Shown: positions 1 to 45,038 of the stretch, piece after piece
How the letters are laid out: each line of letters opens with the position of its first letter
Numbering within the stretch: the stretch's first letter is position 1
IMG/VR virus record: IMGVR_UViG_651053023_000003
Span: 1 to 45,038 of that record
Source of the DNA: a virus
Lineage: Duplodnaviria > Heunggongvirae > Uroviricota > Caudoviricetes
Length of the DNA stretch: 45,038 nucleotides
Direction: 5' to 3' (one strand)
Made by a program: the position numbers and the translations under genes
The notes under the pieces: generated by a model
What the model saw: only the letters and a program-made list of their open reading frames with translations
Databases searched by the model: none
What the model was told of the DNA's origin: nothing

Positions 1-1284
1 TTACTTCTTCGCCTCTGCAACCACTTTACTACCCACGCCGCGGTTATTGTATTCCCACATGCGGTTGTAGTTAGTGTCATTCAGATTGCGCTGTATTTCG
101 TCGTTATCATCTACGCTGCCGGTATTACCCGCAAACGGACGATTAGAGATCACCGCATCGGCCCACGGTTTAGCCGTGTTAAAACCTTCGTTGATGGCGC
201 TATCACGGATCACCACCTGACCGTTGGTATTGGCATCAACATCCAGCGAGCGGCCCAGTTGCGCCACACCATCACCGAAAGCATTGAAACGGCTGTTTAC
301 GGCGAGGAAACCGTAGTAAATGTTGGACAGCGTAGCCGGTGCAAACACATACGCTTCTTGCTGAGTACGTGAGTTCACCACGCGGAATTCGGTGTTATCG
401 AACACCACTGCGCCGCGACCAGAAACGATATCCACATCCCCTTCAATGTAGCTGTTGGTCACCAGCGTACGCGGCTGACGATTTGTTTCCAGACGGTTCT
501 GCACACCGCTGTTGGTGACAAAGAAGGTGTTCTGACGACCGAGAATGTTAACGTTGTTAATCTGTACCTGGTCACCATCAGTACGCAGTGCCACCGCCGG
601 ATGGTTACCTGCATCTACGCTATCGCCCAGCGTGTTTTCGATGGTCAGATTTTGCAGTTGCAGGCCATTGTTTTGTGACCAGAAGACCGCAGAGCAGAGA
701 ACACCGATACTGTCGCTGCGTTTGCTCTGGCAGCTATCGTACATATACCACGCTGGTTTACCTGGCATATATTTGCCGCGCGGGTTGACGTCGTGACGCC
801 AGTCGGCAGGGCTCATGCCACCATCAAGGGAAAGCCCAATCTTCACATCAATCGGTTTTTCACCTGTACCGTACAGAGTAATTCCACCCGGAGCGGCAGG
901 GACATATACCGTTCCCTGATACTCACCAGGCATCACGGCAATATACTGGCGCTTGTTGGTACGCTTGATAATTGCCGCATCTACCGCCGCCTGAATCGTG
1001 GTATGCGTTACACCTTGAGTGCCCGCCGGGCCGACAACAAAGTCAGGTTGCGCAGGCAGGGTAATCGGGGAAGGATTCCACGCTGCAGCACCTGGTGTCA
1101 GGGATGCAAAATAGTGTTGAGCATCGAAATTCTGCGCTTCTTTTGCCGACAGAATCGGGCGAGAAGAGGTACCAGGCGCGGTTTGATCAGAAGGACGTTG
1201 ATCGGGCGGGGTTGAGCTACAGGCGGTCAGCGTCACGCCAAAAGCCAATGCCAGCGCCAGACGGGAAACTGAAAATGTGTTCAC
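1..1284 (-). CDS. ybhC: YbhC outer-membrane lipoprotein (pectinesterase-like family); host gene flanking the prophage
   Basis: 427-aa ORF with N-terminal lipoprotein signal peptide (lipobox LTAC); recognised from memory as E. coli YbhC, the gene next to lambda attB. Confidence 0.8.
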   Translation of the reverse strand: MNTFSVSRLALALAFGVTLTACSSTPPDQRPSDQTAPGTSSRPILSAKEAQNFDAQHYFASLTPGAAAWNPSPITLPAQPDFVVGPAGTQGVTHTTIQAAVDAAIIKRTNKRQYIAVMPGEYQGTVYVPAAPGGITLYGTGEKPIDVKIGLSLDGGMSPADWRHDVNPRGKYMPGKPAWYMYDSCQSKRSDSIGVLCSAVFWSQNNGLQLQNLTIENTLGDSVDAGNHPAVALRTDGDQVQINNVNILGRQNTFFVTNSGVQNRLETNRQPRTLVTNSYIEGDVDIVSGRGAVVFDNTEFRVVNSRTQQEAYVFAPATLSNIYYGFLAVNSRFNAFGDGVAQLGRSLDVDANTNGQVVIRDSAINEGFNTAKPWADAVISNRPFAGNTGSVDDNDEIQRNLNDTNYNRMWEYNNRGVGSKVVAEAKK

Positions 1285-1330
1285 AGGTTGCTCCGGGCTA
1301 TGAAATAGAAAAATGAATCCGTTGAAGCCT

Positions 1331-1418
1331 GCTTTTTTATACTAAGTTGGCATTATAAAAAAGCATTGCTTATCAATTTGTTGCAACGAACAGGTCACTA
1401 TCAGTCAAAATAAAATCA
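1331..1418. other. attL: attL: 15-bp lambda att core GCTTTTTTATACTAA (1331-1345) followed by the phage P' arm
   Basis: Exact lambda core sequence; downstream arm GTTGGCATTATAAAAAAGCATTGCTTATCAATTTGTTGCAACGAACAGGTCACTATCAGTCAAAATAAAATCATTATTTG matches the lambda P' arm from memory; int lies immediately adjacent. Confidence 0.9.
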
Positions 1419-2489
1419 TTATTTGATTTCAATTTTGTCCCACTCCCTGCCTCTGTCATCACGATACTGTGATGCCATGGTGTCCGACTTATGCCCGAGA
1501 AGATGTTGAGCAAACTTATCGCTTATCTGCTTCTCATAGAGTCTTGCAGACAAACTGCGCAACTCGTGAAAGGTAGGCGGATCCCCTTCGAAGGAAAGAC
1601 CTGATGCTTTTCGTGCGCGCATAAAATACCTTGATACTGTGCCGGATGAAAGCGGTTCGCGACGAGTAGATGCAATTATGGTTTCTCCGCCAAGAATCTC
1701 TTTGCATTTATCAAGTGTTTCCTTCATTGATATTCCGAGAGCATCAACATGCAATGCTGTTGGGATGGCAATTTTTACGCCTGTTTTGCTTTGCTCGACA
1801 TAAAGATATCCATCTACGATATCAGACCACTTCATTTCGCATAAATCACCAACTCGTTGCCCGGTAACAACAGCCAGTTCCATTGCAAGTCTGAGCCAAC
1901 ATGGTGATGATTCTGCTGCTTGATAAATTTTCAGGTATTCGTCAGCCGTAAGTCTTGATCTCCTTACCTCTGATTTTGCTGCGCGAGTGGCAGCGACAGG
2001 GTTTGTTGTTATATGGCCTTCAGCTATTGCCTCTCGGAATGCATCGCTCAGTGTTGATCTGATTAACTTGGCTGACGCCGCCTTGCCCTCGTCTATGTAT
2101 CCATTGAGCATTGCCGCAATTTCTTTTGTGGTGATGTCTTCAAGTGGAGCATCAGGCAGACCCCTCCTTATTGCTTTAATTTTGCTCATGTAATTTATGA
2201 GTGTCTTCTGCTTGATTCCTCTGCTGGCCAGGATTTTTTCGTAGCGATCAAGCCATGAATGTAACGTAACGGAATTATCACTGTTGATTCTCGCTGTCAG
2301 AGGCTTGTGTTTGTGTCCTGAAAATAACTCAATGTTGGCCTGTATAGCTTCAGTGATTGCGATTCGCCTGTCTCGGCCTAATCCAAACTCTTTACCCGTC
2401 CTTGGGTCCCTGTAGCAGTAATATCCATTGTTTCTTATATAAAGGTTAGGGGGTAAATCCCGGCGCTCATGACTTCGCCTTCTTCCCAT
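1419..2489 (-). CDS. int: Lambda-type integrase (tyrosine recombinase)
   Basis: 356-aa ORF MGRRRSHERRDLPPNLYIRNNGYYCYRDPRTGKEF... matches lambda Int from memory; adjacent to attL. Confidence 0.95.
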   Translation of the reverse strand: MGRRRSHERRDLPPNLYIRNNGYYCYRDPRTGKEFGLGRDRRIAITEAIQANIELFSGHKHKPLTARINSDNSVTLHSWLDRYEKILASRGIKQKTLINYMSKIKAIRRGLPDAPLEDITTKEIAAMLNGYIDEGKAASAKLIRSTLSDAFREAIAEGHITTNPVAATRAAKSEVRRSRLTADEYLKIYQAAESSPCWLRLAMELAVVTGQRVGDLCEMKWSDIVDGYLYVEQSKTGVKIAIPTALHVDALGISMKETLDKCKEILGGETIIASTRREPLSSGTVSRYFMRARKASGLSFEGDPPTFHELRSLSARLYEKQISDKFAQHLLGHKSDTMASQYRDDRGREWDKIEIK

Positions 2490-2685
2490 TTCTGATCCTC
2501 TTCAAAAGGCTACCTGTTATTGGTCGATTTAAGTCAACCTTTACTGCTGATTCGTGGAACAAATACTCTCTTCCGTCCTTAATCGGTGGTGGGAATATCC
2601 TGCACTCGCGTACCCATCGACGAACTGTTTCAAGGCTTCTTGGGCGCCGCTGGCGTGCGTTCCACTCCTGAAGTGTCAAGTACAT
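2467..2685 (-). CDS. xis: Excisionase
   Basis: 72-aa ORF MYLTLQEWNARQRRPRSLETVRRWVRE... matches lambda Xis; overlaps int start. Confidence 0.93.
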   Translation of the reverse strand: MYLTLQEWNARQRRPRSLETVRRWVRECRIFPPPIKDGREYLFHESAVKVDLNRPITGSLLKRIRNGKKAKS

Positions 2686-2769
2686 CGCAAAGTCTCCGCA
2701 ATTACTCGCAAGGGAACGAGTAGTGGTTGATTTTCTCCAACAAAAAAGGAGCCGAAGCTCCTTTGATGA

Positions 2770-3393
2770 TTAAAATTCGAATTGTCTCGCCCGAAGGCTT
2801 TTCAACATTGGTCTTGCCCGTTCGAAAACGGCGCTTGTCTGGTCAAGTCGTGTCGCCTCCCTGAGCAGTACATCTCTGTTTTTCGTCACCGCATAGAAGG
2901 TTTCAAACGCAATGTCATACAGCTTACTCGCGTATGATGAGTTAAGTTCCTTCATTATCGGGTACAGGCGTTTGCAGATGTCCTGTGCATTCTCCATCTG
3001 TACCTGCATGTAGCAGAGGAGGATGATTTCCTCGTCTGTGAATTGCTGCGCTGGTTGCATGCTGCGAAGTTTCTTTTCGCACTCGATGAAGTATCGGCGT
3101 ATCTGGCGGCCTTTTTCGTTGCGCTCGACCATTGCCAGCTCTTTGGCTGTGTCGAGGGTGAGGTGGTAATCCTTGCGGTTGTGACCGCCTCTACCAGATG
3201 TTTGCTTTCCCAAATTGGAAAGCAAAATATAGTCTTGATTTTCAATGAATTCGTATTCTGAAATGCGATTTGTAATCCATGCCGCAAACACCTTTTTCAC
3301 GCCTAAAAAAGCATGCAGATTGCGGGCATTGCAGAGTAGGGCTGTTTCGTTGGCGATAGTGCCGTTGAATACGGGGATGAGTTGACTGGTCAT
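2770..3393 (-). CDS. AntA-domain antirepressor-like phage protein
   Basis: 207 aa; N-terminal segment ARNLHAFLGVKKVFAAWITNRISEYEFIENQDYI resembles the AntA/AntB antirepressor domain; family call from memory. Confidence 0.5.
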   Translation of the reverse strand: MTSQLIPVFNGTIANETALLCNARNLHAFLGVKKVFAAWITNRISEYEFIENQDYILLSNLGKQTSGRGGHNRKDYHLTLDTAKELAMVERNEKGRQIRRYFIECEKKLRSMQPAQQFTDEEIILLCYMQVQMENAQDICKRLYPIMKELNSSYASKLYDIAFETFYAVTKNRDVLLREATRLDQTSAVFERARPMLKSLRARQFEF

Positions 3394-3739
3394 TTTTATG
3401 TCCTTTGCATTTGTTCAGATAGCCCTGTGTTCAGCAGGGCGGTCAGGTACTTGAACACCGTGCAAAGTCGGCCCGTATCCTTAACCTTTCGGCTGTTTTT
3501 CGGTATACGCGCTACCCGACCATATCTGAGAAATGGACATAAAAAAGCCGCATGACTGACGGGTGCGGTTTCCGCTTTGCAAGGTGTGTTCAGCACCATG
3601 AAGCGGAATATAGCCCCGTTAATGCGGATTTGTCAAATCATGTAGGCCTTATCTTGCTGTAAGCCGCGCCATTCGGGCTTTTCCCCATATTTGGGGAAAA
3701 CTATCTGCGAATTATTCACCTTTGACGGCAAGTTGCAGG

Positions 3740-4357
3740 TTAGCCACGCTTAACCTCCTGCGGCGGTTCCGGTAGCGGCATCCAGTGAGTTGCTTGCTCA
3801 ATACCATTACCCGGCTTAATCGTTGCATCTCCGCGCCGAAAGGTGCTTCCGGTATAGCGTGCGGAGCATATTAGCGGTTCAACCAGAGAGCTATCGAAAT
3901 TCACCGAAATAAGCACGTTCTGGCCCTTTTCAGGCATTCGCTCACTACAGCTTATCCAACCATCCTTAATGCAATTACCTTGACTCTGAAGCATAGCGGC
4001 ACGACAGGCGTTCCAGCCTCTCACCTCTGCAATAGCGGCAACAGCATCAACCGCGTACATTTTAAGAGGGTTAGGCATTGGTTTTTCTTCCGGTACTACT
4101 GGAACGGGGGGAGCGGCGTAGACCTCAATAATTCCATTATCAATAGGCCATTCTCCATCCTTGAGGTAGTCACTTGCGCCGTCAACTTGCTGTTCTGCAA
4201 TGTGGAATGCACCTATTGGTTTTGCTTCCAGCGATGCCAGTGCAATTCGTGCCAGTTCTTCCGCTTCTTCTGCTGGCAGTACAACGTTGCTACCAGGTCC
4301 GTATGTTTCGCGCCACTGCTTGATTGTCAGTAGTCGCTCTTTGGTAATAGTGGTCAT
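3740..4357 (-). CDS. Hypothetical early-region phage protein (possibly DUF551-type)
   Basis: 205-aa ORF in the int-proximal ea/b region, co-oriented with neighbours; domain assignment tentative. Confidence 0.45.
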   Translation of the reverse strand: MTTITKERLLTIKQWRETYGPGSNVVLPAEEAEELARIALASLEAKPIGAFHIAEQQVDGASDYLKDGEWPIDNGIIEVYAAPPVPVVPEEKPMPNPLKMYAVDAVAAIAEVRGWNACRAAMLQSQGNCIKDGWISCSERMPEKGQNVLISVNFDSSLVEPLICSARYTGSTFRRGDATIKPGNGIEQATHWMPLPEPPQEVKRG

Positions 4358-4367
4358 AGGTTAGTCC

Positions 4368-4988
4368 TTAATCATCTGCTTGCAGTGGTGGTAAATCCGG
4401 CACTGTTACGCCAAACAATGCAGCCAGCGCACGATAGTTTTGCTCACTGTGATAGCGGCCTTTACAGCGAACCAGTTTTTCAGCGGCTGTAACAATCGAG
4501 CTTTGTTCTGCTATGCGCTTTTCTGAGGCTTCAAGTAACGCCTGCTTGTCGCGTAGTGCTTCTTCCAGTTCAGCAACATGGCATTCACTATCAATGAGGT
4601 TGTTCTCTGTTGCTTCCAGCTCAACACGCAGCTTCACTACCGTTAGCGCAATATCCTCGTTCTCCTGATCGCGGAGTTTGATGTATTGCTGGTTTCTTTC
4701 CCGTTCATCCAGCAGTGCCAGCACAGTAACAGGATTGGCTGCGGCGATGAATTCAGCATTGGCCTGCTGTTCCATTTGGAAATCTTCATCGAAACCGCTT
4801 TCAGGATGCACTCCTTCAATTCTGCAAATGGGAAGATATCCAACAACGTCACGATGAATTAGCGCATCATCACAATCAAATCGGCTCTCTCCATATTCTA
4901 GCGACCACACACCACACGTTGCTTTCTCTGCCTTTTCACGCAGTGCCTGATAATCAATCTGGCTCACTGGTTGCCTCCTTTGCGCCAC
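4368..4988 (-). CDS. Ea22/Ead-like early protein
   Basis: 206-aa acidic, coiled-coil-rich ORF in ea region; resembles Ea22-like prophage proteins from memory. Confidence 0.45.
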
Positions 4989-5141
4989 ATCGCATTCAGA
5001 TATTTGTTTTGATTCACTGACGGAAAAGAATTTCTCTTAAGTAATTCCTCTCTCGATGGCATTGGCTTTACGCGTTGGCGAATAATCATTTCTGCCGGAA
5101 GAATGCCGGGATTGTATGCAAGTCCTCTCATGGTAAATTCC

Positions 5142-5435
5142 TCAGTCATTACTGATAGCGCCATAGCGTGAGCGGTAATTACGCAGGCGCGGGTCAATTT
5201 CATGGAAGTGGGTATATGTGGCTTTGCGGAATGGTCGGATTGATGTCTGGTAAATTCGCTCGCGTTCTTCTTTCTCTGCAAGCCATATACAATGGCGAAA
5301 TTCCTTTTCCTCTTTCGTTTCCTGCGGTAGCGACATTATCCTGTCGTAGTTTTTCCTGAATTTATCCAGCACCTCCGATACGGAATTGCCGGAACAGCGG
5401 CGCGCGTCGTCCGCACCATACAGAGGCGCTGGCAT
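5142..5435 (-). CDS. Hypothetical phage protein
   Basis: 97-aa ORF co-oriented in early-left operon; overlaps an alternative 105-aa frame (4964-5281), true extent uncertain. Confidence 0.35.
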
Positions 5436-5458
5436 AATGGGAGCCTTATTTTAAGTAA

Positions 5459-6046
5459 TCAGAAAGGAGGGTAATCGTTCTGGCTGTAACCATAATCATC
5501 TGCATGATTCTGGCTTACGTTTTTAGAGCGATTGTCTTTATCTTTGAGGCTGGCAACCATGTTGGCGATAGTTTCTGGTTGCTTGCCTTCCGCCTTTTCT
5601 TTAAGGGTTTGACCTGTTTGTGCAATAAACGGGATGCGTATTTCCATCTGGTAGCTGTCTGCGCCAGTCTTTTTGTTTGTGGTTAATACTTTCTGGAGCA
5701 CTAACCCGATTTTCTTTCCATGAAATTCAGGAGCAACAAATTTACTGGCGGAAACCATATGTTGCGTTAATTGTCCAATCCCGGCACACCCCATCATGGC
5801 GTGGACGACATTTGCGCCAAATTTATTTTCCGTTCCGTCATTTTTCTGAACACAGACGCTAAGATATTGGATTTTACGTCCGTCGTCGGATTCGCCAGAA
5901 AACTCAATAAATTTGGCTCCTTTTTCTGATTGCTTTAGTTCTGCTTCAGTAATGGTAATGATATGAGCGCCAGTTTCGTTAATAAAACCACCTTGCCCTG
6001 CGGTCAGTGCTGCTTCTTCGTTATAAGTAAAAATCACGTTGTTCAT
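5459..6046 (-). CDS. Phage SSB-like protein, cognate partner of Sak4 (DUF669-type)
   Basis: 195 aa, immediately downstream of and overlapping the Sak4 gene; acidic C-terminal tail ending ...DDYGYSQNDYPPF, reminiscent of the SSB DIPF tail. Confidence 0.5.
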   Translation of the reverse strand: MNNVIFTYNEEAALTAGQGGFINETGAHIITITEAELKQSEKGAKFIEFSGESDDGRKIQYLSVCVQKNDGTENKFGANVVHAMMGCAGIGQLTQHMVSASKFVAPEFHGKKIGLVLQKVLTTNKKTGADSYQMEIRIPFIAQTGQTLKEKAEGKQPETIANMVASLKDKDNRSKNVSQNHADDYGYSQNDYPPF

Positions 6047-6723
6047 GCTGCGTTTTCCTTAATTTGATGAACATTATTGATGCCGTAGTAATCACAAACA
6101 GTGGCATCGACGAAAGAGAGATCGTTATCAATCTCATTGGAGTCAAACATTCCCATTGGGGATTTAACAGTGTCTGCACCGTTGTTTTTTGTGGTGAAAA
6201 AGAACTGGTCATCACGGGTAAGGGTGCGAAGAACTATAGTAAACATGCCTTCGACAGTGATTTTCTCGTCCAGCATTTTGCCGATAGTTTTCATTTTCAC
6301 GCGCCCCATAGGGGTTTCTTCGGTGTGTGCAAGAAAATAGACTCTCAGGTCATCAGGTGCATCCTGTGCAGCCTTAATCACCTCCCATGCGTGGCGGCCT
6401 ATCTCAGTAAATTTATCAAACGATTTTTCTTCTGAGCGGCGCATAAACTCATTGCTCATCACATACTGGAAGTCATCAACAATAACGATTCTTTTCCCGT
6501 ATTCGTGAGCACGCTTAATTACGGCAACTATTACGTCCCATTTGTCAGTGGTAACTACGGTTCCTTTTTTTGCTCTGGCATCCCATGCAAGCCAGTCTTT
6601 TGATTTAAATGGTAGCGGCTTGCCTATTGGTTTTATAAGTATTGCTTCCTCTGGATTGATATTTCTCATGCTGGTTGATTTTCCGGTGCCAGATTCACCG
6701 AGTATTAATGTCGCAGTTCCCAT
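6043..6723 (-). CDS. Sak4-like RecA-fold recombination ATPase
   Basis: 226 aa with Walker A LILGESGTGKST and Walker B-like IVIVDD; occupies the position of lambda bet/exo. Confidence 0.7.
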   Translation of the reverse strand: MGTATLILGESGTGKSTSMRNINPEEAILIKPIGKPLPFKSKDWLAWDARAKKGTVVTTDKWDVIVAVIKRAHEYGKRIVIVDDFQYVMSNEFMRRSEEKSFDKFTEIGRHAWEVIKAAQDAPDDLRVYFLAHTEETPMGRVKMKTIGKMLDEKITVEGMFTIVLRTLTRDDQFFFTTKNNGADTVKSPMGMFDSNEIDNDLSFVDATVCDYYGINNVHQIKENAA

Positions 6724-6731
6724 AATTTGCC

Positions 6732-6932
6732 TCAGAATGGTAATTCGGATGGGACGGAAAGAAATTCGCGCTCATTCATGCGCTCTCTTTGAGCCTGCCA
6801 TAAACAAAGTTGTTTCTTTGATTTATCTCCCGCTTTACGCCAGTAACGAGCCTCAGCAATGTGATATTCTCTTTTTAATCGACTTAATTCTGGAGTTTTC
6901 GCCAGTTCTACCGGAATCATTTTGACCTCCAT
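6732..6932 (-). CDS. Hypothetical small protein
   Basis: 66-aa ORF between kil and Sak4 in the same operon orientation. Confidence 0.35.
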   Translation of the reverse strand: MEVKMIPVELAKTPELSRLKREYHIAEARYWRKAGDKSKKQLCLWQAQRERMNEREFLSVPSELPF

Positions 6933-7030
6933 TTTCTGTAGGCTTCGATGGCCTCACGAAACATCTTTTCATCGCCAATAAAAGTGGCGATAGTGAATTT
7001 AGTCTGGATAGCCATAAGTGTTTGATCCAT
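6917..7030 (-). CDS. kil: Kil-like host-killing protein
   Basis: MDQTLMAIQTKFTIATFIGDEKMFREAIEAYRKWRSK directly downstream of and overlapping cIII as in lambda; GGAG Shine-Dalgarno upstream of the ATG at 7030. Confidence 0.55.
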   Translation of the reverse strand: MDQTLMAIQTKFTIATFIGDEKMFREAIEAYRKWRSK

Positions 7031-7163
7031 TTTTTGGGACTCCTGGCTGATTAAGTACGTCGATGAGTCGTTTCCATCCGTCACGTAATTTGCGGGTGAT
7101 TCGTTCAAGTAAAGATTCGGAAGGGCAGCCAGCAACAGGCCACCCTGCAATGGCATATTGCAT
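6999..7163 (-). CDS. cIII: CIII (FtsH inhibitor, stabilises CII)
   Basis: 54-aa MQYAIAGWPVAGCPSESLLERITRKLRDGWKRLIDVLNQPGVPKNGSNTYGYPD, essentially lambda CIII from memory; AAGGAG Shine-Dalgarno upstream. Confidence 0.85.
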   Translation of the reverse strand: MQYAIAGWPVAGCPSESLLERITRKLRDGWKRLIDVLNQPGVPKNGSNTYGYPD

Positions 7164-7759
7164 GGTGTGCTCCTTATTTATACATAACGAAAACGCCTCG
7201 AGTGAAGCGTTATTGGTATGCATATAAAAAGGCCCTCACACTGGAGGGCAAAGAAGATTTCCAATAATCAGAACAAGTCGGCTCCTGTTTAGTTACGAGC
7301 GACATTGCTCCGTGTATTCACTCGTTGGAATGAATACACAGTGCAGTGTTTATTCGTATGCCTGTCTTTTAACCACATCAGGCTCGGTGGTTCTCGTGTA
7401 CCCCTACAGCGAGAAATCGGATAAACTCTATTCACCCCCTACAGAGAGAATGATGGAGATTCACCGATGAGTAACTGGTGGCAGGAACTATTACGTTTCT
7501 TCCTGCGTGGTCTTACGCTACAACAGTTAATTCATATGCTTATTATTTTAATTGCCTTGATAATAATCACCCCTGCATCAATTAAAGAGTGGGTAGATAT
7601 AAGGAACCCAGAAATACTTCCAGATCACTGGATGTATTACGCAATGCTTTTGTGTATCAGTTATGTTCTGAACAGGGTGATGGAGTTTATATTTCTGGCA
7701 TCTTCAGACAGATATAAAAAATATCTCAGTAAGAGAGATGAGGCTAAAGTAATTGTGGA

Positions 7760-7768
7760 GACTGAGCG
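7760..7768. repeat. IS10 target-site duplication, left copy GACTGAGCG
   Basis: Identical 9 bp at 9098-9106 directly flanking the other IS10 end. Confidence 0.9.
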
Positions 7769-9097
7769 CTGAGAGATCCCCTCATAATTTCCCCAAAGCG
7801 TAACCATGTGTGAATAAATTTTGAGCTAGTAGGGTTGCAGCCACGAGTAAGTCTTCCCTTGTTATTGTGTAGCCAGAATGCCGCAAAACTTCCATGCCTA
7901 AGCGAACTGTTGAGAGTACGTTTCGATTTCTGACTGTGTTAGCCTGGAAGTGCTTGTCCCAACCTTGTTTCTGAGCATGAACGCCCGCAAGCCAACATGT
8001 TAGTTGAAGCATCAGGGCGATTAGCAGCATGATATCAAAACGCTCTGAGCTGCTCGTTCGGCTATGGCGTAGGCCTAGTCCGTAGGCAGGACTTTTCAAG
8101 TCTCGGAAGGTTTCTTCAATCTGCATTCGCTTCGAATAGATATTAACAAGTTGTTTGGGTGTTCGAATTTCAACAGGTAAGTTAGTTGCTAGAACCCATG
8201 GCTCCTTTGCCGACGCTGAGTAGATTTTAGGTGACGGGTGGTGACAATGAGTCCGTGTCGAGCGCTGATTTTTTCGGCCTTTAGAGCGAGATTTATACAA
8301 TAGAATTTGGCATGAGATTGGATTGCTTTTAGTCAGCCTCTTATAGCCTAAAGTCTTTGAGTGACTAGATGACATATCATGTAAGTTGCTGATAGGTTTC
8401 CAGTTTTCCGCTCCTAGGTCTGCATATTGTACTTTTCCTCTTACTCGACTTAACCAGTACCAACCCAGCTTCTCAACGGATTTATACCATGGCACTTTAA
8501 AGCCAGCATCACTGACAATGAGCGGTGTGGTGTTACTCGGTAGAATGCTCGCAAGGTCGGCTAGAAATTGGTCATGAGCTTTCTTTGAACATTGCTCTGA
8601 AAGCGGGAACGCTTTCTCATAAAGAGTAACAGAACGACCGTGTAGTGCGACTGAAGCTCGCAATACCATAAGTCGTTTTTGCTCACGAATATCAGACCAG
8701 TCAACAAGTACAATGGGCATCGTATTGCCCGAACAGATAAAGCTAGCATGCCAACGGTATACAGCGAGTCGCTCTTTGTGGAGGTGACGATTACCTAACA
8801 ATCGGTCGATTCGTTTGATGTTATGTTTTGTTCTCGCTTTGGTTGGCAGGTTACGGCCAAGTTCGGTAAGAGTGAGAGTTTTACAGTCAAGTAATGCGTG
8901 GCAAGCCAACGTTAAGCTGTTGAGTCGTTTTAAGTGTAATTCGGGGCAGAATTGGTAAAGAGAGTCGTGTAAAATATCGAGTTCGCACATCTTGTTGTCT
9001 GATTATTGATTTTTCGCGAAACCATTTGATCATATGACAAGATGTGTATCCACCTTAACTTAATGATTTTTACCAAAATCATTAGGGGATTCATCAG
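7769..9097 (-). mobile_element. IS10 insertion sequence (1329 bp)
   Basis: Inside end CTGAGAGATCCCCTCATAATTTCCCC at 7769; outside end (reverse complement CTGATGAATCCCCTAATGATTTTGGTAAAAATCATTAAG) ends at 9097; length 1329 bp; intact transposase. Confidence 0.95.
7782..8990 (-). CDS. IS10 transposase
   Basis: 402-aa ORF MCELDILHDSLYQFCPELHLKRLNSLTLACHALLDCK... matches IS10 transposase from memory. Confidence 0.95.
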   Translation of the reverse strand: MCELDILHDSLYQFCPELHLKRLNSLTLACHALLDCKTLTLTELGRNLPTKARTKHNIKRIDRLLGNRHLHKERLAVYRWHASFICSGNTMPIVLVDWSDIREQKRLMVLRASVALHGRSVTLYEKAFPLSEQCSKKAHDQFLADLASILPSNTTPLIVSDAGFKVPWYKSVEKLGWYWLSRVRGKVQYADLGAENWKPISNLHDMSSSHSKTLGYKRLTKSNPISCQILLYKSRSKGRKNQRSTRTHCHHPSPKIYSASAKEPWVLATNLPVEIRTPKQLVNIYSKRMQIEETFRDLKSPAYGLGLRHSRTSSSERFDIMLLIALMLQLTCWLAGVHAQKQGWDKHFQANTVRNRNVLSTVRLGMEVLRHSGYTITREDLLVAATLLAQNLFTHGYALGKL

Positions 9098-9106
9098 GAC
9101 TGAGCG
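9098..9106. repeat. IS10 target-site duplication, right copy GACTGAGCG
   Basis: Identical to 7760-7768. Confidence 0.9.
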
Positions 9107-9365
9107 CCTGTTCAATTCTCTGAGTATTCAGGAAAAAGAGGTTTTAGCATTTGCTGTTATGGCAAATAACAAAATCGTACTTAAGCACGGCGATCCGGTC
9201 GCTTTATCTCTTATGAGAAAAGGCCTTCTCCATCGCTCAGGTGTGACTTACAGCGCGTCAGGTAAAGAGAAATTTGTTATACCTGACGTCTGGTTCCATG
9301 AGTGTTATATGCGCTTTGCTGGTAAAGCTGATGAGCTAATTTAGTTCCTCGACGGCGGGGGATCG

Positions 9366-9638
9366 TCACCTCGCCGTCAGTTGTTTTGATTTCCGGTAGC
9401 CTGCCGCGTAAATAGCTACGTTCGGAAGACAAGTTGAACCTTCATATTTTCTGGTCAACGTTGTCAGTGTTATTACTTCTGCTCTCATTGCTGGTTTGCG
9501 CTTGCATTGCAAGACCACTCGTGAGGGGGTTGGCCTGTGTAGCTTGTCGGAGCTAATCGACTCCTGACTTTGCAGATTTGCGCGACGAGCTCTACGGCGA
9601 GAAGCTGCGGTGCCTTTAAATTCTGTTTTTCTGGACAT
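9366..9638 (-). CDS. N: N-type transcription antiterminator
   Basis: 90-aa ORF from the ATG at 9638 (GGGAGG Shine-Dalgarno upstream); arginine-rich motif GTAASRRRARRANLQ near the N-terminus; downstream of pL and nutL; convergent with sieB. Confidence 0.7.
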   Translation of the reverse strand: MSRKTEFKGTAASRRRARRANLQSQESISSDKLHRPTPSRVVLQCKRKPAMRAEVITLTTLTRKYEGSTCLPNVAIYAAGYRKSKQLTAR

Positions 9639-9663
9639 AGATTCCTCCCGAATAAACTCTGGC

Positions 9664-9711
9664 GATGCAATCCCGAAGCTACTCCTGAGAGGGTTGCTTC
9701 GGCATTGCATC
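9664..9711 (-). promoter_or_regulatory. Long imperfect hairpin in the N leader (RNase III-type site candidate)
   Basis: 16-nt arms GATGCAATCCCGAAGC / GCTTCGGCATTGCATC (one mismatch) around a ~16-nt loop, 26 nt upstream of the N start. Confidence 0.5.
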
Positions 9712-9736
9712 CCACAGCTTATGTGGTTGGGTGATC

Positions 9737-9783
9737 TGGCTTTTCAGCCACGTAGTCGAGTGTTCGACGTTGTTTAAAGAGCC
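9737..9783 (-). promoter_or_regulatory. nutL: nutL (boxA GGCTCTTTAA, boxB stem-loop TGGCTGAAAAGCCA)
   Basis: Read on the minus strand: boxA-like GCTCTTTAA followed by a small hairpin with GAAAA-containing loop, between pL and N. Confidence 0.65.
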
Positions 9784-9830
9784 TGCCAGTCTGTTCCGTT
9801 TGGCTTACAGCGTCCTGCTGATGAGTTAAC

Positions 9831-9948
9831 TTTATCGAAATGATAAATTAATGGCAATAGCAAAATGATAAATTGTTTTAGTTTTCAAATATCCTGTTGA
9901 TTATTATGGTTTTTTATTTGATTGCAGGAATTTATCAGAAGGAATAAA
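9831..9948. promoter_or_regulatory. OL operator/pL region
   Basis: 17-bp palindromic site TTTATCGAAATGATAAA (9831-9847) and related TTTATCAGAAGGAATAA (9932-9948); same half-site as in the cI-cro intergenic region; exact pL -35/-10 not resolved. Confidence 0.5.
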
Positions 9949-10049
9949 GAGACTTGAGGGGGATCAGAATTGCGCGTTTTAGTGAGTTGTATCTGTTTAT
10001 TTTTCAACAAATACAATCGATTATGTGTTTTTAGGTGGGCGAACGTTGG

Positions 10050-10078
10050 GCAAAGAAAACCCGGCACTGAGGCCGGGT
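10050..10078 (-). terminator. Rho-independent terminator ending the cI-distal cassette
   Basis: On minus strand: perfect 6-7 bp GC stem CCCGGC-loop-GCCGGG followed by TTTCTTTG, immediately after the stop of the 227-aa gene. Confidence 0.7.
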
Positions 10079-10083
10079 GTGTA

Positions 10084-10767
10084 TTAGGGGGTTGAGACTC
10101 CAGAGAGCAATCCGTAGATTTTATCTACAGCAAATGCTAATGCTGGCAAGCCAAGGGCCCATTTGATTATATCAAGCTTAACATCACTAAGCTTACCTTC
10201 TAACTTTGCCTCTTGAACAGAAAGAGCTGCATCGATCTTTTTTGATTGGGAGTCAAGGGCACTCTCAATTCTACTCGATTGTATGTCCAGACGACTGTTG
10301 ATTTGTTCGTGCTGAGTAACAACTAAATGCTTCATCTCCTTTATATCTGAAGCCATTAGTTCACGCCATTTGGCCATATCAGCCTGCATTTTTGAGGCCA
10401 CTGCATCCACTTCAGCTTTATTTGCCTTCAGAAGTGCCTGTATTTCGTTTCTGCTCAAATCGGACATTGCGGTTCCCTGTATAGGAGTTTCCTCGTACGG
10501 TGGGATAACATTAGATTGTCCTTTACAATCGGCAACCCCTCCTTTATCTACGATTGTAGCAGTTAGCTGGGAATTGGTCGCATCATCCACCATGTTTTTT
10601 GGTGAATAAGAGGAAATAGGCGTAGAAAACAGATTACCTTTTGCTGTTTCCATGAACATCATGAAATCGCGAGTATTAACGTTATTCAGGGAAACTTGCA
10701 GTGGTTTAACAATACTTGATGTTTTGTAAGTAATAGTTAAATCACCTACTTCTTCCGGTTGTTGCAT
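10084..10767 (-). CDS. Hypothetical protein with long coiled-coil region and C-terminal hydrophobic segment (possible membrane anchor); rexB-position gene
   Basis: 227-aa ORF; start ATG overlaps upstream gene stop (TAATG); heptad-like region KANKAEVDAVASKMQADMAKW...; C-terminus IIKWALGLPALAFAVDKIYGLLSGV; AT-rich. Confidence 0.6.
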   Translation of the reverse strand: MQQPEEVGDLTITYKTSSIVKPLQVSLNNVNTRDFMMFMETAKGNLFSTPISSYSPKNMVDDATNSQLTATIVDKGGVADCKGQSNVIPPYEETPIQGTAMSDLSRNEIQALLKANKAEVDAVASKMQADMAKWRELMASDIKEMKHLVVTQHEQINSRLDIQSSRIESALDSQSKKIDAALSVQEAKLEGKLSDVKLDIIKWALGLPALAFAVDKIYGLLSGVSTP

Positions 10768-11099
10768 TACGACTTCGCTCCATTAGAGTTTTGTGCCTCT
10801 AATTGTTCGAAAAGAAGAACTATATTCTCCTGAAGAGCCTTTAGTTGTGCCATTGGCATTATCACAGTGCATTGCTGATTGAGTTCATTTACAGAGCCTA
10901 TCTGCATATTCGCTCTACCTGGTTGATCTGGTATATCATTTTGGGATAGTACCGCAGGTATTGACTTGTTTGCGATAAAATGTATACAAATGAGATTTTT
11001 TTCCGCTCCCGGTAGTGGAGCAAAACTAGCGAAGTCCGCATAGGTTTCAATATAATCCACAGATGGTTTAATTTTGACCGGTTCCATAACGCCTCTCAT
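10767..11099 (-). CDS. Hypothetical small soluble protein; rexA-position gene
   Basis: ORF directly downstream of cI; possible starts at ATG 11099 or ATG 11087 (the latter preceded by AGAGG); translationally coupled to the next gene. Confidence 0.55.
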   Translation of the reverse strand: MRGVMEPVKIKPSVDYIETYADFASFAPLPGAEKNLICIHFIANKSIPAVLSQNDIPDQPGRANMQIGSVNELNQQCTVIMPMAQLKALQENIVLLFEQLEAQNSNGAKS

Positions 11100-11104
11100 C
11101 AAAT

Positions 11105-11133
11105 ATTGTAGGTTTTTTAATTCAATGTGTTAA
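11105..11133 (-). promoter_or_regulatory. Candidate sigma70 promoter for the two-gene cassette (TTAACA-N17-TACAAT)
   Basis: On minus strand: -35 TTAACA (plus 11128-11133), 17-bp spacer, -10 TACAAT (plus 11105-11110), ending 5 nt before the first ATG. Confidence 0.5.
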
Positions 11134-11210
11134 ATGTTGGTGGTGTGTTATTTAAAGTTATTTTGACATCCTCCACGCCCTGAAGGACGGGGCTTGTCAC
11201 GTACTTGAAG

Positions 11211-11915
11211 TCACAAACTTTTCAGCCACTCCCTTGCCTCGATGTCATCCAGATGACGAGATTGCTTCAGAATACCAGCCACATACTCCACCTTTGCTAC
11301 TTGATGATAAGGTAACGTTATTGGCCTGTGGTCCTGGTTGATGCTTGTAAATTGGTATTCTCCATCTCTGTCATAGCCAAGAATCTTGATCATGTTGTGT
11401 CCTTCAACGGTTCTGACAAACACCTCATCCCCCGGGAATACTTTGGTGTTAGGCTCAATGAGTACATATTCTCCTGATTTTATTCTGGGCCACATGCTGT
11501 CTCCTTTCACACGAAGACCAAAGGCATCTGGATCATCACTATAAATCTTGAGCCACCCATCGCGCTCTTCGGTCATCTCGATGGCACCATCAACACCAAG
11601 AATTGCCTCACCAACCACGCGCACTAACCCTTTTCTTACCTGACCGACAAAAGTTAAAGAATCTGAGCATGATGCAATTGGTGTTACATCATGTACCAAA
11701 TCAAGCCACCCATTAGGTAACCCAAGTGCGGCTTCGAATTTTCTTGCTAGTTTATCCCCTATGTTTCGAGTGCTTTTTTCACCGGAGACTTGCGTGAGTT
11801 GAGAAGGGCTAACTCCAAGCTTATCGGCAAAGCTTGCATTAGTGTTACCCGCGATTTTTTTATGCTCATCTAGCAAAAACGCCAGATTCGATTTGCGAAT
11901 ATCTTTGTTTTCCAT
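11211..11915 (-). CDS. cI: CI-type repressor (N-terminal HTH, C-terminal S24 LexA-like peptidase domain)
   Basis: 234-aa ORF; HTH region GNTNASFADKLGVSPSQLTQVSGEK; C-terminal S24 signature around GDSMWP...KILG; divergent from cro across an operator region. Confidence 0.85.
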   Translation of the reverse strand: MENKDIRKSNLAFLLDEHKKIAGNTNASFADKLGVSPSQLTQVSGEKSTRNIGDKLARKFEAALGLPNGWLDLVHDVTPIASCSDSLTFVGQVRKGLVRVVGEAILGVDGAIEMTEERDGWLKIYSDDPDAFGLRVKGDSMWPRIKSGEYVLIEPNTKVFPGDEVFVRTVEGHNMIKILGYDRDGEYQFTSINQDHRPITLPYHQVAKVEYVAGILKQSRHLDDIEAREWLKSL

Positions 11916-11933
11916 CCCACGATTCTCCCTCTA

Positions 11934-11999
11934 TTTAGTAAATGGATAAATACGCATTTTGATAAATCTCCATTGCAGTTTATTTATCAAGATGGTAAA
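11934..11999. promoter_or_regulatory. OR operator region with pRM/pR
   Basis: 17-bp sites TTTAGTAAATGGATAAA (11934-11950) and TTTATCAAGATGGTAAA (11983-11999) with half-site TTTATC/GATAAA, plus inverted repeat TTGATAAAT...ATTTATCAA between them. Confidence 0.55.
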
Positions 12000-12028
12000 G
12001 TTGCTCTGTGTGATAAACGGAGGCACTA

Positions 12029-12262
12029 ATGAGTAATGAACTACTACGCTGGCGAAAAGAGGCTTCTAGTGAGGAATGGAAGCGACTCGCCGCATTAGCG
12101 AATACTTCAGTTGGCTATCTTGATCAGATTGCATATGGGTTTCGAAGAGCTTCCCCAGATAAAGCGAATGCAATCGAAGAAGCCACTCGTAATTTCACGG
12201 GTTATAAACCTGTGAAAAAGGAAAATCTGGTGTTCGTATCGCGTAGAGCATCAGCAGCATAA
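12029..12262 (+). CDS. cro: Cro-like HTH regulator
   Basis: 77-aa ORF divergent from cI, GGAGG Shine-Dalgarno; HTH-like segment TSVGYLDQIAYG; not lambda Cro sequence, call by position. Confidence 0.65.
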   Translation: MSNELLRWRKEASSEEWKRLAALANTSVGYLDQIAYGFRRASPDKANAIEEATRNFTGYKPVKKENLVFVSRRASAA

Positions 12263-12269
12263 GTAACCT

Positions 12270-12315
12270 CGCTCTTTGTAACAACGGACATTCGTCCTAC
12301 GTCGCTGAAAAGCGA
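12270..12315 (+). promoter_or_regulatory. nutR: nutR (boxA CGCTCTTTG, boxB stem-loop TCGCTGAAAAGCGA)
   Basis: boxA consensus-like at 12270-12278 and hairpin at 12302-12315 with the same UGAAAA loop as the nutL boxB. Confidence 0.65.
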
Positions 12316-12400
12316 ATCCCAGAATATCTGACCAACCAAGGCCATATGCGTTTCCACGCATACCTTTCAACTAGCTATTCACTATTGGAAATCATAAGAA

Positions 12401-12700
12401 ATGGAACAAACAAGTTACAGCAAACTATCACAGCGCGACGTTGATCGCGCAGAAACAGATTTACTCATCAACCTGTCAACGCTTACCCAGCGCGGTCTGG
12501 CAAAGATGATTGGCTGTCATGAATCGAAGATAAGCAGAACGGACTGGAGATTTATTGCTTCGGTCCTGTGTGCTTTTGGAATGGCATCAGACATCAGTCC
12601 GATTAGCAGGGCTTTTAAGTATGCGCTTGATGGACTCACCAATAAAAAACGCCCGGTGTGCAAGATCGAGCGTTCTGATCAAATACAAATGGAATTTTAA
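12401..12700 (+). CDS. cII: CII transcriptional activator
   Basis: 99 aa; C-terminus ...LTNKKRPVCKIERSDQIQMEF resembles lambda CII ...ILTNKKRPAATERSEQIQMEF; HTH GLAKMIGCHESKISR. Confidence 0.85.
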   Translation: MEQTSYSKLSQRDVDRAETDLLINLSTLTQRGLAKMIGCHESKISRTDWRFIASVLCAFGMASDISPISRAFKYALDGLTNKKRPVCKIERSDQIQMEF

Positions 12701-12722
12701 CAACATCCAACGAGGTAATTAT

Positions 12723-12995
12723 ATGCGAAACAAAGGCTTTAATCCACCTGATACACACAAAGAAGCTAAGCGTTTGCGCTTCCTTCGTTCCATTGATGAA
12801 AGAACTCAAATCTCTTTTGTGAAAGTTGCCAGAACTGAGCTTCTGAAGGCTGAGGCGAGGGCGTTGCTCCCGTCTCTACCAAAAGAGGAGGGATATACGT
12901 TCATTCCAAACGCATTTCTGGAAAAGCTGCTCAAAGAAGACATATCCGTAAGTCAGTTTAACGATGTTCTTAAGGTCTTTCGTCAAGGCAGGTAG
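12723..12995 (+). CDS. Hypothetical protein between cII and the replication genes
   Basis: 90-aa ORF from the internal ATG of the longer track ORF; co-oriented in the pR operon. Confidence 0.4.
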   Translation: MRNKGFNPPDTHKEAKRLRFLRSIDERTQISFVKVARTELLKAEARALLPSLPKEEGYTFIPNAFLEKLLKEDISVSQFNDVLKVFRQGR

Positions 12996-12997
12996 TT

Positions 12998-13945
12998 ATG
13001 AGCAATACAGCAAAAATCTACGATTTCAGCGCCGCACACGAGCGCAGGAGCAACAGGATGGAGAACCAGAAAACTGGTTACATTCCGTTGTACCGGAGCA
13101 TTCTGAAACAGTCATGGGCGAAAGATGTTTATCTTCGCACCCTGTGGGAAAACCTTCTCCTGAATGCCGCCAGAAAGCCACACAAAGCGAATTTCAAAGG
13201 TCATGAATGGCATCTGCAACCCGGTCAACTGGTTGTGACAGCAGCTGATTTAGGTCTTCAGTTATGCGACAGGCATGGCAAGCCGGCAAGCCGTGATCAG
13301 GTTGAGCGGATGCTTCAGGTTTTTGTGAAAGAGGGGATGATCACCATTGATGGAGAGAAGCAAAAAGGTCGTGTGATCACCATCACGAATTACCATGAAT
13401 ATGCTCAAAAAATGGACAATTCACCCGCACATGAAGCCGCACAAACAACCGCACATGACGCCGCACATGACGAAGCCAGTAATGGCGCGGCTTTCAGCGT
13501 ACATGCCGCACATGAAAGCGCACATGAAGCCGCACAAACAACCGCACATCATGAACAAGAAGGTATTAACAAGAATATAAATAATACCCCCCTACCCCCC
13601 AATGGGGGAGGCGATGGGCAGGTTAAACCTGAACGTCGCAAGGCAGAACGAATCGACTATGAATCCTTCCTGAATGCCTACAACACCGAAGTCGGTGACA
13701 GACTGCCACACGCTGTTGCGGTCAACGAGAAACGCAAACGTCGCCTGAAGAAAATCATTCCGCAACTGAAAACGCCAAACGTGGACGGTTTCAGAGCGTA
13801 TGTCAGGGCGTTTGTGCATCAGGCCAAGCCGTTTTACTTCGGAGACAACGACACGGGCTGGACGGCAGATTTTGATTACCTGCTGAGGGAAGATTCGTTA
13901 ACGGGAGTACGGGAAGGGAAGTTTGCAGACAGGGGGATTGCATGA
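12998..13945 (+). CDS. Replication initiator (lambda O / P22 gp18-like) with internal origin
   Basis: 315 aa; repeat-encoded middle segment [17 protein letters not shown]...[14 protein letters not shown]; stop overlaps helicase start (ATGA). Confidence 0.75.
13422..13555. repeat. Origin iterons (about six copies of CCGCACATGA-core repeats) inside the initiator gene
   Basis: Direct repeats of GCCGCACATGA(A/C)G at about 13425, 13449, 13461, 13506, 13519 and 13543, followed by an AT-rich stretch and C/G tracts (13560-13620). Confidence 0.7.
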
Positions 13946-15275
13946 GACAGGATATCGAAGCGAGCGTTATCGGTGGCCTGCTGATTGGTGGATTAACTCC
14001 AACCGCCAGTGACGTTCTGGCAACGCTTGAGCCGGAAGCGTTTTCAATTCCGCTCTACAGGAAAGCCTTCGAGGTTATCCGCAAGCAGGCGAGAAACAGA
14101 AACCTAATCGATGCGCTGATGGTTGCCGAGGCGTGCGGAGAGGAGCATTTCACGTCAATCCTGATGACCAGCAAAAACTGCCCGAGTGCCGCAAACCTGA
14201 AGGGATATGCCGGAATGGTCGCGGATAACTATCACCGCCGTCTGGTGCTGGAAATCATGGATGAAATGCGTGAACCAATTCAGAGCGGAACCATCGACGC
14301 ATCGAGTCAGGCGATGGATGAGCTTGTAAAGCGTCTCTCAGCCATCAGAAAGCCCCGTGACGAGGTTAAACCTGTACGGTTAGGGGAAATCATCACCGAC
14401 TACACTGACACGCTTGACAGGCGTCTGAGGAACGGAGAAGGGTCAGATACCCTGAAGACCGGAATCGAAGAACTTGACGCCATCACCGGAGGGATGAACG
14501 CAGAAGACCTGGTGATTATCGCTGCTCGTCCTGGTATGGGGAAAACCGAGCTGGCGCTGAAGATTGCCGAAGGCGTTGCAAGCCGCGTTATTCCAGGTTC
14601 TGACGTTCGGCGCGGAGTATTGATTTTCTCAATGGAAATGAGCGCATTGCAGATTGCAGAGCGAAGCATTGCCAACGCCGGGAGGATGTCGGTTAGCGTA
14701 CTGCGAAATCCTGCATCGATGGATGACGAAGGCTGGGCGCGTGTTGCTAACGGCATGAGTCAGCTTGCAGATTTGGATGTATGGGTAGTCGATGCCTCGC
14801 GGTTATCGGTCGAAGAAATACGCTCAATCGCAGAACGGCACAAACAGGAAAATCCAAACCTCTCACTCATCATGGCGGATTATCTTGGCCTGATTGAGAA
14901 GCCGAAAGCAGACCGCAACGACCTCGCAATTGCTCACATCTCCGGAAGCCTGAAGGCGATGGCGAAAGACCTGAAAACGCCTGTTATCTCCCTGAGTCAG
15001 CTTTCTCGCGATGTTGAGAAGCGACCAAACAAACGCCCGACAAACGCAGATTTGCGTGATTCAGGAAGCATTGAGCAGGACGCAGACTCAATCATCATGC
15101 TCTATCGGGAAGCGGTGTATGACGAGAACAGTAGCGCCGCGCCATTTGCTGAAATCATCGTGACGAAAAACCGTTTTGGCTCACTTGGTACGGTTTACCA
15201 GCGGTTCTGTAACGGACACTTTGAACCGCCCCGGAAATCCTGGAGACTAAACTCCCTGAGAAAGAGGTAAACAGG

Positions 15276-15602
15276 ATGACTAAAAATACTCGTTTTTCCC
15301 CCGAAGTCCGTCAGCGGGCGATTCGTATGGTTCTGGAAAGTCAGGATGAATATGACTCACAGTGGGCGGCAATTTGTTCCATTGCCCCAAAGATTGGCTG
15401 TACGCCGGAGACTCTGCGTGTCTGGGTTCGCCAGCATGAGCGGGATACCGGGGGCGGTGATGGTGGGCTCACCAGCGCTGAACGTCAGCGTCTGAAAGAG
15501 CTGGAACGTGAAAATCGTGAACTGCGCCGCAGTAACGATATCCTTCGCCAGGCTTCCGCTTATTTTGCGAAGGCGGAGTTCGACCGCCTCTGGAAAAAAT
15601 GA
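15276..15602 (+). CDS. IS3-family transposase OrfA
   Basis: 108-aa [38 protein letters not shown]... with HTH and leucine-zipper-like region. Confidence 0.85.
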
Positions 15603-16489
15603 TGCCACTGCTGGATAAGCTGCGTGAGCAGTACGGGGTCGGACCGGTATGCAGCGAACTGCATATTGCCCCGTCAACGTATTACCATTGTCAGCAACAG
15701 CGACATCATCCGGATAAACGCAGTGCCCGTGCGCAGCACGACGACTGGCTGAAGAGAGAGATACAGCGCGTATACGATGAAAATCATCAGGTGTACGGTG
15801 TGCGTAAAGTCTGGCGTCAGTTGTTACGGGAAGGAATCAGGGTGGCCAGATGTACAGTGGCACGTCTCATGGCGGTTATGGGACTTGCCGGTGTTCTCCG
15901 GGGTAAAAAGGTCCGTACGACCATCAGCCGGAAAGCCGTTGCCGCAGGCGACCGCGTAAACCGTCAGTTCGTGGCAGAACGACCTGACCAGCTGTGGGTG
16001 GCTGATTTTACTTACGTCAGCACATGGCAGGGCTTCGTCTATGTGGCGTTTATCATTGATGTGTTTGCCGGATACATCGTGGGGTGGCGGGTCTCATCGT
16101 CTATGGAAACGACATTCGTGCTGGATGCGCTGGAGCAGGCGTTGTGGGCCCGTCGTCCGTCTGGCACCATCCATCACAGCGATAAAGGCTCTCAGTATGT
16201 GTCACTGGCCTATACGGAGCGACTAAAAGAAGCCGGATTACTGGCATCAACAGGGAGTACAGGCGACTCGTATGACAACGCGATGGCTGAGAGCATCAAT
16301 GGTCTTTACAAAGCGGAGGTAATACACCGTAAGAGCTGGAAAAACCGTGCAGAAGTGGAACTGGCCACACTAACGTGGGTGGACTGGTATAACAATCGAC
16401 GATTGCTGGGAAGGCTGGGCCATACTCCTCCGGCAGAAGCAGAAAAAGCTTATTATGCTTCCATCGGAAACAATGATCTGGCAGCCTGA
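15599..16489 (+). CDS. IS3-family transposase OrfB (DDE catalytic domain; expressed as OrfAB by -1 frameshift)
   Basis: 296-aa ORF with integrase-core motifs; overlaps the orfA end at the A-rich run around 15590-15603. Confidence 0.85.
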
Positions 16490-16657
16490 GTTCACAGATA
16501 AAACACTCTCCAGGAAACCCGGGGCGGTTCACTTTGTTGCATGTGACCAGGATGAAGCCAGACAGATTTGCACAGCATCAAATGCGCCTGCTGCGCGTGG
16601 CAGACGATATGCACAAGGGGCGGACGTATGACCATCTACATCACTGAGCTAATAACA

Positions 16658-16688
16658 GGGGCTATTTACACAGTAGCCCTTTTTTATT
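16658..16688 (+). terminator. Rho-independent terminator downstream of the helicase gene
   Basis: Stem GGGCTA/TAGCCC with 9-nt loop followed by TTTTTTATT. Confidence 0.6.
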
Positions 16689-16712
16689 GGATTAAGAACG
16701 AGGGGGATCCTG

Positions 16713-16925
16713 ATGGACACCGTTAACGGAATGTGTTCAGACGCACCGCGTGCCAAAAAATGTAAGTGCGGAAAATCACCGACAATATTCGACATGGAGA
16801 ACGGGTGCCAAATCTACTGCGCTAACCACGCTGCTGTGGCGGCCGCGAATTATCGCAGTGCGGTAACGGAGTGGAATAACCTGAAATCTGTTAGAGAGGG
16901 AAGTCATGAAAAAACTAACCTTTGA
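16713..16925 (+). CDS. Lar-family restriction-alleviation protein (zinc ribbon)
   Basis: 70 aa; CKCG...(12 aa)...CQIYCANH zinc-ribbon spacing and C-terminal ...AVTEWNN resemble the Lar family from memory. Confidence 0.5.
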   Translation: MDTVNGMCSDAPRAKKCKCGKSPTIFDMENGCQIYCANHAAVAAANYRSAVTEWNNLKSVREGSHEKTNL

Positions 16926-17322
16926 AATTCGATCCCCAGCACATCAGCAAAACGCTATTCACGCGGTACAGAAAATTCTTCCAGACCCAACCAAACCAAT
17001 CGTAGTAACCATTCAGGAACGCAACCGCAGCATTCGGCAAAATGCACGCCTTCACGCGATGCTATCTGAAATAAGTAAGAAGGCTACATATCATGGGAAA
17101 GCAAGAAATATTGAGTTTTGGAAGGGGTTATTCGTTTCTGGTTGGCAGATTGCAACCAACCAGCACCCTGAGATTATATCAGGGTTAGAAGGTGAGCTAA
17201 TAAACATCAGAGAGAGTACGGCGACTCTATCTGTAAAAAAAATATCCGAAATAATGGACTACATAGAAGCATATTGTGCCATGAACTCAATTCATCTTAG
17301 CGAATGGAGGAATTATGATTGA
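16906..17322 (+). CDS. ninB: NinB (Orf-family recombination mediator), C-terminus altered by the downstream insertion
   Basis: 138 aa; N-terminus MKKLTFEIRSPAHQQNAIHAVQKILPDPTKPIVVTIQERNRS matches lambda NinB from memory. Confidence 0.8.
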   Translation: MKKLTFEIRSPAHQQNAIHAVQKILPDPTKPIVVTIQERNRSIRQNARLHAMLSEISKKATYHGKARNIEFWKGLFVSGWQIATNQHPEIISGLEGELINIRESTATLSVKKISEIMDYIEAYCAMNSIHLSEWRNYD

Positions 17323-17917
17323 GGTTTGGGTAGATATCGAAGGAATTCCATTTTATCAGGTTAGCAATAAAGGAAATTTCAGGTCTATTACGAGGGAAAT
17401 TACAGTAACATCAACCAGACAGAGGCCATATAAGAAAATAATTAATGGCACTAGCGTAAAACCATTCAAGTGCAAGTCGACAGGATATCTTCAAATAAAG
17501 GTATACGGTAAGAAATACAGCGCCCACAGGATAGTTGCGAAAGCATTCTGTACAGGGTTCTGTGATGGCTTGGTAGTTAATCACAAAAATGGGCAAAGAG
17601 ATGACAATAGGGCTGAAAACCTTGAGTGGGTATCACATTCTGAAAACTCAAAGCACGGATATAAACAAAATGGAAGAATACCTATATCGCTAGGTAAATT
17701 TAGTGGTGATCATCCTGCCAGTAAAGCTGTTATTTCTACTGACATGAAAACTGGGGAGGAGGTTTATTATGAAGCAGCTATGGATGCTGTCAGAGAAGGA
17801 TTTGATAGTTCGTCAATTAGTCGTTGCTGTAATGGCGAAAGCTCATATCACAAAGGAAGATTCTGGCGATTTGCAAATGAAACAATGAAAGCGCGATGGG
17901 GAGATCGGGCCGCATGA
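17315..17917 (+). CDS. HNH homing endonuclease (NUMOD4 + HNH_3-type)
   Basis: 200 aa; NUMOD4-like WVDIEGIPFYQVSNKGNFRS and HNH motif HRIVAKAF...NHKNGQRDDNRAENLEW; own GAGGAA Shine-Dalgarno; C-terminal tail KARWGDRAA. Confidence 0.8.
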   Translation: MIEVWVDIEGIPFYQVSNKGNFRSITREITVTSTRQRPYKKIINGTSVKPFKCKSTGYLQIKVYGKKYSAHRIVAKAFCTGFCDGLVVNHKNGQRDDNRAENLEWVSHSENSKHGYKQNGRIPISLGKFSGDHPASKAVISTDMKTGEEVYYEAAMDAVREGFDSSSISRCCNGESSYHKGRFWRFANETMKARWGDRAA

Positions 17918-18441
17918 CTATCAAATCAAATACGCCAGCACACGACAAGGACTGCTGGCAAACGCCGCTTTGGCTTTTTGATGCACTGGATATTGAGTTT
18001 GGATTCTGGCTGGATTCGGCAGCGAGCGACAAAAATGCTTTATGCGCTCACTGGCTAACTGAGGCCGACGACGCGCTCAATTCTGAGTGGGTAAGCCACG
18101 GTGCAATCTGGAATAACCCACCGTACAGCAATATCAGGCCGTGGGTGGAAAAAGCCGCTGAGCAGTGCATACAACAGCGACAGACGGTAGTTATGCTTGT
18201 GCCAGAGGATATGTCAGTCGGATGGTTCAGCAAGGCTCTGGAGAGTGTCGACGAAGTTCGCATTATCACTGATGGACGGATTAATTTTATCGAACCATCG
18301 ACAGGGCTGGAGAAGAAGGGAAACAGCAAAGGCTCCATGCTGCTGATTTGGCGACCGTTCATCAGTCCTCGACGGATGTTTACTACCGTATCCAAAGCGG
18401 CATTGATGGCAATCGGGCAGGGCGTCAGGAGGGCGGCATGA
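17914..18441 (+). CDS. Phage DNA N6-adenine methyltransferase (Dam-type, NPPY motif)
   Basis: NPPY motif ([10 protein letters not shown]); ATG at 17914 overlaps the upstream stop (ATGA); alternative upstream ATG at 17896. Confidence 0.75.
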
Positions 18442-18614
18442 GGCGACAGCGACGAAGTTTCACCGACATCATCTGCGAAAACTGCAAATACCTTCCAACG
18501 AAACGCTCCAGAAATAAACGCAAGCCAATCCCGAAAGAATCTGACGTAAAAACCTTCAACTACACGGCTCACCTGTGGGATATCCGGTGGCTAAGACATC
18601 GTGCGAGGAAATGA
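18438..18614 (+). CDS. ninE: NinE
   Basis: [58 protein letters not shown] matches lambda NinE from memory; ATGA overlap with the methyltransferase gene. Confidence 0.85.
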
Positions 18615-18982
18615 CAATGGATTATTCACAGTTAAGTGATTTTGAAATTAACGTGGCGGTATTCGAAGCCATTCATAACGGATCACCGGATTACAAAGAA
18701 GGTGAGAATGGCGATATGGTGTTTGTCTCATTTGAGGGAGACATTGTAAACGGAGACGCAGTTGAAGTAGAAGTTGAGCGCGGATCCTTTAACCCATGCG
18801 CAAACCCAGCAGACTCATGGCCGATTATTGAAAAATACAGGATTAGCATTATCAATCTCGATGAAGACGAGTGGGGTGCACGCGGTGTGGCCTACTGTAA
18901 ATCTAAGCGAGCTATACATGAAAATCCCCTCCGCGCCGCCATGATTGTCTTTCTCATGATGCAGGACGCCAATAATGCTTAG
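18611..18982 (+). CDS. Hypothetical nin-region protein
   Basis: 123-aa ORF from the ATG overlapping the ninE stop (ATGA), GAGGAA Shine-Dalgarno; acidic protein. Confidence 0.5.
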
Positions 18983-19151
18983 CCCATCCCAATCCATTCA
19001 ATACCAGAAAGAAAGCGTCGAGCGGGCTTTAACGTGCGCTAACTGCGGTCAGAAGCTGCATGTGCTGGAAGTTCACGTGTGCTCCGATTGCTGCGCAGAA
19101 CTGATGAGCGATCCGAATAGCTCAATGTACGAGGAAGAAGACGATGGCTAA
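18975..19151 (+). CDS. ninF: NinF (below the ORF-track length cutoff)
   Basis: 58-aa ORF read directly from sequence: [58 protein letters not shown], matching lambda NinF from memory. Confidence 0.8.
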   Translation: MLSPSQSIQYQKESVERALTCANCGQKLHVLEVHVCSDCCAELMSDPNSSMYEEEDDG

Positions 19152-19710
19152 ACCAGCGCGAAGACGATGTAACCGTAAAAGAGAAGATTTAACTGTTAAA
19201 AGGATATTTGAGTTACTAAGTTTCGATAAATCTACCGGTGTATTTAGATGGAAAGTTCCCACTCAGGGAAGGATAGCATTAAATAGTGTTGCTGGAACTT
19301 TTGATTCCAACGGTTATTCAATGATCATGATTGATGGGCGTAGATATAAAACTCACGTCTTAGTTTTTTACATAACTCATAATCGTTGGCCTGCTGGTCA
19401 AATTGACCACGTTAATGGAATTAGGACCGACAATAGGCCAGAAAATTTAAGAGAATGCCTGCCAATAGAAAATTCAAGAAATATAAGGATCCGAAAGAAT
19501 AGCAAATCAGGTTGCAGAGGAGTTACTTGGCACAAACGACAGAAAAAATGGAATGTTAGGCTAGGTTTCCATGGCAAGAGTAAACACTTCGGATGCTTTG
19601 ATGATCTGGAGTTAGCGGTACTAGTTGCTGAAGAAGCCCGAGATAAGTATTACGGTGATTTTTCCGGCAACGAAAGGAGCACTTATGCGAATCTATCGAA
19701 GGAAATGTAA
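19144..19710 (+). CDS. HNH homing endonuclease (HNH_3 + AP2-type DNA-binding domain) carrying a NinG-like N-terminus
   Basis: 188 aa; starts MAKPARRRC (canonical NinG start from memory) then HNH motif [15 protein letters not shown] and AP2-like [29 protein letters not shown]. Confidence 0.75.
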
Positions 19711-20287
19711 ATGTTGCAATGAATGGTTTATACCAAAATATCAAAATCAATATTGGTGTAATGAGATTTGTGGAACAAAGATAGCACTCGAACGACGAAG
19801 CAAAGAACGCGAAAAAGCGGAAAAAGCAGCAGAGAAGAAACTACGACGAGAGGAGCAGAAACAGAAAGATAAACTGAAGATTCGAAAACTCGCCTTAAAG
19901 CCCCGCAGTTACTGGATTAAACAAGCCCAACAAGCCGTAAACGCCTTCATCAGAGAAAGAGACCGCGACTTACCATGTATCTCGTGCGGAACGCTCACGT
20001 CTGCTCAGTGGGATGCCGGACATTACCGGACAACTGCTGCGGCACCTCAACTCCGATTTGATGAACGCAATATTCACAAGCAATGCGTGGTGTGCAACCA
20101 GCACAAAAGCGGAAATCTCGTTCCGTATCGCGTCGAACTGATTAATCGCATCGGGCAGGAAGCAGTAGACGAAATCGAATCAAACCATAACCGCCATCGC
20201 TGGACTGTCGAAGAGTGCAGGGCCATCAAGGCGGAGTATCAACAGAAACTTAAAAAACTGCGAAACAGCAGAAGTGAGGCTGCATGA
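19685..20287 (+). CDS. ninG: NinG (Rap) recombination-promoting nuclease
   Basis: 200-aa ORF from the ATG at 19685 (AAAGGAG Shine-Dalgarno); ...[24 protein letters not shown]...RSEAA matches lambda NinG from memory. Confidence 0.85.
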
Positions 20288-20949
20288 ATATCTACGAAAG
20301 AATTGATGGCAGCAAATACCGAAATATTTGGGTAGTTGGCGATCTGCACGGATGCTACACGAACCTGATGAAAAAACTGGAGACGATAGGATTCGACACC
20401 AAAAAAGACCTGCTTATCTCGGTGGGCGATTTGGTTGATCGCGGTACAGAGAACGTCGAATGTCTGGAATTAATCACATTCCCCTGGTTCAGAGCTGTAC
20501 GTGGAAACCATGAGCAAATGATGATTGATGGCTTATCAGAGCGTGGAAACGTCAATCACTGGCTGCTTAATGGCGGTGGCTGGTTCTTTAATCTCGATTA
20601 CGACAAAGAAATTCTGGCTAAAGCTCTTGCCCATAAAGCAGAAGAACTTCCGTTAATCATCGAACTGGTGAGCAAAGATAAAAAATATGTTATCTGCCAC
20701 GCCGATTATCCCTTTGACGAATACGAGTTTGGAAAGCCAGTTGATCATCAGCAGGTAATCTGGAACCGCAAACGAATCAGCAACTCACAAGACGGGATCG
20801 TGAAAGAAATTAAAGGCGCGGACACGTTCATCTTTGGTCATACGCCAGCAGTGAAACCACTCAAATTTGCCAACCAGATGTATATCGATACCGGCGCAGT
20901 GTTCTGCGGAAACCTCACATTGATTCAGGTACAGGGAGAAGGCGCATGA
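20284..20949 (+). CDS. ninI: Ser/Thr protein phosphatase (lambda NinI type)
   Basis: 221 aa with metallophosphatase motifs GDLHG, GDLVDRG, GNHE. Confidence 0.85.
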
Positions 20950-21569
20950 GACTCGAAAGCGTAGCTAAATTTCATTCGCCAAAAAGCCCGATGATGAGCG
21001 ACTCACCACGGGCTACGGCTTCTGACTCTCTTTCCGGTACTGATGTGATGGCTGCTATGGGGATGGCGCAATCACAAGCCGGATTCGGAATGGCTGCATT
21101 CTGCGGTAAGCATGAACTCAGCCAGAACGACAAACAAAAGGCTATCAACTATCTGATGCAATTTGCACACAAGGTATCGGGGAAATACCGTGGTGTGGCA
21201 AAGCTTGAAGGAAATACTAAGGCAAAGGTACTGCAAGTGCTCGCAACATTCGCTTATGCGGATTATTGCCGTAGTGCCGCGACGCCGGGGGCAAGATGCA
21301 GAGATTGCCACGGTACAGGCCGCGCGGTTGATATAGCAAAAACAGAGCAGTGGGGGAGAGTTGTTGAGAAAGAGTGCGGAAGATGCAAAGGTGTCGGCTA
21401 TTCAAGGATGCCAGCAAGCGCCGCATATCGCGCTGTAACGATGCTAATCCCAAACCTTACTCAACCCACCTGGTCACGCACTGTTAAGCCGCTGTATGAC
21501 GCTCTGGTGGTGCAATGCCACAAGGAAGAGTCAATCGCAGACAATATCTTGAATGCGGTCACACGTTAG
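20946..21569 (+). CDS. Q: Late-gene antiterminator Q
   Basis: 207-aa [33 protein letters not shown]... essentially lambda Q from memory. Confidence 0.93.
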
Positions 21570-21611
21570 CAGCATGATTGCCACGGATGGCAACATATTA
21601 ACGGCATGATA

Positions 21612-21640
21612 TTGACTTTTTGAATAAAGTTGGGTAAATT
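21612..21640 (+). promoter_or_regulatory. Late promoter pR' with qut
   Basis: -35 TTGACT (21612-21617), 17-bp spacer, -10 TAAATT (21635-21640), as in lambda pR'. Confidence 0.8.
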
Positions 21641-21646
21641 TGACCC

Positions 21647-21840
21647 AACGATGGGTTAATTCGCTCGTTGTGGTAGTGAGATAAAAAGAGGCGGCGCTTA
21701 CTACCGATTCCGCCTAGTTGGCCACTTCGACGTATCGTCTGGAACTCCAACCATCGCAGGCTGAGAGGTCTGCAAAATGCAATCCCGAAACAGTTCGCAG
21801 GTAATAGTTAGAGCCTGCATAACGGTTTCGGGATTTTTTA
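21647..21840 (+). ncRNA. 6S late leader RNA (pR' to tR')
   Basis: ~194 nt between the predicted pR' start site and the tR' terminator, matching the lambda 6S RNA length. Confidence 0.6.
21780..21840 (+). terminator. tR' Rho-independent terminator
   Basis: 10-bp stem ATCCCGAAAC/GTTTCGGGAT followed by TTTTTT. Confidence 0.8.
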
Positions 21841-22237
21841 TATCTGTGCAACAGGTAAGAGCATTCTCCCTTATGGGGCTTGGCTTAAATGCACCGAGTG
21901 CTCTTATCGTTGTGCTGAATTAAGCGAATGCCGGAAGCAGAACCGGATCACCAAATGCGTACAGGCGTCATCGCCGCCCAGCAACAGCACAACCTAAACT
22001 GAGCCGTAGCCACTGGCTATCCTGAATTCATCAGTGATAGTTACGCTGCGGCCTTCTACACATGACCTTCGTGAAAGCGGGTGGCAGGAGGTTGCGCTAA
22101 CAACCTCATGCCGTTTTGCCCGTGCATATCGGTCACGAACAAATCTGATTACTAAACACAGTAGCCTGGATTTGTTCTATCAGTAACCGACCTTATTCCT
22201 AATTAAATAGAGCAAATCCCCTTATTGGGGGTAAGAC

Positions 22238-22561
22238 ATGAAGATGCCAGAAAAACATGACCTGTTAGCCGCCATTCTCGCGGCAAAGGAACAAGGCATC
22301 GGGGCAATCCTTGCGTTTGCAATGGCGTACCTTCGCGGCAGATATAATGGCGGTGCGTTTACAAAAACAGTAATCGACGCAACGATGTGCGCCATTATCG
22401 CCTGGTTCATTCGTGACCTTCTCGACTTCGCCGGACTAAGTAGCAATCTCGCTTATATAACGAGCGTGTTCATCGGCTACATCGGTACTGACTCGATTGG
22501 TTCGCTTATCAAACGCTTCGCTGCTAAAAAAGCCGGAGTAGAAGATGGTGGAAATCAATAA
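22238..22561 (+). CDS. S: Holin S (dual-start S107/S105 type)
   Basis: 107-aa [32 protein letters not shown]... essentially lambda S; Met1-Lys2-Met3 dual start; CCCC-TTATT-GGGG hairpin just upstream. Confidence 0.93.
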
Positions 22562-23021
22562 TCAACGTAAGGCGTTCCTCGATATGCTGGCGTGGTCAGA
22601 GGGGACTGATAGCGGACGTCAGAAAACCAGAAATCATGGTTATGACGTCATTGTAGGCGGAGAGCTATTCACTGATTACTCAGATCACCCTCGCAAACTT
22701 GTCACGCTAAACCCCAAACTCAAATCAACAGCTGCAGGCCGTTACCAGCTTCTTTCCCGTTGGTGGGATGCCTATCGTAAGCAGCTTGGCCTGAAAGATT
22801 TCTCTCCGAAAAGCCAGGACGCTGTGGCACTGCAACAGATTAAAGAGCGTGGCGCTTTACCGATGATTGATCGCGGTGATATCCGTCAGGCTATCGACCG
22901 TTGCAGCAATATCTGGGCTTCACTGCCGGGCGCTGGTTATGGTCAGTTCGAGCATAAGGCTGACAACCTGATTGCAAAATTCAAAGAAGCAGGCGGAACG
23001 GTCAGAGAGATTGAGGTATGA
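22545..23021 (+). CDS. R: Endolysin R (lytic transglycosylase)
   Basis: 158-aa [22 protein letters not shown]... matches lambda R. Confidence 0.93.
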
Positions 23022-23455
23022 GCAGAGTAACCGCGATTATCTCCGCTCTGGTTATCTGCATCATCGTCTGCCTGTCATGGGCTGTTAATCATTACCGTGA
23101 TAACGCCATGACCTACAAAGAGCAGCGCGATAAAGCCACATCCATCATCGCTGACATGCAGAAGCGTCAACGTGATGTAGCAGAACTTGACGCCAGATAC
23201 ACAAAGGAGCTTGCTGATGCTAACGCGACTATCGAAAATCTCCGTGCTGATGTTTCTGCTGGTCGTAAGCGCCTGCAAGTCGCCGCCATCTGTGCAAAGT
23301 CAACGACCGGAGCCAGCAGCATGGGCGATGGAGAAAGCCCAAGACTTACAGCAGATGCTGAACTCAATTATTACCGTCTCCGAAGTGGAATCGACAGGAT
23401 AACCGCGCAGGTTAACTACCTGCAGGAGTACATCAGGACGCAATGCCTTCGATGA
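23018..23455 (+). CDS. Rz: Spanin inner-membrane subunit Rz
   Basis: 145 aa; N-terminal transmembrane segment [18 protein letters not shown] followed by coiled coil; diverges from lambda Rz after ~30 aa. Confidence 0.85.
23217..23402 (+). CDS. Rz1: Spanin outer-membrane lipoprotein Rz1 (embedded in the +1 frame of Rz)
   Basis: Embedded ORF with lipoprotein signal and lipobox ...LVVSAC, proline-rich mature part; exact start uncertain (23217 or 23250). Confidence 0.65.
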
Positions 23456-23799
23456 TAGCGATAATTTTACTCATCATCCTTCACATCTGGCTCTGTAGAC
23501 AGGGTGATGATCACTTCTGGAGTGAATCCAGATTAAACATCTCATTGCTGATGCTTGATATTGAGCATCTGGCGCGCGGTAAGGGGCTGCGTTGAGATAA
23601 GAGCCAGTCATCAAAAACACCAGGATTTAGCCTCGCATTCGCGGGGCTTTTTTACATCTGCAGTAAACAGCGCATCGCAGCGCGTAACAATCCCGAGTCT
23701 TTCAGAAAGCTGAGCCTGAGAACTGCCGTATATGGTGGCGACCATCTCGGGGCGGCTTTTCTGTGCGAACAGGCTCATCTTTCTAAAAGGTAAGACGCT

Positions 23800-24321
23800 A
23801 TGAATATCGTTCCACTGAATTACAAAGGCGAACCTATCCGCTTCAATACGGATGGCTGGATTAATGCCACTGATATTGCAAAACGTTTCGGGAAGCGTCT
23901 GGATCACTGGTTGTCCAACGCTGAAACTCTCGAATACGTTAGAGCTCTGGATGAGGTTTATTCAGGTGAACCATCGAAAATTCTACATACCCGTGATTCC
24001 GGGTATGTAAAAACAAGCAAGGCACGAAAGGACAGGGGAGGCGGAACATGGCTGCACCCAAAGTTATCAGTTGCCTTTGCAAGATGGTGCGATCCGAAAT
24101 TCTCCGTATGGTGCGACCTGCACATTGATAGTCTGCTTCGCGGTGAACTGACTGAGCAGCAGAAATATGAGCAAGCATGTCGCATTCGCGATGACCGGAA
24201 ATCAAAAGCCAGCAATGGGGCAAGAGAGATGGCTCGCTGGCGATGGGATAAGCCGGTTATTGAAGCAAATGTCGAGTACTGGCGCGAGCAACTGCAGCTG
24301 ACTCTCGATATCGCGTGCTGA
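23800..24321 (+). CDS. KilA-N domain protein
   Basis: 173 aa; KilA-N-like motifs ...DGWINATDIAKRFGKRLDHWL... and GGGTWLHPKLSVAFARWCDPKF. Confidence 0.65.
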   Translation: MNIVPLNYKGEPIRFNTDGWINATDIAKRFGKRLDHWLSNAETLEYVRALDEVYSGEPSKILHTRDSGYVKTSKARKDRGGGTWLHPKLSVAFARWCDPKFSVWCDLHIDSLLRGELTEQQKYEQACRIRDDRKSKASNGAREMARWRWDKPVIEANVEYWREQLQLTLDIAC

Positions 24322-24678
24322 TGGCAAACGCAAAACTGCGTTATCGGAAAAATCAAAGCATTACGAGAACTGAGCAACAGCTATCCATTACAAAGCCCAT
24401 CTACGGGTGGGCTTGATAATGAAACCGGAATTTATTCTGGGAAACCAGTTACGGCAGTACAGCGAAACAACCCAAGCCAGTAAGTGGGGAAATAACACTG
24501 GCAGCCACTGAAAGATGAACCTCCTGCCTTATGGCAAAAAAGATTCTTTGTGGTGGCGGACTGATGGAAAGACATCGGTTATTGCAGAGACCATTCAATG
24601 AGTGGTCTCGACAATGGCTTATACCCTACACGGGATAACTTAACTGATATCCCTTTTAACGGATAAACGGAGCCAACA

Positions 24679-24921
24679 ATGGCAGAGATTATTCCCATGA
24701 CTGAAGAACAGAAATTCCAGCTAGAGATTTACAAACTGGTCATGAACCAGAACGCAGCCGCAGAAGAAGCATTTCAGTTCATTGGCACTGACGAGCTGAA
24801 GCTTGAGCTATTCAAAATTCACTTCCAGTCAGGCGGCGCTAATTCAGATATCACGACCCGCACAATCGAAGCGGTGCGTAAATCGAAGGAAGCGTTAGAC
24901 CTGTTCACTACCGGAGCATAA
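24679..24921 (+). CDS. Hypothetical protein
   Basis: 80-aa ORF with Shine-Dalgarno (AACGGAG) between the KilA-N gene and the small terminase gene. Confidence 0.4.
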   Translation: MAEIIPMTEEQKFQLEIYKLVMNQNAAAEEAFQFIGTDELKLELFKIHFQSGGANSDITTRTIEAVRKSKEALDLFTTGA

Positions 24922-25000
24922 ACATGGCAACTCAAGGTTTCGACAACCCATCCAAATTCCGCGATGAATGGGATAAGCAAGCAGAAGGGAAATAATCAAT

Positions 25001-25489
25001 ATGGCAGCACCAAAGGGCAACCGATTTTGGGAGGCCCGCAGTAGTCATGGGCGAAATCCTAAATTCGAATCGCCTGAGGCGCTGTGGGCTGCTTGTTGTG
25101 AATACTTCGAGTGGGCTGATGATAACCCGCTATGGGAGGGTAAGGTATTTTCATATCAGGGAGAAATAATTGAGGCTAATGTCCCTAAGATGCGAGCCAT
25201 GACTATTTCAGGATTGTGTACCTTCCTTGATATCACCAGGCAAACATGGGGAACCTTCCGGTCAATGGAAGGTTTTTCTGACGTCACATCACGAGCGGAA
25301 GACATCATCTACGACCAGAAATTCTCTGGCGCAGCCGCTGACCTTCTCAACGCTAACATCATCGCCCGTGATTTGGGCCTCAAAGAGCAGTCGCAAGTTG
25401 AAGACGTGACACCTGATAAGGGAGATCGCGATAAGCGGCGCTCTCGTATCAAGGAGCTATTCAACCGTGGAACTGGACGCGATTCTTGA
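25001..25489 (+). CDS. Terminase small subunit (P22 gp3-like)
   Basis: 162 aa (same length as P22 gp3), directly upstream of and overlapping the large terminase gene. Confidence 0.7.
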
Positions 25490-26963
25490 TAACTTGAGCG
25501 ACGAAGAGCAAATCGAATTGCTCGAGCTACTCGAAGAAGAAGAGAACTACCGTAACACACACCTGCTATATGAATTTACGCCATACAGCAAACAGCGTGA
25601 GTTCATCGACGCCGGGCATGACTATCCAGAGCGATGTTTTATGGCTGGTAACCAGCTTGGTAAGTCATTTACTGGTGCTGCTGAAGTCGCGTTTCACCTT
25701 ACCGGGCGTTACCCGGGCACAAAAGGCTATCCTGCTGATGGTAAATATGGCGGTGAGTGGAAAGGTAAGCGTTTCTATGAGCCTGTTGTCTTCTGGATTG
25801 GCGGCGAGACAAACGAGACTGTAACCAAAACGACTCAACGCATCCTGTGTGGTCGTATCGAAGAGAATGATGAGCCAGGCTACGGTTCCATACCTAAAGA
25901 AGACATCATTAGCTGGAAGAAGTCTCCTTTCTTTCCGAACCTTGTTGATCATCTTCTGGTTAAGCATCACACGGCTGATGGCGTTGAAGATGGCATTTCA
26001 ATCTGCTACTTCAAACCATACTCGCAAGGCCGCGCTCGCTGGCAGGGTGACACAATCCACGGCGTGTGGTTTGACGAAGAGCCACCATACAGCATTTATG
26101 GCGAAGGTCTTACCCGTACCAACAAATACGGGCAATTCTCAATTCTGACGTTTACCCCGCTGATGGGGATGTCTGACGTTGTTACCAAGTTCCTGAAGAA
26201 TCCCAGCAAGTCGCAGAAAGTGGTCAACATGACCATCTATGACGCTGAGCACTACACAGACGAACAGAAAGAGCAAATCATCGCATCCTATCCCGAGCAT
26301 GAGAGAGAGGCGCGTGCTCGCGGTATTCCTACGATGGGTAGCGGTCGAATCTTCCAGATACCGGAAGAGACGATTAAGTGTCAGCCGTTCGAGTGTCCTG
26401 ATCACTTCTACGTCATCAATGCAATGGACTTCGGATGGGATCACCCACAGGCACATATCCAGCTTTGGTGGGATAAAGACGAGGGCGTGATTTATCTTTC
26501 TCGCGTCTGGAAGGCCAAACAGAAGAAGGCGACAGAGGCATGGAGTGCTGTTAAAGCATGGAGCAAAAACACCCCTACGGCTTGGCCTCATGACGGGCAT
26601 CAGCACGAAAAGGGAGGCGGCGCTCAGCTCAAGGAACAATACGCCGAAGCTGGGTTCGACATGTTGCCAGATCATGCAACATGGCCTGATGGAGGTAATG
26701 CGGTCGAACCCGGGATAGCAGAGATACGCGACATGATGCTCGACGGTCGTTTCAAGGTATTTAACACCTGCGAGCCATTCTTTGAAGAGTTTCGTCTGTA
26801 TCACCGCGATGAGAACGGGAAGATCGTCAAGCTAAATGACGACATCCTTTCTGCTGTTCGCTATGGCTACATGATGAGGCGTTTTGCAATACAGATGCGA
26901 GACATCAAAGATCCTAAAGAGATTGATTACTCAAGCTACAACATACCTTGCGGAGTTGGATGA
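25467..26963 (+). CDS. Terminase large subunit (P22 gp2-like, headful packaging)
   Basis: 498 aa; ATPase and nuclease regions; size and position match P22 gp2. Confidence 0.85.
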
Positions 26964-29164
26964 TGGCTGATGATAGAAAGATGACTGACTGGCATCGCAA
27001 GGTGCTGTGCAACTTTGATAATGCCTGGTCAGCAACGCAGGATATGCGTGAGCAGATTATTGAGGCTCAACGTTTCGTCCGGGTATCCGGCGCACAGTGG
27101 GAAGGCAGCACAAACGCTGGTTACTCATTTGATGAAGGCAGGTTTGAGCATTACCCGCGCTTTGAACTGAATAAGATTGCCCGTGAATGTGATCGCATCA
27201 TTGGCGAGTATCGACAGAATCGCATCAGCGTTAAATTCAGGCCGAAGGATGACAAGGCATCGGAAGCGTTAGCCGAAAAGATGAACGGCAAATTCCGCGC
27301 TGATTATCAGGAAACATCCGGTGGCGAAGCGTGTGATAACGCATTTGATGATGCTGTAACGGGCGGATTCGGTTGTTTCCGCATGTGTGCTGATTACGAA
27401 GATGAAATGGATCCGAGTAACGAGCAGCGACGCATCAGCCTTCTTCCTGTTTACGACCCGGCGACATGCGTCTTCTTCGATCAGGACAGCAAGCAATATG
27501 ACCGCTCTGATGCCATGTGGGCTATGGAAATGTTCTCCATGACGCCTAAAGCGTTCGAGGCTGAATACCCTGATTCCATCGCGGCAAGCCTTTCTCGTGA
27601 TGACACTGGTACTCAGTATGACTGGTCAACGCCTGATGCCATCTATGTTGGACGCTACTACGAAGTCCGCATAGAGAAGGTGAAGCTCACAGCATGGCGT
27701 AACCCTGTCAGCGGAGAAACGGCAATCTATGATGAAGAGCAAATCAAAGATATTGTCGACGAGCTGACCGATGGTGCATTCGAACTGATTGGCGAGCGAA
27801 CGGTGAAGAAACGCCGAGTTTATTGCGGTCTTCTGTCTGGCGCTGAATGGCTGGAAGAACCGAAGCGTATTCCGGGCGAACATATTCCTCTCATCCCGGT
27901 ATATGGGCGTCGTTCATTTGTTGATAATCAGGAGCGAATCGAAGGCCACGCAGCAAAAGCGATGGATGCACAGCGTCTTGAGAACCTGATGGTTTCCATG
28001 ATTGCAGATAACGCTACTCAGGCTGGCGGCGATGGCATTCCTGTAGTTGATGTTGACATGATTCCTGGTCATCTTGCCACTCATTGGGCGGAGCGCAACA
28101 AAAAGCGCCCGGCGTTCCTGCCGATGGTCAGTTTGAAAAACAAAAACGGAGATATTACTGCGCAGGCTCAGGTCAGCAGTTATACGCCTTCGACACAAAT
28201 GCCTCCAGCTCTTGCCGGGCTATTGCAGTACACCGGAACGGCTATTCAGCAAATTACAGGTGCGTCGCAGCTTGAGAACATGCCGAGCAACGTCGCCACC
28301 GATACCGTTGATAGCATCTTTAACCGGATGGACACGCAGTCCTATATCTACATGGACAACATGGCTAAATCCATGCGCCGTGCTGGCGTCGTGTGGCTTT
28401 CTATGGCTCGTGAAGTCTATGGCAGCGATACGCCAATGCGCATCGTTAATGAGGATGGCAGCGATGACGTGGCGCTGATGACTGGTGAAGTGGTTGACCG
28501 TCAGACAGGGAAGGTTATCGCGCTTAACGACCTTTCGCAGGGTAACTATGAAGTGACTGTCGATGTCGGTCAGTCGTTCGCTACTCGCCGTGATGCAACG
28601 GTTAAGTCGTTGCTTTCCATGCTGGCACTTATCCCGCCAGGAACGCCGAAGCATGACCTTGTATCGTCGATGATTCTCGACAATATGGACGGCGAAGGGA
28701 TGGACGACCTTAAAGAATACAACCGCAATCAGTTGCTTCTGTCTGGCGTTATTAAGCCGAGAACACCAGAAGAACAGCAAATGGTTGAGCAGGCGAAACA
28801 ACAACAGGCCAGTCAGCCAGATCCGGCTATGGTTGCTGCGCAAGGTCAGCTTCTTGCTGGTCAGGCTGAATTGCAGAAAGCGCAGAACGAACAGGCAGCC
28901 ATTCAGGTTAAAGCATTCCAGGCACAGACTGATGCTCAGGTTGCAGCGGCAAATGTTGTGAAAATCCTCGCATCTGCCGATAGCCAGCAGAAATCTGATA
29001 TCCGCGAGGCTCTGAAACTGCTCGGACAGTTCCAGCAACAGCAAGGAGACAATGCCCGTGCTGATGCAGAGCTTGTCCTGAAAAGTCAGGCACAGGGTCA
29101 TGCGCAGCGCATGGACATCAGCAGCATCCTGCAAAAATCAACTCAGCAACAACCACAGCAGTAA
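26948..29164 (+). CDS. Portal protein (P22 gp1-like)
   Basis: 738 aa; segments ...GEHIPLIPVYG..., ...PDPAMVAAQGQLLAGQAELQKAQNE..., ...AQRMDISSILQ... parallel P22 portal from memory; true start probably the ATG at 26963 (ATGA overlap). Confidence 0.85.
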   Translation: MRSWMMADDRKMTDWHRKVLCNFDNAWSATQDMREQIIEAQRFVRVSGAQWEGSTNAGYSFDEGRFEHYPRFELNKIARECDRIIGEYRQNRISVKFRPKDDKASEALAEKMNGKFRADYQETSGGEACDNAFDDAVTGGFGCFRMCADYEDEMDPSNEQRRISLLPVYDPATCVFFDQDSKQYDRSDAMWAMEMFSMTPKAFEAEYPDSIAASLSRDDTGTQYDWSTPDAIYVGRYYEVRIEKVKLTAWRNPVSGETAIYDEEQIKDIVDELTDGAFELIGERTVKKRRVYCGLLSGAEWLEEPKRIPGEHIPLIPVYGRRSFVDNQERIEGHAAKAMDAQRLENLMVSMIADNATQAGGDGIPVVDVDMIPGHLATHWAERNKKRPAFLPMVSLKNKNGDITAQAQVSSYTPSTQMPPALAGLLQYTGTAIQQITGASQLENMPSNVATDTVDSIFNRMDTQSYIYMDNMAKSMRRAGVVWLSMAREVYGSDTPMRIVNEDGSDDVALMTGEVVDRQTGKVIALNDLSQGNYEVTVDVGQSFATRRDATVKSLLSMLALIPPGTPKHDLVSSMILDNMDGEGMDDLKEYNRNQLLLSGVIKPRTPEEQQMVEQAKQQQASQPDPAMVAAQGQLLAGQAELQKAQNEQAAIQVKAFQAQTDAQVAAANVVKILASADSQQKSDIREALKLLGQFQQQQGDNARADAELVLKSQAQGHAQRMDISSILQKSTQQQPQQ

Positions 29165-29254
29165 TTAACCCATAACGTGCAATGGCTGTCTTTATGAGGC
29201 CTGGCACCCTATTGCCTTCCGATGGGCTGAACATCGAGTAAACAGGGGTAACAA

Positions 29255-30148
29255 ATGGACCAGATGGCAGAAAACACACCAGAAGTTGAAATCGAAACCG
29301 ACGCGTCAGAGCAGATTCCTGATGATGTCGAACTGGCTGAAGAAGTCGAAACAGAAGATGGCAGTGAGTCCTCCGGCAATGATGCAGAGGAAGCTACTGA
29401 AACTGATGACGACGAATCAGAACAGGAATTCTACTTTGGTGACGAAAAGCTGGATTCGCCAACCAGCGAAGATAGCGCAGAGCATGGACTGGTAAAACAC
29501 CTGCGCAAGACGATTAAAGAGAAAGACCGCGAGCTGAAAGAGCTGATGCGTCAGTCTCAGAAACCCGTCGAGCAGCAGCCGGTAATAACTCAACCACCGC
29601 GAATGCCAAAACTGGATGATGAGGACATCGGTTTCGATGAAGAAATCTACCAGCAACGCATGGCTAAGTGGGCAGAGGATAACGGCAAGTACCAGCAACA
29701 GGAGATGGCTCGCAAGCAGAAGGAGCAGGAGCTTCAGGCTGCCTATCAAGAGCGATTATCCAAATATCAGCAACGTGTTAAGGCTCTCAAAGTTCCTGGC
29801 TATCAGGAAGCAGAACAGGCCGTACTCGAGGAAATCCCCATCGAGACACAAAACGCGATCCTGTTTGAGTCAGAGAAGCCGGAAATCGTTGTTCTGGCGC
29901 TCGGTCGCAACGCTGAACTGCGCAAGCAACTGGCAGAAGCTACCAACCCCGTAGCAATTGGTCGTCTGCTGGAACGTATCGAATCGAAGGCTAGAGTCAT
30001 GCCAAAAGCAAAAACCACGGCAGCCACAACCCCGACAGTTAAGGGGAGCAACGGCGCAGTAATCAACAACCTCGGCAAATTGAAAGCCAAGGCGCTGGAA
30101 ACTGGTGACTGGACGCCGTATTTCGCCGCTAAAAAGGCAAAAAAATAA
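29255..30148 (+). CDS. Scaffolding protein (P22 gp8-like)
   Basis: 297 aa, highly acidic N-terminus, coiled-coil rich, between portal and coat genes. Confidence 0.75.
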   Translation: MDQMAENTPEVEIETDASEQIPDDVELAEEVETEDGSESSGNDAEEATETDDDESEQEFYFGDEKLDSPTSEDSAEHGLVKHLRKTIKEKDRELKELMRQSQKPVEQQPVITQPPRMPKLDDEDIGFDEEIYQQRMAKWAEDNGKYQQQEMARKQKEQELQAAYQERLSKYQQRVKALKVPGYQEAEQAVLEEIPIETQNAILFESEKPEIVVLALGRNAELRKQLAEATNPVAIGRLLERIESKARVMPKAKTTAATTPTVKGSNGAVINNLGKLKAKALETGDWTPYFAAKKAKK

Positions 30149-30166
30149 CCTATCGGAGCATTAAAC

Positions 30167-31420
30167 ATGGCTAACCAATTAGCAAAAGACCTTGAAATCA
30201 TGTTCGAAAACTACGTTGAAGGCTTTGAGGCCGCCTGCGTAGTTTCCCGTAACGCTAAAAAATTCCGTCCCGGTGATACAGCAATGCAGCGAGCAGGTGA
30301 TGTTCTGTATCGTCCGCAGCATTACCACATGAACATTGAGGAAGGCCTAGACCTCAGCGGCAAAACGCCAACAGCACTGGTTCAGCGCCTTGTTCCTTCT
30401 GTGTTCAAGGAGCCGAAAAACATTCTGTACACTCTGGATGCGCGTGAAATGCGTGACCCGGAACATAAAACTGAAGCTGGTCGCGCCGCAGGTATGCGCC
30501 TTGCTGCACAGATTGACTCTGACCTGATTTCCATGGTCACGCAGCGTGCTACTAACGTGATCACAATGGCTGACTCAACCACTGGTTCACAGGGCCGTGA
30601 TTTGTGGAACTGTGCGGCAGGTATTGATGCCACCATGACGGCGATTGGTGTACCACAGGGTATCAACCGCCGCTCTTTCTGGAACCCCTTCAACTACAAA
30701 GACCTTGCTGGCGAGCTTGGTCACCGTGCCTATGCTCAGGGCGCAACCCTGACAGCATACGAAAAAGCGCAGATCCCTCCGGTTGCGTCCTTCGATAGCT
30801 ACAAGACCGATATTTCTGGTCGTGTTCCGAAGGGTACAGCAACTTCCATTACGCTGGCAGCAGCACCTGCGCACAAGGTTGAAGCGAAAGATGCTAACGA
30901 AATGCCAGTGGATAACCGACAGGGGACCATTACGGTATCTGCTGAAGGTTTGCAGGTTGGCGATGCGTTTACCATCGCAGGGGTGAATTCCGTACACCAG
31001 ATCACCAAAGATACCACCGGGCAGCCGCAGGTATTCCGCGTTCTGGCAGTTAGCGGAACGACAGTAACTATCTCCCCGAAAATTCTGCCGCCTGACAACG
31101 CGGATGTCGCCAGCCGTCCATATGCAAACGTTGATGCTAATGCGGCAAGTAGCGCAGCAATCACCATTCTCAACAAAAATGCCGCACCGGCTAACCTGTT
31201 CTGGGCTGATGGTTCTGTTGAACTGATGTACGGCAAACTGGCGTTCCCGACTGGTCAGGGTCCACAGGTAATGACAGCAACCACCGAGCAGGGCGCTACG
31301 CTGATCATGTCTTACGCCTTCGACCACATCAAAGGCGTAACCACTGCGCGTTTCACCACTCTGTACGGTTGCTCTGTACTGGTTCCTGAATATACGGGCA
31401 TCGTTATTGCCGGGCAGTAA
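30167..31420 (+). CDS. Major capsid (coat) protein (P22 gp5-like)
   Basis: 417 aa, position after scaffold, followed by a strong terminator. Confidence 0.8.
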   Translation: MANQLAKDLEIMFENYVEGFEAACVVSRNAKKFRPGDTAMQRAGDVLYRPQHYHMNIEEGLDLSGKTPTALVQRLVPSVFKEPKNILYTLDAREMRDPEHKTEAGRAAGMRLAAQIDSDLISMVTQRATNVITMADSTTGSQGRDLWNCAAGIDATMTAIGVPQGINRRSFWNPFNYKDLAGELGHRAYAQGATLTAYEKAQIPPVASFDSYKTDISGRVPKGTATSITLAAAPAHKVEAKDANEMPVDNRQGTITVSAEGLQVGDAFTIAGVNSVHQITKDTTGQPQVFRVLAVSGTTVTISPKILPPDNADVASRPYANVDANAASSAAITILNKNAAPANLFWADGSVELMYGKLAFPTGQGPQVMTATTEQGATLIMSYAFDHIKGVTTARFTTLYGCSVLVPEYTGIVIAGQ

Positions 31421-31425
31421 TTTAG

Positions 31426-31450
31426 GTGGGGCTTCGGCCCCATTTTTATT
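31426..31450 (+). terminator. Rho-independent terminator after the coat gene
   Basis: GGGGC-TTCG-GCCCC stem-loop (UUCG tetraloop) followed by ATTTTTATT. Confidence 0.8.
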
Positions 31451-31461
31451 GGGAGAAGACA

Positions 31462-31650
31462 ATGGCACGAACAATGCTCTATAAGCCGGGCAACATGATC
31501 ACCTGTGGTCAGTTTGCTGTCGATTACATCATTGTTGATGACGAAGAAGTTAAATCTCACCTGAAAAAAGGCTGGGTAAAAACTCCTGAAGAAACCGCAA
31601 CGAAGCAAAAAGTGGCTAAGGCGGAAGAAGATGGCGAAAACGAAGGGTGA
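31462..31650 (+). CDS. Hypothetical small protein
   Basis: 62-aa ORF from the ATG at 31462 with GGGAGAAG Shine-Dalgarno, just after the coat terminator. Confidence 0.45.
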   Translation: MARTMLYKPGNMITCGQFAVDYIIVDDEEVKSHLKKGWVKTPEETATKQKVAKAEEDGENEG

Positions 31651-32092
31651 TCTCGTTCTTAAGGCTTTACGAAAAGCCGGGCTGTATTCCAATGCCACGT
31701 TGACAGATGCTGACCCTCAGGCAATTGAAGATGCCATTAATGACCTCGAAGACATGATGGCAGCATGGCAGGCAAAAGGTATCGAGCTTGGGTATCAGTT
31801 TGCTGATACAGAAAACGGCATCATGCCGTTACCTGACGATGATTCAGGTATCCCTGCATGGGCAAATGATGGCGTCGCTTTGAAACTCGCTGTGCAAGTG
31901 TGCATGGATAACGTCATTCAGCCGTCAGACGCTCTCCTTACCGCTGCTGACAGTGCATATCAGACAATCTGTATCGCTTTAACCAAAATACCACCACTTG
32001 AGCGGAGAAATGACATGCCTCGCGGTAGTGGTAACAAAAGCGCGTTTACGTGGAATCGGTTTTACATCGAGAAAGATGATCCGAGTACGTGA
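31631..32092 (+). CDS. Head completion / packaged-DNA stabilisation protein (P22 gp4-like)
   Basis: 153 aa; position and size in the P22-type gene order. Confidence 0.6.
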   Translation: MAKTKGDLVLKALRKAGLYSNATLTDADPQAIEDAINDLEDMMAAWQAKGIELGYQFADTENGIMPLPDDDSGIPAWANDGVALKLAVQVCMDNVIQPSDALLTAADSAYQTICIALTKIPPLERRNDMPRGSGNKSAFTWNRFYIEKDDPST

Positions 32093-32101
32093 GGTGAATA
32101 A

Positions 32102-33520
32102 ATGCCGATTCAGCAACTTCCGCTTATGAAAGGTGTCGGCAAAGACTTTAGAAACGCCGACTATATCGACTATCTGCCAGTGAATATGTTGGCTACACCC
32201 AAAGAAATCCTGAACAGCAGCGGATATCTTCGCTCATTCCCGGGCATTGCCAAACGTTCTGATGTGAACGGCGTATCGCGCGGAGTTGAGTACAACATGG
32301 CGCAGAGTGCTGTTTATCGCGTGTGTGGCGGCAAGCTGTACAAAGGAGAAAGTGAAGTCGGTGATGTTGCCGGAAGTGGTCGTGTATCAATGGCGCATGG
32401 TCGGACATCTCAGGCTGTAGGCGTTAATGGCCAACTGGTCGAGTATCGTTATGATGGCACGGTTAAAGCAGTCTCAAACTGGCCTACAGACAGCGGATTC
32501 ACGCAGTATGAGTTAGGTTCTGTTCGTGACATTACGCGCTTACGCGGGCGTTATGCGTGGTCAAAAGACGGCACTGATTCATGGTTTATCACTGACCTTG
32601 AAGACGAATCGCATCCTGACCGCTACAGCGCACAATATCGCGCAGAATCGCAGCCGGACGGTATCCTCGGCATCGGCACATGGCGAGACTTCATCGTCTG
32701 CTTTGGTTCATCGACGATTGAATATTTCTCCCTGACTGGTGCAACCACCGTTGGTGCAGCTTTGTATGTCGCACAGCCATCACTGATGGTGCAAAAAGGC
32801 ATCGCCGGGACTTACTGCAAAACGCCGTTTGCTGATTCCTATGCGTTTATCAGCAATCCGGCAACAGGTGCGCCGTCTGTGTATATCATCGGCTCCGGTC
32901 AGGTATCACCAATCGCCAGCGCGAGCATTGAGAAAATACTACGCTCCTACACTGCTGATGAACTGGCTGATGGCGTGATGGAGTCTCTGCGATTTGATGC
33001 GCATGAGCTGCTGATTATCCATCTTCCGCGCCATGTCCTCGTATACGACGCATCTTCAAGCGCCAATGGTCCGCAATGGTGTGTGCTGAAAACTGGCTTG
33101 TATGACGATGTGTACCGCGCTATCGACTTCATTTACGAAGGCAATCAGATAACGTGCGGAGATAAGCTGGAGTTCGTGACCGGGAAATTGCAGTTCGATA
33201 TCAGCAGCCAGTACGACAAGCAACAGGAACACCTGCTGTTTACTCCGTTGTTCAAAGCAGATAACGCCAGAGTTTTCGACCTTGAAGTTGAATCTTCAAC
33301 TGGCGTTGCGCAGTACGCTGACCGCCTGTTCCTATCGGCAACCACTGACGGCATCAATTACGGACGTGAGCAGATGATTGAGCAGAATGAACCGTTCGTT
33401 TACGACAAACGCGTTTTGTGGAAGCGAGTAGGGCGCATCAGGAAAAATGTTGGCTTCAAATTGCGCGTTATCACGAAGTCTCCTGTCACTCTGTCTGGCG
33501 CTCAGATAAGGATTGAGTAA
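32102..33520 (+). CDS. Packaged-DNA stabilisation protein (P22 gp10-like)
   Basis: 472 aa, same length as P22 gp10, in conserved order. Confidence 0.65.
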
Positions 33521-34221
33521 TGGCGGATTCGAATCTCAATGTGCCGGTAATCATCCAAGCTACGCGGCTCGATACATCAATCCTTCCACGCAATATATTC
33601 AGCCAGTCTTACCTGCTGTATGTCATAAATCAGGGTGCTGATGTTGGCGCAATTGCCGGGAAGGCAAATCAGGCTGGTCAGGGCGCTTACGATGCTCAGG
33701 TAAAAAACGATGAACAGGACGTCGAACTGGCAGATCACGACGCAAGAATCACCGCAAACACAAAAGCGATAAATCTCCTTGAGGTCAGGTTAACAACCGC
33801 CGAAGGGAAGATAGTCGTACTGCGTAGCGATGTTGATTACTTGCTGGATGAGGTTATCGATATTCAGGCGCATCTGGTCACTGTTGACCAAAGACTGGAT
33901 GGCGTAGAAAGCGATGTATCTGACATTAAGAGTGATTACGTATCGAAAACCGTAACCGAATCGCAGTCTCTTGCGTCACCGCTGGATGTAAAAACATCAT
34001 ATTCAGTTGATGGAATTCAGGTTGTTGGAGCAAGAAATACCGGATGGACTGCAGCCACAGGTACGCCACTTCTTGGCTCATTCAACGCTAACCAGTCATA
34101 CACTGTCGGCACTACGTACACGCAATCCGAAGTCGCAGCTCTCGCTACAGGTTTGCAGCAGGCGCGGCAGCGTATTCTGGCGCTTGAAACAGCACTTAGA
34201 TTACATGGGCTGATTGACTGA
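33520..34221 (+). CDS. Tail needle protein (P22 gp26-like)
   Basis: 233 aa; [73 protein letters not shown]... closely parallels P22 gp26 from memory. Confidence 0.85.
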
Positions 34222-34676
34222 TGATTACATTCAAACCAACGCGAAACATCGACCTGATCGAAGCAGTCGGAAATCACCCTGACATTATTGCCGGAAGCAA
34301 CAACGGTGATGGATACGACTACAAGCCTGAATGCCGTTACTTTGAGGTTAACGTGCACGGTCAGTTCGGCGGCATTGTTTACTATCAGGAGATTCAGCCG
34401 CTTACATTCGATTGCCACGCCATGTACCTGCCAGAGATTCGCGGCTTCAGCAAGGAAATCGGGATGGCGTTCTGGCGATACATTCTGACTAACACCACCG
34501 TTCAGTGCGTCACATCGTTCGCCGCACGCAAATTCCGCCACGGGCAGATTTACTGCGCAATGATTGGCCTTAAGCGTGTCGGAACCATCAAGAAATACTT
34601 TAAAGGCGTGGATGACGTGACTTTTTACAGCGCCACACGCGAAGAACTAATCGACTTCCTGAATCACGGGAGATAG
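34221..34676 (+). CDS. P22 gp14-like protein
   Basis: 151 aa; position between tail needle and ejection-protein genes. Confidence 0.5.
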   Translation: MITFKPTRNIDLIEAVGNHPDIIAGSNNGDGYDYKPECRYFEVNVHGQFGGIVYYQEIQPLTFDCHAMYLPEIRGFSKEIGMAFWRYILTNTTVQCVTSFAARKFRHGQIYCAMIGLKRVGTIKKYFKGVDDVTFYSATREELIDFLNHGR

Positions 34677-34678
34677 CC

Positions 34679-35371
34679 ATGTTATATGCATTTAAGCTGG
34701 GCAGAAAACTGCGCGGCGAGGAACCTTGGCGCCCTGAAAAAGGCGGGAAAGGTGGTAGCTCTGATAAAAGCGCAAAGTATGCAGCAGAAGCCCAGAAGTA
34801 TGCCGCAGACCTGCAAAATCAGCAGTGGCAGACGATCATGAAAAACCTTGCTCCGTTCACGCCTCTTGCGGAGCAGTATGTTAACCAGCTTCAGAACCTT
34901 TCCAGTTTAGAAGGTCAGGGGCAGGCACTTAATCAGTATCGCAACTCTCAGCAGTATAAAGACCTTGCAGGTCAGGCTCGTTACCAGAGTCTTGCTGCTG
35001 CGGAGGCGACGGGTGGACTTGGTTCGACAGCCACAAGCAATCAACTGGCTACGATCGCGCCGACACTCGGTCAGTCTTGGTTATCAAATCAGATGAGCAA
35101 TTACAACAATCTGGCAAACGTTGGGCTTGGTGCGCTGCAAGGTCAGGCAAACGCCGGGCAGACATACGCCAACAACATGAGCAGCATTGCACAGCAAAGC
35201 GCAGCTCTTGCCGCTGCTAATGCCAACAAACCATCAAGTCTTCAGACAGCAATTAGTGGCGGAACGTCTGGTGCGATTGCCGGTGCAGGTCTTGCCAGCC
35301 TTTTGGGAACATCAACACCTTGGGGCGCTGGCATTGGTGCTGGTATCGGATTGCTTGGCTCGTTGTTTTAA
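34679..35371 (+). CDS. Ejection protein (P22 gp7-like)
   Basis: 230 aa; Q/N/A-rich with glycine-rich hydrophobic C-terminus; size matches P22 gp7. Confidence 0.7.
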   Translation: MLYAFKLGRKLRGEEPWRPEKGGKGGSSDKSAKYAAEAQKYAADLQNQQWQTIMKNLAPFTPLAEQYVNQLQNLSSLEGQGQALNQYRNSQQYKDLAGQARYQSLAAAEATGGLGSTATSNQLATIAPTLGQSWLSNQMSNYNNLANVGLGALQGQANAGQTYANNMSSIAQQSAALAAANANKPSSLQTAISGGTSGAIAGAGLASLLGTSTPWGAGIGAGIGLLGSLF

Positions 35372-35380
35372 GGGGTAATC

Positions 35381-36847
35381 ATGGCTACTTGGCAAGGATC
35401 AAATGGCGGATTATTGGCTGGTATCGGCGGCGTCAACTCAAACGCTCCGAACGTAAATGACATCGGCAATACGCTTCAGTTTATCAGGCAGAACAATGAT
35501 ATTGAGCGTTCAGGCGCTAACAATGTTGGGCTGACTGCTTTGCAAGGCCTTTCAGGTATTGCGGGGGTGTTTCAGCAGGAAAAGCAGGCTCAGCGGCAGA
35601 AAGAATTTCAGCAGGCATACGCTAATGCTTATGCGTCTGGTGATCGCGGTGCTTTGCGTCAGTTGGCTACTCAATATCCAGACCAGATTGAATCCGTTCG
35701 TAAAGGCATGGGATTCATTGATGAAGACCAACGCAATTCTATCGGCACCTTAGCGGCTGGCGCACGCCTTGCGGCCTCGTCTCCAGAAGCAATGCAATCA
35801 TGGCTGCAAAACAACGCCAATGAGCTGGCGCGCGTCGGTGTTGACCCTAATAACGTTGCTCAGATGTATCAGCAGAATCCTTCAGGATTTGGTGAGTTTG
35901 TTGATCACCTTGGGATGGCTGCTCTCGGTCCGATTGACTACTTCAATGTTCAGGACAAGATGGCTGGTCGTGAGATTGACCGAGGCAGGCTGGCAGAGAC
36001 AATCCGCAGCAATCAGGCCGGAGAAGCACTTCAGGCGAGAGGGCAGGATATTAGCCGAGCAAATGCGTTAACGTCAGCATATGCACCAACAGCCGCAATG
36101 CAGAATTACAATCAGTACGCGCAAATGTTAAAGGCAGATCCAGATGGTGCAGCGGCATTTGCGGCAGCGGCGGGAATTAATCCCAATGCTAAGAAATTAC
36201 TTAAGGTTGAAACCAATCCTGATGGATCGGTAACTAAGTATTACACCGATGGCAGCGAGGAAGCCGGAAAACTAAACCAACCTATATCTGGTGATGGCAT
36301 TAAACCAATTAGCTTGCCACAAGCGCAAAGCATCATAGATAAGGCTAATGAGGGTTCCAAGAAGGCGGCAGGATTTGCTTTGCGATTAAAAGATTCAATG
36401 GACTCAATGAATCAGCTTAGTAAAAGCATTGACCCTAAGCGAGTTGCATTAATAAATCGCTCTCTTGGTGATGGGACTATTGCAAATTTAAGCCTATCAC
36501 CAGCGGAGCAGCAATATATGGTAAATGCGAGAGACGCCTTGTATGCAATTTTGCGCCCAGAAACAGGTGCAGCAATTACTCTGCCAGAGATGCAGGAGTA
36601 TTCCAAAATGTACCTGCCTCAGCCCGGTGATTCCAAGGCTGCTACTGAAACAAAAATGCGAAAAATGCAGGGCCAATATAACTCATTACGTGGTCAGTCT
36701 GGTCGCGTTTATGATGCTTTGGTGGTTTCAAGTGCTGCAAATAGTCAACAACAGAGCAATAGCCAACAACCGACAAATACCCAACAGCAGCAGAGTCAAT
36801 CCGGATCATATACCTCAAAATCAGGCATTCAATTTACGGTGGAATGA
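35381..36847 (+). CDS. Ejection protein (P22 gp20-like)
   Basis: 488 aa, conserved order. Confidence 0.65.
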
Positions 36848-38970
36848 TGAAAGTAACTGCAAACGGTAAGACATTTACCTTCCCTGATGGTACGAGCACG
36901 GAAGATATTGGCACCGCCATTGATGAGTATTTTGCTGGTCAGGCTGTTCAGCAACAAACAGTTAATCAGGCCAATAATGCACCAACACGGGAAGAACCAT
37001 CATTAATGCAACAAGCTGGCGATTGGCTCACTGGTGGTCAAAGTGCAGGGCAAATTGCAGAACAGGCTGGTCGTGGTCTGGTAAACATACCATTTGACGT
37101 ATTGCAGGGTGGCGCAAGTCTGATTAATGCAATCAGTCAGGGGCTTGGTGGGCCAAAAGTATTGGATGATGTCTATCGTCCAGTCGATCGACCGACAGAC
37201 CCTTATGCGCAAGCTGGAGAAACAATTGGCGGGTATCTCCTGCCAATTGGCACAGCGGCAAAAGTTGCTGGAGCGCCAGCAAAGCTCGCAGGAGACATCG
37301 GTTCCGCAGGAAACATGATTGCAGGTTCTCTTGCTGATGCTGCAAATCAGGAGGGTGATTTTGCACAAAATGCTGCCATTAACGGTGGTATCAATATTGG
37401 TGCTCAAGGCGTTCTTTCAGGTGTCGGGCGCGTTATTGCGCCAAGGGTTTCACAGGCTCTTGGTGGTGCAGCACTGAATTCTGCTAATGAAGTTTCTAGG
37501 ATGGCAAAGTCAGGTGCTGGGCGTCAGTCAATTGCCAGTCAGGCCGCTAATGTGTCCGAAGATGTAGCAAAAGCGGCTGAGTCTGCTGGAATTGATATAA
37601 ACGCATTAACACCAGGAATGCGATCTGGAAGTCGTGGAATTGCACAAGCCGAAGGCGCATTGGCATCAACACCTGGAATTGTTCAGGACGCCCATCAGGC
37701 AGCATTTAACGAAATATCATCAAAGTTAAGTCGAAACCTTGATGAATTTGGGGCCACATCTGGAACGGCATCAGAAAAAAGTGCGGCTATAAAACAAAGG
37801 ATTCTTCAAAATCTTGATCAGATGAAGGATGCCGAGCGCGCGGCATGGGATGACGTGCGGTCAACAATGCCAAATCAAAAAGCAAGAATGCTAAATGGTA
37901 ATGCCGTTATTCAGGCAGAGCGATCTGCTGGCATACCGCTTACTCCTGAAATGAAACAGTTTGTTCAGGCAAACAATCAAGGTGGAGTAACATTTGATGG
38001 CATGAAAGCATGGAGAGCGAAATTTGCTGATGCGGAGCAAAAATATAAGCGTAGCGGAGAGGCAAATGCGGCAAGGAGAGCAGGGGAAATACGCCGGGCA
38101 ATTACTGATGATATGCGCACAATGGCGGAAAACGGCGGATTTCTTGATGACTGGCAGAAAGCTAATGATCTGTCTAAAGCGAGGTTATCAGCACAAGAGA
38201 GTGCAGAGTCTGTTTTCGGGCGTGATTTGGCAACAGATGCACTGATTACGAATGGAGTAAAATCCCTTCAATCATCGTCAGCTAAAGGTCTTAATGGTCC
38301 TGCTGGATTCCATTCTATGATCCGCGCGCTGCCAGAATCAGAGCGTGTTCCTGCTATATCATCAATGTTGCAAGATGCTATCTCGCATGGTGTACGTGGT
38401 GGCAAAGCTGATGCAGCAGGAATTAACCATATCGCAGAGATACTGACTCCACAAAATGTAAAAGCCATTAGCCGATATTCCTCAGAGCTTGGAAGAATTG
38501 CTGATGCATATGGCACTCTTGCAAGAGCAGCAGTGAAACCTCAGCAGTATATTGAAAGAACAGGTAGAACTGCCAATGTACTACGCGATCTGGATGCTGG
38601 TTTATCCAACGTCACATCAACAGTGTTAAATGCAATTGCCAATTCAACATCAGGTGCCATTGTTGGTGGCGCTGGAGGAGGCATTGCAGGCGCTGCCGCA
38701 GGTGCTTTAGTTGGCGCTGGGTTAAAAGGCGCTGTATCTAAAATTGCCACCACACGTAGTGGTCGGTATGCGATAGAGAAAGCGGTTCAGGAAGCAACTA
38801 AAGCAGTAAGAGCAGGCGGAAGCAAAGAAGCATTAGCGGCGGCGGAACGCAGATTTATGGCAAATAAGGCCGCCGTAAAAGCAATACGCGAGGCACTAGG
38901 AAACGAAGAGTTCCAGCGTTTAGCAAGGGCTGGAATTGTGGCATCGCTAAGCGGAATGGCACAGGAGTAA
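36844..38970 (+). CDS. Ejection protein (P22 gp16-like)
   Basis: 708 aa, alanine/glycine-rich, conserved order. Confidence 0.65.
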
Positions 38971-39300
38971 TTAGTCATCCATGGATGGATTGAGCTTATC
39001 TCGTGTTGATGTGGCAATTTTACCAACATTTTTCAACCAAGATTTTAAGAAGGATATGTCGTCCTTAATATCATGAATATCCTCATTCTTTATACGATCA
39101 ACCTTATCCTCTAGGCTCTCTATAGAACGCTCAATGCTAGACAGAGAGATTTTTAAGTCTCCTTGCTCACGTTCCAGTGAGGATTTGAGAGCACAATATT
39201 CGTTTTCTAGAATTCCTATTTTTTTTGTTAGAGAGTGCATTCGATACTCATACACCAAACTAGAAACGACTAATGCAGCCAACAGAAACCATTCAAGCAC
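38971..39300 (-). CDS. Hypothetical membrane-anchored coiled-coil protein (accessory gene)
   Basis: 109 aa from a GTG start with AAGGAGG Shine-Dalgarno; N-terminal transmembrane segment LEWFLLAALVVSSLVY; convergent with the gp16-like gene; AT-rich. Confidence 0.55.
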   Translation of the reverse strand: MLEWFLLAALVVSSLVYEYRMHSLTKKIGILENEYCALKSSLEREQGDLKISLSSIERSIESLEDKVDRIKNEDIHDIKDDISFLKSWLKNVGKIATSTRDKLNPSMDD

Positions 39301-39668
39301 ACCAACCTCCTTAGTTTTGCGCAGGATACCAGATGATACTTTATTGGTGGAGTGGTGTGTGAAAACGTGTCAACGACAAACCATCCACAACTTGGGCGAA
39401 TGATTTAGCAAAAAGTGCTATTTTTGGTGTTTGGTGTCATAGAAAAGTGAATAGCTCACTTTTCAACATTGCATGAAACTTGCAGGAAATGTGACATTAC
39501 CTTATAGGTAACTTCGGCGAAAATGCAGTAAATGTGAAATGTAATGATTTAAACGTGTCGATAAAGTGGTTGTAAGTTAGCCTCTGAAGGATTGATGACA
39601 GCTTTGTTATGGTATTAAATGCAACTTGACACAGTTGTATACATAGCTGCGGCTATCAAGATGGAGGT

Positions 39669-40118
39669 ATGTTTATGCTCACTTGTTTTGATGTCGCCGA
39701 CTACTTCTTGGCGCATTGCGATGAAGAAAGTGGCGACATTATCTCTAACCTAAAAATTCAGAAGTTGACGTATTATGCCCAAGGGTTTTCTCTGGTTCTT
39801 CTGGGTAAGCCGCTATTTAATGAGAAAATTGAAGCCTGGATGCATGGGCCAGTAGTTCCTGAATTGTATCGTAAATATAGGGACTGTGGTAACGGAGCTT
39901 TACCTGCGCCAGAAAACTTTGACGCTAAAAAATTCAGTGAAGATGAAATTGAATTGCTGGATGAGGTGTATAAAGTTTATGGTCAGTTTTCTGCCTGGAA
40001 ACTGCGCAATATGACTCACGAAGAGCAGCCATGGAAAGATGCTTACATTGAGGGTGCGGTTAGCCAAGAAATCACACTTGATTCTATGAAAGGTTTTTTC
40101 AAAACGTTAATTAACTGA
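39669..40118 (+). CDS. Panacea-domain (DUF4065, GepA/SocA-like) protein; candidate PanA-type antitoxin
   Basis: 149 aa; motifs ...KIQKLTYYAQGFSLVLLGKPLFNEKIEAWMHGPVVPELY... typical of DUF4065 from memory; GGAGG Shine-Dalgarno. Confidence 0.6.
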   Translation: MFMLTCFDVADYFLAHCDEESGDIISNLKIQKLTYYAQGFSLVLLGKPLFNEKIEAWMHGPVVPELYRKYRDCGNGALPAPENFDAKKFSEDEIELLDEVYKVYGQFSAWKLRNMTHEEQPWKDAYIEGAVSQEITLDSMKGFFKTLIN

Positions 40119-40123
40119 CGTGT

Positions 40124-40546
40124 ATGTCTAGAGTTAAGGGAAGAATAAAACAGAGGGATAAAGAGAGCTCTGCTACTGTTGGCCTCTCTATCCATCACGA
40201 ATCTCATGATGTAGACAAAAGTCCGCCTGTATTTTCTCTTAGATACCTACAAAAGGGGTATTGCCTAGATTGCTGCCAAAAGCATGAAAAGGCAGCATTT
40301 GCAGATAGGCTGTTCAGGTTAAGTCGGATGTCATGGGATGAGATACGAAAATCTGATAAACACGGGCTTGGGACGGAAAAAATTGCCAGAAACGCGATAA
40401 AAGCTCCGATTCCTAAGCATGTTACTCAAGATGTGGATTTCATTGCGTTCAGATTTTGCTCTAAGGCACCTATGGTTGGTTATAAGATAGGAGCCACTTT
40501 TTATGTCTTATGGCTCGACAGGGAGTTCAAGCTATACAAGCACTAA
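40124..40546 (+). CDS. Hypothetical protein, candidate toxin partner of the Panacea-domain protein
   Basis: 140-aa ORF starting 5 nt after the upstream stop; basic; C-terminus ...GATFYVLWLDREFKLYKH faintly RelE/ParE-like; followed by a terminator. Confidence 0.45.
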   Translation: MSRVKGRIKQRDKESSATVGLSIHHESHDVDKSPPVFSLRYLQKGYCLDCCQKHEKAAFADRLFRLSRMSWDEIRKSDKHGLGTEKIARNAIKAPIPKHVTQDVDFIAFRFCSKAPMVGYKIGATFYVLWLDREFKLYKH

Positions 40547-40548
40547 TA

Positions 40549-40576
40549 AAACCCACCGTCAGGTGGGTTTTTTTGT
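40549..40576 (+). terminator. Rho-independent terminator after the two-gene module
   Basis: AAACCCACC-GTCA-GGTGGGTTT stem-loop followed by TTTTTT. Confidence 0.8.
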
Positions 40577-40590
40577 TGGAGATAAAATGG

Positions 40591-40794
40591 TTAACCAAAT
40601 CGATCCTTAAAGCGTCTATCGCTGTTGCGTCTCTCCATTTTACTGTTGCAGTACGGACAAAGATGCTGTTTCTTTCCATCGATAGTCCATGTGAAGTACT
40701 TTTTCTTAAATCCAGCACCACAGATATCGCAACTTCTTGGTTTAAACATACTGGCTATGAAGATAAGAACAACAAATCCTATGATCCATTCCAT
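40591..40794 (-). CDS. Small membrane-anchored zinc-ribbon protein
   Basis: 67 aa; N-terminal transmembrane segment MEWIIGFVVLIFIASMF then CDICG...(16 aa)...CPYCN. Confidence 0.45.
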   Translation of the reverse strand: MEWIIGFVVLIFIASMFKPRSCDICGAGFKKKYFTWTIDGKKQHLCPYCNSKMERRNSDRRFKDRFG

Positions 40795-40935
40795 ATCATG
40801 TACCTGTTTTAACTTTATTTTTTGATTTTTAGGGATTAATCAGAAACTTTATCTTGCGATTAAGCAAAGCTACTAGCTAACAAAAGAGTGCGTATACAAT
40901 CAATCGTTTCACATCAACCTCAACAAGGAGAAATC

Positions 40936-41121
40936 ATGACCATAGAAGAACGCCTGAACAACATTGAGTTGAACCAAACCCTGCTTGACCAGCGACTTTC
41001 AGATCTTGAGCTTAAAGATCTGGATGCGCAAATATCAGAAGCAGAAGCCAAGCTCTCCAGCTTAAACCACCGCAAGAAGCAAATCCGCAACAGAATTACT
41101 CAGGGACGCGGAAGCCGTTGA
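40936..41121 (+). CDS. Hypothetical small coiled-coil protein
   Basis: 61-aa ORF from the ATG at 40936 with perfect AAGGAG Shine-Dalgarno. Confidence 0.45.
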   Translation: MTIEERLNNIELNQTLLDQRLSDLELKDLDAQISEAEAKLSSLNHRKKQIRNRITQGRGSR

Positions 41122-41130
41122 AATCATAGT

Positions 41131-41448
41131 CTATTTTTTCTCAGAGCTCATATTGTAATAGGTGGTATAAATAGAGATTGATTTCTGACATGCTTCAAGA
41201 AATTGCTGCGGAGTCATCCCGAGCCTTGCTTGCTCTGTAGTAAGGAATCTCTGTAAGAATTCATTCCCACCTGGCATGTTTGTAGATTCTTGGAATATTG
41301 CCATTTGTTTGATTGCACCACACATACCAGCCATTTTAGAAGCTATCATGAGGCCTTGTATTTCATCAAAACTGCTATCGTCTGATTTTGTTTCTGCGTT
41401 AGCTATGCTCGAGAGACACAGGAGCAATAGGATAGCGATACGTTTCAT
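41131..41448 (-). CDS. Hypothetical secreted/periplasmic protein co-transcribed with mnt
   Basis: 105 aa with Sec signal peptide MKRIAILLLLCLSSIANA; start overlaps the mnt stop (ATGA). Confidence 0.5.
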   Translation of the reverse strand: MKRIAILLLLCLSSIANAETKSDDSSFDEIQGLMIASKMAGMCGAIKQMAIFQESTNMPGGNEFLQRFLTTEQARLGMTPQQFLEACQKSISIYTTYYNMSSEKK

Positions 41449-41696
41449 TTTTCACCATTGCCATGCATACATTTTAACTTCTCAACATCATGCTCAAGCT
41501 CTATCAGTCGCGATGCTATAGTTGCAAGATCTAGTGCTTGAATGTGTTTGTTTTTTTCGGTCCATGCTTCAAGTGCTGCGACCATCTCAGCATTTAATGA
41601 ACGAGAATTAGCCTCAGCCAGTTCAATAAGACGTTCCTTTATCTCTACAGGAAGCCTCAGATTCACTTGAGGGTTTTTGTACTTACGATCAGACAT
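41445..41696 (-). CDS. mnt: Mnt-like ribbon-helix-helix repressor
   Basis: 83 aa (same length as P22 Mnt); N-terminal RHH-like NLRLPVEIKERLIELAEANSRSLNAEMVAAL; divergent from arc/ant. Confidence 0.7.
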   Translation of the reverse strand: MSDRKYKNPQVNLRLPVEIKERLIELAEANSRSLNAEMVAALEAWTEKNKHIQALDLATIASRLIELEHDVEKLKCMHGNGEK

Positions 41697-41800
41697 CGGC
41701 GCATCCTGAATAATTTTTTACCACAGGATATGTAGGTATCTATTGACTATCAATGCGTACCTAAATACTATGTATGCGTACCACATACAAAGGAGCAAAA

Positions 41801-41947
41801 ATGAAAGTTAAGACATTAAGGATGCCAGAATGGCTGGAAAAGGCTTTGGAGCAGTCCGCGAAAAAGGATGATCGGTCGTTCAGTAATGAGGTATTGAGGA
41901 GACTAAAGGAGTCAGTAGCTAAGGATGGAATTGTTTGTCCAGAATGA
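41801..41947 (+). CDS. arc: Arc-like ribbon-helix-helix repressor (below the ORF-track cutoff)
   Basis: 48-aa ORF read from sequence: MKVKTLRMPEWLEKALEQSAKKDDRSFSNEVLRRLKESVAKDGIVCPE; AAGGAG Shine-Dalgarno; immediately upstream of ant. Confidence 0.65.
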   Translation: MKVKTLRMPEWLEKALEQSAKKDDRSFSNEVLRRLKESVAKDGIVCPE

Positions 41948-42013
41948 GTAAAGCCCAAGCTATTGCGAGTAGCTCGGGCTTAAATCGCCAGTAAATTTTG
42001 AGGAAAAACTGAC

Positions 42014-42943
42014 ATGAAAAGTATAGCAACAGCAGTATCTACTATCAACGTGCCATTCCACGGCGCAGAGCTTTATGTCGTCAATCACAACGGTGAGCCG
42101 TACACCCCAATGAAACCTATCGTTGAAGGTATGGGTATGGATTGGGCTTCACAGTTTACGAAAATAAAGCAACGGTTTAAAACCTCCATTGTGAAAATCA
42201 CAATGCAGCTTCCTGGTGATGAACAGTGCCGTGAGATTATTTGTTTGGCACTTCGCAAACTTGCTGGCTGGCTGCAAACCATCAGCCCTAACAAAGTCCG
42301 CACTGAAATCCGCGACAAGGTAATCCAGTATCAGGAAGAGTGTGACGATGTGCTCTACGAATACTGGACTAAAGGCCATGTAGTTAACCCGCGCAAAGCT
42401 AAAAAGGCGTTGCCGGGTAAAATCACCACTGAACAGCAGGAAGCCATTAAACAACTCGTCATGAGTCGCGGTCAGTCTCTGCCAAAGGAAAAACAGGCGA
42501 AGGCAATGATTACCATGTGGTCGTCACTGAAATCTCATTTTGGGTGTTCATACAAAGAAATCAGCGATGAGCAGTTTACCGAAGCTCTGTCACTTGCAGC
42601 TCGCGTTCCGCTTGAAGGCGAGTTAATCGGCAAACAAGAGAAGAAAGCAAACGAGCTTTCTGCAAAAGAAGCAAACAGCCTTGTATGGTTATGGGATTAT
42701 GCCAACCGCTCACAGGCATTATTCCGCGAACTGTATCCGGCGCTAAAACAAATTCAATCGAACTATTCAGGCAGATGCTACGACTACGGTCATGAGTTCT
42801 CGTATGTTATCGGAATGGCGAGAGACGTTTTAATCAATCACACACGAGATGTTGATATTAATGAGCCAGACGGACCAACGAATCTTTCCGCATGGATGAG
42901 ACTTAAGAATAAAGAATTACCTCCTTCAGTACATAACTACTGA
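42014..42943 (+). CDS. ant: Antirepressor Ant
   Basis: 309-aa ORF downstream of arc, followed by a terminator; architecture as P22 immI. Confidence 0.7.
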
Positions 42944-42961
42944 CAGATAACCAACGCAACG

Positions 42962-42986
42962 ACCCAGCTTCGGCTGGGTTTTTTTA
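42962..42986 (+). terminator. Rho-independent terminator after ant
   Basis: ACCCAGC-TTCG-GCTGGGT stem-loop followed by TTTTTTT. Confidence 0.8.
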
Positions 42987-43043
42987 TGCCCAAAATTCAC
43001 CGTGGCCACGCTGCGGCGATTCATTGTATCTGGAGCAAATTAA

Positions 43044-45038
43044 ATGACAGACATTACAGCCAATGTGATCGTATCGATGCCTTCGCAACTTTTCACTATG
43101 GCGCGTTCTTTTAAAGCGGTTGCCAATGGCAAAATTTATATCGGTAAAATTGACACTGACCCGGTGAATCCTGAAAACCAGATTCAGGTTTATGTGGAAA
43201 ACGAAGACGGTTCTCACGTTCCTGTTTCGCAACCAATCATCATTAACGCTGCTGGTTATCCTGTATATAACGGACAGATTGCCAAATTCGTAACTGTGCA
43301 AGGCCATTCTATGGCTGTTTATGATGCGTACGGTGCGCAGCAGTTCTATTTTCCTAACGTCCTGAAGTATGACCCTGACCAATTAAGGCAAGAATTAGCT
43401 TCTGACAGAGGAGCAACATTATCATTAAGTCAGATAGCTACTTCTTACGGCCTTGATTTCTCGTTAGGCGGTGTATGGCGGGAGGGGGCGTTATCTAATG
43501 TTGATAACTGGTGGTGGTATAATAATAAAATCTACACCGGTGGTAGCGGCACTCTTCCGTCATCTCCTGCTTTGCCATGGTACGAAGTGACGGTAGCAGA
43601 TTATATTTCTGTTGCTCAATTTTTCCCCATTACTGGTGATCCAGCGGCAGATAACTCAGCTAGCTTTAATGCTGCTGCAGCAGTTGCTTTATCGGCAGGA
43701 AAGAGGCTGTTTGTCCCTGCAGGAACTTACTATGTTAAGTCACCAGTTGATTTAACAATAGGCACTGTTGACCTATTCGGGGATGGCGTTGAGAAGTCAT
43801 TCATTATTGCGGGGAGTGGGTTCACTGGAGAGACAGTTGTCAACATGTACTACGAAACTGACTCTATAAGACGTAGCACATCTATCTCTCACGTTACAGT
43901 TGATGGGAACAACATCGCCAACTATGCTTGCCGAATTCAATATGTTCACCTAGGAAGAACCCATAATTGTCGTTTCATCAATGGCGTGGTGGCGAACTTC
44001 TATACTATAAACGACTGGCTTAATACCTATGATTGCTGTTCTTTTGTTCCTGCGCCAAATCGCGGAGTTCACCTTGCTGGGGCTAACAACCGCGTAACGT
44101 TCAATAACTGTGGATTTGCATCAAATAAGGTCGGTGAATATGCCTTTTATGCTTCTGGTACTTCCCCTATTGAAGGTTTAAGCTTAATTGGATGTGACCT
44201 TGAGTTCGGCATTGGGCATGGCATGTACTTAAATACCCGAGTGACCAATATTGTTGGCGGGTACTATGGCGAAGCGATACAAGGCGATATCTTTACGGTT
44301 CCAGATGGAGTAGTAAAAATAAGCGGTGTAAATGCTTTTGTAGGATATTACAATGAGGGAGGAAGGTTTGTTGTTCTTGACAATGATGCTGTAGTTAAGG
44401 TTGATAGTTGCTGGATTGCAGATCAGGGCAACTTTAAACTTTCATTACTTGCATCAAGCACTGACAACAGGGCTCATGCTGTATTTACTAATTGTTATAT
44501 TGGTGCAACTGTGTCTGGCCCACAAGTTATGGAAGGAGATTGTTTAGGCAAGATTAATATGAGGACGTTTGCAGAAAGCAGAGCAATCCTTTATACAATG
44601 AACAATACTGGTAATACAGTAACCAGAAGCAGATACAACTCAATAGGAGCAAAAATAACCATTAATACCGTAACGACCCCTAGTTCTAACAAGCTATCAC
44701 TTAATACTAAGATAAAAGACAGAGGGTGGAAGGTTAACGACCGGGTATACTTAATTGTTACTTATGAGAGTAATGTTGATATAAATATTTATTTAAGCAG
44801 TTCGATATATGCTGCATCGGATGCAACGCTATTTGGAACTTTACCATCAACAAATGGTTCTTTATCTACGTGTTATATTGCTAATAATATTATTCCGGAA
44901 AATACATCTGAGATATTCGAGTTTTATGTAAATGGCGCTGGTGTTGGCGATTACTTTGCTATTCAGGATGTTACTCTTACAGACAGGTCATTCACTTTCA
45001 GTGGAACAACTATGACCACTTTTGCTAAGGCTGAATAA
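43044..45038 (+). CDS. Tailspike protein (P22 gp9-type N-terminal head-binding domain, divergent receptor-binding beta-helix domain)
   Basis: 664 aa; N-terminus [50 protein letters not shown]... parallels P22 tailspike residues ~1-120 from memory; rest differs; stop at window end. Confidence 0.85.

What the first reader, a model, noticed from the sequence alone, without database searches (positions are those of the whole stretch)
7467..9344. IS10 insertion with perfect 9-bp duplication inactivating a sieB-like exclusion gene
A complete 1329-bp IS10 (intact transposase, both ends) is flanked by identical GACTGAGCG copies at 7760-7768 and 9098-9106, a close match to the IS10 target consensus NGCTNAGCN. 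Joining the flanks restores a single ~178-aa ORF with an N-terminal transmembrane segment, rightward and convergent with N, which is the arrangement of lambda sieB. A prophage abortive-infection gene disrupted by a recent transposition is of interest for how defence genes are lost.
Basis: partly seen in the sequence, partly recalled or inferred. Interest (0 to 1): 0.55.

Follow-up and report, generated by a model that had tools for sequence, protein, structure and literature searches.

The report
IS10 insertion splitting prophage sieB gene
A standard IS10 jumping gene has landed in, and almost certainly knocked out, a phage-exclusion gene (sieB) of a P22-like prophage; the reading is correct but ordinary, apart from evidence that this exact 9-bp spot has been hit by IS10 more than once.

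Summary
A 1329-bp IS10 lies at 7769-9097, with its transposase on the minus strand. It is flanked by identical 9-mers GACTGAGCG at 7760-7768 and 9098-9106. The element is the IS10-right type. It is 1329/1329 identical to copies in E. coli EPI300 and O111:H11 88-19539, and differs at 16 nt from an IS10-left copy.

Removing the IS and one repeat gives a 540-nt, 179-aa ORF (not 178). That ORF is 100% identical to an intact annotated "super-infection exclusion protein B" gene in E. coli MMC-J-0105. The protein passes Pfam SieB (72.8 bits, cut-off 26) and is 49% identical to P22 SieB over its full length. It shows no significant pairwise similarity to lambda SieB. It sits convergent with N, 21 nt away, behind a leader about 97% identical to the P22 sieB promoter region.

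The insertion cuts SieB, and the in-frame Esc product, after residue 101. Loss of function is inferred, not shown.

The same target carries IS10 in the opposite orientation in strain 88-19539. It also carries IS10 in the window's orientation on a different allele in one IMG/VR contig. So this is a target hot spot. The prophage also has an IS629-like element in its helicase gene. Known elements, known mechanism: low interest.

The parts
7357..7466 (+). sieB promoter and leader region
   Evidence: Window 7357-7446 is 87/90 identical to the P22 region that holds the annotated sieB promoter and RNA start site. The coding region is only about 50-75% identical.
7467..7768 (+). sieB 5' fragment: codons 1-100 plus 2 nt of codon 101. 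It reads on into IS10 to a TGA at 7770-7772, giving a 101-aa truncated product with both hydrophobic segments. Met24 aligns with the P22 Esc start.
   Evidence: Pfam SieB profile positions 2-73 of 147, 46.1 bits. 302/302 identical to the intact gene of E. coli MMC-J-0105.
7760..7768 (.). Left copy of the 9-bp target-site duplication GACTGAGCG
7769..9097 (-). IS10, IS10-right type, 1329 bp. The inside end is at 7769 and the outside end at 9097.
   Evidence: 1329/1329 identical to the IS10 copies of E. coli EPI300 and 88-19539. It differs at 16 nt from the jemA/gltS-adjacent (IS10-left) copy and is 968/968 identical to the tetD-adjacent partial copy of plasmid NZ_CP122450.1 (gene order from PMC5571418).
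7782..8990 (-). IS10 transposase gene, 402 aa, uninterrupted. The ATG is at IS10 nt 108.
8983..9052 (+). RNA-OUT antisense RNA. pOUT is directed rightward, out of the outside end towards the sieB 3' fragment.
   Evidence: Rfam RF00240, 98.8 bits against a gathering score of 41, full-length match. The 5' end is at IS10 nt 115.
9098..9106 (.). Right copy of the 9-bp target-site duplication GACTGAGCG
9107..9344 (+). sieB 3' fragment: the last base of codon 101, codons 102-179 and the stop codon. It is in frame with an IS-internal ATG at 9042, giving a mechanical 100-aa hybrid ORF with no evidence of expression.
   Evidence: Pfam SieB profile positions 72-127, 24.3 bits. Identical to the intact MMC-J-0105 gene.
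9351..9378 (+). Terminator-like GC-rich hairpin between the convergent sieB and N genes
   Evidence: Consensus scan only.
9366..9638 (-). N antiterminator gene, 90 aa, convergent with sieB
   Evidence: Pfam N_peptide 109.6 bits. The equivalent 273-nt gene is annotated in L001 and L006.

Best explanation
An IS10 of the active IS10-right type transposed by its ordinary cut-and-paste mechanism. IS10 makes 9-bp staggered target cuts, which explains the 9-bp duplication. It landed in a near-consensus target (GACTGAGCG) inside codons 98-101 of the sieB gene of a P22-like prophage. The prophage has a lambda-type integrase and lies next to ybhC in an E. coli/Shigella-type host. The insertion separates the membrane-anchoring N-terminal 101 residues from the conserved C-terminal 78 residues. 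It splits the Pfam SieB domain at about position 73 of 147. It truncates both predicted products of the gene: full-length SieB, and the Esc-type product that would start at Met24. The gene is therefore most probably null for SieB-type exclusion. In P22, that exclusion stops macromolecular synthesis midway through the lytic cycle of superinfecting P22-like phages. The event is recent: the IS has no differences from other copies, and the two sieB halves have no differences from an intact allele found elsewhere. The choice of site is explained by IS10 target preference, because the same 9 bp has been hit independently in other strains. Shown here: the anatomy, the family memberships, the intact allele and the recurrence. 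Inferred: the loss of the exclusion phenotype, and that this sieB was active before the hit.
For: In-silico excision gives a 540-nt ORF that is 540/540 identical to the annotated intact gene WP_000073666.1 in E. coli MMC-J-0105. Seventy of 5426 complete E. coli genomes hold at least 80% of the gene. Seventeen of 18 IMG/VR contigs with the intact target hold an open full-length ORF with 0-7 nt differences; the 18th is cut by the contig end. SieB membership rests on Pfam 72.8 bits (cut-off 26), phrog_1301 at E 3.6e-94 and 49% identity to P22 SieB. The Esc start Met is conserved and the promoter/leader is 87/90 identical to P22. The synteny cIII - sieB -> <- N is as in lambda and P22. Independent contigs break at the junctions. 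For recurrence, E. coli O111:H11 88-19539 has an identical IS10 at the identical 9 bp in the opposite orientation. IMG/VR contig UViG_2657245112_000001 has IS10 in the window's orientation, but on the O111-type allele (3 SNPs) and in a different prophage context. The SieB phenotype is taken from PMC10883804. The sas/Esc regulation is taken from PMC12197685.
Against: No functional data exist for this allele. It is only 49% identical to P22 SieB, and its exclusion activity and targets are unknown. The 101-aa N-terminal fragment keeps the promoter and both hydrophobic segments, so residual or altered activity cannot be excluded. The target matches only 5 of 6 strict-consensus positions, while the window holds 8 perfect GCTNAGC cores that are unoccupied. 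Consensus alone therefore does not explain why this site is used repeatedly.
Confidence: 0.88

Rival explanations
1. The insertion is neutral decay in an already defective prophage. It is simply one of several IS hits in a dying element and says nothing specific about defence genes.
For: A second IS (IS629-like, 15222-16531, 3-bp duplication CTT) removes the last ~31 codons of the prophage DnaB-type helicase gene. The repeated use of the same 9 bp in both orientations fits target preference rather than selection.
Against: This is compatible with the best explanation rather than exclusive of it. The order of the two IS events is unknown. The truncated helicase keeps nearly the whole DnaB_C domain (profile positions 2-247 of 255), so the prophage may still be functional. 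sieB is a lysogen-expressed gene whose benefit to the host does not depend on prophage viability.
Confidence: 0.35
2. Loss of sieB is positively selected, for example because SieB aborts induction of co-resident P22-like or lambdoid prophages, or is costly. On this view the recurrence of IS hits reflects selection.
For: The same sieB allele is interrupted in at least three ways: IS10 in two orientations at nt 302/303, and an IS3-family element at nt 401 in four STEC genomes. Nine of 122 E. coli records that match the allele have it in two places.
Against: Most carriers keep an intact ORF: 70 complete genomes and 17 of 18 IMG/VR contigs. The four IS3-family cases lie in the same flanking context in strain 07_3636 and may be one clonal event. 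Strain 88-19539 has at least 40 IS10 places, so hits anywhere in it are expected. No neutral expectation was computed.
Confidence: 0.1
3. The insertion changes function rather than only abolishing it. pOUT, which points out of the IS10 outside end, would drive a C-terminal SieB fragment that acts as an Esc-like anti-exclusion factor. That fragment could be the hybrid ORF 9042-9344 or a product of an internal Met. pOUT could also drive transcription antisense to N.
For: RNA-OUT/pOUT is oriented towards the 3' fragment. An in-frame ATG at 9042 gives a 100-aa hybrid ORF. pOUT read-through activating adjacent genes is established for IS10 (papers cited in PMC4574204).
Against: The ATG at 9042 lies inside the RNA-OUT stem and no ribosome-binding site is evident. 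P22 Esc is the whole protein from Met25, including the membrane segments, which this fragment lacks. No gene with this product was called in any public assembly. A terminator-like hairpin at 9351-9378 precedes N. The O111 strain has the opposite orientation, so orientation is not conserved.
Confidence: 0.03
4. The structure is an assembly or cloning artefact. IS10 is known to hop from laboratory E. coli hosts into cloned DNA.
For: IS10 hopping into cloned DNA is a documented artefact (PMC4574204). The IS is identical to the copy in the laboratory strain EPI300.
Against: Short-read assemblies made directly from genomic DNA break exactly at both junctions and match the window at 100%. These are NCBI GCA_012669925.1 and Logan SRR10990336. 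The same kind of allele exists in a complete genome of a bovine isolate.
Confidence: 0.02

Closest known systems
IS10-right of Tn10 (IS4 family; annotated by NCBI as 'IS4-like element ISVsa5 family')
   Same: It is 1329 bp long with both ends and a 402-aa transposase starting at nt 108. RNA-OUT starts at nt 115. GATC sites lie at the pIN region and the inside end. It makes a 9-bp duplication at a near-consensus target. The sequence is 100% identical to free IS10 copies in E. coli and to the tetD-adjacent copy of a Tn10.
   Different: Nothing detectable. It differs from IS10-left at 16 nt, giving 4 amino-acid changes.
P22 SieB/Esc (sieB gene of Salmonella phage P22, BK000583 29758-30336)
   Same: The Pfam family is the same. 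Identity is 49% over the full length. The position is the same: rightward, between the early-left genes and gene 24/N, convergent with N across a ~20-nt gap. The promoter/leader block is nearly identical. The internal Met that starts Esc is conserved. The N-terminal hydrophobic segments are shared.
   Different: It is 179 aa rather than 192 aa, lacking the 12-residue P22 C-terminal tail. Half of the residues differ. The gene is interrupted here. No phenotype is known for this allele.
Lambda SieB (NP_597779, 34482-35036)
   Same: It belongs to the same Pfam family (103.5 bits) and has the same ral - sieB -> <- N arrangement.
   Different: There is no significant pairwise BLASTP similarity (E 0.10), and only 21% identity in the multiple alignment.
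sieB::IS10 pseudogene of E. coli O111:H11 strain 88-19539 (NZ_CP077491.1, KP540_RS20405)
   Same: The gene is the same, with 4 nt differences. The 9-bp target and duplication are the same, and the IS10 sequence is identical.
   Different: The IS10 is in the opposite orientation. The surrounding prophage differs: it has an ERF recombinase, a TolA-like pseudogene and different genes next to the repressor.

Membership tests
IS10 (IS4 family insertion sequence) | Element of 1329 bp with the characteristic imperfect terminal inverted repeats (outside end CTGATGAATCCCC..., inside end CTGAGAGATCCCC...) | tested here: met
   7769-9097 is 1329 bp and both ends are present.
IS10 (IS4 family insertion sequence) | Single uninterrupted DDE transposase of 402 aa | tested here: met
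   Pfam DDE_Tnp_1 87.3 bits. NCBIfam IS4-family equivalog 404.3 bits against a cut-off of 152. The ORF runs 8990->7782 without stops.
IS10 (IS4 family insertion sequence) | 9-bp target-site duplication at a site resembling NGCTNAGCN | tested here: met
   Identical GACTGAGCG copies abut both ends. The site matches 5/6 of the strict consensus and all of the relaxed consensus quoted in PMC4574204.
IS10 (IS4 family insertion sequence) | Antisense RNA-OUT overlapping the transposase start near the outside end | tested here: met
   Rfam RF00240, 98.8 bits against a gathering score of 41, at 8983-9052.
IS10 (IS4 family insertion sequence) | Sequence identity to IS10-right rather than IS10-left | tested here: met
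   There are 0 differences to the tetD-adjacent partial copy (968 nt) and 16 differences to the jemA/gltS-adjacent copy in NZ_CP122450.1. Left/right assignment uses the gene order in PMC5571418.
IS10 (IS4 family insertion sequence) | Transposition activity | not testable with these tools
   Activity is inferred from the intact ORF and ends and from the identity to widely dispersed copies.
SieB superinfection exclusion protein (Pfam PF14163) | Match to the family profile above the curated threshold | tested here: met
   The reconstructed 179-aa protein scores 72.8 bits against a cut-off of 26. Lambda SieB scores 103.5 and P22 SieB 101.4 with the same model. phrog_1301 matches at E 3.6e-94.
SieB superinfection exclusion protein (Pfam PF14163) | Full-length homology to an experimentally characterised SieB | tested here: met
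   Identity to P22 SieB is 48.9% over residues 2-179, E 2e-42; alignment.
   BLASTP gives E 0.10 for a misregistered 24-residue stretch. The relationship is visible only through the profile.
SieB superinfection exclusion protein (Pfam PF14163) | Genomic position: rightward gene inside the leftward early operon, convergent with N | tested here: met
   In the window, cIII (6999-7223, minus strand; Rfam cIII thermoregulator at 7118-7176) is followed by sieB on the plus strand and N on the minus strand. Lambda and P22 have the same order.
SieB superinfection exclusion protein (Pfam PF14163) | Own promoter active in the lysogen | tested here: inconclusive
   The region is 87/90 identical to the annotated P22 sieB promoter and leader. 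However, the generic sigma-70 scan found no site in 7200-9800, and expression was not measured.
SieB superinfection exclusion protein (Pfam PF14163) | Second in-frame product (Esc) from an internal start, with sas antisense RNA control | tested here: inconclusive
   Met24 aligns with the P22 Esc start Met25 and is invariant in the alignment. sas was not located, and translation is not testable here.
SieB superinfection exclusion protein (Pfam PF14163) | Abortive exclusion phenotype against superinfecting phages | not testable with these tools
   The phenotype is known only for P22 and lambda SieB (PMC10883804). There was no PADLOC model hit.

The most novel reading that the evidence does not exclude
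The 9-bp site GACTGAGCG inside this sieB allele may be a true IS10 hot spot that is used repeatedly in both orientations. If so, it would make sieB a recurrently switched-off exclusion gene in polylysogenic E. coli. The switch could be reversible, through precise excision across the 9-bp repeats. Its recurrence would be driven partly by selection against SieB, for example conflict with co-resident lambdoid prophages, rather than by target preference alone.
Probability: 0.1. Interest if true: 0.45.

Novelty: already known. Interest (0 to 1): 0.18.

Why it matters
This is a clean, datable example of a prophage-borne exclusion gene being knocked out by an insertion sequence. Independent hits at the identical target in other strains show how IS target preference can make particular defence genes fragile. 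It adds no new kind of element or mechanism. IS10, SieB and IS-mediated gene inactivation are all textbook, and an equivalent sieB::IS10 pseudogene is already annotated in a RefSeq genome. Its practical value is for annotation: the two fragments should be called one pseudogene. It also gives a ready-made natural pair, intact versus IS10-interrupted allele, for testing what this uncharacterised SieB variant excludes.

Tried and rejected
- **Phage records, DNA level.** Megablast of the reconstructed gene against phage records found nothing. tblastn was needed and gave at most 51% identity.
- **Lambda SieB.** Pairwise BLASTP to lambda SieB was not significant.
- **Species-representative genomes.** Neither the exact left junction nor the empty site was found. 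That collection holds one genome per species and cannot resolve strains.
- **Complete E. coli genomes.** None holds the window's junction, so the source strain and organism name remain unidentified. It is an E. coli/Shigella-type host, judged by the ybhC flank.
- **Exact-protein look-ups.** The hybrid ORF 9042-9344 and the truncated helicase returned nothing.
- **Literature.** A search for sieB plus IS10 returned only noise, and SRR10990336 is cited in no held paper.
- **PADLOC.** There was no model hit for SieB or for the two genes between N and the repressor.
- **Promoter scan.** The generic scan found no sigma-70-like site in 7200-9800. It therefore gave no independent support for the sieB promoter, pIN or pOUT, which rest on homology and Rfam instead.
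- **Not run.** I judged structure prediction and the large protein-database searches unnecessary.
Full report
**1. The observation**

Reading the sequence and checking it by script confirms every coordinate in the finding.
- A 1329-bp element lies at 7769-9097.
- Its left end is CTGAGAGATCCCCTCATAATTTCCCC, the IS10 inside end. The reverse complement of its right end is CTGATGAATCCCCTAATGATTTTGG, the IS10 outside end.
- The 9-mers directly outside it, 7760-7768 and 9098-9106, are both GACTGAGCG. This 9-mer occurs nowhere else in the window on either strand. Two given 9-mers agree by chance about 4 times in a million.
- One uninterrupted 402-aa ORF runs on the minus strand from 8990 to 7782. It is a DDE transposase of the IS4 family (Pfam 87.3 bits; NCBIfam IS4 equivalog 404 bits against a cut-off of 152).

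**2. Identity of the IS**

The internal landmarks fall where IS10 has them.
- The transposase ATG is at IS10 nt 108.
- Rfam finds a full-length RNA-OUT (98.8 bits, gathering score 41) at 8983-9052 on the plus strand, so its 5' end is at nt 115.
- The only two GATC sites lie at the pIN region (9028) and the inside end (7775).

The element is 1329/1329 identical to the fhuA::IS10 copy of the laboratory strain EPI300. It is also 1329/1329 identical to a copy in E. coli O111:H11 88-19539.

In a Tn10-bearing plasmid (NZ_CP122450.1), the copy next to gltS/jemA differs from the window's at 16 nt (4 amino acids). The partial copy next to tetD is 968/968 identical. [quoted passage not shown] So the window carries the IS10-right type, the active module (PMC11148124).

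**3. The interrupted gene**

Removing the IS and one repeat copy joins 7467-7768 to 9107-9344.
- The ORF is 540/540 identical to an intact gene annotated "super-infection exclusion protein B" (WP_000073666.1) in E. coli MMC-J-0105.
- Seventy of 5426 complete E. coli genomes hold at least 80% of it.
- Of 18 IMG/VR contigs that contain the intact target site, 17 hold an open full-length ORF with 0-7 nt differences, and one is cut by the contig end.
- The protein passes the Pfam SieB model (72.8 bits, cut-off 26) and phrog_1301 (E 3.6e-94).
- It is 48.9% identical to P22 SieB over residues 2-179 (E 2e-42).
- Against lambda SieB, pairwise BLASTP is not significant (E 0.10, out of register). Lambda SieB does score 103.5 bits on the same Pfam model.

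**4. Context**

The arrangement matches both reference phages.
- In lambda, sieB (34482-35036, plus strand) abuts N (35037-35438, minus strand) and follows ral.
- In P22, sieB (29758-30336) is followed after 20 nt by the convergent gene 24.
- In the window, sieB ends at 9344 and a convergent N gene (Pfam N_peptide 109.6 bits) ends at 9366. cIII and kil lie upstream on the minus strand, and Rfam finds the cIII thermoregulator at 7118-7176.
- The 90 nt at 7357-7446, just upstream of the ATG, are 87/90 identical to the P22 stretch that carries the annotated sieB promoter and RNA start. The coding region is only 50-75% identical.
- P22 annotates a second product, Esc, starting at SieB codon 25. 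The aligned Met24 is conserved here.
- Hydropathy shows two hydrophobic segments (about residues 16-37 and 58-79), both upstream of the insertion.

The wider window is a prophage next to ybhC. It has a lambda-type integrase, an S24 repressor, an O-type replication protein, a DnaB-type helicase, and P22-type portal, coat and tailspike head-binding domains.

**5. What the insertion does**

The IS enters codon 101. The 5' fragment reads into a TGA supplied by the IS, giving a 101-aa product that covers Pfam SieB profile positions 2-73 of 147. The 3' fragment covers positions 72-127. Both SieB and the Esc-type product lose the conserved C-terminal 78 residues.

In P22, SieB stops macromolecular synthesis midway through the lytic cycle of superinfecting P22-like phages. 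Esc and the sas antisense RNA protect P22 itself (PMC10883804; PMC12197685).

I infer that the interrupted allele is null for such exclusion. This is an inference: neither this allele's activity nor its loss has been measured.

The event is recent on sequence grounds. The IS has no differences from other copies, the duplication is perfect, and the two gene halves have no differences from an intact allele.

**6. The insertion is real**

Short-read assemblies made independently of the window match it at 100%, and two contigs stop exactly at the repeats.
- Logan SRR10990336_389 equals window 5114-7794 and ends 26 nt into IS10.
- NCBI GCA_012669925.1 contig AASZZQ010000117.1 equals window 9099-15217. 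It runs from the right IS10 junction to the junction of a second IS.

No complete E. coli genome in the collection has this junction. The source organism name could not be recovered.

**7. Recurrence at the same site**

- E. coli O111:H11 88-19539 carries an identical IS10 in the same gene, with the same GACTGAGCG duplication, but in the opposite orientation and in a different prophage. It is the only one of 5426 complete genomes with that junction, and it has at least 40 IS10 places.
- IMG/VR contig UViG_2657245112_000001 has IS10 at the same site in the window's orientation. It is on the O111-type sieB allele (3 SNPs from the window's, at nt 108, 144 and 212) and in the O111-type flanking context.

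So the site has been hit at least twice and probably three times.

The site matches 5 of 6 strict-consensus positions (NGCTNAGCN) and all of the relaxed consensus NRCNNNGYN (PMC4574204). The window also contains 8 perfect and 210 one-mismatch GCTNAGC cores, none of them occupied. Context effects beyond the core, or some selection, must therefore contribute.

In addition, four STEC genomes carry an IS3-family element at nt 401 of the same gene; these may be one clonal event.

I read the recurrence mainly as IS10 target preference. The symmetric target allows both orientations. Selection against sieB is possible but unproven, since most carriers keep the gene intact.

**8. Rivals**

- An assembly or cloning artefact is excluded by section 6.
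- Neutral decay of a defective prophage is compatible with the data. An IS629-like element (15222-16531, duplication CTT) removes the last ~31 codons of the helicase gene.
- A gain-of-function reading is unsupported. Under it, pOUT would drive the hybrid ORF 9042-9344 as an Esc-like fragment. The ATG lies inside the RNA-OUT stem, the fragment lacks the membrane segments that Esc retains, and orientation is not conserved between strains.

**9. Verdict**

Both components are known and sequence-identical to catalogued entities. The mechanism is textbook, and an equivalent pseudogene is already annotated in RefSeq. Interest is low. The hot-spot recurrence is a modest, testable addition.

Noticed in passing
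window 15222-16531: A second insertion sequence is present: a 1310-bp IS3-family element of IS629/IS1203 type. It has two ORFs, 15276-15602 and 15599-16489, and an ALIL frameshift pseudoknot at 15557-15673 (Rfam 121.5 bits). A 3-bp duplication CTT flanks it. It is inserted near the 3' end of the prophage DnaB-type helicase gene and removes about 31 codons.
   Followed up: partly
window 10084-11102, minus strand: Two genes sit between N/pL and the S24 repressor, the position of lambda rexAB. One encodes a 227-aa coiled-coil protein with a hydrophobic C-terminus (phrog_14825, weak CCDC90-like match). The other encodes a 106-111-aa protein with no family match. Neither has a PADLOC hit. They are a candidate lysogen-expressed exclusion or moron cassette of unknown function. 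The O111 prophage has different genes at this position.
   Followed up: partly
window 7357-7446: This 90-nt block upstream of sieB is 87/90 identical to phage P22, although the adjacent coding sequence is only 50-75% identical. It covers the annotated P22 sieB promoter and RNA start, and may also relate to the sas antisense RNA, which I did not locate.
   Followed up: partly
L009 (E. coli 07_3636, NZ_CP074928.1) 3501-5214; also strains 2011C_3361, 2013C_3653 and 2013C_3963: The same sieB allele is interrupted at nt 401 by an IS3-family element that is about 95% identical to the one in the window's helicase gene. RefSeq annotates the truncated 142-aa product as an intact SieB protein.
   Followed up: partly
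L010 (E. coli RM10410, NZ_CP042350.1) 2498-3830: Another IS10 (6 mismatches) sits in the same neighbourhood of a lambdoid prophage, between a cIII-side gene annotated 'superinfection exclusion protein' and an N remnant. It is not in this sieB allele.
   Followed up: no
window 3433-3521, minus strand: Rfam matches sRNA-Xcc1 (68.3 bits, gathering score 53) in the early-left region of the prophage.
   Followed up: no
window 1-2489: The prophage left end abuts the host gene ybhC and carries a lambda-type integrase with an arm-binding domain. This means integration at the lambda attachment region, although the virion genes are P22-type.
   Followed up: partly

Follow-up and report, generated by a model that had tools for sequence, protein, structure and literature searches.

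Described occupants of the cI-pL slot

The literature places RexAB, BstA and HigBAC in the slot between cI and pL. The site after cI has been called a variable defence locus (PMC8585504; bioRxiv 10.1101/2024.02.24.581848), and HigBAC, or PD-Lambda-2, of this slot is a validated defence system. In the paper on BstA, bstA is likewise assigned to a variable site, and the cI-N region is cited as a mosaic hotspot. In the window analysed here, that is, the whole stretch of 45,038 nt, the same slot is occupied by a cassette of two other genes, named A and B in this report.

The cassette is similar to RexA-RexB of lambda in several respects: both follow cI in the orientation of cI and are succeeded by a terminator and oL/pL, both combine one gene for a soluble protein with one for a membrane-directed protein, and expression in the lysogen together with the repressor, known for RexA-RexB, is predicted for A and B. 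The order of sizes is reversed, however, the products being 106 and 227 aa in the cassette and 279 and 144 aa in RexA-RexB. RexB is polytopic, with many 19-residue windows at or above a Kyte-Doolittle mean of 1.6, whereas B has no such window and consists largely of a long coiled coil with a single, marginal anchor at its C-terminus. Comparison of A and B with lambda RexA by BLASTP and profile searches yielded nothing better than E = 0.13, no similarity to RexB was seen, and the Pfam Rex family gave no match to either protein at E ≤ 1. Since there is neither sequence similarity nor a polytopic protein of the RexB type, membership in RexAB was rejected, in agreement with the preliminary description, according to which neither protein resembles RexA or RexB.

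HigBAC (PD-Lambda-2) and BstA occupy the same genomic niche as the cassette and presumably follow the same expression logic; BstA, for example, lies downstream of cI in BTP1. Their proteins are nevertheless unrelated to A and B and have no domain in common with them, and no similarity to the BstA family was found in Pfam, PADLOC or PHROG. SieA, SieB and other exclusion families also showed no similarity to A or B.

The immunity-region pair of HK542 and HK244 (phrog_5893 and phrog_5820) resides in the same slot of phages with lambda-type immunity. As in the cassette, a small gene overlaps a gene for a coiled-coil membrane protein, and this large protein shares the neck motif of B, to which it is 33% identical over 121 residues (E = 4e-11). 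The two pairs differ in that the 144-aa partner in HK542/HK244 comes from an unrelated family and in that the large protein lacks the head domain, while its transmembrane helix is clear and its tail is Pro/Gln-rich. The immunity regions of HK244 and HK542 were reportedly first sequenced by Degnan et al. in 2007; that work lay outside our literature search, in which the HK542/HK244 genes were not treated and no paper was found on the accessions of A and B or on DUF1640/CCDC90 in phage or prophage defence.

B also resembles the DUF1640/CCDC90-like family (PF07798; MCUR1, CCDC90B, Kcr_0859) in its coiled-coil stalk, which leads to a putative membrane anchor at the C-terminus, and PGAP labels the common allele of B a 'CCDC90 family protein'. 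The head of PF07798 (profile positions 1-62), however, is not aligned to B, whose head is a different, small beta-beta-alpha unit. The published DUF1640/CCDC90 coiled coil is trimeric and bears a beta-layer neck motif, [aliphatic]-A-T-K-[polar]-[DE] (PMC4786415); the invariant KANKAEVD of B resembles this motif only in part, and our model of B is a monomer. The COMM domain, found in COMMD proteins and in the bacterial COMMD-like 9q6a, was also considered among the closest known systems; it is composed of three strands and a helix and forms an interlocked dimer.

The immunity region and its exchangeable cargo

The window is identical to the chromosome of E. coli UMNF18 across 13,171 nt and contains a lambdoid prophage. 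On the minus strand the order is a cI-like repressor, a 123-nt spacer, A, B, a rho-independent terminator, oL/pL and N. The repressor gene (11211-11915) encodes 234 aa with a helix-turn-helix and an S24 peptidase domain (Pfam Peptidase_S24, 4e-16), belongs to phrog_4 (transcriptional repressor) and is named a LexA family regulator by PGAP. The N antiterminator gene (9366-9638/9710, minus strand; PF25694, 1e-31) lies downstream of oL/pL, which forms the downstream boundary of the slot at about 9828-9880. There, a minus-strand promoter, TTGCCA-N17-TAAAGT, is overlapped by repeated TGATAAAT half-sites, and the region forms a 31-nt inverted repeat with pR/oR (11972-12002). Of the eight exact copies of the half-site in the window, five lie inside the two operator regions; eight copies were never reached in 100 shuffles. 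Because cI, oL/pL and N, all on the minus strand, are mapped around it, the cassette takes the position of rexA-rexB, and the gene order matches the lambda map cI-rexA-rexB-tIMM-pL-N. The slot between cI and pL/N that had been proposed for the two genes is thus borne out.

The limits of the exchangeable part were defined by blastn against prophages with the same cI allele and different cargo (L009-L012). Homology stops at window position 11206, 5 nt past the cI stop codon, and restarts at 10078/10079. The swappable module accordingly spans 10079-11205 (minus strand) and holds, besides A and B, a leader region of 118 nt. Behind what is essentially one cI allele (WP_000428097/8/9), at least four cargos occur, of which the A + B pair is one. 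The others are a pair of 120 and 42 aa of unknown function; a trio of HigB, HTH antitoxin and chaperone-like protein, matching PD-Lambda-2_A, PD-Lambda-2_B and PD-T4-9_C; and DUF3024 (the PADLOC candidate PDC-S43) with a pair of the HK542 type. The PD-Lambda-2/HigBAC trio replaces A + B at identical breakpoints behind the same cI allele, which makes a stronger argument from context that the cassette is defence cargo. The A + B cassette is also found with a different cI allele, and is carried by 40 of 5,426 complete E. coli genomes.

Expression signals

No canonical terminator was found between cI and A. An imperfect hairpin just past the cI stop codon (11150-11212, minus strand; RNA fold -16.9 kcal/mol, z = -2.2) shares 31 nt (11162-11192), at 100% identity, with the Stx phages 933W and VT2-Sakai. 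As this hairpin has no U-tract, read-through from the repressor promoter into the cassette is expected, and transcription of the cI gene is its probable source. The cassette may also have a promoter of its own: the near-consensus TTAACA-N17-TACAAT that had been pointed out is present at 11133-11105 on the minus strand, and agrees with the sigma-70 consensus at 10 of 12 positions. When the 118-nt intergenic region is shuffled, an equally good match turns up in about 2% of cases (chance about 0.02), and the site is best called promoter-like, its activity being predicted only.

A Shine-Dalgarno sequence, GAGAGG, can be read at 11092-11097 (minus strand), 4 nt upstream of the ATG at 11087. The identical hexamer precedes the start codon of the Yersinia homologue, and all homologues of A begin at a methionine equivalent to this ATG. 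These two points favour a short mRNA leader over a leaderless transcript, and a protein A of 106 aa. A leaderless mRNA starting from the ATG at 11099 was accordingly rejected, so that of the 'leaderless or very short-leader mRNA' of the preliminary description the short leader is retained and the leaderless form is unlikely.

The rho-independent terminator at 10050-10078 (minus strand) consists of a 7-bp stem with six GC pairs (10078-10059) followed by UUUUCUUU. It ends the cI-cargo transcription unit and is a tIMM-like feature of the slot; terminators are located at the matching position in the Yersinia locus and in two others (L006 and L007). Since it falls within the homology that restarts at 10078 in prophages with other cargo, the terminator is part of the slot and is common to the alternative cargos. 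Its GC stem and U tract are as first described, whereas its assignment to the cassette had to be rejected. The description of the cassette as markedly AT-rich was overstated as well: its GC content of 41% lies only modestly below that of the window (47%) and that of cI (44.5%). An Rfam search of the cassette revealed no RNA family.

Proteins A and B

Gene A (10767-11087, minus strand) encodes a soluble, acidic protein of 106 aa (pI 4.75); the alternative starts at 11099 and 11102 would give 110 and 111 aa. Gene B (10084-10767, minus strand) encodes 227 aa, and the stop codon of A and the start codon of B overlap as TAATG, so that the TAATG overlap reported earlier is real. The AF2 model of A (mean pLDDT 82.8) consists of a short strand, a long beta-hairpin and a C-terminal helix. 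A has no family match in Pfam, PHROGs, PADLOC or NCBIfam. A profile search with A through 1.84 billion representative proteins recovered only 17 close relatives, none of which is informative; its Yersinia counterpart is 51% identical. Foldseek against BFVD related A to two uncharacterised phage proteins (E about 5e-3), and profiles of A and B found nothing among PDB sequences.

Protein B belongs to phrog_14825 (3e-127). Its match to the Pfam CCDC90-like (DUF1640) family is below threshold, with 26.0 bits against a gathering cut-off of 33.5 (E = 9e-6), and covers the stalk and anchor only, B residues 106-213 being aligned to positions 63-166 of the 175 in the PF07798 profile. B can be divided into a beta-beta-alpha head (residues 7-46), a linker (50-99), a neck motif (about 104-136), a coiled-coil stalk and the C-terminal anchor IIKWALGLPALAF. 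In the AF2 model the head has a pLDDT of about 80-87, the linker is disordered, and one helix extends over residues 103-222, in accordance with the long coiled coil previously assigned to B. The anchor IIKWALGLPALAF is nearly invariant, but its best 19-residue Kyte-Doolittle mean is 1.49, and the usual transmembrane cut-off over such a window is 1.6; the C-terminal hydrophobic segment noted before is therefore present and marginal. Beyond it, B of the window's subtype has only about 5 residues. For B of this type, insertion into the membrane is presumed rather than evident; the unambiguous transmembrane helix of the type-2 relatives described below, the weak CCDC90-like match and the AF2 models are in keeping with the proposed architecture.

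In PADLOC-DB v2, A has no match and B matched only HEC-07, at E = 0.009, which is coiled-coil noise; ten relatives of A and B gave no system match either. The profile and PADLOC checks that had been called for thus assign neither protein to a characterised family or a known defence system. The earlier verdict that the proteins resemble nothing that can be named stands to this extent, and needs amendment for B, which is phrog_14825 with a sub-threshold likeness to CCDC90-like/DUF1640 proteins. The structural reading, namely a small soluble protein and a coiled-coil, membrane-directed protein, both unrelated to RexA and RexB, is supported. A and the head of B were also compared as possible duplicates of each other, and this was rejected (hhalign probability 1%).

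A modular family in enterobacterial prophages

The A + B pair is found in prophages of at least six enterobacterial genera (E. coli, Klebsiella, Enterobacter, Yersinia, Serratia and Providencia) and in unassigned prophage contigs. Identities across the homologues range from 27 to 67% for A and from 36 to 67% for B. In nine of the 11 distinct loci first inspected, a cI-like repressor immediately precedes the pair and a terminator follows it; in IMG/VR, 20 of 31 loci have the pair directly after a cI-like repressor. At one further locus the pair follows an Arc/Mnt-like repressor and adjoins antirepressor genes, and some relatives, one locus of the pair included, are situated among tail genes, away from the repressor.

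The neck motif, roughly S(R/K)xE(L/I)xALLKANKAEVDAVAxxMxxxMAxWRE, is invariant in all B-like proteins. After the stalk, two kinds of anchor are recognized. Type 1 is that of the window, and type 2 is distinguished by a clear transmembrane helix together with a Pro/Gln-rich tail of 40-60 aa, as in the 206-aa protein of HK542/HK244. At least four unrelated partner families accompany these proteins: the A type, phrog_5893, a 100-aa type and zinc-ribbon types. Where the partner is of the A type, B always has the beta-beta-alpha head, a rule seen in at least ten lineages and for both kinds of anchor. Partners of phrog_5893 (143-144 aa; in HK542, L011, L013, L018, L033 and others) always occur with a headless B bearing K[LV]V[GA]G, and this rule, too, holds across both anchor types. 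The third type (99-100 aa) and several zinc-ribbon partners pair with other N-terminal variants of B.

Among eight matched pairs, the mean pairwise distance is lowest for the stalk and anchor (0.31) and rises through A (0.55) and the head (0.68) to the linker (0.85). Together with the tracking of the partner type by the N-terminus of B, this pattern points to recognition of that N-terminus by the partner, and suggests that neck, stalk and anchor form the working part common to the B family. Modularity of this kind is typical of defence systems.

Possible functions of the cassette

From its position and architecture, we tentatively regard the cassette as lysogen-expressed accessory ('moron') cargo, most likely a two-component phage-exclusion module, a reading to which we give somewhat less than even confidence. 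According to it, A and B would be transcribed in the lysogen up to the terminator of the slot, on transcripts that run on from the repressor promoter and perhaps on others that start at the cassette's own promoter, and the TAATG overlap would couple their translation. B would be a tail-anchored, oligomeric coiled-coil protein with its conserved C-terminus in or on the inner membrane, and its stalk would hold the small N-terminal head in the cytoplasm. A, a small acidic beta-sheet protein, may dock on this head as an exchangeable sensor or regulator. Infection by another phage would alter the A-B complex, upon which B might either damage the membrane, resulting in abortive infection, or trap or block a phage component at the membrane. 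Membrane damage in abortive infection has been proposed for RexB.

A rather unlikely alternative is superinfection exclusion at entry, in which anchored B, with A, would block DNA injection or an inner-membrane entry factor without killing the cell. Relatives located behind a repressor, within an immI-like Arc/ant region or amid tail genes all take positions known for exclusion genes, as in the cases of P22 sieA and HK97 gp15, and the transmembrane helix of the type-2 relatives would place their Pro/Gln-rich tail in the periplasm. However, the predicted location is the cytoplasm for nearly all of B and for the whole of A, a signal peptide is absent, B of the window's subtype has only about 5 residues past the anchor, and neither protein is similar to the exclusion families, SieA and SieB among them.

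We consider it quite unlikely that the cassette has a non-defence function in lysogeny, such as tuning of the lysis-lysogeny switch or of host membrane physiology. For RexA and RexB, regulatory roles of a secondary kind have been described, and the tight linkage of the pair to several types of repressor, cI-like and Arc/Mnt-like, would suit a regulatory accessory as well. The eukaryotic members of the CCDC90 family, moreover, are membrane scaffolds and not immune proteins (Pfam description). On the other hand, conflict-driven evolution better explains why partner and head diverge fast while the stalk is conserved, why partner families are freely exchanged and why the cassette alternates with validated defence cargo.

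A separate question concerns the UMNF18 copy, since the family itself may be functional even if this cassette is an inactive remnant. B of UMNF18 has a private substitution in the anchor, Y215D, at a residue that is Y in 19 of 19 other aligned members, and the prophage has already been struck by an IS10-type insertion in sieB and by an IS1203 insertion in the helicase gene. The substitution and the two insertions suggest that the UMNF18 cassette may be impaired. Nevertheless, the reading frames of A and B are both intact. Compared with the common E. coli allele, A shows no difference and the whole cassette only about 2 in 1171 nt. An inactive remnant is quite unlikely in our view.

The least probable reading, a toxin-antitoxin-like addiction module that stabilises the prophage, with B as membrane toxin, acidic A as antidote and no role against other phages, can draw on the type II-like layout (small acidic gene first, overlapping a larger one) and on the genuine toxin-antitoxin-chaperone system HigBAC as alternative cargo of the slot, yet neither A nor B matches a family of toxins or antitoxins (a hit to PhdYeFM at E = 0.1, given by one sequence in the A alignment, is noise), and HigBAC, as cargo of this slot, is a defence system in its own right.

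Significance

The slot and the logic of a soluble plus a membrane protein are already known, and the proteins A and B are new with respect to PADLOC v2 and the literature searched. The cI-N locus yielded RexAB and later BstA and HigBAC, and A + B represent a further, unrelated occupant; judged from sequence, the pair, kept in at least six enterobacterial genera, is a credible candidate for a new prophage-encoded exclusion system. It is also possible, with less confidence than we have in the exclusion module as such, that A and B belong to an unrecognised modular family of lysogen-expressed anti-phage systems, in which an anchored DUF1640/CCDC90-like coiled coil with the invariant neck motif is combined with interchangeable small sensor proteins that would dock on its variable N-terminus. 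Since members with exchangeable partners occur in the cultured lambda-immunity phages HK542 and HK244, the family is directly testable, and the exact breakpoints of the module at 10079-11205 allow easy cloning and swapping. If this reading is true, it would provide the first function for prokaryotic DUF1640/CCDC90-like membrane coiled-coil proteins, and these would constitute a new effector class of prophage-encoded immunity and a compact two-gene addition to the defence repertoire.

Relatives of the two genes

An overlapping gene pair related to A and B was found in phage HK542 (positions 1953-3004 of the sequence compared here, L017), in HK244 and in a further locus, L011. The pair of the HK542 type encodes proteins of 144 aa (phrog_5893) and 206 aa (phrog_5820). 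HK542 and HK244 are cultured phages with lambda-type immunity, and in them the related pair stands where lambda has rexAB. The L011 locus additionally has a DUF3024 gene, which corresponds to the PADLOC candidate PDC-S43, ahead of its pair.

Some relatives of B are partnered by small zinc-ribbon proteins, each with two CxxC motifs, as in the compared loci L020 (2188-3097), L040, L041 and L045 (about 2520-3430 in each) and L052 (1774-2605). These pairs sit outside the repressor slot, either among tail genes or beside secreted or lipoprotein-like morons, and one such B relative lies on a GC-rich, non-enterobacterial contig.

Sequences around the cassette

Just past the stop codon of cI, within an imperfect hairpin, 31 nt of the window (11162-11192) are 100% identical to 44 Stx-phage records. 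In phage 933W, its counterpart (57866-57896) falls inside L0135, a small annotated ORF, near hok/sok and roughly 100 nt past the 3' end of L0136, which has the opposite orientation. This stretch might represent a shared moron boundary or the remnant of a terminator.

Elsewhere in the prophage, the superinfection-exclusion gene sieB is interrupted by an IS10-type element, the whole region spanning 7467-9344: its 5' part (7467-7769) is followed by the transposase gene, annotated as ISVsa5 (7782-8990), RNA-OUT (8983-9052) and the apparent remainder of sieB, which adjoins N (about 9042-9344). The DnaB-like helicase gene is cut off by an insertion of IS1203, an IS3-family element (about 15223-16500), with an Rfam match to the ALIL frameshift pseudoknot (15557-15673); replication of the prophage is probably defective. 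Two other Rfam matches lie on the minus strand, outside the cassette: one to sRNA-Xcc1 (3433-3521) scores 68 bits, and one to the lambda cIII thermoregulator element (7118-7176) scores 88 bits.

The window copy of gene B

Codon 215 of gene B (10125-10127), in the conserved C-terminal anchor, carries the substitution Y215D, which is private to the window copy. The remaining 19 family members in the alignment, the common E. coli allele (WP_001187007) among them, all have tyrosine at this position, so the B protein of this prophage may be impaired.

Follow-up and report, generated by a model that had tools for sequence, protein, structure and literature searches.

A recent IS629/IS1203 insertion splits the DnaB-type helicase gene of a P22-like prophage

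Results

IS629 cuts the last 31 codons off the prophage helicase gene

The window, i.e. the whole 45,038-nucleotide stretch of IMG/VR record IMGVR_UViG_651053023_000003 analysed here, holds a P22-like (Lederbergvirus-type) prophage whose replicative helicase gene is split by a complete copy of IS629/IS1203, an insertion that we regard with near certainty as both real and recent. The helicase gene is a disrupted member of its family, a pseudogene, because its 442-aa product lacks residues 428-458, which 109 full-length relatives keep. The parts of the split gene are as follows:

13942-16631, + strand: P22 gp12-type DnaB helicase gene including the IS
13942-15221, + strand: 5' part of the helicase gene (nt 1-1280 of 1377), encoding the DnaB N-terminal domain and almost the whole RecA-like domain
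13942-15270, + strand: current helicase ORF of 442 aa (427 native and 15 IS-encoded residues)
16535-16631, + strand: orphan 3' remnant of the helicase gene, from the final base of codon 427 to the stop after codon 458

The initial annotation had placed the insertion after codon 426, with about 31 codons cut off and continuing in frame beyond the IS, which agrees with our analysis apart from a small refinement. Position 15219 closes codon 426 (CAC, His), and the IS supplies with its first T the third base of codon 427 (TTT, Phe), so that 427 native residues are retained and exactly 31 (428-458) are lost. The truncated frame ends at a TAA (15268-15270), 5 nt upstream of the IS orfA start codon, and its 15 IS-encoded terminal residues are proline-rich and basic. 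In the orphan 3' end lie the codons for the last beta-strand and a short helix, followed by those for a variable linker and a conserved terminal RYxxGADV. Joining 13942-15221 to 16535-16631 by script yielded an ORF of 1377 nt and 458 codons with TGA at 16629-16631; the IS-free junction, after removal of the IS and one CTT, reads ...GGACACTTTGTTGCA....

The call of a DnaB-type helicase gene was borne out by matches to Pfam PF00772 (DnaB, 4e-13) and PF03796 (DnaB_C, 9e-78), by a Walker A motif (GMGKT, residues 198-202) and by E. coli DnaB structures, which match the helicase at 1e-66. The DnaB_C match runs from residue 171 to 423 and from position 2 to 247 of the 255-position profile, of which about eight positions are lost. 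Alignment of the rebuilt helicase to P22 gp12, a check that the initial annotation had proposed, was gapless, with 413 of 458 residues identical (90%), including 35 of the last 38, and identified the gene as the P22 gp12 orthologue.

The element is an intact IS629/IS1203 copy

15222-16531, + strand: IS629/IS1203, 1310 bp, co-directional with helicase gene and early-right operon
15222-15234, + strand: left terminal inverted repeat TGAACCGCCCCGG (direct reading and script)
16519-16531, - strand: right terminal inverted repeat, complement CCGGGGCGGTTCA (direct reading and script)
15219-15221, no strand: left copy of the CTT target-site duplication (direct reading and script)
16532-16534, no strand: right copy of the CTT target-site duplication (direct reading and script)
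15276-15602, + strand: IS629 orfA, 108 aa, helix-turn-helix (Pfam HTH_Tnp_1, 2e-12)
15599-16489, + strand: IS629 orfB, 296 aa, DDE/rve catalytic domain, frame -1 with respect to orfA (Pfam rve, 9e-28; HTH_21; rve_3)
15557-15673, + strand: ALIL pseudoknot, a frameshift-stimulating RNA (Rfam RF01497, 121.5 bits, full-length 1-117)

The 1310-bp IS3-family element with terminal repeats and flanking CTT copies described from the sequence was exact to the base. Its inverted repeats match at 13 of 13 positions and then at 22 of the first 25, and a search of both strands of the window with TGAACCGCCCCGG returned two matches, the IS ends themselves, where 0.04 were expected by chance. In keeping with the rule for the IS3 family, the repeats are imperfect, the element starts with 5'-TG and finishes with CA-3', and its length is about 1310 bp; the CTT duplication likewise falls within the 3-4 bp typical of IS629, the duplications at other copies being TGC, TAG and CGAT. 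All coding and RNA features are intact, including an A6 run (15594-15599) that lies at the orfA/orfB overlap inside the span of the ALIL pseudoknot.

The designation 'IS629-like' could be made firm, as all 1310 bp are identical (100%) to copies that carry the annotation IS3-like element IS1203 in E. coli UMNK88 and AUSMDU00014361, and the copy is 99.9% identical to those in O157:H7. Copies identical to that in the window are labelled 'programmed frameshift' in RefSeq. With the IS629/IS1203 reference it shares length, terminal repeats, 3-bp duplication, the orfA/orfB -1 frameshift and the pseudoknot; its structure is no different from what is known, and the insertion site alone is new. IS629/IS1203 is the dominant insertion sequence in E. 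coli O157:H7 and related STEC. It was found in 4252 of 5426 complete E. coli genomes, at a median of 4 and a maximum of 53 places per genome.

The prophage is otherwise complete and carries a second insertion in sieB

12998-13945, + strand: O-like / P22 gp18-type replication initiator, 315 aa, intact (Pfam Phage_rep_O, 9e-14)
16657-16691, + strand: intrinsic terminator-like stem-loop with T-run, just 3' of the helicase stop
7467-9344, + strand: sieB (superinfection exclusion B), split by IS10 into 7467-7768 and 9107-9344
7769-9097, - strand: IS10, 1329 bp, DDE_Tnp_1 transposase, 9-bp duplication

The prophage sits at the lambda attachment site, adjoining ybhC, and the ybhC flank is 100% E. coli. 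Apart from the two split genes it looks complete, with int, repressor, the O-like gene, NinB, Q, lysis, terminase, portal, coat, injection-protein and tailspike genes. As in P22, the order is initiator, helicase, terminator and ninB, the helicase gene measures 1377 nt, and the stem-loop at 16657-16691 matches the position of the P22 L2 terminator (in ninA). In contrast to the uninterrupted P22 gene 12, the gene in the window is IS-split, and the partner of its helicase is a CUS-3-type O-like protein of 315 aa, whereas that in P22 is gp18. The initiator gene overlaps the helicase start (ATGA), and its 948 nt equal the length of the CUS-3 O gene.

The second insertion, in sieB, is a separate event and functionally minor. 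Its length of 1329 bp, 9-bp duplication (GACTGAGCG, 7760-7768 and 9098-9106), DDE transposase and RNA-OUT antisense RNA (8983-9052, 98.8 bits) are all those of IS10 (IS4 family), and the rebuilt sieB ORF of 179 aa matches Pfam SieB (3e-20). The same IS10-truncated sieB was present on one short contig of an independent short-read assembly (Logan SRR10990336). Since sieB is dispensable for lytic growth, IS10 adds nothing to any replication defect. The claim of two recent, independent IS insertions in one prophage was thereby upheld: both look recent, because their duplications are perfect, their transposase genes are intact and the split genes show no secondary damage.

The lost C-terminus is conserved among helicase relatives

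The helicase gene matched 708 records, and in 689 the match spanned 80% or more of its length; hundreds of E. coli chromosomes, like phages CUS-3 and HF4s, carry an intact 1377-nt allele of about 98% identity. Conservation of the C-terminus was assessed in 109 full-length relatives of 454-460 aa and 76-99% identity. F427, C430, E434, R451 and V458 are invariant in this set, conservation is 95% or higher at D431, Q432, R436, G455 and A456 and about 85-90% at D457, and the terminal R-Y-x-x-G-A-D-V is near-invariant. Residues 437-450 form a variable, indel-rich linker between the two conserved blocks. These alignments show clear purifying selection on the lost C-terminus, whose conservation resembles that expected of a protein-docking motif. 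The initial annotation had raised the idea that the truncated helicase is the native form in related phages; no helicase ending near residue 426 was present among the 109 full-length relatives or the 120 cluster representatives, and the homologue length distribution together with the C-terminal conservation rules this idea out.

In an alignment to solved E. coli DnaB, the break corresponds to residue 456/457 of 471, 14 residues before the aligned end, and the 25-residue helicase tail has no counterpart in E. coli DnaB, which places this tail outside the universal helicase machinery. In an AF2 model, residues 416-423 and 426-429 are strands and 432-441 a helix, with a disordered tail beyond. 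Mean pLDDT was 65.9, falling below 50 around 424-428 and 443-458, and this low confidence makes the structural reading of the lost segment weak. Our literature search found nothing specific on the function of the P22 gene 12 C-terminus. In T7 gp4, an acidic C-terminal tail contacts the polymerase; residues 437-458 can be likened to it in that a flexible linker leads to a short motif conserved at the very end, a likeness of arrangement that implies no sequence similarity.

Other IS629/IS1203 insertions near the helicase 3' end

The IS629-helicase junction was absent from the 5426 complete E. coli genomes and from species-representative genomes, and neither the 442-aa helicase product nor the O-like protein had an identical record in the collections searched. 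The complete E. coli genomes hold seven other IS629/IS1203 events in the helicase gene or its immediate 3' flank, which are independent since their positions, duplications, orientations and prophage backbones differ. The carriers are Stx2a-type prophages (O157:H7 ECP19-598, G5295, BB24-1; ERL05-1306; B20123 group; FRIK2455 group; NZRM4165; strain 7636 group), with helicase genes about 97-98% identical to that in the window. The sites lie mostly in the 3' part of the gene (after nt 1156, at nt 1157-1159 with TGC, at nt 1191-1193 with TAG, and at the last codon) or 3' of its stop (52 bp beyond, and 80 bp beyond with CGAT). While the intragenic events at nt 1156-1193 remove 61-74 residues including RecA-core strands, that in the window removes 31. 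Three of the seven (last codon or just past the stop) are probably harmless; in FRIK2455, FRIK2533 and FRIK2069, which carry IS1203 at the last codon, the RefSeq annotation still gives an intact gene.

Six of the seven events fall within 302 bp (surveyed nt ~450-1480; scan-statistic P ~0.05), and three of the four intragenic ones within 38 bp (post hoc P ~0.02). Clustering at the 3' end of the helicase gene is thus suggestive, and it is the sole mildly unusual point of the insertion. Three apparent leads were discarded during this survey. An impression that all insertions share the orientation of the helicase gene stemmed from a search that joined pieces on one strand, and the mirror query gave two sites in opposite orientation. 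P0008, a candidate for a second IS event three codons upstream, proved to be a contig joining the helicase to a late gene with no IS, i.e. a deletion or chimeric assembly. Finally, a ~1-kb interruption of the helicase gene in O157 Stx2a phages, a candidate for a further IS, turned out to be an intein inserted in frame within the Walker A motif.

Discussion

The sequence shows that IS629 transposed recently into nt 1280 of the 1377-nt helicase gene, generating the CTT duplication and a 442-aa protein. This protein retains the N-terminal domain and all ATPase motifs, has lost the final RecA-like beta-strand, the helix and the conserved tail, and has gained 15 foreign residues. Classical genetics established the P22 gene 12 helicase as essential for phage DNA replication. 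Because of this requirement and the docking-motif-like conservation of the lost tail, the truncated helicase is predicted to be inactive or badly impaired, a prediction that we consider likely to hold. Upon induction the prophage would excise yet replicate poorly, as its helicase is most likely impaired, and a replication-defective prophage is a plausible outcome as far as the sequence can tell. Such a defect would be potentially reversible, as the gene is regained base for base once the IS and one CTT are removed, and in strains carrying IEE this protein promotes excision of IS629, a process that can reactivate genes (PMC9943667, PMC9397093). The initial annotation had not taken such excision into account.

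An assembly artefact, in which a multicopy IS was misplaced into the helicase gene, is hardly credible. The high copy number of IS629 in many strains and the failure to find the junction in any other searched record would fit such an error, yet a perfect 3-bp duplication at both junctions together with base-exact restoration of the 458-codon frame is the signature of transposition and unlike a collapsed repeat. Moreover, IS10 in the same window is equally clean, and its truncation of sieB recurs in the independent Logan assembly. Unlikely, though with more in its favour, is a truncated helicase that still functions, perhaps as a hypomorph, leaving the prophage replication-competent and the insertion nearly neutral. 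The truncated product still has its Walker A/B motifs, arginine-finger region and N-terminal domain, the break falls just 14 residues short of the end of the E. coli DnaB-aligned part, the small loss from the DnaB_C profile could allow residual activity, and three of seven other events are probably harmless themselves. Against this, the lost segment holds invariant residues and a terminal motif conserved in relatives down to 76% identity, none of 120 cluster representatives is a natural allele ending near residue 426, and the last beta-strand of a hairpin is exchanged for a proline-rich, basic foreign peptide.

It is also improbable that the insertion acts as a reversible switch, whereby induction would boost expression of the co-oriented transposase genes and, with IEE, some cells would regain an intact helicase through precise excision. 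The sequence allows an exact repair, and the transposase genes, which run in the same direction as the early-right operon, begin 5 nt past the truncated helicase stop. However, iee is not encoded in the window, insertions in the helicase gene occur in both orientations, so that co-orientation is no rule, and in a lacZ case an IS600 copy was rarely excised, at a frequency on which lac operon induction had no detectable effect, although that copy lay opposite to the operon. Similarly low is the probability we assign to a broader scheme in which the helicase 3' end and terminator region would be a preferred or preferentially retained IS629 target and lambdoid and P22-like prophages would be repeatedly and reversibly 'grounded', with replication off and IEE-promoted excision restoring the gene, possibly boosted by early-right read-through into the co-oriented transposase genes.

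The insertion in the window is an ordinary and already well-documented kind of prophage damage. Diversity within Stx2a phage types was attributed mainly to IS629, which splits the prophage genes roi, lysozyme and methyltransferase there (Yin et al. 2015, PMC4587872). In contrast to those Stx phages, the window holds a P22-like prophage and no stx. The helicase gene is not mentioned in that study (no occurrence of 'helicase'), nor in PMC9943667 or PMC9397093.

What is known of IS629, prophage decay and DnaB helicases is left unchanged by this case, which is of modest practical use. The conserved RYxxGADV ending of gp12-type helicases offers a small lead toward a docking partner, and the two IS junctions, unseen in complete E. 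coli genomes, provide a precise strain marker. An IS-split gene with a clean duplication represents a very young, potentially reversible pseudogene, and the prophage is probably a poor replicator, which is relevant when its phage production or transduction capacity is judged.

An intact IS629/IS1203 element splits the helicase gene of a P22-like prophage

Taken as a whole, the window represents a P22-like prophage, with a lambda-type integrase gene adjoining ybhC (flank 100% identical to E. coli) and a full-looking gene set for regulation, lysis, head, injection and tailspike. The interrupted ORF starts at 13942, encodes a DnaB N-terminal domain and a DnaB_C RecA-like domain, and aligned to solved E. 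coli DnaB structures at 1e-66. In the gene order known from P22, an initiator gene comes before it and a terminator-like hairpin and ninB come after it.

Features of the insertion and its surroundings
12998-13945: O-like initiator gene, intact, directly upstream of the helicase gene
15219-15221 and 16532-16534: CTT target duplication, before and after the element
15222-15234: left terminal repeat TGAACCGCCCCGG, with its reverse complement at 16519-16531
15276-15602: orfA (HTH)
15557-15673: ALIL frameshift pseudoknot, complete (121.5 bits)
15599-16489: orfB (rve/DDE), -1 frame
16576-16631: C-terminal linker and motif, helicase residues about 441-458
16657-16691: terminator-like hairpin downstream of the helicase gene

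The terminal repeats, the only two matches to TGAACCGCCCCGG and its reverse complement in the 45-kb window (0.04 expected by chance), enclose exactly 1310 bp, and every defining IS3-family feature is present and undamaged. Over this full length the element is 100% identical to copies annotated in RefSeq as 'IS3-like element IS1203 family' in E. coli UMNK88 and AUSMDU00014361, and 99.9% identical to the O157:H7 copies, which are named IS629 in the literature; of the 5426 complete E. coli genomes, 4252 contain a match.

The ORF enters the element after codon 426 (His), which ends at 15219. Joining 13942-15221 to 16535-16631 gave a 1377-nt ORF of 458 codons ending at 16631, the same length as P22 gene 12, and the rebuilt protein aligned to P22 gp12 with zero gaps (413 of 458 residues identical; 35 of 38 at the C-terminal end). 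Intact 1377-nt alleles of about 98% identity are carried by phages CUS-3 and HF4s and by hundreds of E. coli chromosomes. The initial annotation, which had described a 1310-bp IS3-family element with terminal repeats and a CTT duplication, agreed with the sequence in every detail. Its placement after codon 426, with about 31 codons removed and continuing in frame beyond the element, was likewise borne out, with one refinement: the element's first T re-forms codon 427 (Phe), so that the current product comprises 427 native and 15 element-encoded residues and lacks exactly 31. A 58-aa ORF (16455-16631, +) opens at an ATG within the right-hand part of the IS, crosses the inverted repeat and continues in frame into the severed 3' portion of the helicase gene; its product, should there be one, would supply the lost strand, helix and tail.

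The insertion appears recent, since the two copies of the duplication match perfectly, active-looking elements elsewhere are identical to this IS, and neither helicase half carries other damage. The second recent insertion proposed for this prophage also held up and is equally clean:

7769-9097: IS10, with a 9-bp duplication GACTGAGCG, DDE transposase and RNA-OUT

Its rebuilt target is sieB (Pfam, 3e-20), a superinfection-exclusion gene dispensable for lytic growth, and IS10 therefore contributes nothing to any replication defect. Exactly the same IS10-truncated sieB fragment was found in an independent short-read assembly (Logan SRR10990336 contig 389, 2354-2659), revealing a sibling prophage in public read data; this contig spans only 2.7 kb, and the helicase region lies outside it.

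Further elements were observed in the prophage. Directly upstream of the split sieB lies a lambda cIII thermoregulator RNA element (7118-7176, -; 88.5 bits), which makes the cIII/kil region lambda-like although the virion genes are P22-like. An sRNA-Xcc1 Rfam match (3433-3521, -; 68.3 bits, above the gathering score) is located among small ORFs of the early-left accessory region. A free-standing HNH/NUMOD4 homing-endonuclease-like gene (17315-17917, +; 200 aa) lies between ninB and a Dam methyltransferase gene; some O157 prophages likewise have annotated HNH endonuclease genes in their nin region, beyond the helicase gene.

Loss of a conserved C-terminus probably impairs the helicase

Alignment to the solved structures put the break at position 456/457 of E. 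coli DnaB (471 residues), which leaves every ATPase and DNA-binding motif in place. The missing segment is not arbitrary sequence, however: none of 109 full-length relatives (454-460 aa, 76-99% identical) ended near residue 426. Among these, F427, C430, E434, R451 and V458 are invariant, conservation reaches at least 95% for D431, Q432, R436, G455 and A456 and about 85-90% for D457, and a variable, indel-rich linker (437-450) lies between the two conserved blocks. Such conservation is typical of a final structural element with a docking motif tethered behind it. The nearly invariant terminus R-Y-x-x-G-A-D-V-COOH looks like a putative docking peptide, for which E. coli DnaB lacks a counterpart. 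An AlphaFold2 model of a 99% identical homologue (P0003) showed strands at 416-423 and 426-429 and a helix at 432-441, with a disordered tail, but at only moderate confidence (mean pLDDT 65.9, below 50 around the break).

Because classical genetics has established that P22 cannot replicate its DNA without gene 12, we consider it fairly likely that function of the truncated helicase would be lost or severely impaired, and the proposed replication-defective prophage is a reasonable reading. The insertion may be polar on the nin and Q genes that follow; during antiterminated transcription any such effect is probably limited, given the single weak terminator-like site within the IS. Deletion of the IS with one CTT copy in silico restored the helicase gene exactly. 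Excision of IS3-family elements, IS629 among them, depends on transposase and is promoted by the IEE protein of STEC strains, and IEE reactivated an IS600-inserted lacZ at low frequency (PMC9943667; PMC9397093). Any helicase defect may thus be reversible in a host that carries iee.

IS629/IS1203 insertions recur at the helicase gene

Prophage genes split by IS629 are well documented, and such insertions are described as the chief cause of within-type diversity in Stx2a phages (PMC4587872). In complete E. coli genomes, seven further independent IS629/IS1203 events were located within or next to the same helicase gene.

Other IS629/IS1203 events at the helicase gene
about nt 495 (estimated from match coverage): opposite orientation, second prophage; BB24-1
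after nt 1156: 96% IS variant with flank deletion; B20123 group
nt 1157-1159: duplication TGC; three O157:H7 strains
nt 1191-1193: duplication TAG; ERL05-1306
last codon: opposite orientation; FRIK2455 group
52 bp after stop: opposite orientation; six strains
80 bp after stop: duplication CGAT; NZRM4165

In O157:H7 BB24-1 (NZ_CP038402.1), two prophages carry IS1203-hit helicase genes (about 1801369-1801779 and 2028349-2029425), at about nt 495 in opposite and nt 1157-1159 in the same orientation. The impression that the element always lies in the helicase orientation was rejected as an artefact of search design, since a mirror query found opposite copies. The survey of nt ~450-1480 of the gene region, in both orientations and anchored further upstream, placed six of the seven events close together at the 3' end, in a stretch of 302 bp (scan-statistic P about 0.05), and three of the four intragenic events in a segment of 38 bp (P about 0.02, post hoc), many of the surveyed genomes being related O157 strains; the clustering is no more than suggestive. 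Harmlessness probably explains why the three events at or beyond the stop were retained.

Other variants of this helicase were also observed. In O157 Stx2a phages, a 1014-bp in-frame insert separates K201 from T202 in Walker A (GMGK|T; locus L004 2104-3117 of E. coli O157:H7 TT12A, protein P0004), and recurs in many such phages, LC487997 and LC616031-58 among them. Its first residue is Ala, its last two are HN, with Thr following, and it contains a LAGLIDADG domain, features that identify it as an intein. The insert-bearing helicase is a 797-aa protein in a cluster of 1046 member sequences, and RefSeq splits it into two CDS in TT12A. Several helicase-fusion proteins, each the single member of its database entry (P0017, P0022, P0024, P0027 and P0028 from Logan and NCBI assemblies, and P0008 at L007 1586-3265), join the first ~388-423 residues in frame to an unrelated phage protein (NinG, scaffold, terminase/coat or a late-gene product). 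Most break at '...DSIIMLY(RE)(AV)', only a few bases away from the IS629 sites at nt 1156/1159; the fusions may be real deletions or assembly chimeras.

The structural reading, in which the IS splits the helicase gene, is right. Element, gene and phenomenon are all already known; only the IS-helicase junction is new, being absent from the 5426 complete E. coli genomes and the species-representative genomes. The one thread possibly above the ordinary combines a possible clustering of insertions at the 3' end of the helicase gene with induction-coupled excision, an idea we regard as highly improbable.

Follow-up and report, generated by a model that had tools for sequence, protein, structure and literature searches.

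The nicking HNH homing endonucleases I-HmuI and I-HmuII of the Bacillus phages SPO1/SP82 (structure 1U3E) share their full-length architecture with the enzyme predicted beside ninB in the DNA described here: an N-terminal beta-rich NUMOD4 region, an HNH beta-beta-alpha-metal motif, and a C-terminal helical/HTH module ending in HKG..W/F-R-F/Y. In I-HmuI, H75, N87, and N96 are the general-base histidine and the conserved asparagines of the HNH catalytic motif, and Asp74 is a metal ligand. I-HmuI and I-HmuII reportedly bias the outcome of mixed infections toward the markers that flank them, which is the behavior that we infer for the ninB segment linked to the gene studied here. I-HmuI lies, however, inside a group I intron of a DNA polymerase gene, whereas the ninB-linked gene is free-standing, with no intron. 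The ninB-linked enzyme also differs in carrying an extra tail of 9–14 residues from its host gene and an asparagine (Asn89) in place of Asp74.

A second point of comparison is provided by T4 SegF, SegG, and MobE, the free-standing endonucleases of "intronless homing," which lie between or inside conserved phage genes. Intronless homing in T4 co-converts neighboring sequence; hence, a gene beside an endonuclease has a different allele from the one found without it. The divergent segment of ninB described below (codons 43–134) fits this pattern. The T4 enzymes are of GIY-YIG or other HNH types, belong to virulent T-even phages, and have their own starts and stops; in the ninB case, by contrast, the host is a temperate lambdoid phage, and the open reading frame (ORF) ends on the last codons and the stop of the invaded gene.

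Two kinds of published fusion come closer to this last feature. In the P22-like lambdoid phage epsilon34, an HNH homing endonuclease ORF is joined in frame to part of the gene it invaded, as here (eaE::HNH; PMC2629481), but there it is the N-terminal end of an early-left operon gene that has been captured, whereas in ninB it is the C-terminal end together with the stop. The DUF968 Orf-HNH fusions of Staphylococcus, Listeria, and Enterococcus phages (PMC4118853) tie an Orf/NinB-family mediator to an HNH nuclease, again as here. They are single polypeptides in which a small zinc-finger HNH at the Orf C terminus has been interpreted as a functional nuclease; the ninB locus instead encodes two proteins, one of them a predicted complete I-HmuI-type enzyme to which only nine NinB residues are fused. 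Maps of the nin region show "HNH" boxes (PMC4118853). The full-text literature that we covered, outside which most subscription journals lie, contains neither a description of a ninB-endonuclease fusion nor a published assay of a ninB-linked endonuclease protein.

The endonuclease gene and its C-terminal tail

The window (the whole 45,038-nt stretch of viral DNA analyzed here) contains the following features at this locus:

16906–17322, + strand: chimeric, C-terminally shortened ninB/orf, 138 aa, ending ...HLSEWRNYD* (Pfam NinB, 2.2e-40)
16906–17031, + strand: ninB codons 1–42, the lambda-type left flank, ending in the conserved ...QERNRS motif
17032–17307, + strand: ninB codons 43–134, from a divergent NinB lineage (~39% amino acid identity to lambda NinB)
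17032–17887, + strand: the cassette, comprising divergent ninB codons 43–134 and the endonuclease body; 856 nt, replacing 284 nt of lambda-type ninB (by the blocks aligned to HF4s)
17306–17311, + strand: GGAGGA Shine-Dalgarno (SD) sequence for the endonuclease, within the new last ninB codons (W-R-N), by direct reading
17308–17887, + strand: endonuclease-specific DNA, 580 nt, with SD, ATG, and body to ...WRFANETM
17315–17917, + strand: predicted I-HmuI-like HNH homing endonuclease ORF, 200 aa, intact (Pfam, PDB 1U3E, AF2/Foldseek); NUMOD4 at residues 3–63, HNH at 69–112, a C-terminal NUMOD/HTH-like domain at 145–186, and then the added tail
17888–17917, + strand: residual native ninB 3' end (lambda NinB codons K138–A146 and TGA), which now serves the endonuclease as its C-terminal tail and stop
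17914–18441, + strand: phage Dam-type N6-adenine methyltransferase gene (Pfam Dam, 6.4e-65), the right flank

The original prediction placed a NUMOD4/HNH ORF between ninB and the Dam methyltransferase gene. It is present there, and Pfam agrees (NUMOD4, 1.5e-13; HNH_3, 8.2e-12), with a further I-HmuI NUMOD-like match at 8.5e-4, under the curated cut-off. The sequence matches 1U3E with an E value of 4.7e-14 (endonuclease residues 55–186 against 36–170 of 174), and 1U3E is also the top Foldseek match of an AF2 model of the enzyme (mean pLDDT 84.5; E 2.9e-11, 194 columns, probability 1.00, ~29% identity). In the 1U3E alignment, endonuclease residues H90, N102, and N111 fall on H75, N87, and N96 of I-HmuI, and all three are invariant across 33 endonuclease homologues. 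Asn89, in the motif VVNHKNG, occupies the position of Asp74 and is nearly invariant across the endonuclease clade; it could still bind metal. The gene thus encodes a full-length relative of I-HmuI, of the NUMOD4-HNH type. A small terminase-associated HNH protein of cos phages, encoded beside the terminase/cos region, was also considered and rejected, because the locus belongs to the nin region, with ninB on one side and dam on the other, and the DNA-binding modules are of the I-HmuI type.

The last nine residues of the endonuclease, KARWGDRAA, had been likened to the conserved NinB C terminus. Indeed, NinB of lambda, HF4s, and HK106, and other 146-aa NinB proteins, end in ...LALEWKARWGD(R/K)AA. 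The 27-nt tail is identical at 26 of 27 nucleotides to the insertion-free alleles of HF4s and L013, which bears out the proposed in-frame fusion of the endonuclease to the 3' end of ninB, and over 17887–18441 the window is 98.7% identical to HF4s, the tail being continuous through dam. The predicted overlap of the endonuclease stop with the methyltransferase start is likewise there (TGA at 17915–17917 and ATG at 17914, as ATGA), and a GGGGAG SD-like element for dam lies within the residual ninB tail, at 17898–17903. The tail haplotype, defined by synonymous variants, tracks the downstream gene and not the endonuclease gene. The cassette is low in GC, whereas its flanks are not: 0.386 in the endonuclease-specific DNA and 0.40 in ninB codons 43–134, against 0.63 in the tail and 0.52 in dam.

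I-HmuI ends 4 residues past the equivalent of endonuclease WRF186; distant homologues without ninB linkage end 1–4 residues past W[RK][FY], with their own TAA or TAG; and the last 10 endonuclease residues have a mean pLDDT of 50 in the AF2 model. On these grounds, the tail is foreign to the endonuclease. In other lineages, the endonuclease tails are other NinB-like C termini, such as ASRLEIEWATRWGKS, and tail length differs by lineage (2, 9, 15, or about 19 codons). The varied lengths are compatible both with one ancient insertion followed by erosion and with several independent joins.

It is exceedingly improbable that the KARWGDRAA ending is coincidental or that the ORF is no real gene. The tail is short (9 aa), and nothing else speaks for chance; the match to insertion-free ninB ends at 26 of 27 nucleotides, running on into dam, and the recurrence of the same junction in 32 independent loci both argue against it. 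An artefactual ORF is hard to reconcile with domain E values of 1e-13 to 1e-11 and with 501 homologues at E ≤ 1e-3.

By direct reading, deleting exactly 17308–17887 (580 nt = 3 × 193 + 1) returns the tail to the ninB frame. Restoration of ninB into KARWGDRAA is what would be expected if RNA or protein splicing over a 580-nt insert repaired the gene, as with an endonuclease encoded by an intron or an intein, but we give that explanation next to no credence. An Rfam scan of 16700–18200 returned no family at E ≤ 1, group I and group II introns included, and ninB has an in-frame stop of its own at 17320–17322. Moreover, the ORF fills the 580 nt from 7 nt past the left junction, leaving no room for a ribozyme core, and the endonuclease frame differs from that of the upstream ninB, which excludes an intein. 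With no Rfam intron and an ORF that fills the 580 nt, the endonuclease gene is free-standing.

The chimeric ninB and the cassette

The left flank (16700–17031) is 97.9% identical to the insertion-free HF4s, and the ninB sequence that follows, 17032–17307, gives no alignment to HF4s at all. The chimeric product nevertheless matches lambda Orf (1PC6) with an E value of 1.3e-33, residues 1–130 aligning to 1–126, and has the NinB channel motif RSxxQN in the form RSIRQN. It is without a complete C-terminal alpha5 helix (lambda R132, W137, R140, and W141) and stops at SEWRNYD; the KARWGDRAA residues of the alpha5 region are carried by the endonuclease, not by the chimeric NinB. In lambda Orf, point mutations in the alpha5 helix cut DNA binding only modestly (PMC4118853).

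The early end of ninB in ...SEWRNYD, with its last codons doubling as the ribosome-binding site and start of the endonuclease, was described correctly from the outset: GGAGGA lies at 17306–17311 and the ATG at 17315, within the last three ninB codons, giving an 8-nt overlap of the two ORFs. The same SD/start arrangement with an 8-nt overlap is found in Salmonella phage SEN22 and other E. coli-type loci. The endonuclease-specific 580 nt lies between ninB codon W134 and the first codon of the tail and provides no stop for the endonuclease.

Alignment with lambdoid phages that have an uninterrupted ninB-methyltransferase junction had been suggested as a check, and such alleles exist: with about 98% identity in the flanks, the insertion-free junction is between ninB and dam in HF4s, mEp506, and E. 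coli SFAD3, and between ninB and ninE in HK106/HK446. Homology to the window restarts at one same nucleotide in HF4s, L013, and HK106, in dam and ninE contexts alike, and presence or absence is seen at one precise site: the window, LD39-1, and ETEC1720 have the insertion, and HF4s, SFAD3, and HK106 do not. The prediction was to be given up if canonical NinB proteins ended otherwise than in KARWGDRAA or if related phages had no insertion-free allele anywhere; canonical NinB does end so, and the alleles are there.

The comparison does not fit a simple insertion into a resident ninB, however. Against HF4s, 855 nt stand opposite 284 nt that cannot be aligned, and there is no clean 580-nt insert. 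Codons 43–134 are foreign and always accompany the endonuclease, so the alleles differ by an 856-nt cassette in place of 284 nt. The idea of a free-standing homing endonuclease gene inserted inside the last codons of ninB therefore holds for the free-standing nature of the gene and for its location, but the simple insertion has to be replaced by a cassette exchange. On its left, the cassette stops at the conserved RNRS motif of ninB; on its right, it stops at the last nine lambda-type ninB codons. It is AT-richer than its flanks and, in phages of E. coli, is the unit that moves. In 32 loci, the cassette is 98.5%–99.8% identical and has identical junctions, with at least three left-flank and at least four right-flank types; these flank types differ by 15% or are unrelated, and there are at least four different downstream genes.

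An insertion-free copy of the divergent ninB segment was found neither in phages nor in complete E. coli genomes, nor among the closest NinB relatives (≥57% identity) in a set of 5.8 billion proteins. Insertion-free members of this NinB sub-lineage appear only at about 53%–55% identity (L019–L021). Five relatives of 146 aa were considered as possible intact ninB genes and rejected: in the Pantoea locus L009, the only one of the five loci examined, the gene reads into the endonuclease gene in the other frame, and the remaining four have the same kind of ending.

Age, linkage, and spread of the cassette

In comparison with SEN22, the endonuclease has a pS of 0.79 and a pN of 0.134, and ninB codons 43–134 have a pS of 0.73 and a pN of 0.074; pS in the left flank (ninB codons 1–42) is 0.17. 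The cassette is thus old, with synonymous sites saturated relative to SEN22 and both genes under purifying selection.

The mosaic character of the locus raises the alternative that ninB(43–134) and the HNH gene form a passive module, spread only by homologous or Red-mediated recombination through boundary homologies (the RNRS motif at the left, the linker at the right), the endonuclease being inactive or irrelevant. Constant boundaries with variable flanks could arise without endonuclease action. Mosaicism is pronounced in the nin region, where many alternative neighbors occur; both cassette boundaries are the only homology patches between the two ninB lineages; ...AA*/GCNGCATGA ends are common to many nin-gene junctions; and two copies of the endonuclease (P0004 and P0006) are frameshifted. 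We nevertheless think this explanation rather unlikely. An inactive or irrelevant enzyme would not be expected to remain intact, under strong purifying selection, while synonymous sites are saturated, nor to keep its catalytic-motif residues invariant. The right homology amounts to ~30 nt with differing downstream genes, yet the cassette adjoins at least four of them with an identical junction and at least 98.5% identity. Finally, the position of the gene relative to ninB is constant across the whole endonuclease clade.

The linkage between the two genes is close. The ninB 43–134 segment occurs in 76 of 5,426 complete E. coli genomes, at 79 places, and the counts for the endonuclease body are the same; in E. 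coli, the two co-occur one-to-one and are perfectly linked. By tblastn, ninB 43–134 is found at ≥99% in 63 phage records and at 80%–90% in two (SEN22), and the endonuclease gene adjoins it in every phage record listed or inspected. The endonuclease start coincides with the end of a NinB-family gene in 26 of 28 loci at ≥97% identity, in 26 of 34 at 44%–78%, and in none of 18 at ≤39%. In five loci, an endonuclease of the ninB-linked clade lies behind a DUF1367 gene and not behind ninB. An entire endonuclease clade occupies ninB 3' ends, and the association is ancient and clade-wide, not recent here.

Such linkage could also reflect a functional partnership, in which the nuclease has co-evolved with the shortened NinB as one two-gene module, the split counterpart of the DUF968 Orf-HNH fusions, acting for example as a nick-and-load recombination initiator or as a weapon against competing lambdoid phages. 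Besides the perfect linkage in E. coli, the overlapping, translationally coupled reading frames throughout the clade are consistent with this, as is the documented fusion of Orf-family domains to HNH nucleases (PMC4118853). In four loci, moreover, identity to the window proteins falls in the same order for NinB (43–end) and HNH (0.86/0.78, 0.76/0.69, 0.70/0.64, and 0.63/0.55). A partnership nonetheless seems quite improbable to us. The pair is present in only 76 of the 5,426 E. coli genomes, and many more have a lambda-type ninB with no partner nuclease; the same NinB sub-lineage has insertion-free members (L019–L021); the endonuclease clade also occurs behind DUF1367; the nuclease is built like a classical homing endonuclease; and the DUF968 HNH is of a different, zinc-finger type.

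A bolder proposal, which we regard as unlikely, is that the pair has co-evolved so that the nuclease nicks its own or a competitor's DNA and NinB loads the recombinase, and that, more broadly, lambdoid nin regions are shaped by several lineages of "terminus capture" endonucleases. Such enzymes may each join, in frame, the initial or terminal codons of an invaded gene (either end of ninB, dam, or ninG) and bring a replacement for the disrupted part.

Proposed homing and its possible consequences for the nin region

From the sequence comparisons, we consider it probable that this is a free-standing I-HmuI-type homing endonuclease gene in the 3' end of ninB, spreading as a cassette by homing. The endonuclease gene brings its own ribosome-binding site and ATG in the shortened ninB and reads through nine ninB codons to the native TGA. 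This layout would preserve the ribosome-binding site of the downstream gene and its translational coupling, so that the operon would be left undisturbed by the insertion. During lytic growth beside an insertion-free lambdoid phage or prophage, the enzyme would nick or cut the lambda-type ninB allele, and repair would copy the cassette, with ninB codons 1–42, the short tail, and any shared downstream gene as homology arms. Co-conversion would drag the foreign ninB segment along, and that segment would supply a cut-resistant, still functional NinB.

Among the points against homing is the substitution of Asn89 for the Asp74 metal ligand across the clade. Another is that all close relatives in the NinB sub-lineage (≥57% identity) appear to carry the endonuclease, which makes it less patchy than expected of a purely selfish element.

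Elsewhere in the window, the arrangement is mirrored by an HNH-AP2 gene that has captured the first codons of ninG, and related prophages have HNH-AP2 captures at dam and at the ninB 5' end. These cases resemble eaE::HNH of epsilon34. Given this recurrence, endonuclease-driven gene conversion may be an under-appreciated source of nin-region mosaicism.

The ninB cassette reveals no new kind of system; it is well preserved but belongs to a familiar class of mobile gene and is rather typical of it, and it is open to direct testing by lambda genetics. Its value would be in showing cleanly, in nature and beside matching insertion-free alleles, how a closely packed, translationally coupled operon can take up a homing endonuclease gene and escape polar damage. 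It also suggests that some of the variation among ninB/orf alleles of lambdoid prophages, Shiga-toxin prophages included, is linked to a mobile nuclease and not to selection on recombination function.

Layout of the ninB-dam junction

The ORF map and the sequence place three tightly joined genes, ninB, a 200-aa ORF (the endonuclease) and dam, at this locus:

16906-17322, + strand: ninB, 138 aa, ending ...NSIHLSEWRNYD* (ORF map and sequence)
17306-17311, + strand: GGAGGA preceding the endonuclease ATG (direct reading)
17315-17917, + strand: endonuclease ORF, 200 aa, its ATG within the last three ninB codons
17914 onward, + strand: Dam-type methyltransferase gene, its ATG overlapped by the endonuclease TGA as ATGA

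Pfam assigns the ninB product to NinB (E = 2.2e-40), the ORF to NUMOD4 (1.5e-13) and HNH_3 (8.2e-12), with a sub-threshold match to the I-HmuI NUMOD-like family (8.5e-4), and the dam product to Dam (6.4e-65). The original prediction had described just this arrangement: an HNH ORF between ninB and dam, its ribosome-binding site and start inside the last ninB codons and its stop overlapping the dam start. Published nin-region maps show 'HNH' boxes without comment (PMC4118853), and existing GenBank/RefSeq labels for the ORF read 'HNH endonuclease' or 'NUMOD4 domain-containing protein'.

The last nine codons of the ORF (KARWGDRAA) and its TGA form what we call the tail. The original prediction took these residues for the conserved NinB C-terminus, which is borne out by the common C-terminal end of the 146-aa NinB proteins of lambda, HF4s, SFAD3 and SH19PTE6; HK106 NinB ends in ...GDKAA and P22 NinB in ...ECKARFGDAA. 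Phages HF4s and mEp506, several of the 'Lambda_ev' phages, and E. coli prophages in large number have insertion-free ninB-dam junctions. The HF4s junction reads CTCGAATGG|AAAGCGCGATGGGGAGATCGGGCAGCATGACTATC, and that of the window ...ACAATG|AAAGCGCGATGGGGAGATCGGGCCGCATGACTATC. In a global alignment, window positions 16700-17031 (332 nt) and 17887-18441 (555 nt) are 97.9% and 98.7% identical, respectively, to the matching HF4s stretches, and the 855 nt between them (17032-17886) give no meaningful alignment with the 284 nt of HF4s. Because the right-hand homology spans 17887-18441, the nine tail codons are its leftmost part; deletion of exactly 17308-17887 (580 nt) would return them to the ninB frame. 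This alignment identifies the tail as ninB DNA, so its likeness to the NinB end did not arise by chance.

The tail bears GGGGAG 10 nt upstream of the dam ATG, plus the ATGA overlap; the next gene probably owes its intact initiation and coupling to it. In Salmonella phage SEN22 the tail is reduced to two codons and the endonuclease gene's own 3' end (GAGAGGATG) is purine-rich; we infer that it substitutes for the tail element. Ends of the ...AA* kind, on a GCNGCATGA-type junction overlapping the next start, are found in many nin-region genes (ninB, dam, ninG) and in most endonuclease homologues. They lie at 17908-17917, 18432-18441 and 20278-20287 of the window, and at about 2085-2094 of a P. 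aeruginosa locus (L024), in a Pseudomonas homologue not adjoining ninB. This junction may be a linker conserved because it serves coupling or recombination.

The enzyme

The endonuclease matches I-HmuI (PDB 1U3E), a homing endonuclease encoded in an intron, in sequence, residues 55-186 aligning with 36-170 of 174 (E = 4.7e-14). An AlphaFold model built on 33 homologues (mean pLDDT 84.5) has 1U3E as its sole significant PDB fold match (E = 2.9e-11, 194 aligned columns). H90, N102 and N111, invariant in the family, align with I-HmuI H75, N87 and N96. The residue preceding the catalytic His is Asn in place of Asp74, the metal ligand of I-HmuI, which is a caveat for activity. We infer that the endonuclease is active and homes. 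No Rfam family, introns included, matches the region around the gene, and the ORF fills the insert wholly; on these grounds the gene is free-standing.

I-HmuI terminates four residues past the motif equivalent to W184-R185-F186, distant homologues unlinked to ninB end 1-4 residues past W[RK][FY] at a TAA or TAG native to them, and the last ten residues of the modeled endonuclease have a mean pLDDT of 50. Together these argue that the C-terminal extension is not native to the enzyme.

A ninB-endonuclease cassette and its history

The predicted homing endonuclease gene at the ninB 3' end is supported, but a simple insertion is not, since the 855 nt cannot be aligned with the 284 nt of HF4s. The comparisons support instead a mobile cassette of 856 nt (17032-17887), comprising divergent ninB codons 43-134 and the endonuclease body. 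Over residues 43-134, upstream of the endonuclease gene, NinB shares only about 39% identity with its lambda-type counterpart, whereas codons 1-42 are lambda-type. The cassette is low in GC: the content is 0.40 in the ninB part of the cassette, 0.386 in the endonuclease gene, 0.63 in the tail and 0.52 in dam. In the phage collection, 63 records contain the divergent ninB segment at ≥99% identity and 2 (SEN22) at 80-90%, the next matches reaching at most 44%; the endonuclease gene adjoins it in every phage record listed or inspected. Among 5,426 complete E. coli genomes, 76 carry the segment, at 79 places, and the counts for the endonuclease body are equal (76 and 79); for comparison, 1,875 match some part of the region.

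Phages, genomes and IMG/VR contigs yielded 34 E. coli-type loci for comparison. The cassette is 98.5-99.8% identical to that of the window in 32, and the remaining 2 have a 1-nt indel in ninB. Its flanks vary: at least three on the left (ninB codons 1-42 of MKKLTFEI, MRKLTFEL and MKCVKYHL types, the second about 84% identical in nucleotides, the third unrelated) and at least four on the right (dam, two ninE variants, a ninC-like gene and one other). The position of the cassette/tail junction agrees to the nucleotide in all these loci, and synonymous tail variants track the downstream gene, not the endonuclease gene. With dam the tail has GATCGG, both in cassette-positive (window, LD39-1) and cassette-negative (HF4s, SFAD3, SH19PTE6) loci; with ninE or ninC it has GACA(G/A)G, again in both (ETEC1720; HK106, lambda). 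Such fixed junctions and a flank-following tail are what would result if an insertion-free recipient suffered a break and was repaired from a cassette-positive copy, ninB codons 1-42 serving as left homology arm and the tail, together with any downstream gene in common, as right arm. Both features are also compatible with the main rival explanation, that short-homology recombination moved the cassette without a break.

The left boundary (17031/17032) directly follows the NinB RNRS codons, with which the most conserved Orf-family motif (RSxxQN) begins. Every E. coli-type and SEN22 locus has it there, including L025/L026 with their unrelated left flank. The site may be the sole patch of homology on offer, or else an endonuclease target.

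Divergence of the window from SEN22 (Nei-Gojobori)
ninB codons 1-42: pS 0.17, pN 0.021
ninB codons 43-134: pS 0.73, pN 0.074
endonuclease: pS 0.79, pN 0.134

By these values the cassette is anciently diverged, with both genes under purifying selection, and the flank is recent. Missing from the shortened NinB are lambda residues K138-A146, among them two of the flexible C-terminal helix, R140 and W141; in lambda Orf, point mutations in this helix lower DNA binding only modestly (PMC4118853). The low pN of codons 43-134 suggests that the truncated NinB works.

In four loci, identities to the window of NinB (residue 43 to end) and endonuclease fall in the same order: 0.86/0.78, 0.76/0.69, 0.70/0.64 and 0.63/0.55. 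Metagenomic and genomic relatives have the endonuclease gene at the ninB 3' end irrespective of the gene that follows (dam, ninE, ninD, an Ead-like gene or unknown genes).

NinB-family gene ending at the endonuclease start, 80 IMG/VR loci, by endonuclease identity to the window
≥97%: 26/28
44-78%: 26/34, with five others behind a DUF1367 gene
≤39%: 0/18

Where loci of ninB-linked lineages were read (window, SEN22, L008-L010), the ORF continues into what is left of a NinB-like C-terminus: KARWGDRAA in the window, ASRLEIEWATRWGKS in L008, ...AEIKQWIGYSGDKNRSAA in a Pantoea prophage, and AA in SEN22, where P22 homology begins at GCCGCATGA. Most clade members end in an ATGA overlap with the next gene, and a few (Klebsiella-type, Aeromonas-type) in their own stop. 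Genuine insertion-free members of the NinB sub-lineage, at about 53-55% identity, keep their own C-terminal ends; that of L019, ...LSIKKWSARWGA, resembles the lambda tail. On this survey, the association of the endonuclease with ninB is old and clade-wide.

The loci behind DUF1367, not ninB (L054, L056, L057, L058, L064), carry endonucleases of the same clade, at 63-68% identity. L057 (IMGVR_UViG_3300011612_000001, about 990-2085) has a 933W-type ninB start remnant (MKQTYLLRNEAIRNNA...) just upstream, as if ninB had been replaced by DUF1367 and the endonuclease gene. Damaged copies also occur: two E. coli endonucleases (P0004, P0006) are frameshifted after residue about 146, L047 and L052 have a 1-nt frameshifting indel in ninB upstream of an intact endonuclease gene, and L053 is truncated at the endonuclease 5' end.

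Other terminus captures and related systems

A second, unrelated endonuclease gene (HNH_3 4.2e-11, AP2 sub-threshold) lies at 19144-19710 (+) of the window. It opens with 29 nt (MAKPARRRC) that match the lambda-type ninG 5' end exactly, and ninG restarts at its own ATG (19685-20287), with a divergent, strongly AT-rich stretch (GC 0.32) before lambda-type sequence resumes; this is the mirror image of the ninB case. Only 4 phage records (e.g. Stx1 phage AU6Stx1) have the arrangement, most having an uninterrupted ninF-ninG. In E. coli SH19PTE6 (L012, NZ_CP073768.1, 1450-2504), another HNH-AP2 gene separates dam from an intact lambda-type ninB of 146 aa. It begins with the first nine dam codons (MTIKSNTPA), and the N-terminus with which dam restarts is divergent; upstream of ninB, this locus and ETEC1720 (L014) have a third HNH gene. 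Two NCBI draft assemblies (L026/L025; GCA_014386915.1, GCA_043913285.1; 1412-3000) have endonuclease genes on both sides of ninB. The HNH-AP2 ORF on the upstream side opens with ninB codons 1-32 (MRKLTFEL...TKPI) and goes on as endonuclease; ninB then restarts as MKCVKYHL... and is followed by a NUMOD4-HNH gene with a KARWGDR(A/V)A tail, so that both original ninB ends persist only as extensions on two endonucleases.

An IS3-family insertion sequence at 15276-16489 (+), with overlapping orfA (15276-15602) and orfB (15599-16489), separates the helicase gene (13942-15270) from the region upstream of ninB; an 'IS3 family transposase' is annotated at the equivalent place in related genomes. The element resembles IS629, known from enterohaemorrhagic E. 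coli. Among the complete E. coli genomes of the collection, none reaches 80% coverage of window positions 12000-24000 (UMNK88 comes closest, with 78% in 8 pieces), and thus the mosaic of IS, ninB cassette, dam and ninG cassette is unrepresented among them.

The closest mechanistic analogues of the endonuclease are I-HmuI/I-HmuII and the free-standing T4 Seg/Mob endonucleases, with which linked flanking markers gain an inheritance advantage. Gene 31 of phage epsilon34 has been described as an HNH homing endonuclease fused in frame to a fragment of the invaded gene (PMC2629481). Our literature search, of incomplete coverage, found no description of the ninB-endonuclease fusion or the cassette. 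What adds interest to the ninB cassette is how cleanly the alleles with and without the insertion match, and that such 'terminus capture' recurs with other HNH genes: the window itself has a case at ninG, and related prophages have cases at dam and at the 5' end of ninB.

Follow-up and report, generated by a model that had tools for sequence, protein, structure and literature searches.

In the "intronless homing" of phage T4, a free-standing endonuclease gene such as those for SegF, SegG, and MobE lies by its presumed target, the target allele of the carrier is divergent, and the flanking DNA is co-converted. The Seg enzymes belong to the GIY-YIG catalytic family and MobE to the HNH family. 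In Aeromonas phage Aeh1, mobE is found inside nrdA, the host function being kept. T4 mobE is a described case of intronless homing (PMC2790892), and for ShiLan an HNH insertion in a phage methylase has been reported (PMC11855218). Phage nuclease genes sit at the boundaries of genetic exchange (PMC10448857), and HNH-AP2 homing endonucleases form an established family (PMC10448857, citing Magnani, 2004). A similar domain architecture is that of the "IPA-HNH" genes of ICP1, which combine an N-terminal HNH with a C-terminal AP2 domain in a free-standing phage gene at such a boundary (Barth et al., 2023, PMC10448857). A similar gene structure is that of gene 31 of the lambdoid/P22-like Salmonella phage epsilon34, in which the N-terminus of eaE is joined in-frame with an HNH homing endonuclease (PMC2629481).

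Here, we analyze a window of 45,038 nucleotides, the whole stretch of DNA under study (IMG/VR record IMGVR_UViG_651053023_000003, Caudoviricetes), in which an HNH-AP2 endonuclease gene lies between ninF and ninG of a lambdoid nin region. The domain order, the free-standing position, and the location at a boundary of genetic exchange are those of the ICP1 genes, but the HNH domains of ICP1 are too divergent for Pfam HNH_3, whereas the ninG-site nuclease scores well over the cutoff of that family. With epsilon34 gene 31 it shares the same capture of a start codon, although gene 31 is located in the early-left operon and involves another resident gene, and no rebuilt copy of that gene is described. 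In Aeh1 and ShiLan the host protein is made in two pieces or by read-through, while at ninG nine codons are left upstream and the gene is made whole by a foreign 5' end. The logic of the T4 seg and mob genes fits the divergent ninG 5' segment that is linked to the nuclease; the T4 genes, however, are intergenic and have their own starts, whereas the ninG nuclease sits inside the coding sequence of its presumed target, uses the start of that target, and comes with a replacement N-terminus and a new ribosome-binding site. Start-codon capture combined with a replacement 5' end is best described as a neat variation on known homing-type elements and not as a new principle. We found no description of the ninG cassette in the literature, and the genome paper of SH2026Stx1, a phage that carries it, is silent on it.

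The cassette is well supported as an insertion, and its mobility is plausible. Our preferred reading, to which we give a probability of roughly 0.6, is that it represents a free-standing HNH-AP2 homing endonuclease gene with the 5' end of canonical ninG (rap) as its putative target, and that the replacement segment confers immunity on the carrier. Most work on free-standing homing endonucleases has concerned virulent phages such as T4, ICP1, and SPO1, and the ninG cassette would add a tractable case from temperate lambdoid phages.

Layout of the insert and the rebuilt ninG

The features of the ninF-ninG junction in the window are as follows.

18975..19151, plus strand: ninF (Pfam NinF, E=8.3e-14), the stop of which overlaps the ATG at 19144
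19144..19710, plus strand: HNH-AP2 endonuclease ORF of 188 aa, nine ninG codons fused to a foreign nuclease gene
19144..19172, plus strand: what is left of canonical ninG, namely the initial 29 nt (MAKPARRRC plus 2 nt), which form the 5' start of the HNH ORF
19173..19768, plus strand: inserted foreign cassette of 596 nt, GC ~37%, delimited by empty-site alignments and composition
19674..19679, plus strand: AAGGAG, read from the sequence as the ribosome-binding site of the restarted ninG, within the HNH ORF and with a 5-nt spacer to the ATG
19685..19768, plus strand: foreign substitute for the ninG 5' end, 28 codons, ~30% GC, ~56% nucleotide identity to the canonical sequence
19685..20287, plus strand: reconstituted ninG, 200 aa (Pfam NinG, E=5e-84)

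The ATG at 19144 is the original translation start of ninG. A first-pass annotation, made from the sequence of the window, had taken MAKPARRRC for the canonical NinG N-terminus and the overlap with the ninF stop for that of a native ninG. Both readings were correct: the NinG of phage mEp234 starts in this way, and the overlap between the ninF stop and the ATG of the HNH ORF (ACGATGGCTAA) comprises the same 8 nt as in the annotated ninF/ninG pair of that phage. The window is identical to the mEp234 ninG 5' end through 19172 and divergent beyond, and the match of canonical ninF-ninG junctions from E. coli genomes to the window ends at the same position. Upstream of codon 60 of the nuclease ORF, the captured ninG ATG is the sole in-frame ATG, GTG, or TTG; the nuclease has no start codon of its own, and its translation from the ninG ATG is coupled to the ninF stop.

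Alignment to canonical ninF-ninG junctions and empty sites places the left breakpoint after 19172 and the right breakpoint before 19769, where lambda-type ninG sequence resumes with TGTGGAAC.AAGATAGC. The 596-nt insert between them takes the place of nt 30-93 of canonical ninG, a stretch of 64 nt, and its base composition is foreign, with ~37% GC compared to 49-51% in the flanks (nuclease body 38.7%, substitute ninG 5' end 29.5%, remaining ninG 48.9%, ninF 50.8%). The HNH gene thus occupies the native 5' end of ninG, as had been claimed from the sequence, but the change goes further than that claim, in that nt 30-93 of ninG are replaced as well and a foreign substitute has been brought along.

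Relative to the HNH ORF, the new ATG of ninG at 19685 opens the +1 frame, and the two genes overlap by 26 nt. The restart of ninG at this position with a new ribosome-binding site and a variant N-terminus, also part of the first-pass annotation, is confirmed by the AAGGAG motif and the 28 divergent codons. The rebuilt NinG, 200 aa long where the canonical protein has 203 aa, scores 281 bits against Pfam NinG over model positions 5-192 of 193, and its cysteine pattern (C8-x2-C11...C25-x3-C29) parallels the canonical one (C9-x4-C14...C28-x3-C32). The substitute 5' end is genuinely, though distantly, homologous to the canonical 5' end. The equivalent of ninG codons 1-9 is consequently present twice, as MAKPARRRC at the nuclease N-terminus and as MRIYRRKC at the new NinG start.

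No Rfam family was matched between 18800 and 20400 at E<=1, which argues that there is no intron at the HNH ORF. An intron- or intein-encoded endonuclease was rejected on this ground, together with the presence of an own stop codon and the restart of ninG in another frame from a separate ATG. A scan for promoters and terminators gave nothing beyond shuffled expectation.

Canonical ninG 5' ends without the HNH gene are found at 1681 places in E. coli genomes, against 563 filled places, so that the nuclease gene is present or absent at one defined site in otherwise collinear genomes, one of the features that define homing genes. An empty site reconstructed from the window flanks and the canonical 64 nt was found contiguous, with an identity of 97.8-98.2%, as in strain JNQH497. 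The gene order in this strain is ninB-dam-ninE-ninX-ninF-ninG-ninI, of which the window shares ninX-ninF-ninG-ninI; both the ninG-site nuclease gene and another HNH gene that the window carries between ninB and dam are absent.

These data also bear on the possibility that the HNH-NinG arrangement is ancestral and that canonical ninG genes are deletion derivatives of it, in keeping with which the ORF has the first nine codons of NinG. This is refuted by the foreign GC content of the insert, the duplicated equivalent of ninG codons 1-9, the contiguous empty site, and the preponderance of the canonical form, which outnumbers the cassette not only in E. coli genomes but also among phages, where the cassette is present in 2 phage genomes and 499 records match the region. 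In addition, the HNH homologs are free-standing and occur in unrelated contexts. Equally improbable is the related alternative of a packaging HNH that belongs with the terminase, as HK97 gp74 does; it was rejected since the gene lies between ninF and ninG at ~6 kb from the terminase genes and the large late-gene ORFs start near 25.4 kb. The two points on which the first-pass annotation could have failed therefore both came out in its favor: NinG does start with MAKPARRRC in mEp234, and the 1681 HNH-less ends speak against an ancestral fusion partner. Its claim of an insertion holds for a foreign insert at ninG, and not for an event in this phage itself; what the phage carries is a widespread pre-formed cassette.

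The encoded nuclease and its relatives

Two domains were recognized in the 188-aa protein.

19345..19464, plus strand: HNH_3 catalytic core, residues 68-107, extending to Asn110 (Pfam, 17-member alignment, I-HmuI alignment)
19510..19656, plus strand: AP2-type DNA-binding domain, residues 123-171, three strands and a helix (Pfam, family profile, model)

The Pfam HNH_3 match of the ORF (E=4.2e-11) scores 42.7 bits, where the cutoff is 24.8, and in PHROGs the protein is assigned to phrog_99 "HNH endonuclease" (E=1.4e-71), while an NCBIfam scan gave no match. As a single sequence it stays under the Pfam cutoff for AP2 (E=1.8e-4, 22.2 bits against 33.3). The AP2 assignment is nevertheless settled, because a profile built from 17 family members matches solved plant AP2 domains (WRI1 at E=2.2e-11, and also TEM1, ERF096, and AtERF1), with E-values from 2e-11 to 3e-3 over the WRI1, TEM1, and ERF structures. 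The divergence into HNH and AP2 domains after a ninG-like start, which had first been read from the translation, is in this way borne out by Pfam for HNH_3 and by the family profile for AP2.

The same profile matches I-HmuI (1u3e) at E=4.8e-8. I-HmuI of Bacillus phage SPO1 (PDB 1U3E) has the same HNH_3 core and the same D-H...N...N motif as the ninG-site nuclease; it differs in being encoded by a group I intron and in having NUMOD and helix-turn-helix modules, whereas the ninG-site nuclease is free-standing and has an AP2 domain. The D88-H89...N101...N110 motif of the latter is intact and aligns to the DH...N...N of I-HmuI, and its columns are invariant in 17/17 family members. Following the I-HmuI structure, we take the D-H pair to be the general base and the asparagines to be metal-binding or structural. 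I-HmuI is a strand-specific nicking enzyme, and the ninG-site nuclease may likewise nick its target instead of cutting both strands.

In an AlphaFold model of the protein (pLDDT 83.8), the HNH core leads into a sheet of three strands, located within residues 127-152, and a helix at 155-173. AP2 domains are, with I-HmuI, its top structural matches. The best Foldseek match is 1u3e with a probability of 0.97, but with E=5e-3 and a global TM of only 0.34 for what is an elongated multi-domain protein; the modeled AP2 domain superposes on AtERF1 (1gcc) with a TM of 0.68 and an rmsd of 1.3 Å. Residues 1-12 and 182-188 have a pLDDT <50 and are disordered in the model, the nine residues that formerly began NinG being among them. 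In single-domain homologs (160-180 aa), residues 2-5 align to residues 15-18 of the query and the protein ends near query residue 175, and compared to the family the nuclease has ~12-14 extra N-terminal and ~10 extra C-terminal residues.

The HNH-AP2 family is large (41,346 representatives at E<=1e-10), and the relatives of the ninG-site nuclease within it are distant. A word-indexed protein search for a donor returned a cluster at 99% and then nothing above 47% identity, and in an exhaustive phmmer search none of the best 150 matches exceeded 48%, with no relative between 48% and 99%. Among GTDB representative genomes the only match, at 39%, is in a Planctomycetota MAG. The neighborhoods of distant HNH homologs (unrelated phages and free-standing genes) contain ninG in no case, so that there is no sign of an older association of HNH and ninG. 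To our knowledge, no member of the HNH-AP2 family is known to target ninG.

The window holds two HNH_3-type ORFs only, the other being the gene between ninB and dam.

17315..17917, plus strand: NUMOD4-HNH_3 gene, I-HmuI-like, between ninB and dam and outside the cassette

Its product belongs to phrog_59 and matches the PADLOC "homing endonuclease" model. The gene follows a distinct ninB allele, genomes that lack the HNH gene become homologous to the window again immediately upstream of the dam ATG (17914), and the ninB-HNH-dam arrangement is found in 62 phage records. The two products share 37% identity over the 60-residue HNH core only and fall into different PHROG families, which, together with the lack of both genes in JNQH497, substantiates the proposal that the two nuclease genes of this nin region are independent of each other. 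That the nin region is a hotspot for such nuclease genes, as was suggested at the same time, is plausible. Other cargo is found after ninF in other genomes, namely KilAC or Rha antirepressors.

Distribution and diversity of the cassette

Among 5426 complete E. coli genomes, 537 carry the nuclease body (563 places), 529 of them at >=99% identity; such conservation indicates that the ORF is not a product of chance. The substitute ninG 5' end, taken as the 65 nt past the nuclease stop, matches this distribution exactly, genome for genome (537) and place for place (563), and the two parts were never found apart. The exact nuclease protein is encoded on at least 1000 contigs, mostly of E. coli and some of Salmonella, under the RefSeq label "HNH endonuclease". 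With lambda-type ninG bodies at 2437 places in the E. coli genomes, the cassette occupies ~23% of the copies in a sample that is strongly EHEC-biased, and most cassettes are located in the O157, O26, O111, and O145 lineages. In the phage collection, both parts of the cassette were seen in the Stx1 phages AU6Stx1 and SH2026Stx1 only. A tblastn search of this collection with the variant NinG N-terminus again recovered only these two HNH-bearing phages, all others reaching <=66%, and a 40-aa query of the variant N-terminus gave 7 uninformative matches, all of them partial E. coli NinG fragments.

An upstream ninF as in the window is found in 29 genomes only. Most copies start at the equivalent of position 19128, with a 16-nt remnant of the ninF 3' end preceded by unrelated DNA. 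No DNA of this AU6Stx1-type upstream region was found without the nuclease, and we therefore regard the ninF-less form (AU6Stx1, O157 type) as derived and that of the window as ancestral; the 16-nt ninF remnant kept by the AU6 type is a further sign of derivation. Independent homing into a second, AU6Stx1-type background was rejected in favor of this derivation, as that background has no empty site. A systematic link to stx was also dismissed, stx1A lying within 3 kb downstream in only 3 of 65 loci.

In the latter sample (E. coli loci plus 59 IMG/VR loci), the left and right junctions are the same in all 65 loci, and the HNH body is linked to the variant ninG 5' end in 61; of the remaining four loci, two carry an IS insertion, one is cut off by the end of its contig, and one is a copy with a frameshift that still has the segment. 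The cassette is surrounded by at least 10 combinations of flanking nin/Q/stx modules, and this presence in many nin-region backbones implies horizontal spread. For the 21 loci of the ninF type, pi is 0.097 in ninF (14 haplotypes), 0.0035 in the cassette, 0.023 in the first half of the remaining ninG, and 0.069 in its second half, so diversity in the cassette is lower by a factor of 6-28 than in the flanking ninF and ninG. On the right, polymorphism of intermediate frequency sets in at 19777, 9 nt from the insert; on the left it does so at 19082-19088, ~85 nt away.

The same sample speaks to a history as passive cargo (a "moron"), in which one illegitimate insertion in a ninF-ninG phage was followed by ordinary recombination and EHEC clonal expansion, the enzyme being inactive or not directed at ninG. 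A single origin is indicated by one left and one right junction in 65 loci and by the derived AU6 type; this speaks for the scenario, and the concentration of copies in four serogroups, the lack of a ninG association among relatives, and the degeneration of some copies agree with it. So does the co-occurrence of filled and empty ninG in one chromosome, which is seen in many genomes, e.g., of O157:H7. The low diversity of the cassette relative to DNA within 100 nt on either side, with 14 ninF haplotypes in 21 loci, however, means that passive cargo would require many exchanges with crossovers hugging the insert. The intact catalytic motif, the ORF that is intact in ~95% of sampled copies, and the occupancy of nearly a quarter of lambda-type ninG copies likewise speak against an inert passenger, and we consider this history rather unlikely. 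The variable sites of the ORF, 11 synonymous and 12 nonsynonymous, point in the same direction: pN/pS is ~0.29, which suggests that the nuclease ORF is under purifying selection, and the common variants are mostly synonymous. Singletons in otherwise invariant residues (P83T, N101S) and the one frameshifted copy were also seen.

Purifying selection and the location in a recombination (nin) operon would also suit a domesticated nuclease that benefits the phage, either by excluding competing lambdoid phages through cleavage of their ninG or by aiding recombination together with NinB and NinG. Marker exclusion and competition by homing endonucleases in co-infection have been described for the T-even seg and mob genes (PMC2790892). 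Against this, the HNH-AP2 protein matched no PADLOC defense model at E<=1e-3, and its architecture is typical of homing endonucleases (PMC10448857). Exclusion and homing would moreover proceed by the same cleavage, which makes a beneficial nuclease hard to separate from a homing one, and we consider domestication improbable.

Carrier genomes have a median of one cassette and 2 copies of lambda-type ninG, from which it follows that conversion among resident prophages is rare at best; a nin region that is silent in the lysogenic state would lead one to expect such rarity. Several copies of the cassette sit in defective prophages. In the balance for homing, the absence of a donor lineage, the relatives that are not located by ninG, the coexistence of filled and empty sites, and the degenerate singletons and frameshift were all counted on the negative side. 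The same was done for lambdoid recombination and clonal expansion, which could mimic part of the diversity pattern in an EHEC-heavy sample.

Proposed homing at ninG and its possible consequences

For the preferred reading, a homing endonuclease gene acting on ninG, the following course of events can be proposed. During lytic growth or prophage induction, a cassette-bearing phage would meet a lambdoid genome with canonical ninG. The enzyme would bind this DNA via its AP2 domain and nick or cut it within approximately the first 100 nt of canonical ninG, and repair off the cassette-bearing genome would copy the cassette into the cut gene. Carriers would be immune, as the recognition sequence is replaced by the divergent 84 nt. 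The segment 19685-19768, which is ~56% identical to the canonical sequence and always linked to the nuclease, is accordingly proposed as the cleavage-immune variant of the target. The specificity for ninG is something we infer from the position of the cassette only. The low pi of the cassette relative to its flanks is compatible with super-Mendelian inheritance and co-conversion, without being decisive.

The junctions also suggest how the cassette may have been founded. The left junction lies inside ninG codon 10 and the right junction is homologous, which points to a repair event: probably, an AT-rich donor with the HNH gene directly upstream of its own ninG served as the template for mending a break in a ninF-ninG phage. 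Homology would have guided this repair on the right side (from TGTGGAAC), and the left end, at ninG codon 10, would have been joined illegitimately.

The cassette illustrates how a coding sequence can be entered without loss of the gene, the start codon being captured and a substitute 5' end supplied. Tentatively, and as a possibility to which we attach less than even odds, it may be an actively homing, "self-healing" element that breaks the 5' end of ninG, uses the start of its victim, restores NinG, and immunizes the carrier, and whose breaks could recurrently drive the exchange of nin-Q-stx modules in EHEC prophages. The cassette is common in these prophages and sometimes near stx1; in the Stx1 phages it lies ~2 kb upstream of Q-stx1. 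If active, it could thus affect recombination in a region that controls Shiga-toxin expression. Lambda itself offers a ready empty target for the cassette. Finally, the cassette explains a recurrent oddity of genome annotations, in which a 200-aa NinG with an unusual N-terminus follows an "HNH endonuclease" that starts like NinG.

Repeats and mosaicism at the left boundary of the cassette

Many E. coli prophages match ninF exactly as far as its stop codon, the equivalent of position ~19146 of the window, and no further. Beyond the stop, ninG is replaced by a gene for a KilAC-domain antirepressor or for a Rha regulator, or else by a hypothetical gene, so that these sequences mark the 3' boundary of ninF as a mosaic joint of a general kind. 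An imperfect 20-nt tandem duplication, in which the two copies match at 80% (AAGACGATGTAACCGTAAAAG and AGAAGATTTAACTGTTAAAAG), runs across the left junction of the cassette and is located as follows:

window 19162-19202: 20-nt tandem duplication at the left junction of the cassette
L004 (E. coli O157:H7 PA20) 3990-4030: the same duplication at the left junction

Microhomology or slippage when the founding junction formed may have left this duplication behind, or it may be due to chance. A second repeat, the perfect hexamer tandem repeat (TATTTC)n, is present in 12.8 copies in PA20 (L004 3701-3777), and precedes by ~200 nt the ninF-less (AU6Stx1-type) cassette, which retains only a 16-nt 3' remnant of ninF. 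It is also found upstream of the cassette in two other comparison loci, L001 and L010, and its copy number varies among loci.

Insertion sequences and multiple cassette copies

IS elements adjoin the cassette in two genomes (comparison loci L005, 4650-5878, and L011, 3050-4263). In strain Z1323CEC0008 an IS2 is located within the rebuilt ninG, directly after the variant 5' end, while in PK8241 an IS3-family element separates the HNH 3' end from the ninG restart, which results in an altered HNH C-terminus. Single E. coli genomes carry up to three copies of the cassette. The chromosome of E. coli E2863 (NZ_AP018802.1) contains both a ninF-type and a ninF-less cassette, each in a different prophage:

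NZ_AP018802.1, ~2.526 Mb (locus L008): cassette-bearing prophage
NZ_AP018802.1, ~2.797 Mb: cassette-bearing prophage

Gene order on either side of the cassette

The first HNH gene of the nin region is separate from the cassette and is flanked by a ninB allele and dam:

window 16906-17322: ninB allele, divergent and low in GC (41%)
window 17315-17917: first HNH gene, NUMOD4-HNH_3, I-HmuI-like (phrog_59; PADLOC 'homing endonuclease')
window 17914: ATG, putative dam start, overlapped by the stop of the first HNH gene
window ~17909: resumption of homology to HNH-less genomes, shortly before the putative dam start

The ATG at 17914 is likely to be the true dam start. The order ninB-HNH-dam occurs in 62 phage records, the majority of which are Stx phages. 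At the 3' end of ninG, the window lacks ninH and the ninI start overlaps the ninG stop in an ATGA (20284-20287), an arrangement shared with E. coli JNQH497 (L076) and PA20; ninH is present between ninG and ninI in mEp234, P393-F10 and E2863.

Relatives of the HNH-AP2 nuclease

An exhaustive search of 50%-identity representatives with the 188-aa nuclease of the cassette gave, among the matches listed, no protein at least 50% identical to the query and no match of ~430 bits. The exact query protein is present in the underlying collection, where its 90% cluster has 464 members; the 50%-identity library apparently either lacks the representative of the query's own cluster or did not yield it in the search. 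Among metagenomic relatives whose gene context could be read, the closest, at 44% identity, is encoded by a free-standing HNH gene on a T7-like contig (L006, 1033-1927), directly after a gene for T7-type endonuclease I, a Holliday-junction resolvase. This second nuclease of the family, like the cassette nuclease beside NinG/Rap, adjoins a gene for a junction-resolving enzyme, a proximity that is probably coincidental.

Follow-up and report, generated by a model that had tools for sequence, protein, structure and literature searches.

HK97 gp15 and T4 Imm are small accessory proteins of the inner membrane that block the entry of DNA. In the P22-like phages the corresponding example is SieA, a protein of 162-164 amino acids with three predicted transmembrane (TM) helices (four in types B and C) and the motif FxRYPxEAxxFNK (PMC10883804). 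It was reported that P22 sieA in single copy suffices for exclusion when it is accompanied by the 85 bp that precede it, and that the gene is weakly transcribed in lysogens (PMC10883804). The mutations by which phages escape SieA affect gp16 and gp20 in their C-terminal parts, and sieA is present in only a third of sequenced P22-like phages (PMC10883804). HK97 gp15 is cited in the same paper (PMC10883804). sieA is located between genes 16 and 9, in leftward orientation and behind a leader, and hkcB has the same location. The latter gene is already known: it was first annotated in coliphage HK620 and is an ORFan. Gene 14 of epsilon34 was described as an hkcB homologue 'in a similar position', of unknown function (PMC2629481), and functional data on hkcB were not found in the literature searched (under hkcB, its accessions and HK620 exclusion).

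The window considered here is the whole stretch of 45,038 nucleotides that was analysed. An earlier note had described in it a 109-codon open reading frame (ORF) on the strand opposite to the structural operon, with a GTG start and an AAGGAGG ribosome-binding site (RBS), and this ORF was confirmed at 38971-39300 on the minus strand, with the RBS 5 nt 5' of the GTG (Table 1). It represents hkcB of an E. coli prophage from the P22-like (Lederbergvirus) group; confidence in this identification is high, as it is in the statements made below on the cassette to which the gene belongs. The product is 97-98% identical to HK620 HkcB (NP_112088) and approximately 50-55% identical to epsilon34 gp14, CUS-3 HkcB and the SEN22 homologue. 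It matches PHROG 5962 (function unknown) over residues 2-109 of the 109-position profile with E=5e-61, and its RefSeq entry (WP_000895336.1) reads 'hypothetical protein'. Membership in the HkcB family is thus given by the full-length profile match, by the C-terminal motif combined with the N-terminal anchor and by the abutment on gene 16. In comparison with hkcB of HK620, epsilon34 and CUS-3, the gene has the same length, GTG and RBS, and it meets gene 16 stop to stop as they do. The present copy has a serine at position 14, where most copies have a glycine, and its upstream module is of the Emek/E212 type, whereas that of HK620 hkcB is of the hkcC type.

Table 1. Positions of hkcB, its parts and its neighbours in the window
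Feature	Position	Strand	Basis or remarks
hkcB coding sequence	38971..39300	-	109 codons + stop; GTG start 39300-39298, TAA stop 38973-38971
Hydrophobic N-terminal segment, residues 2-19 (LEWFLLAALVVSSLVYEY)	39244..39297	-	Predicted single membrane anchor
Amphipathic, coiled-coil-prone helix, residues 21-103	38992..39240	-	AlphaFold, periodicity, generic coiled-coil matches (predicted)
Conserved C-terminal module, residues 66-109 (..DRIKNEDIHDIKDDISFLKSWLKNVGKIATSTRDKLNPSMDD)	38974..39105	-	Most invariant columns; low pN/pS
Right-hand boundary motif CCATCCATGG	38979..38988	-	Inside hkcB codons for P-S-M-D
Conserved leader CATCTGGTATCCTGCGCAAAACTAAGGAGGTTGGTGTG	39298..39335	-	Extended -10-like TGGTATCCT 39331-39323, RBS 39312-39306, GTG
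Candidate weak sigma-70 promoter TTCACA-19 nt-TATCAT	39333..39363	-	TTCACA 39363-39358, TATCAT 39338-39333; read from sequence
Upstream mosaic module	39336..39668	.	Common, with Panacea-domain gene pair, to EC.P3, E212, Emek, phiv205-1
Gene 16 homologue, ejection/DNA-transfer protein, 708 aa	36844..38970	+	PHROG 770, E=1.5e-232

The family is small. When 1.84 billion representative proteins were searched exhaustively with a profile, about seven true relatives were obtained, none of them linked to a named family, and in this set the family is confined to P22-like phages. A scan of GTDB with the family alignment returned no matches, and the genomic context of the most distant relatives (P0030 and P0032) was not found in IMG/VR or GTDB genomes. 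Scans against Pfam, NCBIfam, PDB sequences and PADLOC gave generic coiled-coil matches only, apart from a weak match to DpdH. Homology to a known virion or housekeeping protein had been named in the earlier note as the finding that would speak against an exclusion factor, and the homology searches yielded no such homologue. When HkcB was compared with the other proteins of the same prophage, especially the ejection proteins as possible objects of mimicry, nothing was obtained below E ~0.08.

hkcB was found on 63 IMG/VR viral contigs and in 116 of 5426 complete genomes of E. coli (about 2%), three of which contain two copies. In E. coli ET245, an intact copy is kept in an IS1-truncated prophage remnant from which the structural genes are deleted. 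Two main sequence types exist, one beginning with MLEW (HK620 and the window) and the other with MYTT (epsilon34 and CUS-3); these are ~50% identical, are equal in length and share the GTG and the RBS, which are the same across 62 IMG/VR loci. Over both types, the frame is uninterrupted for 107-109 codons in at least 60 loci. The pN/pS ratio between the types is 0.45-0.64 overall, with synonymous sites saturated (pS 0.53-0.83); it amounts to 0.55-0.89 in codons 2-65 and to 0.20-0.35 in codons 66-109. Hence, hkcB is a real protein-coding gene, since the RBS and the start are conserved in both types and purifying selection is seen at saturated synonymous divergence. With regard to an explanation at the RNA level, no Rfam family was found over hkcB and its RNA fold is ordinary (z = -1.57).

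An N-terminal TM helix followed by a charged coiled coil had been read from the ORF, and this architecture is borne out by hydropathy, by AlphaFold and by periodicity. The mean Kyte-Doolittle hydropathy of residues 2-16 is 2.13, and the AlphaFold model consists of one continuous helix from residue 2 to residue 103 with a mean pLDDT of 88.5. The hydrophobic periodicity is 3.5-3.6 residues with its peak at 3.6, and at 3.5 the observed power was reached by 81 of 5000 shuffled sequences; the protein contains 16 K+R and 20 D+E. In a fold search, a single long helix of this kind would match coiled coils indiscriminately. Among the family, six members were compared for flanking charges; in each of them there is no K or R before the anchor and there are two to three after it; by the positive-inside rule the topology should be N-out/C-in, with the helix in the cytoplasm. 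Taken from the model, a helix of ~85 residues would put the tip of the protein roughly 12 nm from the membrane. Isoleucine and valine tend to alternate with leucine at the core positions, which weakly suggests a parallel dimer.

The tip is the most conserved part of the protein and reads ..EDIH....DI..LK.WL.NVG.IATSTRDKLNPS. No variation was seen in the alignment at W88, N91, V92, G93, I95-T99, R100 and K102 (motif W..NVG.IATSTRDK.N), and W..NVG is retained even in P0030 and P0032. In two metagenomic proteins (P0022 and P0023), the 44-residue C-terminus of HkcB is fused to an unrelated, non-hydrophobic N-terminus, and the DNA similarity to epsilon34 and CUS-3 ends ~120 nt into hkcB. From these two observations, it was concluded that hkcB has a mosaic structure of its own, in which the junction lies near codon 65.

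Three identities suggested by known proteins were considered and set aside. HkcB is not a homologue of SieA: the motif FxRYPxEAxxFNK is absent, there is one hydrophobic segment, and no SieA was present among the relatives retrieved. Like HkcB, the Rz-type i-spanins have a TM anchor at the N-terminus and, behind it, a coiled coil of ~100 residues, and weak spanin-like matches were recorded (PHROG 739, E=0.077; P2 Rz1/LysC, E=0.052). The gene is, however, not part of the lysis cassette: gene 16 and the immI region flank it, its strand is not that of the late operon, and no lipobox ORF occurs within or adjacent to it. Moreover, the N-in/C-out anchor of an i-spanin, with its coiled coil in the periplasm, calls for a positively charged N-terminus, whereas in HkcB the positive charges follow the predicted anchor, which favours the opposite orientation. 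The third candidate was DpdH, from the dpd 7-deazaguanine DNA-modification cluster, for which the PADLOC profile PDLC02886 matched HkcB residues 2-69 with 18.4 bits and a 67%-identical relative with 21.9 bits. No match was obtained with the YTT-type proteins, P0030 or P0032, and there are no dpd genes nearby. The DpdH match spans only the TM and coil region of HkcB, where composition can yield such scores.

In the window, gene 16 is preceded by an ORF of 488 aa (35381-36847) in the position of gene 20. hkcB converges on gene 16 with zero intergenic bases (TAA directly followed by TTA), and this stop-to-stop offset of 0 was observed in 58 of 62 loci; three of the other four have no long convergent ORF within reach, and one has a truncated copy 19 nt away. 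In the case of SieA, by comparison, 22 nt separate the two stops, and the other cassettes found at this place end between -4 and +57 nt from gene 16 (among the matches listed). The two genes differ also in their neighbour, in that hkcB occurs only beside a gp16 C-terminus of the HK620/epsilon34 type, whereas sieA stands beside the P22-type ending. The HK620/epsilon34-type end also adjoins cassettes of 149 aa and 140 aa, and it is present without hkcB in the E. coli phages Huey, Dewey, Louie and CurroJimenez and in the Sodalis phage phiSG1. The linkage of hkcB to the 3' end of gene 16 could be no more than physical, as a spacer that would allow recombination is lacking between them. Even so, it is notable that escape from SieA involves the C-terminal part of gp16, as well as that of gp20.

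hkcB and sieA share one exchangeable slot, being both convergent with gene 16 and both opened by the GTG of the same leader. The proposal that this locus carries superinfection-exclusion genes in P22-type phages had been made from position, and the argument turned out to be stronger than stated, as P22 sieA is preceded by the same 34 nt that stand 5' of the hkcB GTG, both in the P22 records and in IMG/VR loci. The two genes thus have in common the slot, the leftward orientation and an identical leader, RBS and start, and both are prophage accessory genes for small proteins of the inner membrane (predicted in the case of HkcB). The leader block of ~34-38 nt, (CAT[C])TGGTATCCTG...AAAACTAAGGAGGTTGGTGTG, is invariant in an alignment of six phages, while the flanks differ on both sides. 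An exact-pattern scan of IMG/VR for this block gave at least 120 stretches, with at least 104 distinct contexts among the matches listed. There the GTG opens at least 13 ORF types without evident mutual similarity among the matches listed, as grouped by N-terminal sequence with a formal comparison for one pair alone, and all but one of these types have a hydrophobic N-terminal or membrane-spanning segment.

The occupants comprise the two HkcB types (at least 13 and at least 7 contexts), P22 SieA as a protein of 164 aa with FGRYPGEAKGFNK (at least 10) and a signal-peptide protein of 129 aa that is annotated in Emek as Sf6 gp38-like (at least 16). Proteins of 75 and 62 aa with two hydrophobic segments each were seen in at least 10 and at least 9 contexts, and membrane proteins of 106, 116 and 149 aa in at least 8, 3 and 6, respectively. 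Further signal-peptide proteins have 99 aa (at least 4 contexts) and 68 aa (at least 2; YobH-like), and a soluble protein of 140 aa (sol140) occupies at least 6. There is also a second TM/coiled-coil protein of 109 aa (at least 10 contexts); with an hhalign probability of 32%, it is not demonstrably related to HkcB. In E. coli, HkcB is the most common occupant of the slot other than SieA.

Both ends of the cassette can be recognized. At the 5' end, upstream modules of at least eight kinds are combined with the leader, in many different pairings. In the window, the similarity of the upstream region to other phages begins exactly at the hkcB GTG (99.3% to EC.P3 and E212, ~84% to Emek and phiv205-1), and the same upstream module precedes three different cassettes in E212, Emek and phiv205-1. 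At the 3' boundary, the motif CCATCC(A/G)TGG was found with at most one mismatch in 51 of 102 contexts (among the matches listed), compared with a background of 0.4% per 60-nt window. It follows the stop directly in six other cassette families, is located 6 nt downstream of it in sol140 and lies within the 3' coding end of both HkcB types. hkcB fits the definition of a slot cassette, in that the GTG of the leader GGTATCCTGNNNAAAACTAAGGAGGTTGGTGTG is its start codon and CCATCC(A/G)TGG is found at its 3' boundary, ahead of gene 16. No account of the shared leader or of a two-ended cassette was found in the literature searched, which extended to sources outside subscription.

With respect to expression, the earlier note had pointed to an AT-rich upstream region with palindromes as typical of regulated accessory genes. 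The GC content of 39301-39668 is indeed ~0.39, as against 0.46-0.50 in the structural genes, but this is not particular to hkcB, the accessory region 39000-42000 being equally AT-rich. The palindrome CAACTTGACACAGTTG lost its weight as a sign of regulation: its arms are 5 bp long, it was not reported by an inverted-repeat scan, and it is not above chance. The Panacea-domain gene, which runs rightward on the opposite strand, starts 31 nt after it, and the hkcB start is ~320 nt away. A consensus scan with spacers of 16-18 nt detected no minus-strand promoter upstream of hkcB; the candidate listed in Table 1 was missed because its spacer of 19 nt falls outside these limits. In the P22 record BK000583, a putative PsieA (TTGGTA-19-TTTCAT) is placed at the equivalent position relative to the leader, and its sequence belongs to an upstream module that is absent from the window. 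We infer from its sequence that the leader may itself have promoter activity.

No intrinsic terminator was found after hkcB until 1.2 kb into gene 16, so the transcript must be either terminated by Rho or antisense to gene 16. At two loci (L040 and L063), a dense leftward array, mnt-orf121-orf111-hkcB, was seen, in which hkcB comes fourth, behind the gene of the maintenance repressor. Expression at a low level in the lysogen is plausible for hkcB and can be argued from its orientation against the late operon, from the leader shared with sieA, from the position in the mnt array and from the intact copy in the prophage remnant.

By analogy, HkcB may work like SieA, HK97 gp15 or T4 Imm. The resemblance to the last two is one of kind only, as they are unrelated in sequence, do not contain a long coiled coil and come from other phage groups. 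Exclusion is the most likely outcome for HkcB because the slot is shared with sieA; occupancy of the slot does not, by itself, specify that function, because 11 other dissimilar ORF types are held there, among them secreted and multi-TM proteins and one soluble protein. The reading that is tentatively put forward, at a probability slightly short of even, is that HkcB is a coiled-coil accessory protein expressed in the lysogen, anchored in the inner membrane by its N-terminal segment and directed against phages. Low-level transcription of hkcB in the lysogen would run leftward, counter to the late operon, from a weak promoter in the leader or immediately before it; for some relatives, Pmnt would be the promoter and hkcB the last gene of the mnt operon. 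The protein would then insert in the inner membrane with its helix in the cytoplasm and oligomerise through the coiled coil, and the conserved tip would bind a partner, by which the lysogen would be protected against an incoming phage. These steps of transcription, insertion with oligomerisation, and protection are inferred, whereas the identity of the gene, its conservation, the sharing of the slot and the helical architecture are shown.

Such protection would most likely come about at the inner membrane, where HkcB would disturb either the delivery of DNA or the gp7/gp20/gp16 conduit, as a functional analogue of SieA and not a homologue. A specific block of the ejection-protein conduit by HkcB is nevertheless rather unlikely. 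A cytoplasmic HkcB helix would make direct contact with a periplasmic conduit less obvious. Strong self-exclusion by HkcB is not obligatory, because 3 of the 116 E. coli genomes that have the gene carry two copies. A more far-reaching proposal, which is on the whole improbable, joins two parts: HkcB would be a second injection-blocking protein unrelated to SieA, a long coiled-coil stalk at the inner membrane with a conserved tip that recognizes the ejection-protein conduit of phages with HK620/epsilon34-type gp16, and the sieA slot would be a two-ended site of cassette exchange (34-nt leader, CCATCC(A/G)TGG) for a dozen or more apparently unrelated, mostly membrane-bound, anti-phage proteins.

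HkcB could alternatively be a factor of lysogenic conversion unrelated to phage defence, which modulates the envelope or division of the host and aids its fitness. Small bitopic proteins of the host such as YhcB/ZapG and FtsB combine an N-terminal anchor with a coiled coil and act in scaffolding, and the predicted anchor and cytoplasmic coiled coil of HkcB resemble these. The slot and the mnt operon carry a mixture of small envelope proteins, including the YobH-like secreted protein, one family of signal-peptide proteins is found in either place, and the other TM/coiled-coil cassette of 109 aa weakly matches DivIC (E=0.0037). Against this, the HkcB sequence matched none of the host families in the databases scanned, its approximately seven relatives among 1.84 billion proteins are confined to P22-like phages, and the one occupant of the slot that has been characterized, SieA, is anti-phage; a conversion factor of this kind is considered unlikely. 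It is more improbable that HkcB is an abortive-infection or toxic membrane effector that senses infection and collapses the membrane or blocks a late step. A membrane-anchored, oligomerising helix, as predicted for HkcB, would suit such an effector, the gene adjoins a probable toxin-antitoxin pair with Panacea domain, and the LEW type gave the weak PADLOC match to DpdH. That match is missing in the other HkcB type and in the distant relatives, however, the toxin-antitoxin pair is part of another mosaic module, which assorts separately from hkcB, and HkcB has a single short TM segment and no pore-forming or enzymatic domain.

A role in the lytic cycle, in which HkcB shields the induced cell or its debris from a wasteful second adsorption and injection by progeny or modulates the ejection proteins or the timing of lysis, is given slightly less credence still. 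sieA was reported to be upregulated in prophage induction (PMC10883804), and the stop-to-stop junction leads to an antisense overlap of transcripts, so that expression could be coupled to late transcription. Spanin-like matches, if only trivial ones, were obtained from PHROG and NCBIfam. Against this, hkcB is oriented against the late operon and lies outside the lysis cassette, with no embedded or adjacent ORF of the o-spanin type seen; it is also kept in a prophage remnant that has lost the structural genes. That the ORF is non-functional, as the by-product of a recombination linker or of an antisense regulator of gene 16, is very improbable. The boundary motif CCATCCATGG does lie inside the last codons of hkcB, and a transcript without terminator would run antisense into gene 16, but the pN/pS ratio is well below 1 with synonymous sites saturated, the frame is intact in at least 60 loci with the strong RBS conserved, the RNA fold is ordinary and an Rfam match is absent. 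The anti-phage accessory protein of the lysogen is the reading preferred here, at the tentative strength given above.

SieA is the sole characterized gene at the slot, and hkcB and 11 other ORFan families use the same leader and start. Owing to the shared leader, what was a vaguely delimited 'variable region' becomes a defined group of candidate exclusion or defence factors, among which HkcB is the obvious first, given its link to a single type of gp16 C-terminus. If HkcB is an exclusion protein, its comparison with SieA would help to define the part of the gp7/gp20/gp16 conduit that is vulnerable at the inner membrane. If it is not, the slot would be shown to carry other functions of lysogenic conversion.

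In sequence comparison, the sieA slot of P22-like phages (the exchangeable position convergent with gene 16, which holds sieA in P22 and hkcB in the window) behaves as a two-ended cassette. Its left end is an invariant 34-nt leader that includes the ribosome-binding site and the GTG start codon, and its right end is the sequence CCATCC(A/G)TGG. Between these two elements, at least 13 ORF families without evident mutual similarity were found among the leader-bearing loci (L070-L188), where they are combined with at least eight upstream modules. Read on the opposite strand, the leader supplies an AGGA...ATG start, which is used by hkcC in HK620 and P22. The features of the region are collected in the table.

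Features of the hkcB locus and the neighbouring accessory region
Feature	Position in window	Strand	Remarks
Right end of slot	38979-38988		CCATCC(A/G)TGG at the 3' boundary of the cassette
Sigma-70-like match	39185-39213	+	TTGAGA-17-TAGAAT, 10/12; within hkcB
Left end of slot	39298-39335	-	Invariant leader of 34 nt; contains the RBS and GTG
SocA/Panacea-domain protein	39669-40118	+	Pfam PF13274, E=2e-24
140-aa partner protein	40124-40546	+	PHROG 8366 match
Strong hairpin terminator	40548-40571		3' of the 140-aa partner gene
67-aa protein	40591-40794	-	N-terminal hydrophobic segment and CxxC...CxxC zinc-ribbon-like part
77-aa (or 61-aa) coiled-coil ORF	40888-41121	+	PHROG 7586 match
105-aa signal-peptide protein	41131-41448	-	Overlaps the stop of mnt (41445-41696)
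sar antisense RNA, sub-threshold Rfam match	41947-42013	-	29.3 bits (gathering score, 43), E=0.0076

Exchange within hkcB itself is suggested by two proteins on metagenomic contigs (P0022 and P0023). In these chimeric ORFs, the final 44 residues of HkcB are joined in frame to an unrelated, non-hydrophobic N-terminus of 62-67 residues, which suggests that recombination recurs at a junction near codon 65. An identical hkcB is kept in a prophage remnant of E. coli ET245 (L190, NZ_CP100978.1 1420679-1433008), in which IS1 has deleted all that lay between ninX and the final 550 bp of gene 16; the region from hkcB to the tailspike and the integrase gene are still present.

Beside hkcB, the Panacea-domain gene is separated from that of its partner by 5 nt, and the partner also gave weak matches to PADLOC NsnC and NCBIfam MAG6450. 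The two proteins are probably a toxin-antitoxin pair of the PanA type or a defence pair, and their genes and the 368 bp preceding hkcB travel as a single mosaic module. The top sigma-70-like match of the whole region is directed rightward, from the 5' coding part of hkcB toward the Panacea-domain gene. This putative promoter could serve accessory genes read rightward or give rise to an antisense RNA, but the match may also be due to chance.

Further along, the sub-threshold sar match falls between arc and ant, the position expected in a P22-type immI region. The gene for the 105-aa signal-peptide protein seems to share a transcript with mnt. This protein is 43% identical (E=9e-28) to a 99-aa sieA-slot cassette of other phages; it follows that the slot and the mnt operon exchange the same accessory genes. 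In some epsilon34-like prophages (L040 4723-6009, L063 3846-5143), hkcB has no such leader and stands at the end of a compact mnt-orf121-orf111-hkcB array, in which orf121 carries CxxC...CxxC motifs and orf111 encodes a coiled-coil protein with a C-terminal anchor.

Follow-up and report, generated by a model that had tools for sequence, protein, structure and literature searches.

A predicted periplasmic moron protein encoded in overlap with the mnt-type repressor gene of a P22-like Escherichia coli prophage

We describe a small accessory gene of a P22-like prophage of Escherichia coli, the product of which is very probably an exported, periplasmic moron protein expressed in lysogens. The window, i.e. 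the whole stretch of DNA that was analysed, is 45,038 nucleotides long and corresponds to positions 1 to 45,038 of the IMG/VR virus record IMGVR_UViG_651053023_000003. Its sequence marks the open reading frame (ORF) as a genuine moron, i.e. an accessory gene, located in the immI or "ant moron" region of this prophage. The combined reading, an exported and lysogen-expressed moron protein that also has a protective role in the cell envelope, is in our judgement evenly balanced; the protective role itself, either phage exclusion or toxin immunity, is one that we infer. Phage exclusion as the specific role is a tentative proposal, made by analogy with known exclusion proteins.

The window is a P22-like prophage in which a lambda-type integrase gene (1419-2489) adjoins a host pectinesterase-like gene. 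The ejection-protein genes extend up to 38970, with a gp16-like gene at 36844-38970, the tailspike gene starts at 43044, and the secreted-protein gene sits between these homologues of P22 genes 16 and 9. A variable "ant moron" between the gp16-like and tailspike genes has been described for P22-like phages (Villafane et al. 2008, PMC2629481). The right half of the ant moron in the window is a complete immI-type module, in which the genes for the Arc-fold repressors, mnt and arc, are divergent and are followed by ant. The features of the region are the following:

40936..41121, plus strand: converging gene for a 61-aa coiled-coil protein (phrog_7586), a neighbour with a functional link to the secreted-protein gene that is putative at most
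41131..41448, minus strand: CDS of the secreted protein, 105 codons (105 aa), stop TAG at 41133-41131, phrog_19844 member
41445..41448, minus strand: ATGA overlap of the mnt stop and the ORF start, read directly from the sequence; fits translational coupling
41452..41456, minus strand: Shine-Dalgarno-like GGTGA in the 3'-terminal part of mnt, separated from the ORF ATG by 3 nt, read directly
41445..41696, minus strand: gene for an mnt-type maintenance repressor, 83 aa, ribbon-helix-helix, Arc domain PF03869 with E 3e-10
41725..41753, minus strand: Pmnt-like sigma-70 promoter, TTGATA-17-TATCCT, from a consensus scan; no other promoter-like site precedes mnt and the ORF
41729..41767, no strand: operator-like inverted repeat with 18-nt arms, 78% complementary, spanning both promoter-like sites
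41743..41771, plus strand: Pant-like promoter, TTGACT-17-TACTAT, from a consensus scan, divergent from and overlapping the Pmnt-like site
41768-41792: second palindrome, near the operator-like repeat
41801..41947, plus strand: gene for an arc-type repressor, 48 aa from the ATG at 41801, with the ORF open from 41774; PF03869 with E 1.6e-5
42014..42943, plus strand: ant antirepressor gene, 309 aa, P22_AR_N with E 2e-44 and P22_AR_C with E 3e-29, phrog_245

The Mnt analogue, encoded divergently from arc-ant, is 42% identical to P22 Mnt over residues 5-40, which form the DNA-binding region. Promoter-like consensus matches were no more frequent than in shuffled sequences, and the argument for the two candidate promoters is their position and a layout like that of P22 Pmnt and Pant. 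The stops of the phrog_7586 gene and of the secreted-protein gene are 9 nt apart, and no intrinsic terminator was found between them. A search with Rfam over the whole window gave no sar-like RNA at the gathering threshold, and there is no sieA in the window.

At the junction of the two genes, the minus strand reads ...AAT GGT GAA AAA TGA at the end of mnt, overlapped by ATG AAA CGT ATC at the start of the ORF. The ATG of the ORF occupies 41448-41446 and the TGA of mnt 41447-41445, the four bases ATGA being common to both, and the overlap reported in the earlier note is thereby confirmed base by base. The same 4-nt overlap is kept with the second, 72%-identical allele of the gene, both in the three loci examined (L014, L020 and L022) and in the O104:H4 strain described below. 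Because of the overlap there is no room for a terminator between mnt and the secreted-protein gene, and the consensus scan found no separate promoter-like site inside mnt upstream of the latter. Since the ORF has no promoter-like site of its own, the simplest reading is that it is made together with Mnt in lysogens, as had been suggested. In P22 immI, Mnt is made in lysogens, where it keeps Pant off, and a gene coupled to mnt would thus be a lysogen-expressed gene. The spacing of the Shine-Dalgarno-like element to the ATG is short (3 nt), and was counted against the reading of coupling and expression.

Comparison with the 72%-identical allele gave a dN/dS of 0.16 overall and of 0.11 for residues 31-105, a pattern from which the gene is judged to be under purifying selection and not a chance ORF. 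The 105-aa protein matches phrog_19844 with E 1.1e-69 over residues 1-105 of 105, i.e. the full-length profile. Because of the dN/dS of 0.11, this full-length match and a family of 256 clusters at 50% identity, we regard the ORF, which the earlier note had placed at exactly these coordinates, as genuine.

A homology search had also been proposed, and it revealed a family (phrog_19844, 256 clusters) in which all members are uncharacterised. The exhaustive profile HMM search covered 1.84 billion representatives and gave 256 clusters at 50% identity with E <= 1e-3, of which 167 had E <= 1e-10, nearly all of about 100 aa; a word-indexed search gave close enterobacterial relatives only. The named sources are E. 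coli, Salmonella, Citrobacter, Yersinia, several Pseudomonas, Nitrosomonas, Methylophaga and a Deferrisomatales MAG, and the annotation in all of them is "hypothetical" protein. There was no Pfam match for the protein at E <= 0.1, nor for 30 diverse members at E <= 0.01. The 105-aa protein had no match in NCBIfam, and none at E <= 0.01 to the defence models of PADLOC-DB 2.0; its only PHROG match, phrog_19844, is unannotated. When the literature was searched by protein accession and by topic, no paper on the secreted protein was found.

Within E. coli the gene is rare, being present in 53 of 5,426 complete genomes (~1%), always as a single chromosomal copy. The copies fall into 35 with at least 95% identity and 18 with ~75% identity. 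Eleven of twelve among the matches listed also cover an annotated hypothetical-protein gene that overlaps a gene for an 'Arc family DNA-binding protein'. In O104:H4 2011C-3493, which carries the second (72%) allele, the annotated coordinates overlap those of the Arc-family gene by 4 nt. The gene is absent from 72,556 plasmids and was found in only two of 50,697 phage records, those of S.Kent 1-2-1 (identical) and Kapi1 (47%). This rarity in E. coli belies the much wider spread of the family as a whole.

The two E. coli alleles show 93-100% DNA identity through mnt; with the first codons of the ORF the identity drops to ~55-80%, and past the stop codon of the ORF homology is lost. The drop of identity at the ORF start and the end of homology at its stop, with the overlap being kept, mark the gene as an exchangeable cassette which always re-forms its coupling to mnt. 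The 3' neighbour also differs by allele: it is the converging phrog_7586 gene in the window and a gene for a 161-aa lipoprotein, on the same strand, next to the 72% allele. This 161-aa protein was considered as a SieA candidate, but it is a lipoprotein without similarity to SieA.

Gene neighbourhoods were collected from a genome-contig scan, with a narrower alignment (5 loci), and from a metagenome scan (20 loci, many too short for context). The gene is located downstream of an Arc/Mnt-type repressor gene in P22-like prophages and in two lambda-like siphovirus prophage types, with a 4-nt overlap in the P22-like ones. In the siphovirus-type prophages (L024, L025 and L039), ant points away from a gene for an Arc-domain protein (142-170 aa) that is followed by the family gene. 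L024 and L025 encode a major tail protein, an Rz spanin and Ant, and L039 is a lambda-like Yersinia prophage with the ant/Arc/family-gene module inserted among tail genes. Elsewhere the family gene is solitary, beside tail or lysis genes of Pseudomonas prophages or between homologues of Mu F and G. A distant family member lies in a CBASS-carrying integrase island (L032), and members also adjoin the PADLOC candidates PDC-S31 and PD-Lambda-3_B / Hypoth_Ymh/HEPN-like protein; the association with defence islands amounts to three loci. Three further family loci (L035, L037 and L042) have no obvious phage, defence or mobile character. When the immediate neighbours (35 non-redundant, from ~30 loci) were compared with Pfam and PHROGs, Arc was the only recurrent Pfam family (3 of 35), and many of the neighbours matched PHROGs, i.e. 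phage proteins. No conserved toxin, effector, enzyme or membrane partner gene was seen among the ~30 non-redundant loci. As no partner gene is conserved, the secreted protein would act alone.

The product can be divided into two parts:

41395..41448, minus strand: signal peptide, codons 1-18 (MKRIAILLLLCLSSIANA), with a predicted signal peptidase I cut after A18, between ANA and ET
41134..41394, minus strand: mature domain, 87 aa, ~9.8 kDa, pI ~5, predicted three-helix bundle

The N-terminus thus reads MKRIAILLLLCLSSIANA followed by ETKSDD, with the predicted cut before E19. All parts of a Sec signal are present, namely the n-region MKR, the h-region IAILLLLCLSSI and the site A-N-A before E, with small residues at -3 and -1. 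The hydrophobic core has 10 residues with a Kyte-Doolittle mean of 3.15. A hydrophobic leader was found in 206 of the 207 family members with complete N-termini, and K or R precedes it in 195. The Sec signal peptide recognised in the earlier note is consequently a property of the whole family. Beyond the signal segment there is no other membrane-spanning stretch, the best 19-residue hydropathy mean in the mature part being 1.14, which supports a mature part that is soluble and not an integral membrane protein. A lipoprotein processed by signal peptidase II was also considered and rejected: in L-L-L-C11 the L at -1 is disallowed and the lipobox [LVI][ASTVI][GAS]C does not match, while C11 is not conserved in the family and a lipobox-like string occurs in only 4 of 208 members. 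The homologue in phage Kapi1, Kapi1_059, is annotated in the Kapi1 record by DeepTMHMM as 'signal 1-22, outside 23-103'. All named family hosts are diderm Proteobacteria.

An AlphaFold model made with 66 sequences had a mean pLDDT of 85.7, with 92-98 over the core residues 31-90; with 10 sequences the pLDDT was 74. The predicted fold consists of the leader helix and then three helices, at residues 24-56, 61-76 and 80-103. Two cysteines, C43 and C87, are invariant, the first of them within G41-M-C43-G44 in helix 1. Exactly two Cys are present in the mature part of 189 of 208 members, and 195 of 208 have the pair 44 residues apart. The helix register would bring C43 of helix 1 and C87 of helix 3 to about the same level along the bundle. 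The invariance of the two cysteines and this register suggest a disulfide and hence an oxidising compartment; an invariant cysteine pair fits the oxidising periplasm. The earlier note had described a periplasmic rather than an inner-membrane protein. The Sec signal, the soluble mature part and the cysteine pair agree with this, the periplasmic location itself being predicted, as are cleavage and disulfide formation. Taken together, export to the periplasm and expression in lysogens appear well supported by the features of the sequence.

The most conserved stretch of the family is FQxxT(K/N)MPGG(D/N)EF, which is modelled as a loop and N-cap between helices 1 and 2, and of which F52-Q-E-S-T-N-M-P-G-G-N-E-F64 is the version in the window. 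The invariant or near-invariant residues are K38, G41, C43, G44, Q48, F52, Q53, T56, G60, G61, F64, R67, F68, E72, R75, L76, G77, C87 and Y94. The loop reads PGGDEF in most family members and PGGNEF in the window protein. A GGDEF diguanylate cyclase was rejected, as there was no PF00990 match and the domain is a helical bundle of 87 residues; the letters are coincidental. Fold searches with the AlphaFold model gave no significant structural match in the PDB or BFVD, and a sequence search of the PDB with the family profile gave one chance match (E 0.25).

We propose that the ORF is transcribed from the Pmnt-like promoter in one message with the Mnt-type repressor, and that the ATGA coupling would result in continuous production at a modest level in lysogens. 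After Sec export and A-X-A cleavage, an acidic protein of 87 residues would be released into the periplasm and could fold there into a bundle of three helices fixed by a C43-C87 disulfide, with the invariant T-K/N-M-P-G-G-D/N-E-F loop at one end. The loop and a conserved polar face would then bind a widely conserved component working in the periplasm. Since the family is strongly conserved even between enterics and such genera as Pseudomonas and Nitrosomonas, its target is more likely to be something widely conserved than, specifically, an ejection protein of the P22 type. Our leading guess for the target is an entry function of a superinfecting phage, e.g. a virion cell-wall hydrolase or the trans-periplasmic DNA conduit, in a logic analogous to that of T4 Spackle, P1 Sim and the HXS effector. 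Interference with incoming phages, as already suggested in the earlier note, may be regarded as a reasonable guess with precedents. Protection of the lysogen is favoured because the same region carries sieA elsewhere, because the gene occurs in several prophage morphotypes and because it is occasionally located in defence islands. It is possible, and no stronger word is intended, that the proteins form a new widespread family of small periplasmic binders or inhibitors with an undescribed three-helix fold, neutralising a conserved step of phage entry or a periplasmic toxin, and that in enterobacterial phages they have been wired to Mnt/Arc so that protection is on exactly during lysogeny. Exclusion proteins tend to be narrow and fast-evolving, and one would not usually expect them to be conserved across Enterobacteria, Pseudomonas, Nitrosomonas and Methylophaga, as this family is. 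The family has been tied to no function, whether by experiment or by homology, and this likewise speaks against an exclusion role.

A high degree of conservation also suggests a conserved host target, and the protein could then be a lysogenic-conversion factor which alters the host envelope by inhibiting a lysozyme or lytic transglycosylase, by acting on O-antigen or LPS assembly or as a stress chaperone. Its size, charge and single predicted disulfide recall small periplasmic helper proteins. Phage Kapi1, which has a homologue, modifies the O-antigen by an unidentified gene, and a construct with DNA flanking Kapi1 'hyp19' was toxic in non-lysogens (PMC8787464). From a coverage figure of 2%, hyp19 is probably the 722-aa gp16-like gene that adjoins the homologue. 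The Kapi1 link is, however, circumstantial, as the identity of hyp19 is deduced, and it is a lead rather than evidence. The bacteria in which the family is found also differ greatly in their surface polysaccharides. No Pfam, PDB-sequence or fold match was obtained to Ivy, PliC/MliC, PliG, HdeA, Spy/CpxP or Tai/Tsi-type immunity proteins, and there is no similarity to any Pfam family. We consider a conversion factor rather unlikely.

Conserved loop and polar residues are also what an inhibitor of a conserved enzyme would show, and a small, exported protein with a predicted disulfide bond could be an orphan immunity protein against a periplasm-acting toxin, such as a T6SS amidase, muramidase or phospholipase or a bacteriocin of the colicin M/pesticin type, giving the host a competitive gain. 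The spread of the family on mobile elements across Proteobacteria agrees with this, and the gene stands alone, as orphan immunity genes do. In the ~30 non-redundant loci, however, it was adjoined neither by a gene for a cognate effector or toxin nor by genes of a T6SS or for a bacteriocin, and the protein matched no Pfam immunity family and no fold of a solved immunity protein. This explanation is in our view improbable.

A role in the lytic cycle of the phage itself or in the lysis-lysogeny decision, e.g. in restraining an endolysin or spanin or in sensing the envelope, with the position next to mnt being incidental, is very unlikely. In L024 the gene is near an Rz-like spanin gene, and in the Mu-like contig L054 it lies between virion morphogenesis genes, as such a role might predict. 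Nevertheless, most P22-like phages do without the gene (2 of 50,697 phage records; ~1% of E. coli genomes), so that the lytic cycle evidently does not require it; its link is to a lysogeny-expressed repressor and not to late or lysis operons, and it is also found outside prophages. A spurious or decaying ORF without function, for which its annotation everywhere only as 'hypothetical protein' might speak, can practically be dismissed in view of the dN/dS of 0.11, the 256 clusters with invariant residues, the confident structure model, and the frame and mnt coupling kept across alleles.

With an exported, lysogen-expressed moron protein as the preferred reading, envelope-protein cargo in the "ant moron" is of a known kind, whereas the secreted-protein family itself is unannotated and without structural relative or literature. 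If the protein does block phage entry or a periplasmic toxin, a function would be assigned to a family of more than 250 clusters without a Pfam entry, and it would follow that Mnt-type immunity modules carry an envelope defence of their own. If there is no such block, the gene is one more cargo gene in the fast-changing "ant moron". Being a single gene of 318 bp for which there are a confident structure model, a defined loop to mutate and a natural allele pair, it is a compact candidate for testing, and its natural carriers include the 2011 O104:H4 outbreak strain. On present evidence we find it moderately interesting: an ordinary-looking moron, yet a clean and cheap experimental target.

According to the RefSeq annotation of P22, Pmnt is followed by mnt, orf59a and the mnt terminator, and then by sieA with its own promoter. 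The earlier note had assigned the ORF to a sieA-like position. This is correct in that both genes are located in the same "ant moron" between genes 16 and 9; by the order in the P22 annotation, however, the ORF is in the slot of orf59a on the mnt transcript and not strictly in that of sieA. P22 orf59a has the same position and strand, directly downstream of mnt and before the end of the mnt transcript. Its product, however, has 59 aa, is glycine- and lysine-rich, lacks a signal peptide and is unrelated by inspection, and orf59a is separated from mnt by ~100 bp whereas the window gene overlaps it. The likeness to P22 sieA is that of a prophage-expressed gene in the ant moron between gene 16 and the tailspike gene 9, of which the ORF could be an alternative occupant. 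SieA, of 162-164 aa, is anchored in the inner membrane by three transmembrane segments, lacks a signal sequence and blocks the gp16/gp20 DNA conduit, and only a third of P22-like phages carry sieA (Leavitt et al. 2024, PMC10883804). In contrast to this membrane protein, the window protein has a single N-terminal hydrophobic segment and would be soluble after the predicted cleavage; also, sieA is transcribed from a separate promoter past the mnt terminator, whereas the window gene overlaps mnt. Homology to SieA was rejected, as hhalign of the family profile against P22 SieA gave a probability of 0.07%. A true homologue is Kapi1_059 of Escherichia phage vB_EcoP_Kapi1, which is 47% identical and encoded between the gp16-like gene and mnt, on the mnt strand. 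It does not overlap mnt, however; three genes, one of them convergent, lie between the two, and coupling to mnt is thus not universal.

Envelope-level exclusion is to our knowledge the least catalogued kind of prophage protection, with few proteins that are understood (SieA, Sim, Spackle, Imm, Cor/Llp and HK97 gp15). P1 Sim, HK97 gp15 and the lipoproteins Cor and Llp are single exported or membrane proteins by which a resident element prevents the entry of DNA or the use of a receptor. The periplasmic HXS effector belongs with them (PMC13128918). The window protein is not homologous to any of these (its only PHROG match being phrog_19844, and PADLOC giving none); unlike Cor and Llp it is not a lipoprotein, and no maturation enzyme gene was nearby in the loci scanned. 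Closest in general design is T4 Spackle (Sp), also a phage precursor of about 100 aa (97 aa for Sp), whose N-terminal signal is cleavable and whose small mature domain contains two cysteines. Spackle structures are present in the PDB, and a relation to Spackle was rejected, as hhalign gave a probability of 0.2% and no PDB chain was significant in fold searches. Spackle acts in the periplasm in superinfection exclusion, where it inhibits the gp5 tail lysozyme of an incoming phage; the window protein may follow the same logic, as a soluble periplasmic binder that disarms part of an arriving virion. Sp is, however, an early gene of a virulent phage, whereas the gene described here is a prophage gene tied to the maintenance repressor.

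The variable ant moron that holds the secreted-protein gene also carries a two-gene cassette, which was recognized from Pfam, PHROG and PADLOC matches and is followed directly by a terminator:

39669-40546, plus strand, two-gene cassette
40548-40571, strong intrinsic terminator directly after the second gene

The first gene encodes a 149-aa protein with a SocA/Panacea antitoxin domain (PF13274, E 2e-24), and the second, which begins 5 nt after it, encodes a 140-aa protein of phrog_8366 with a weak match to the PADLOC NsnC C-terminal model (2.7e-7). Judged from these domain matches, the two genes resemble a toxin-antitoxin pair of the PanA type or a defence pair. Two further small genes of the moron encode proteins with a membrane segment:

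40591-40794, minus strand, 67-aa protein, transmembrane segment at the N-terminus, CxxC...CxxC zinc-ribbon
38971-39300, minus strand, 109-aa protein, transmembrane segment at the N-terminus, then a long coiled coil

The database matches of the zinc-ribbon protein were all weak. The coiled-coil gene lies directly against the stop codon of the gp16-like gene, which is encoded on the other strand. The coiled-coil product is annotated as hypothetical in the RefSeq entry of strain ET245.

The immI region of E. coli ET245 (L002) is 100 % identical to that of the window. Its P22-like prophage is a remnant (L002 2615-4171), in which an IS1 stands in place of all DNA between ninX and the gp16-like gene's 3' end; despite this replacement, mnt and the secreted-protein gene are both intact.

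In prophages with the second E. coli allele, 72 % identical to that of the window, the family gene is followed after a gap of 25 nt by a lipoprotein gene on the same strand:

L014 4529-5014, same strand as the family gene, 161-aa lipoprotein (MKKSLLIIPLLLAGC...)
L069 (E. coli O104:H4 2011C-3493) 4341-4826, same strand as the family gene, 161-aa lipoprotein

The mnt operon of these prophages is predicted to encode two envelope proteins. SieA was ruled out as the identity of the lipoprotein, which has no similarity to it. In phage Kapi1 (L001 3707-4249), a second small secreted protein of 61 aa, with a signal at residues 1-22, is encoded just upstream of the gene for the family homologue. The Kapi1 gene 'hyp19' is probably a neighbour of the homologue. 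A construct with DNA flanking 'hyp19' was reported to be toxic, and the O-antigen-modifying gene of this phage was never found (PMC8787464).

Among the distant family members, that of Pseudomonas nitroreducens lies within an integrase/resolvase island (L032 1226-13232) carrying a CBASS pair, CD-NTase and Cap15. Directly downstream of two others are a PDC-S31 candidate defence protein (L041 7344-7973, E 3e-26) and a Hypoth_Ymh / PD-Lambda-3_B-like protein (L040 7334-8512, E 7e-13), respectively. One metagenomic relative (P0023, 202 aa, JGI) is a single secreted protein with two tandem copies of the domain.

Elsewhere in the window, gene and Rfam matches showed that the early-left region has received an IS10-type insertion and that an IS3-family element sits within the replication or nin region. 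Two other Rfam matches complete the list:

7782-9052, IS10-type insertion
7782-8990, minus strand, its DDE transposase
8983-9052, plus strand, its RNA-OUT antisense RNA
15276-16489, IS3-family element
15557-15673, ALIL frameshift pseudoknot between the two overlapping ORFs of the IS3-family element
7118-7176, minus strand, lambda cIII thermoregulator element
3433-3521, minus strand, sRNA-Xcc1 family

The whole window was also scanned for the sar RNA, and no Rfam match to sar was obtained at the gathering threshold. The top-scoring promoter-like site of the region in the consensus scan was found just within the 5' end of ant:

42020-42048, minus strand, TTGATA-17-TATACT with an extended -10 TG, consensus score 10/12

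The site is directed back over the ant ribosome-binding site. Its placement and direction relative to ant are the same as those of Psar, the promoter of the antisense sar RNA in P22.
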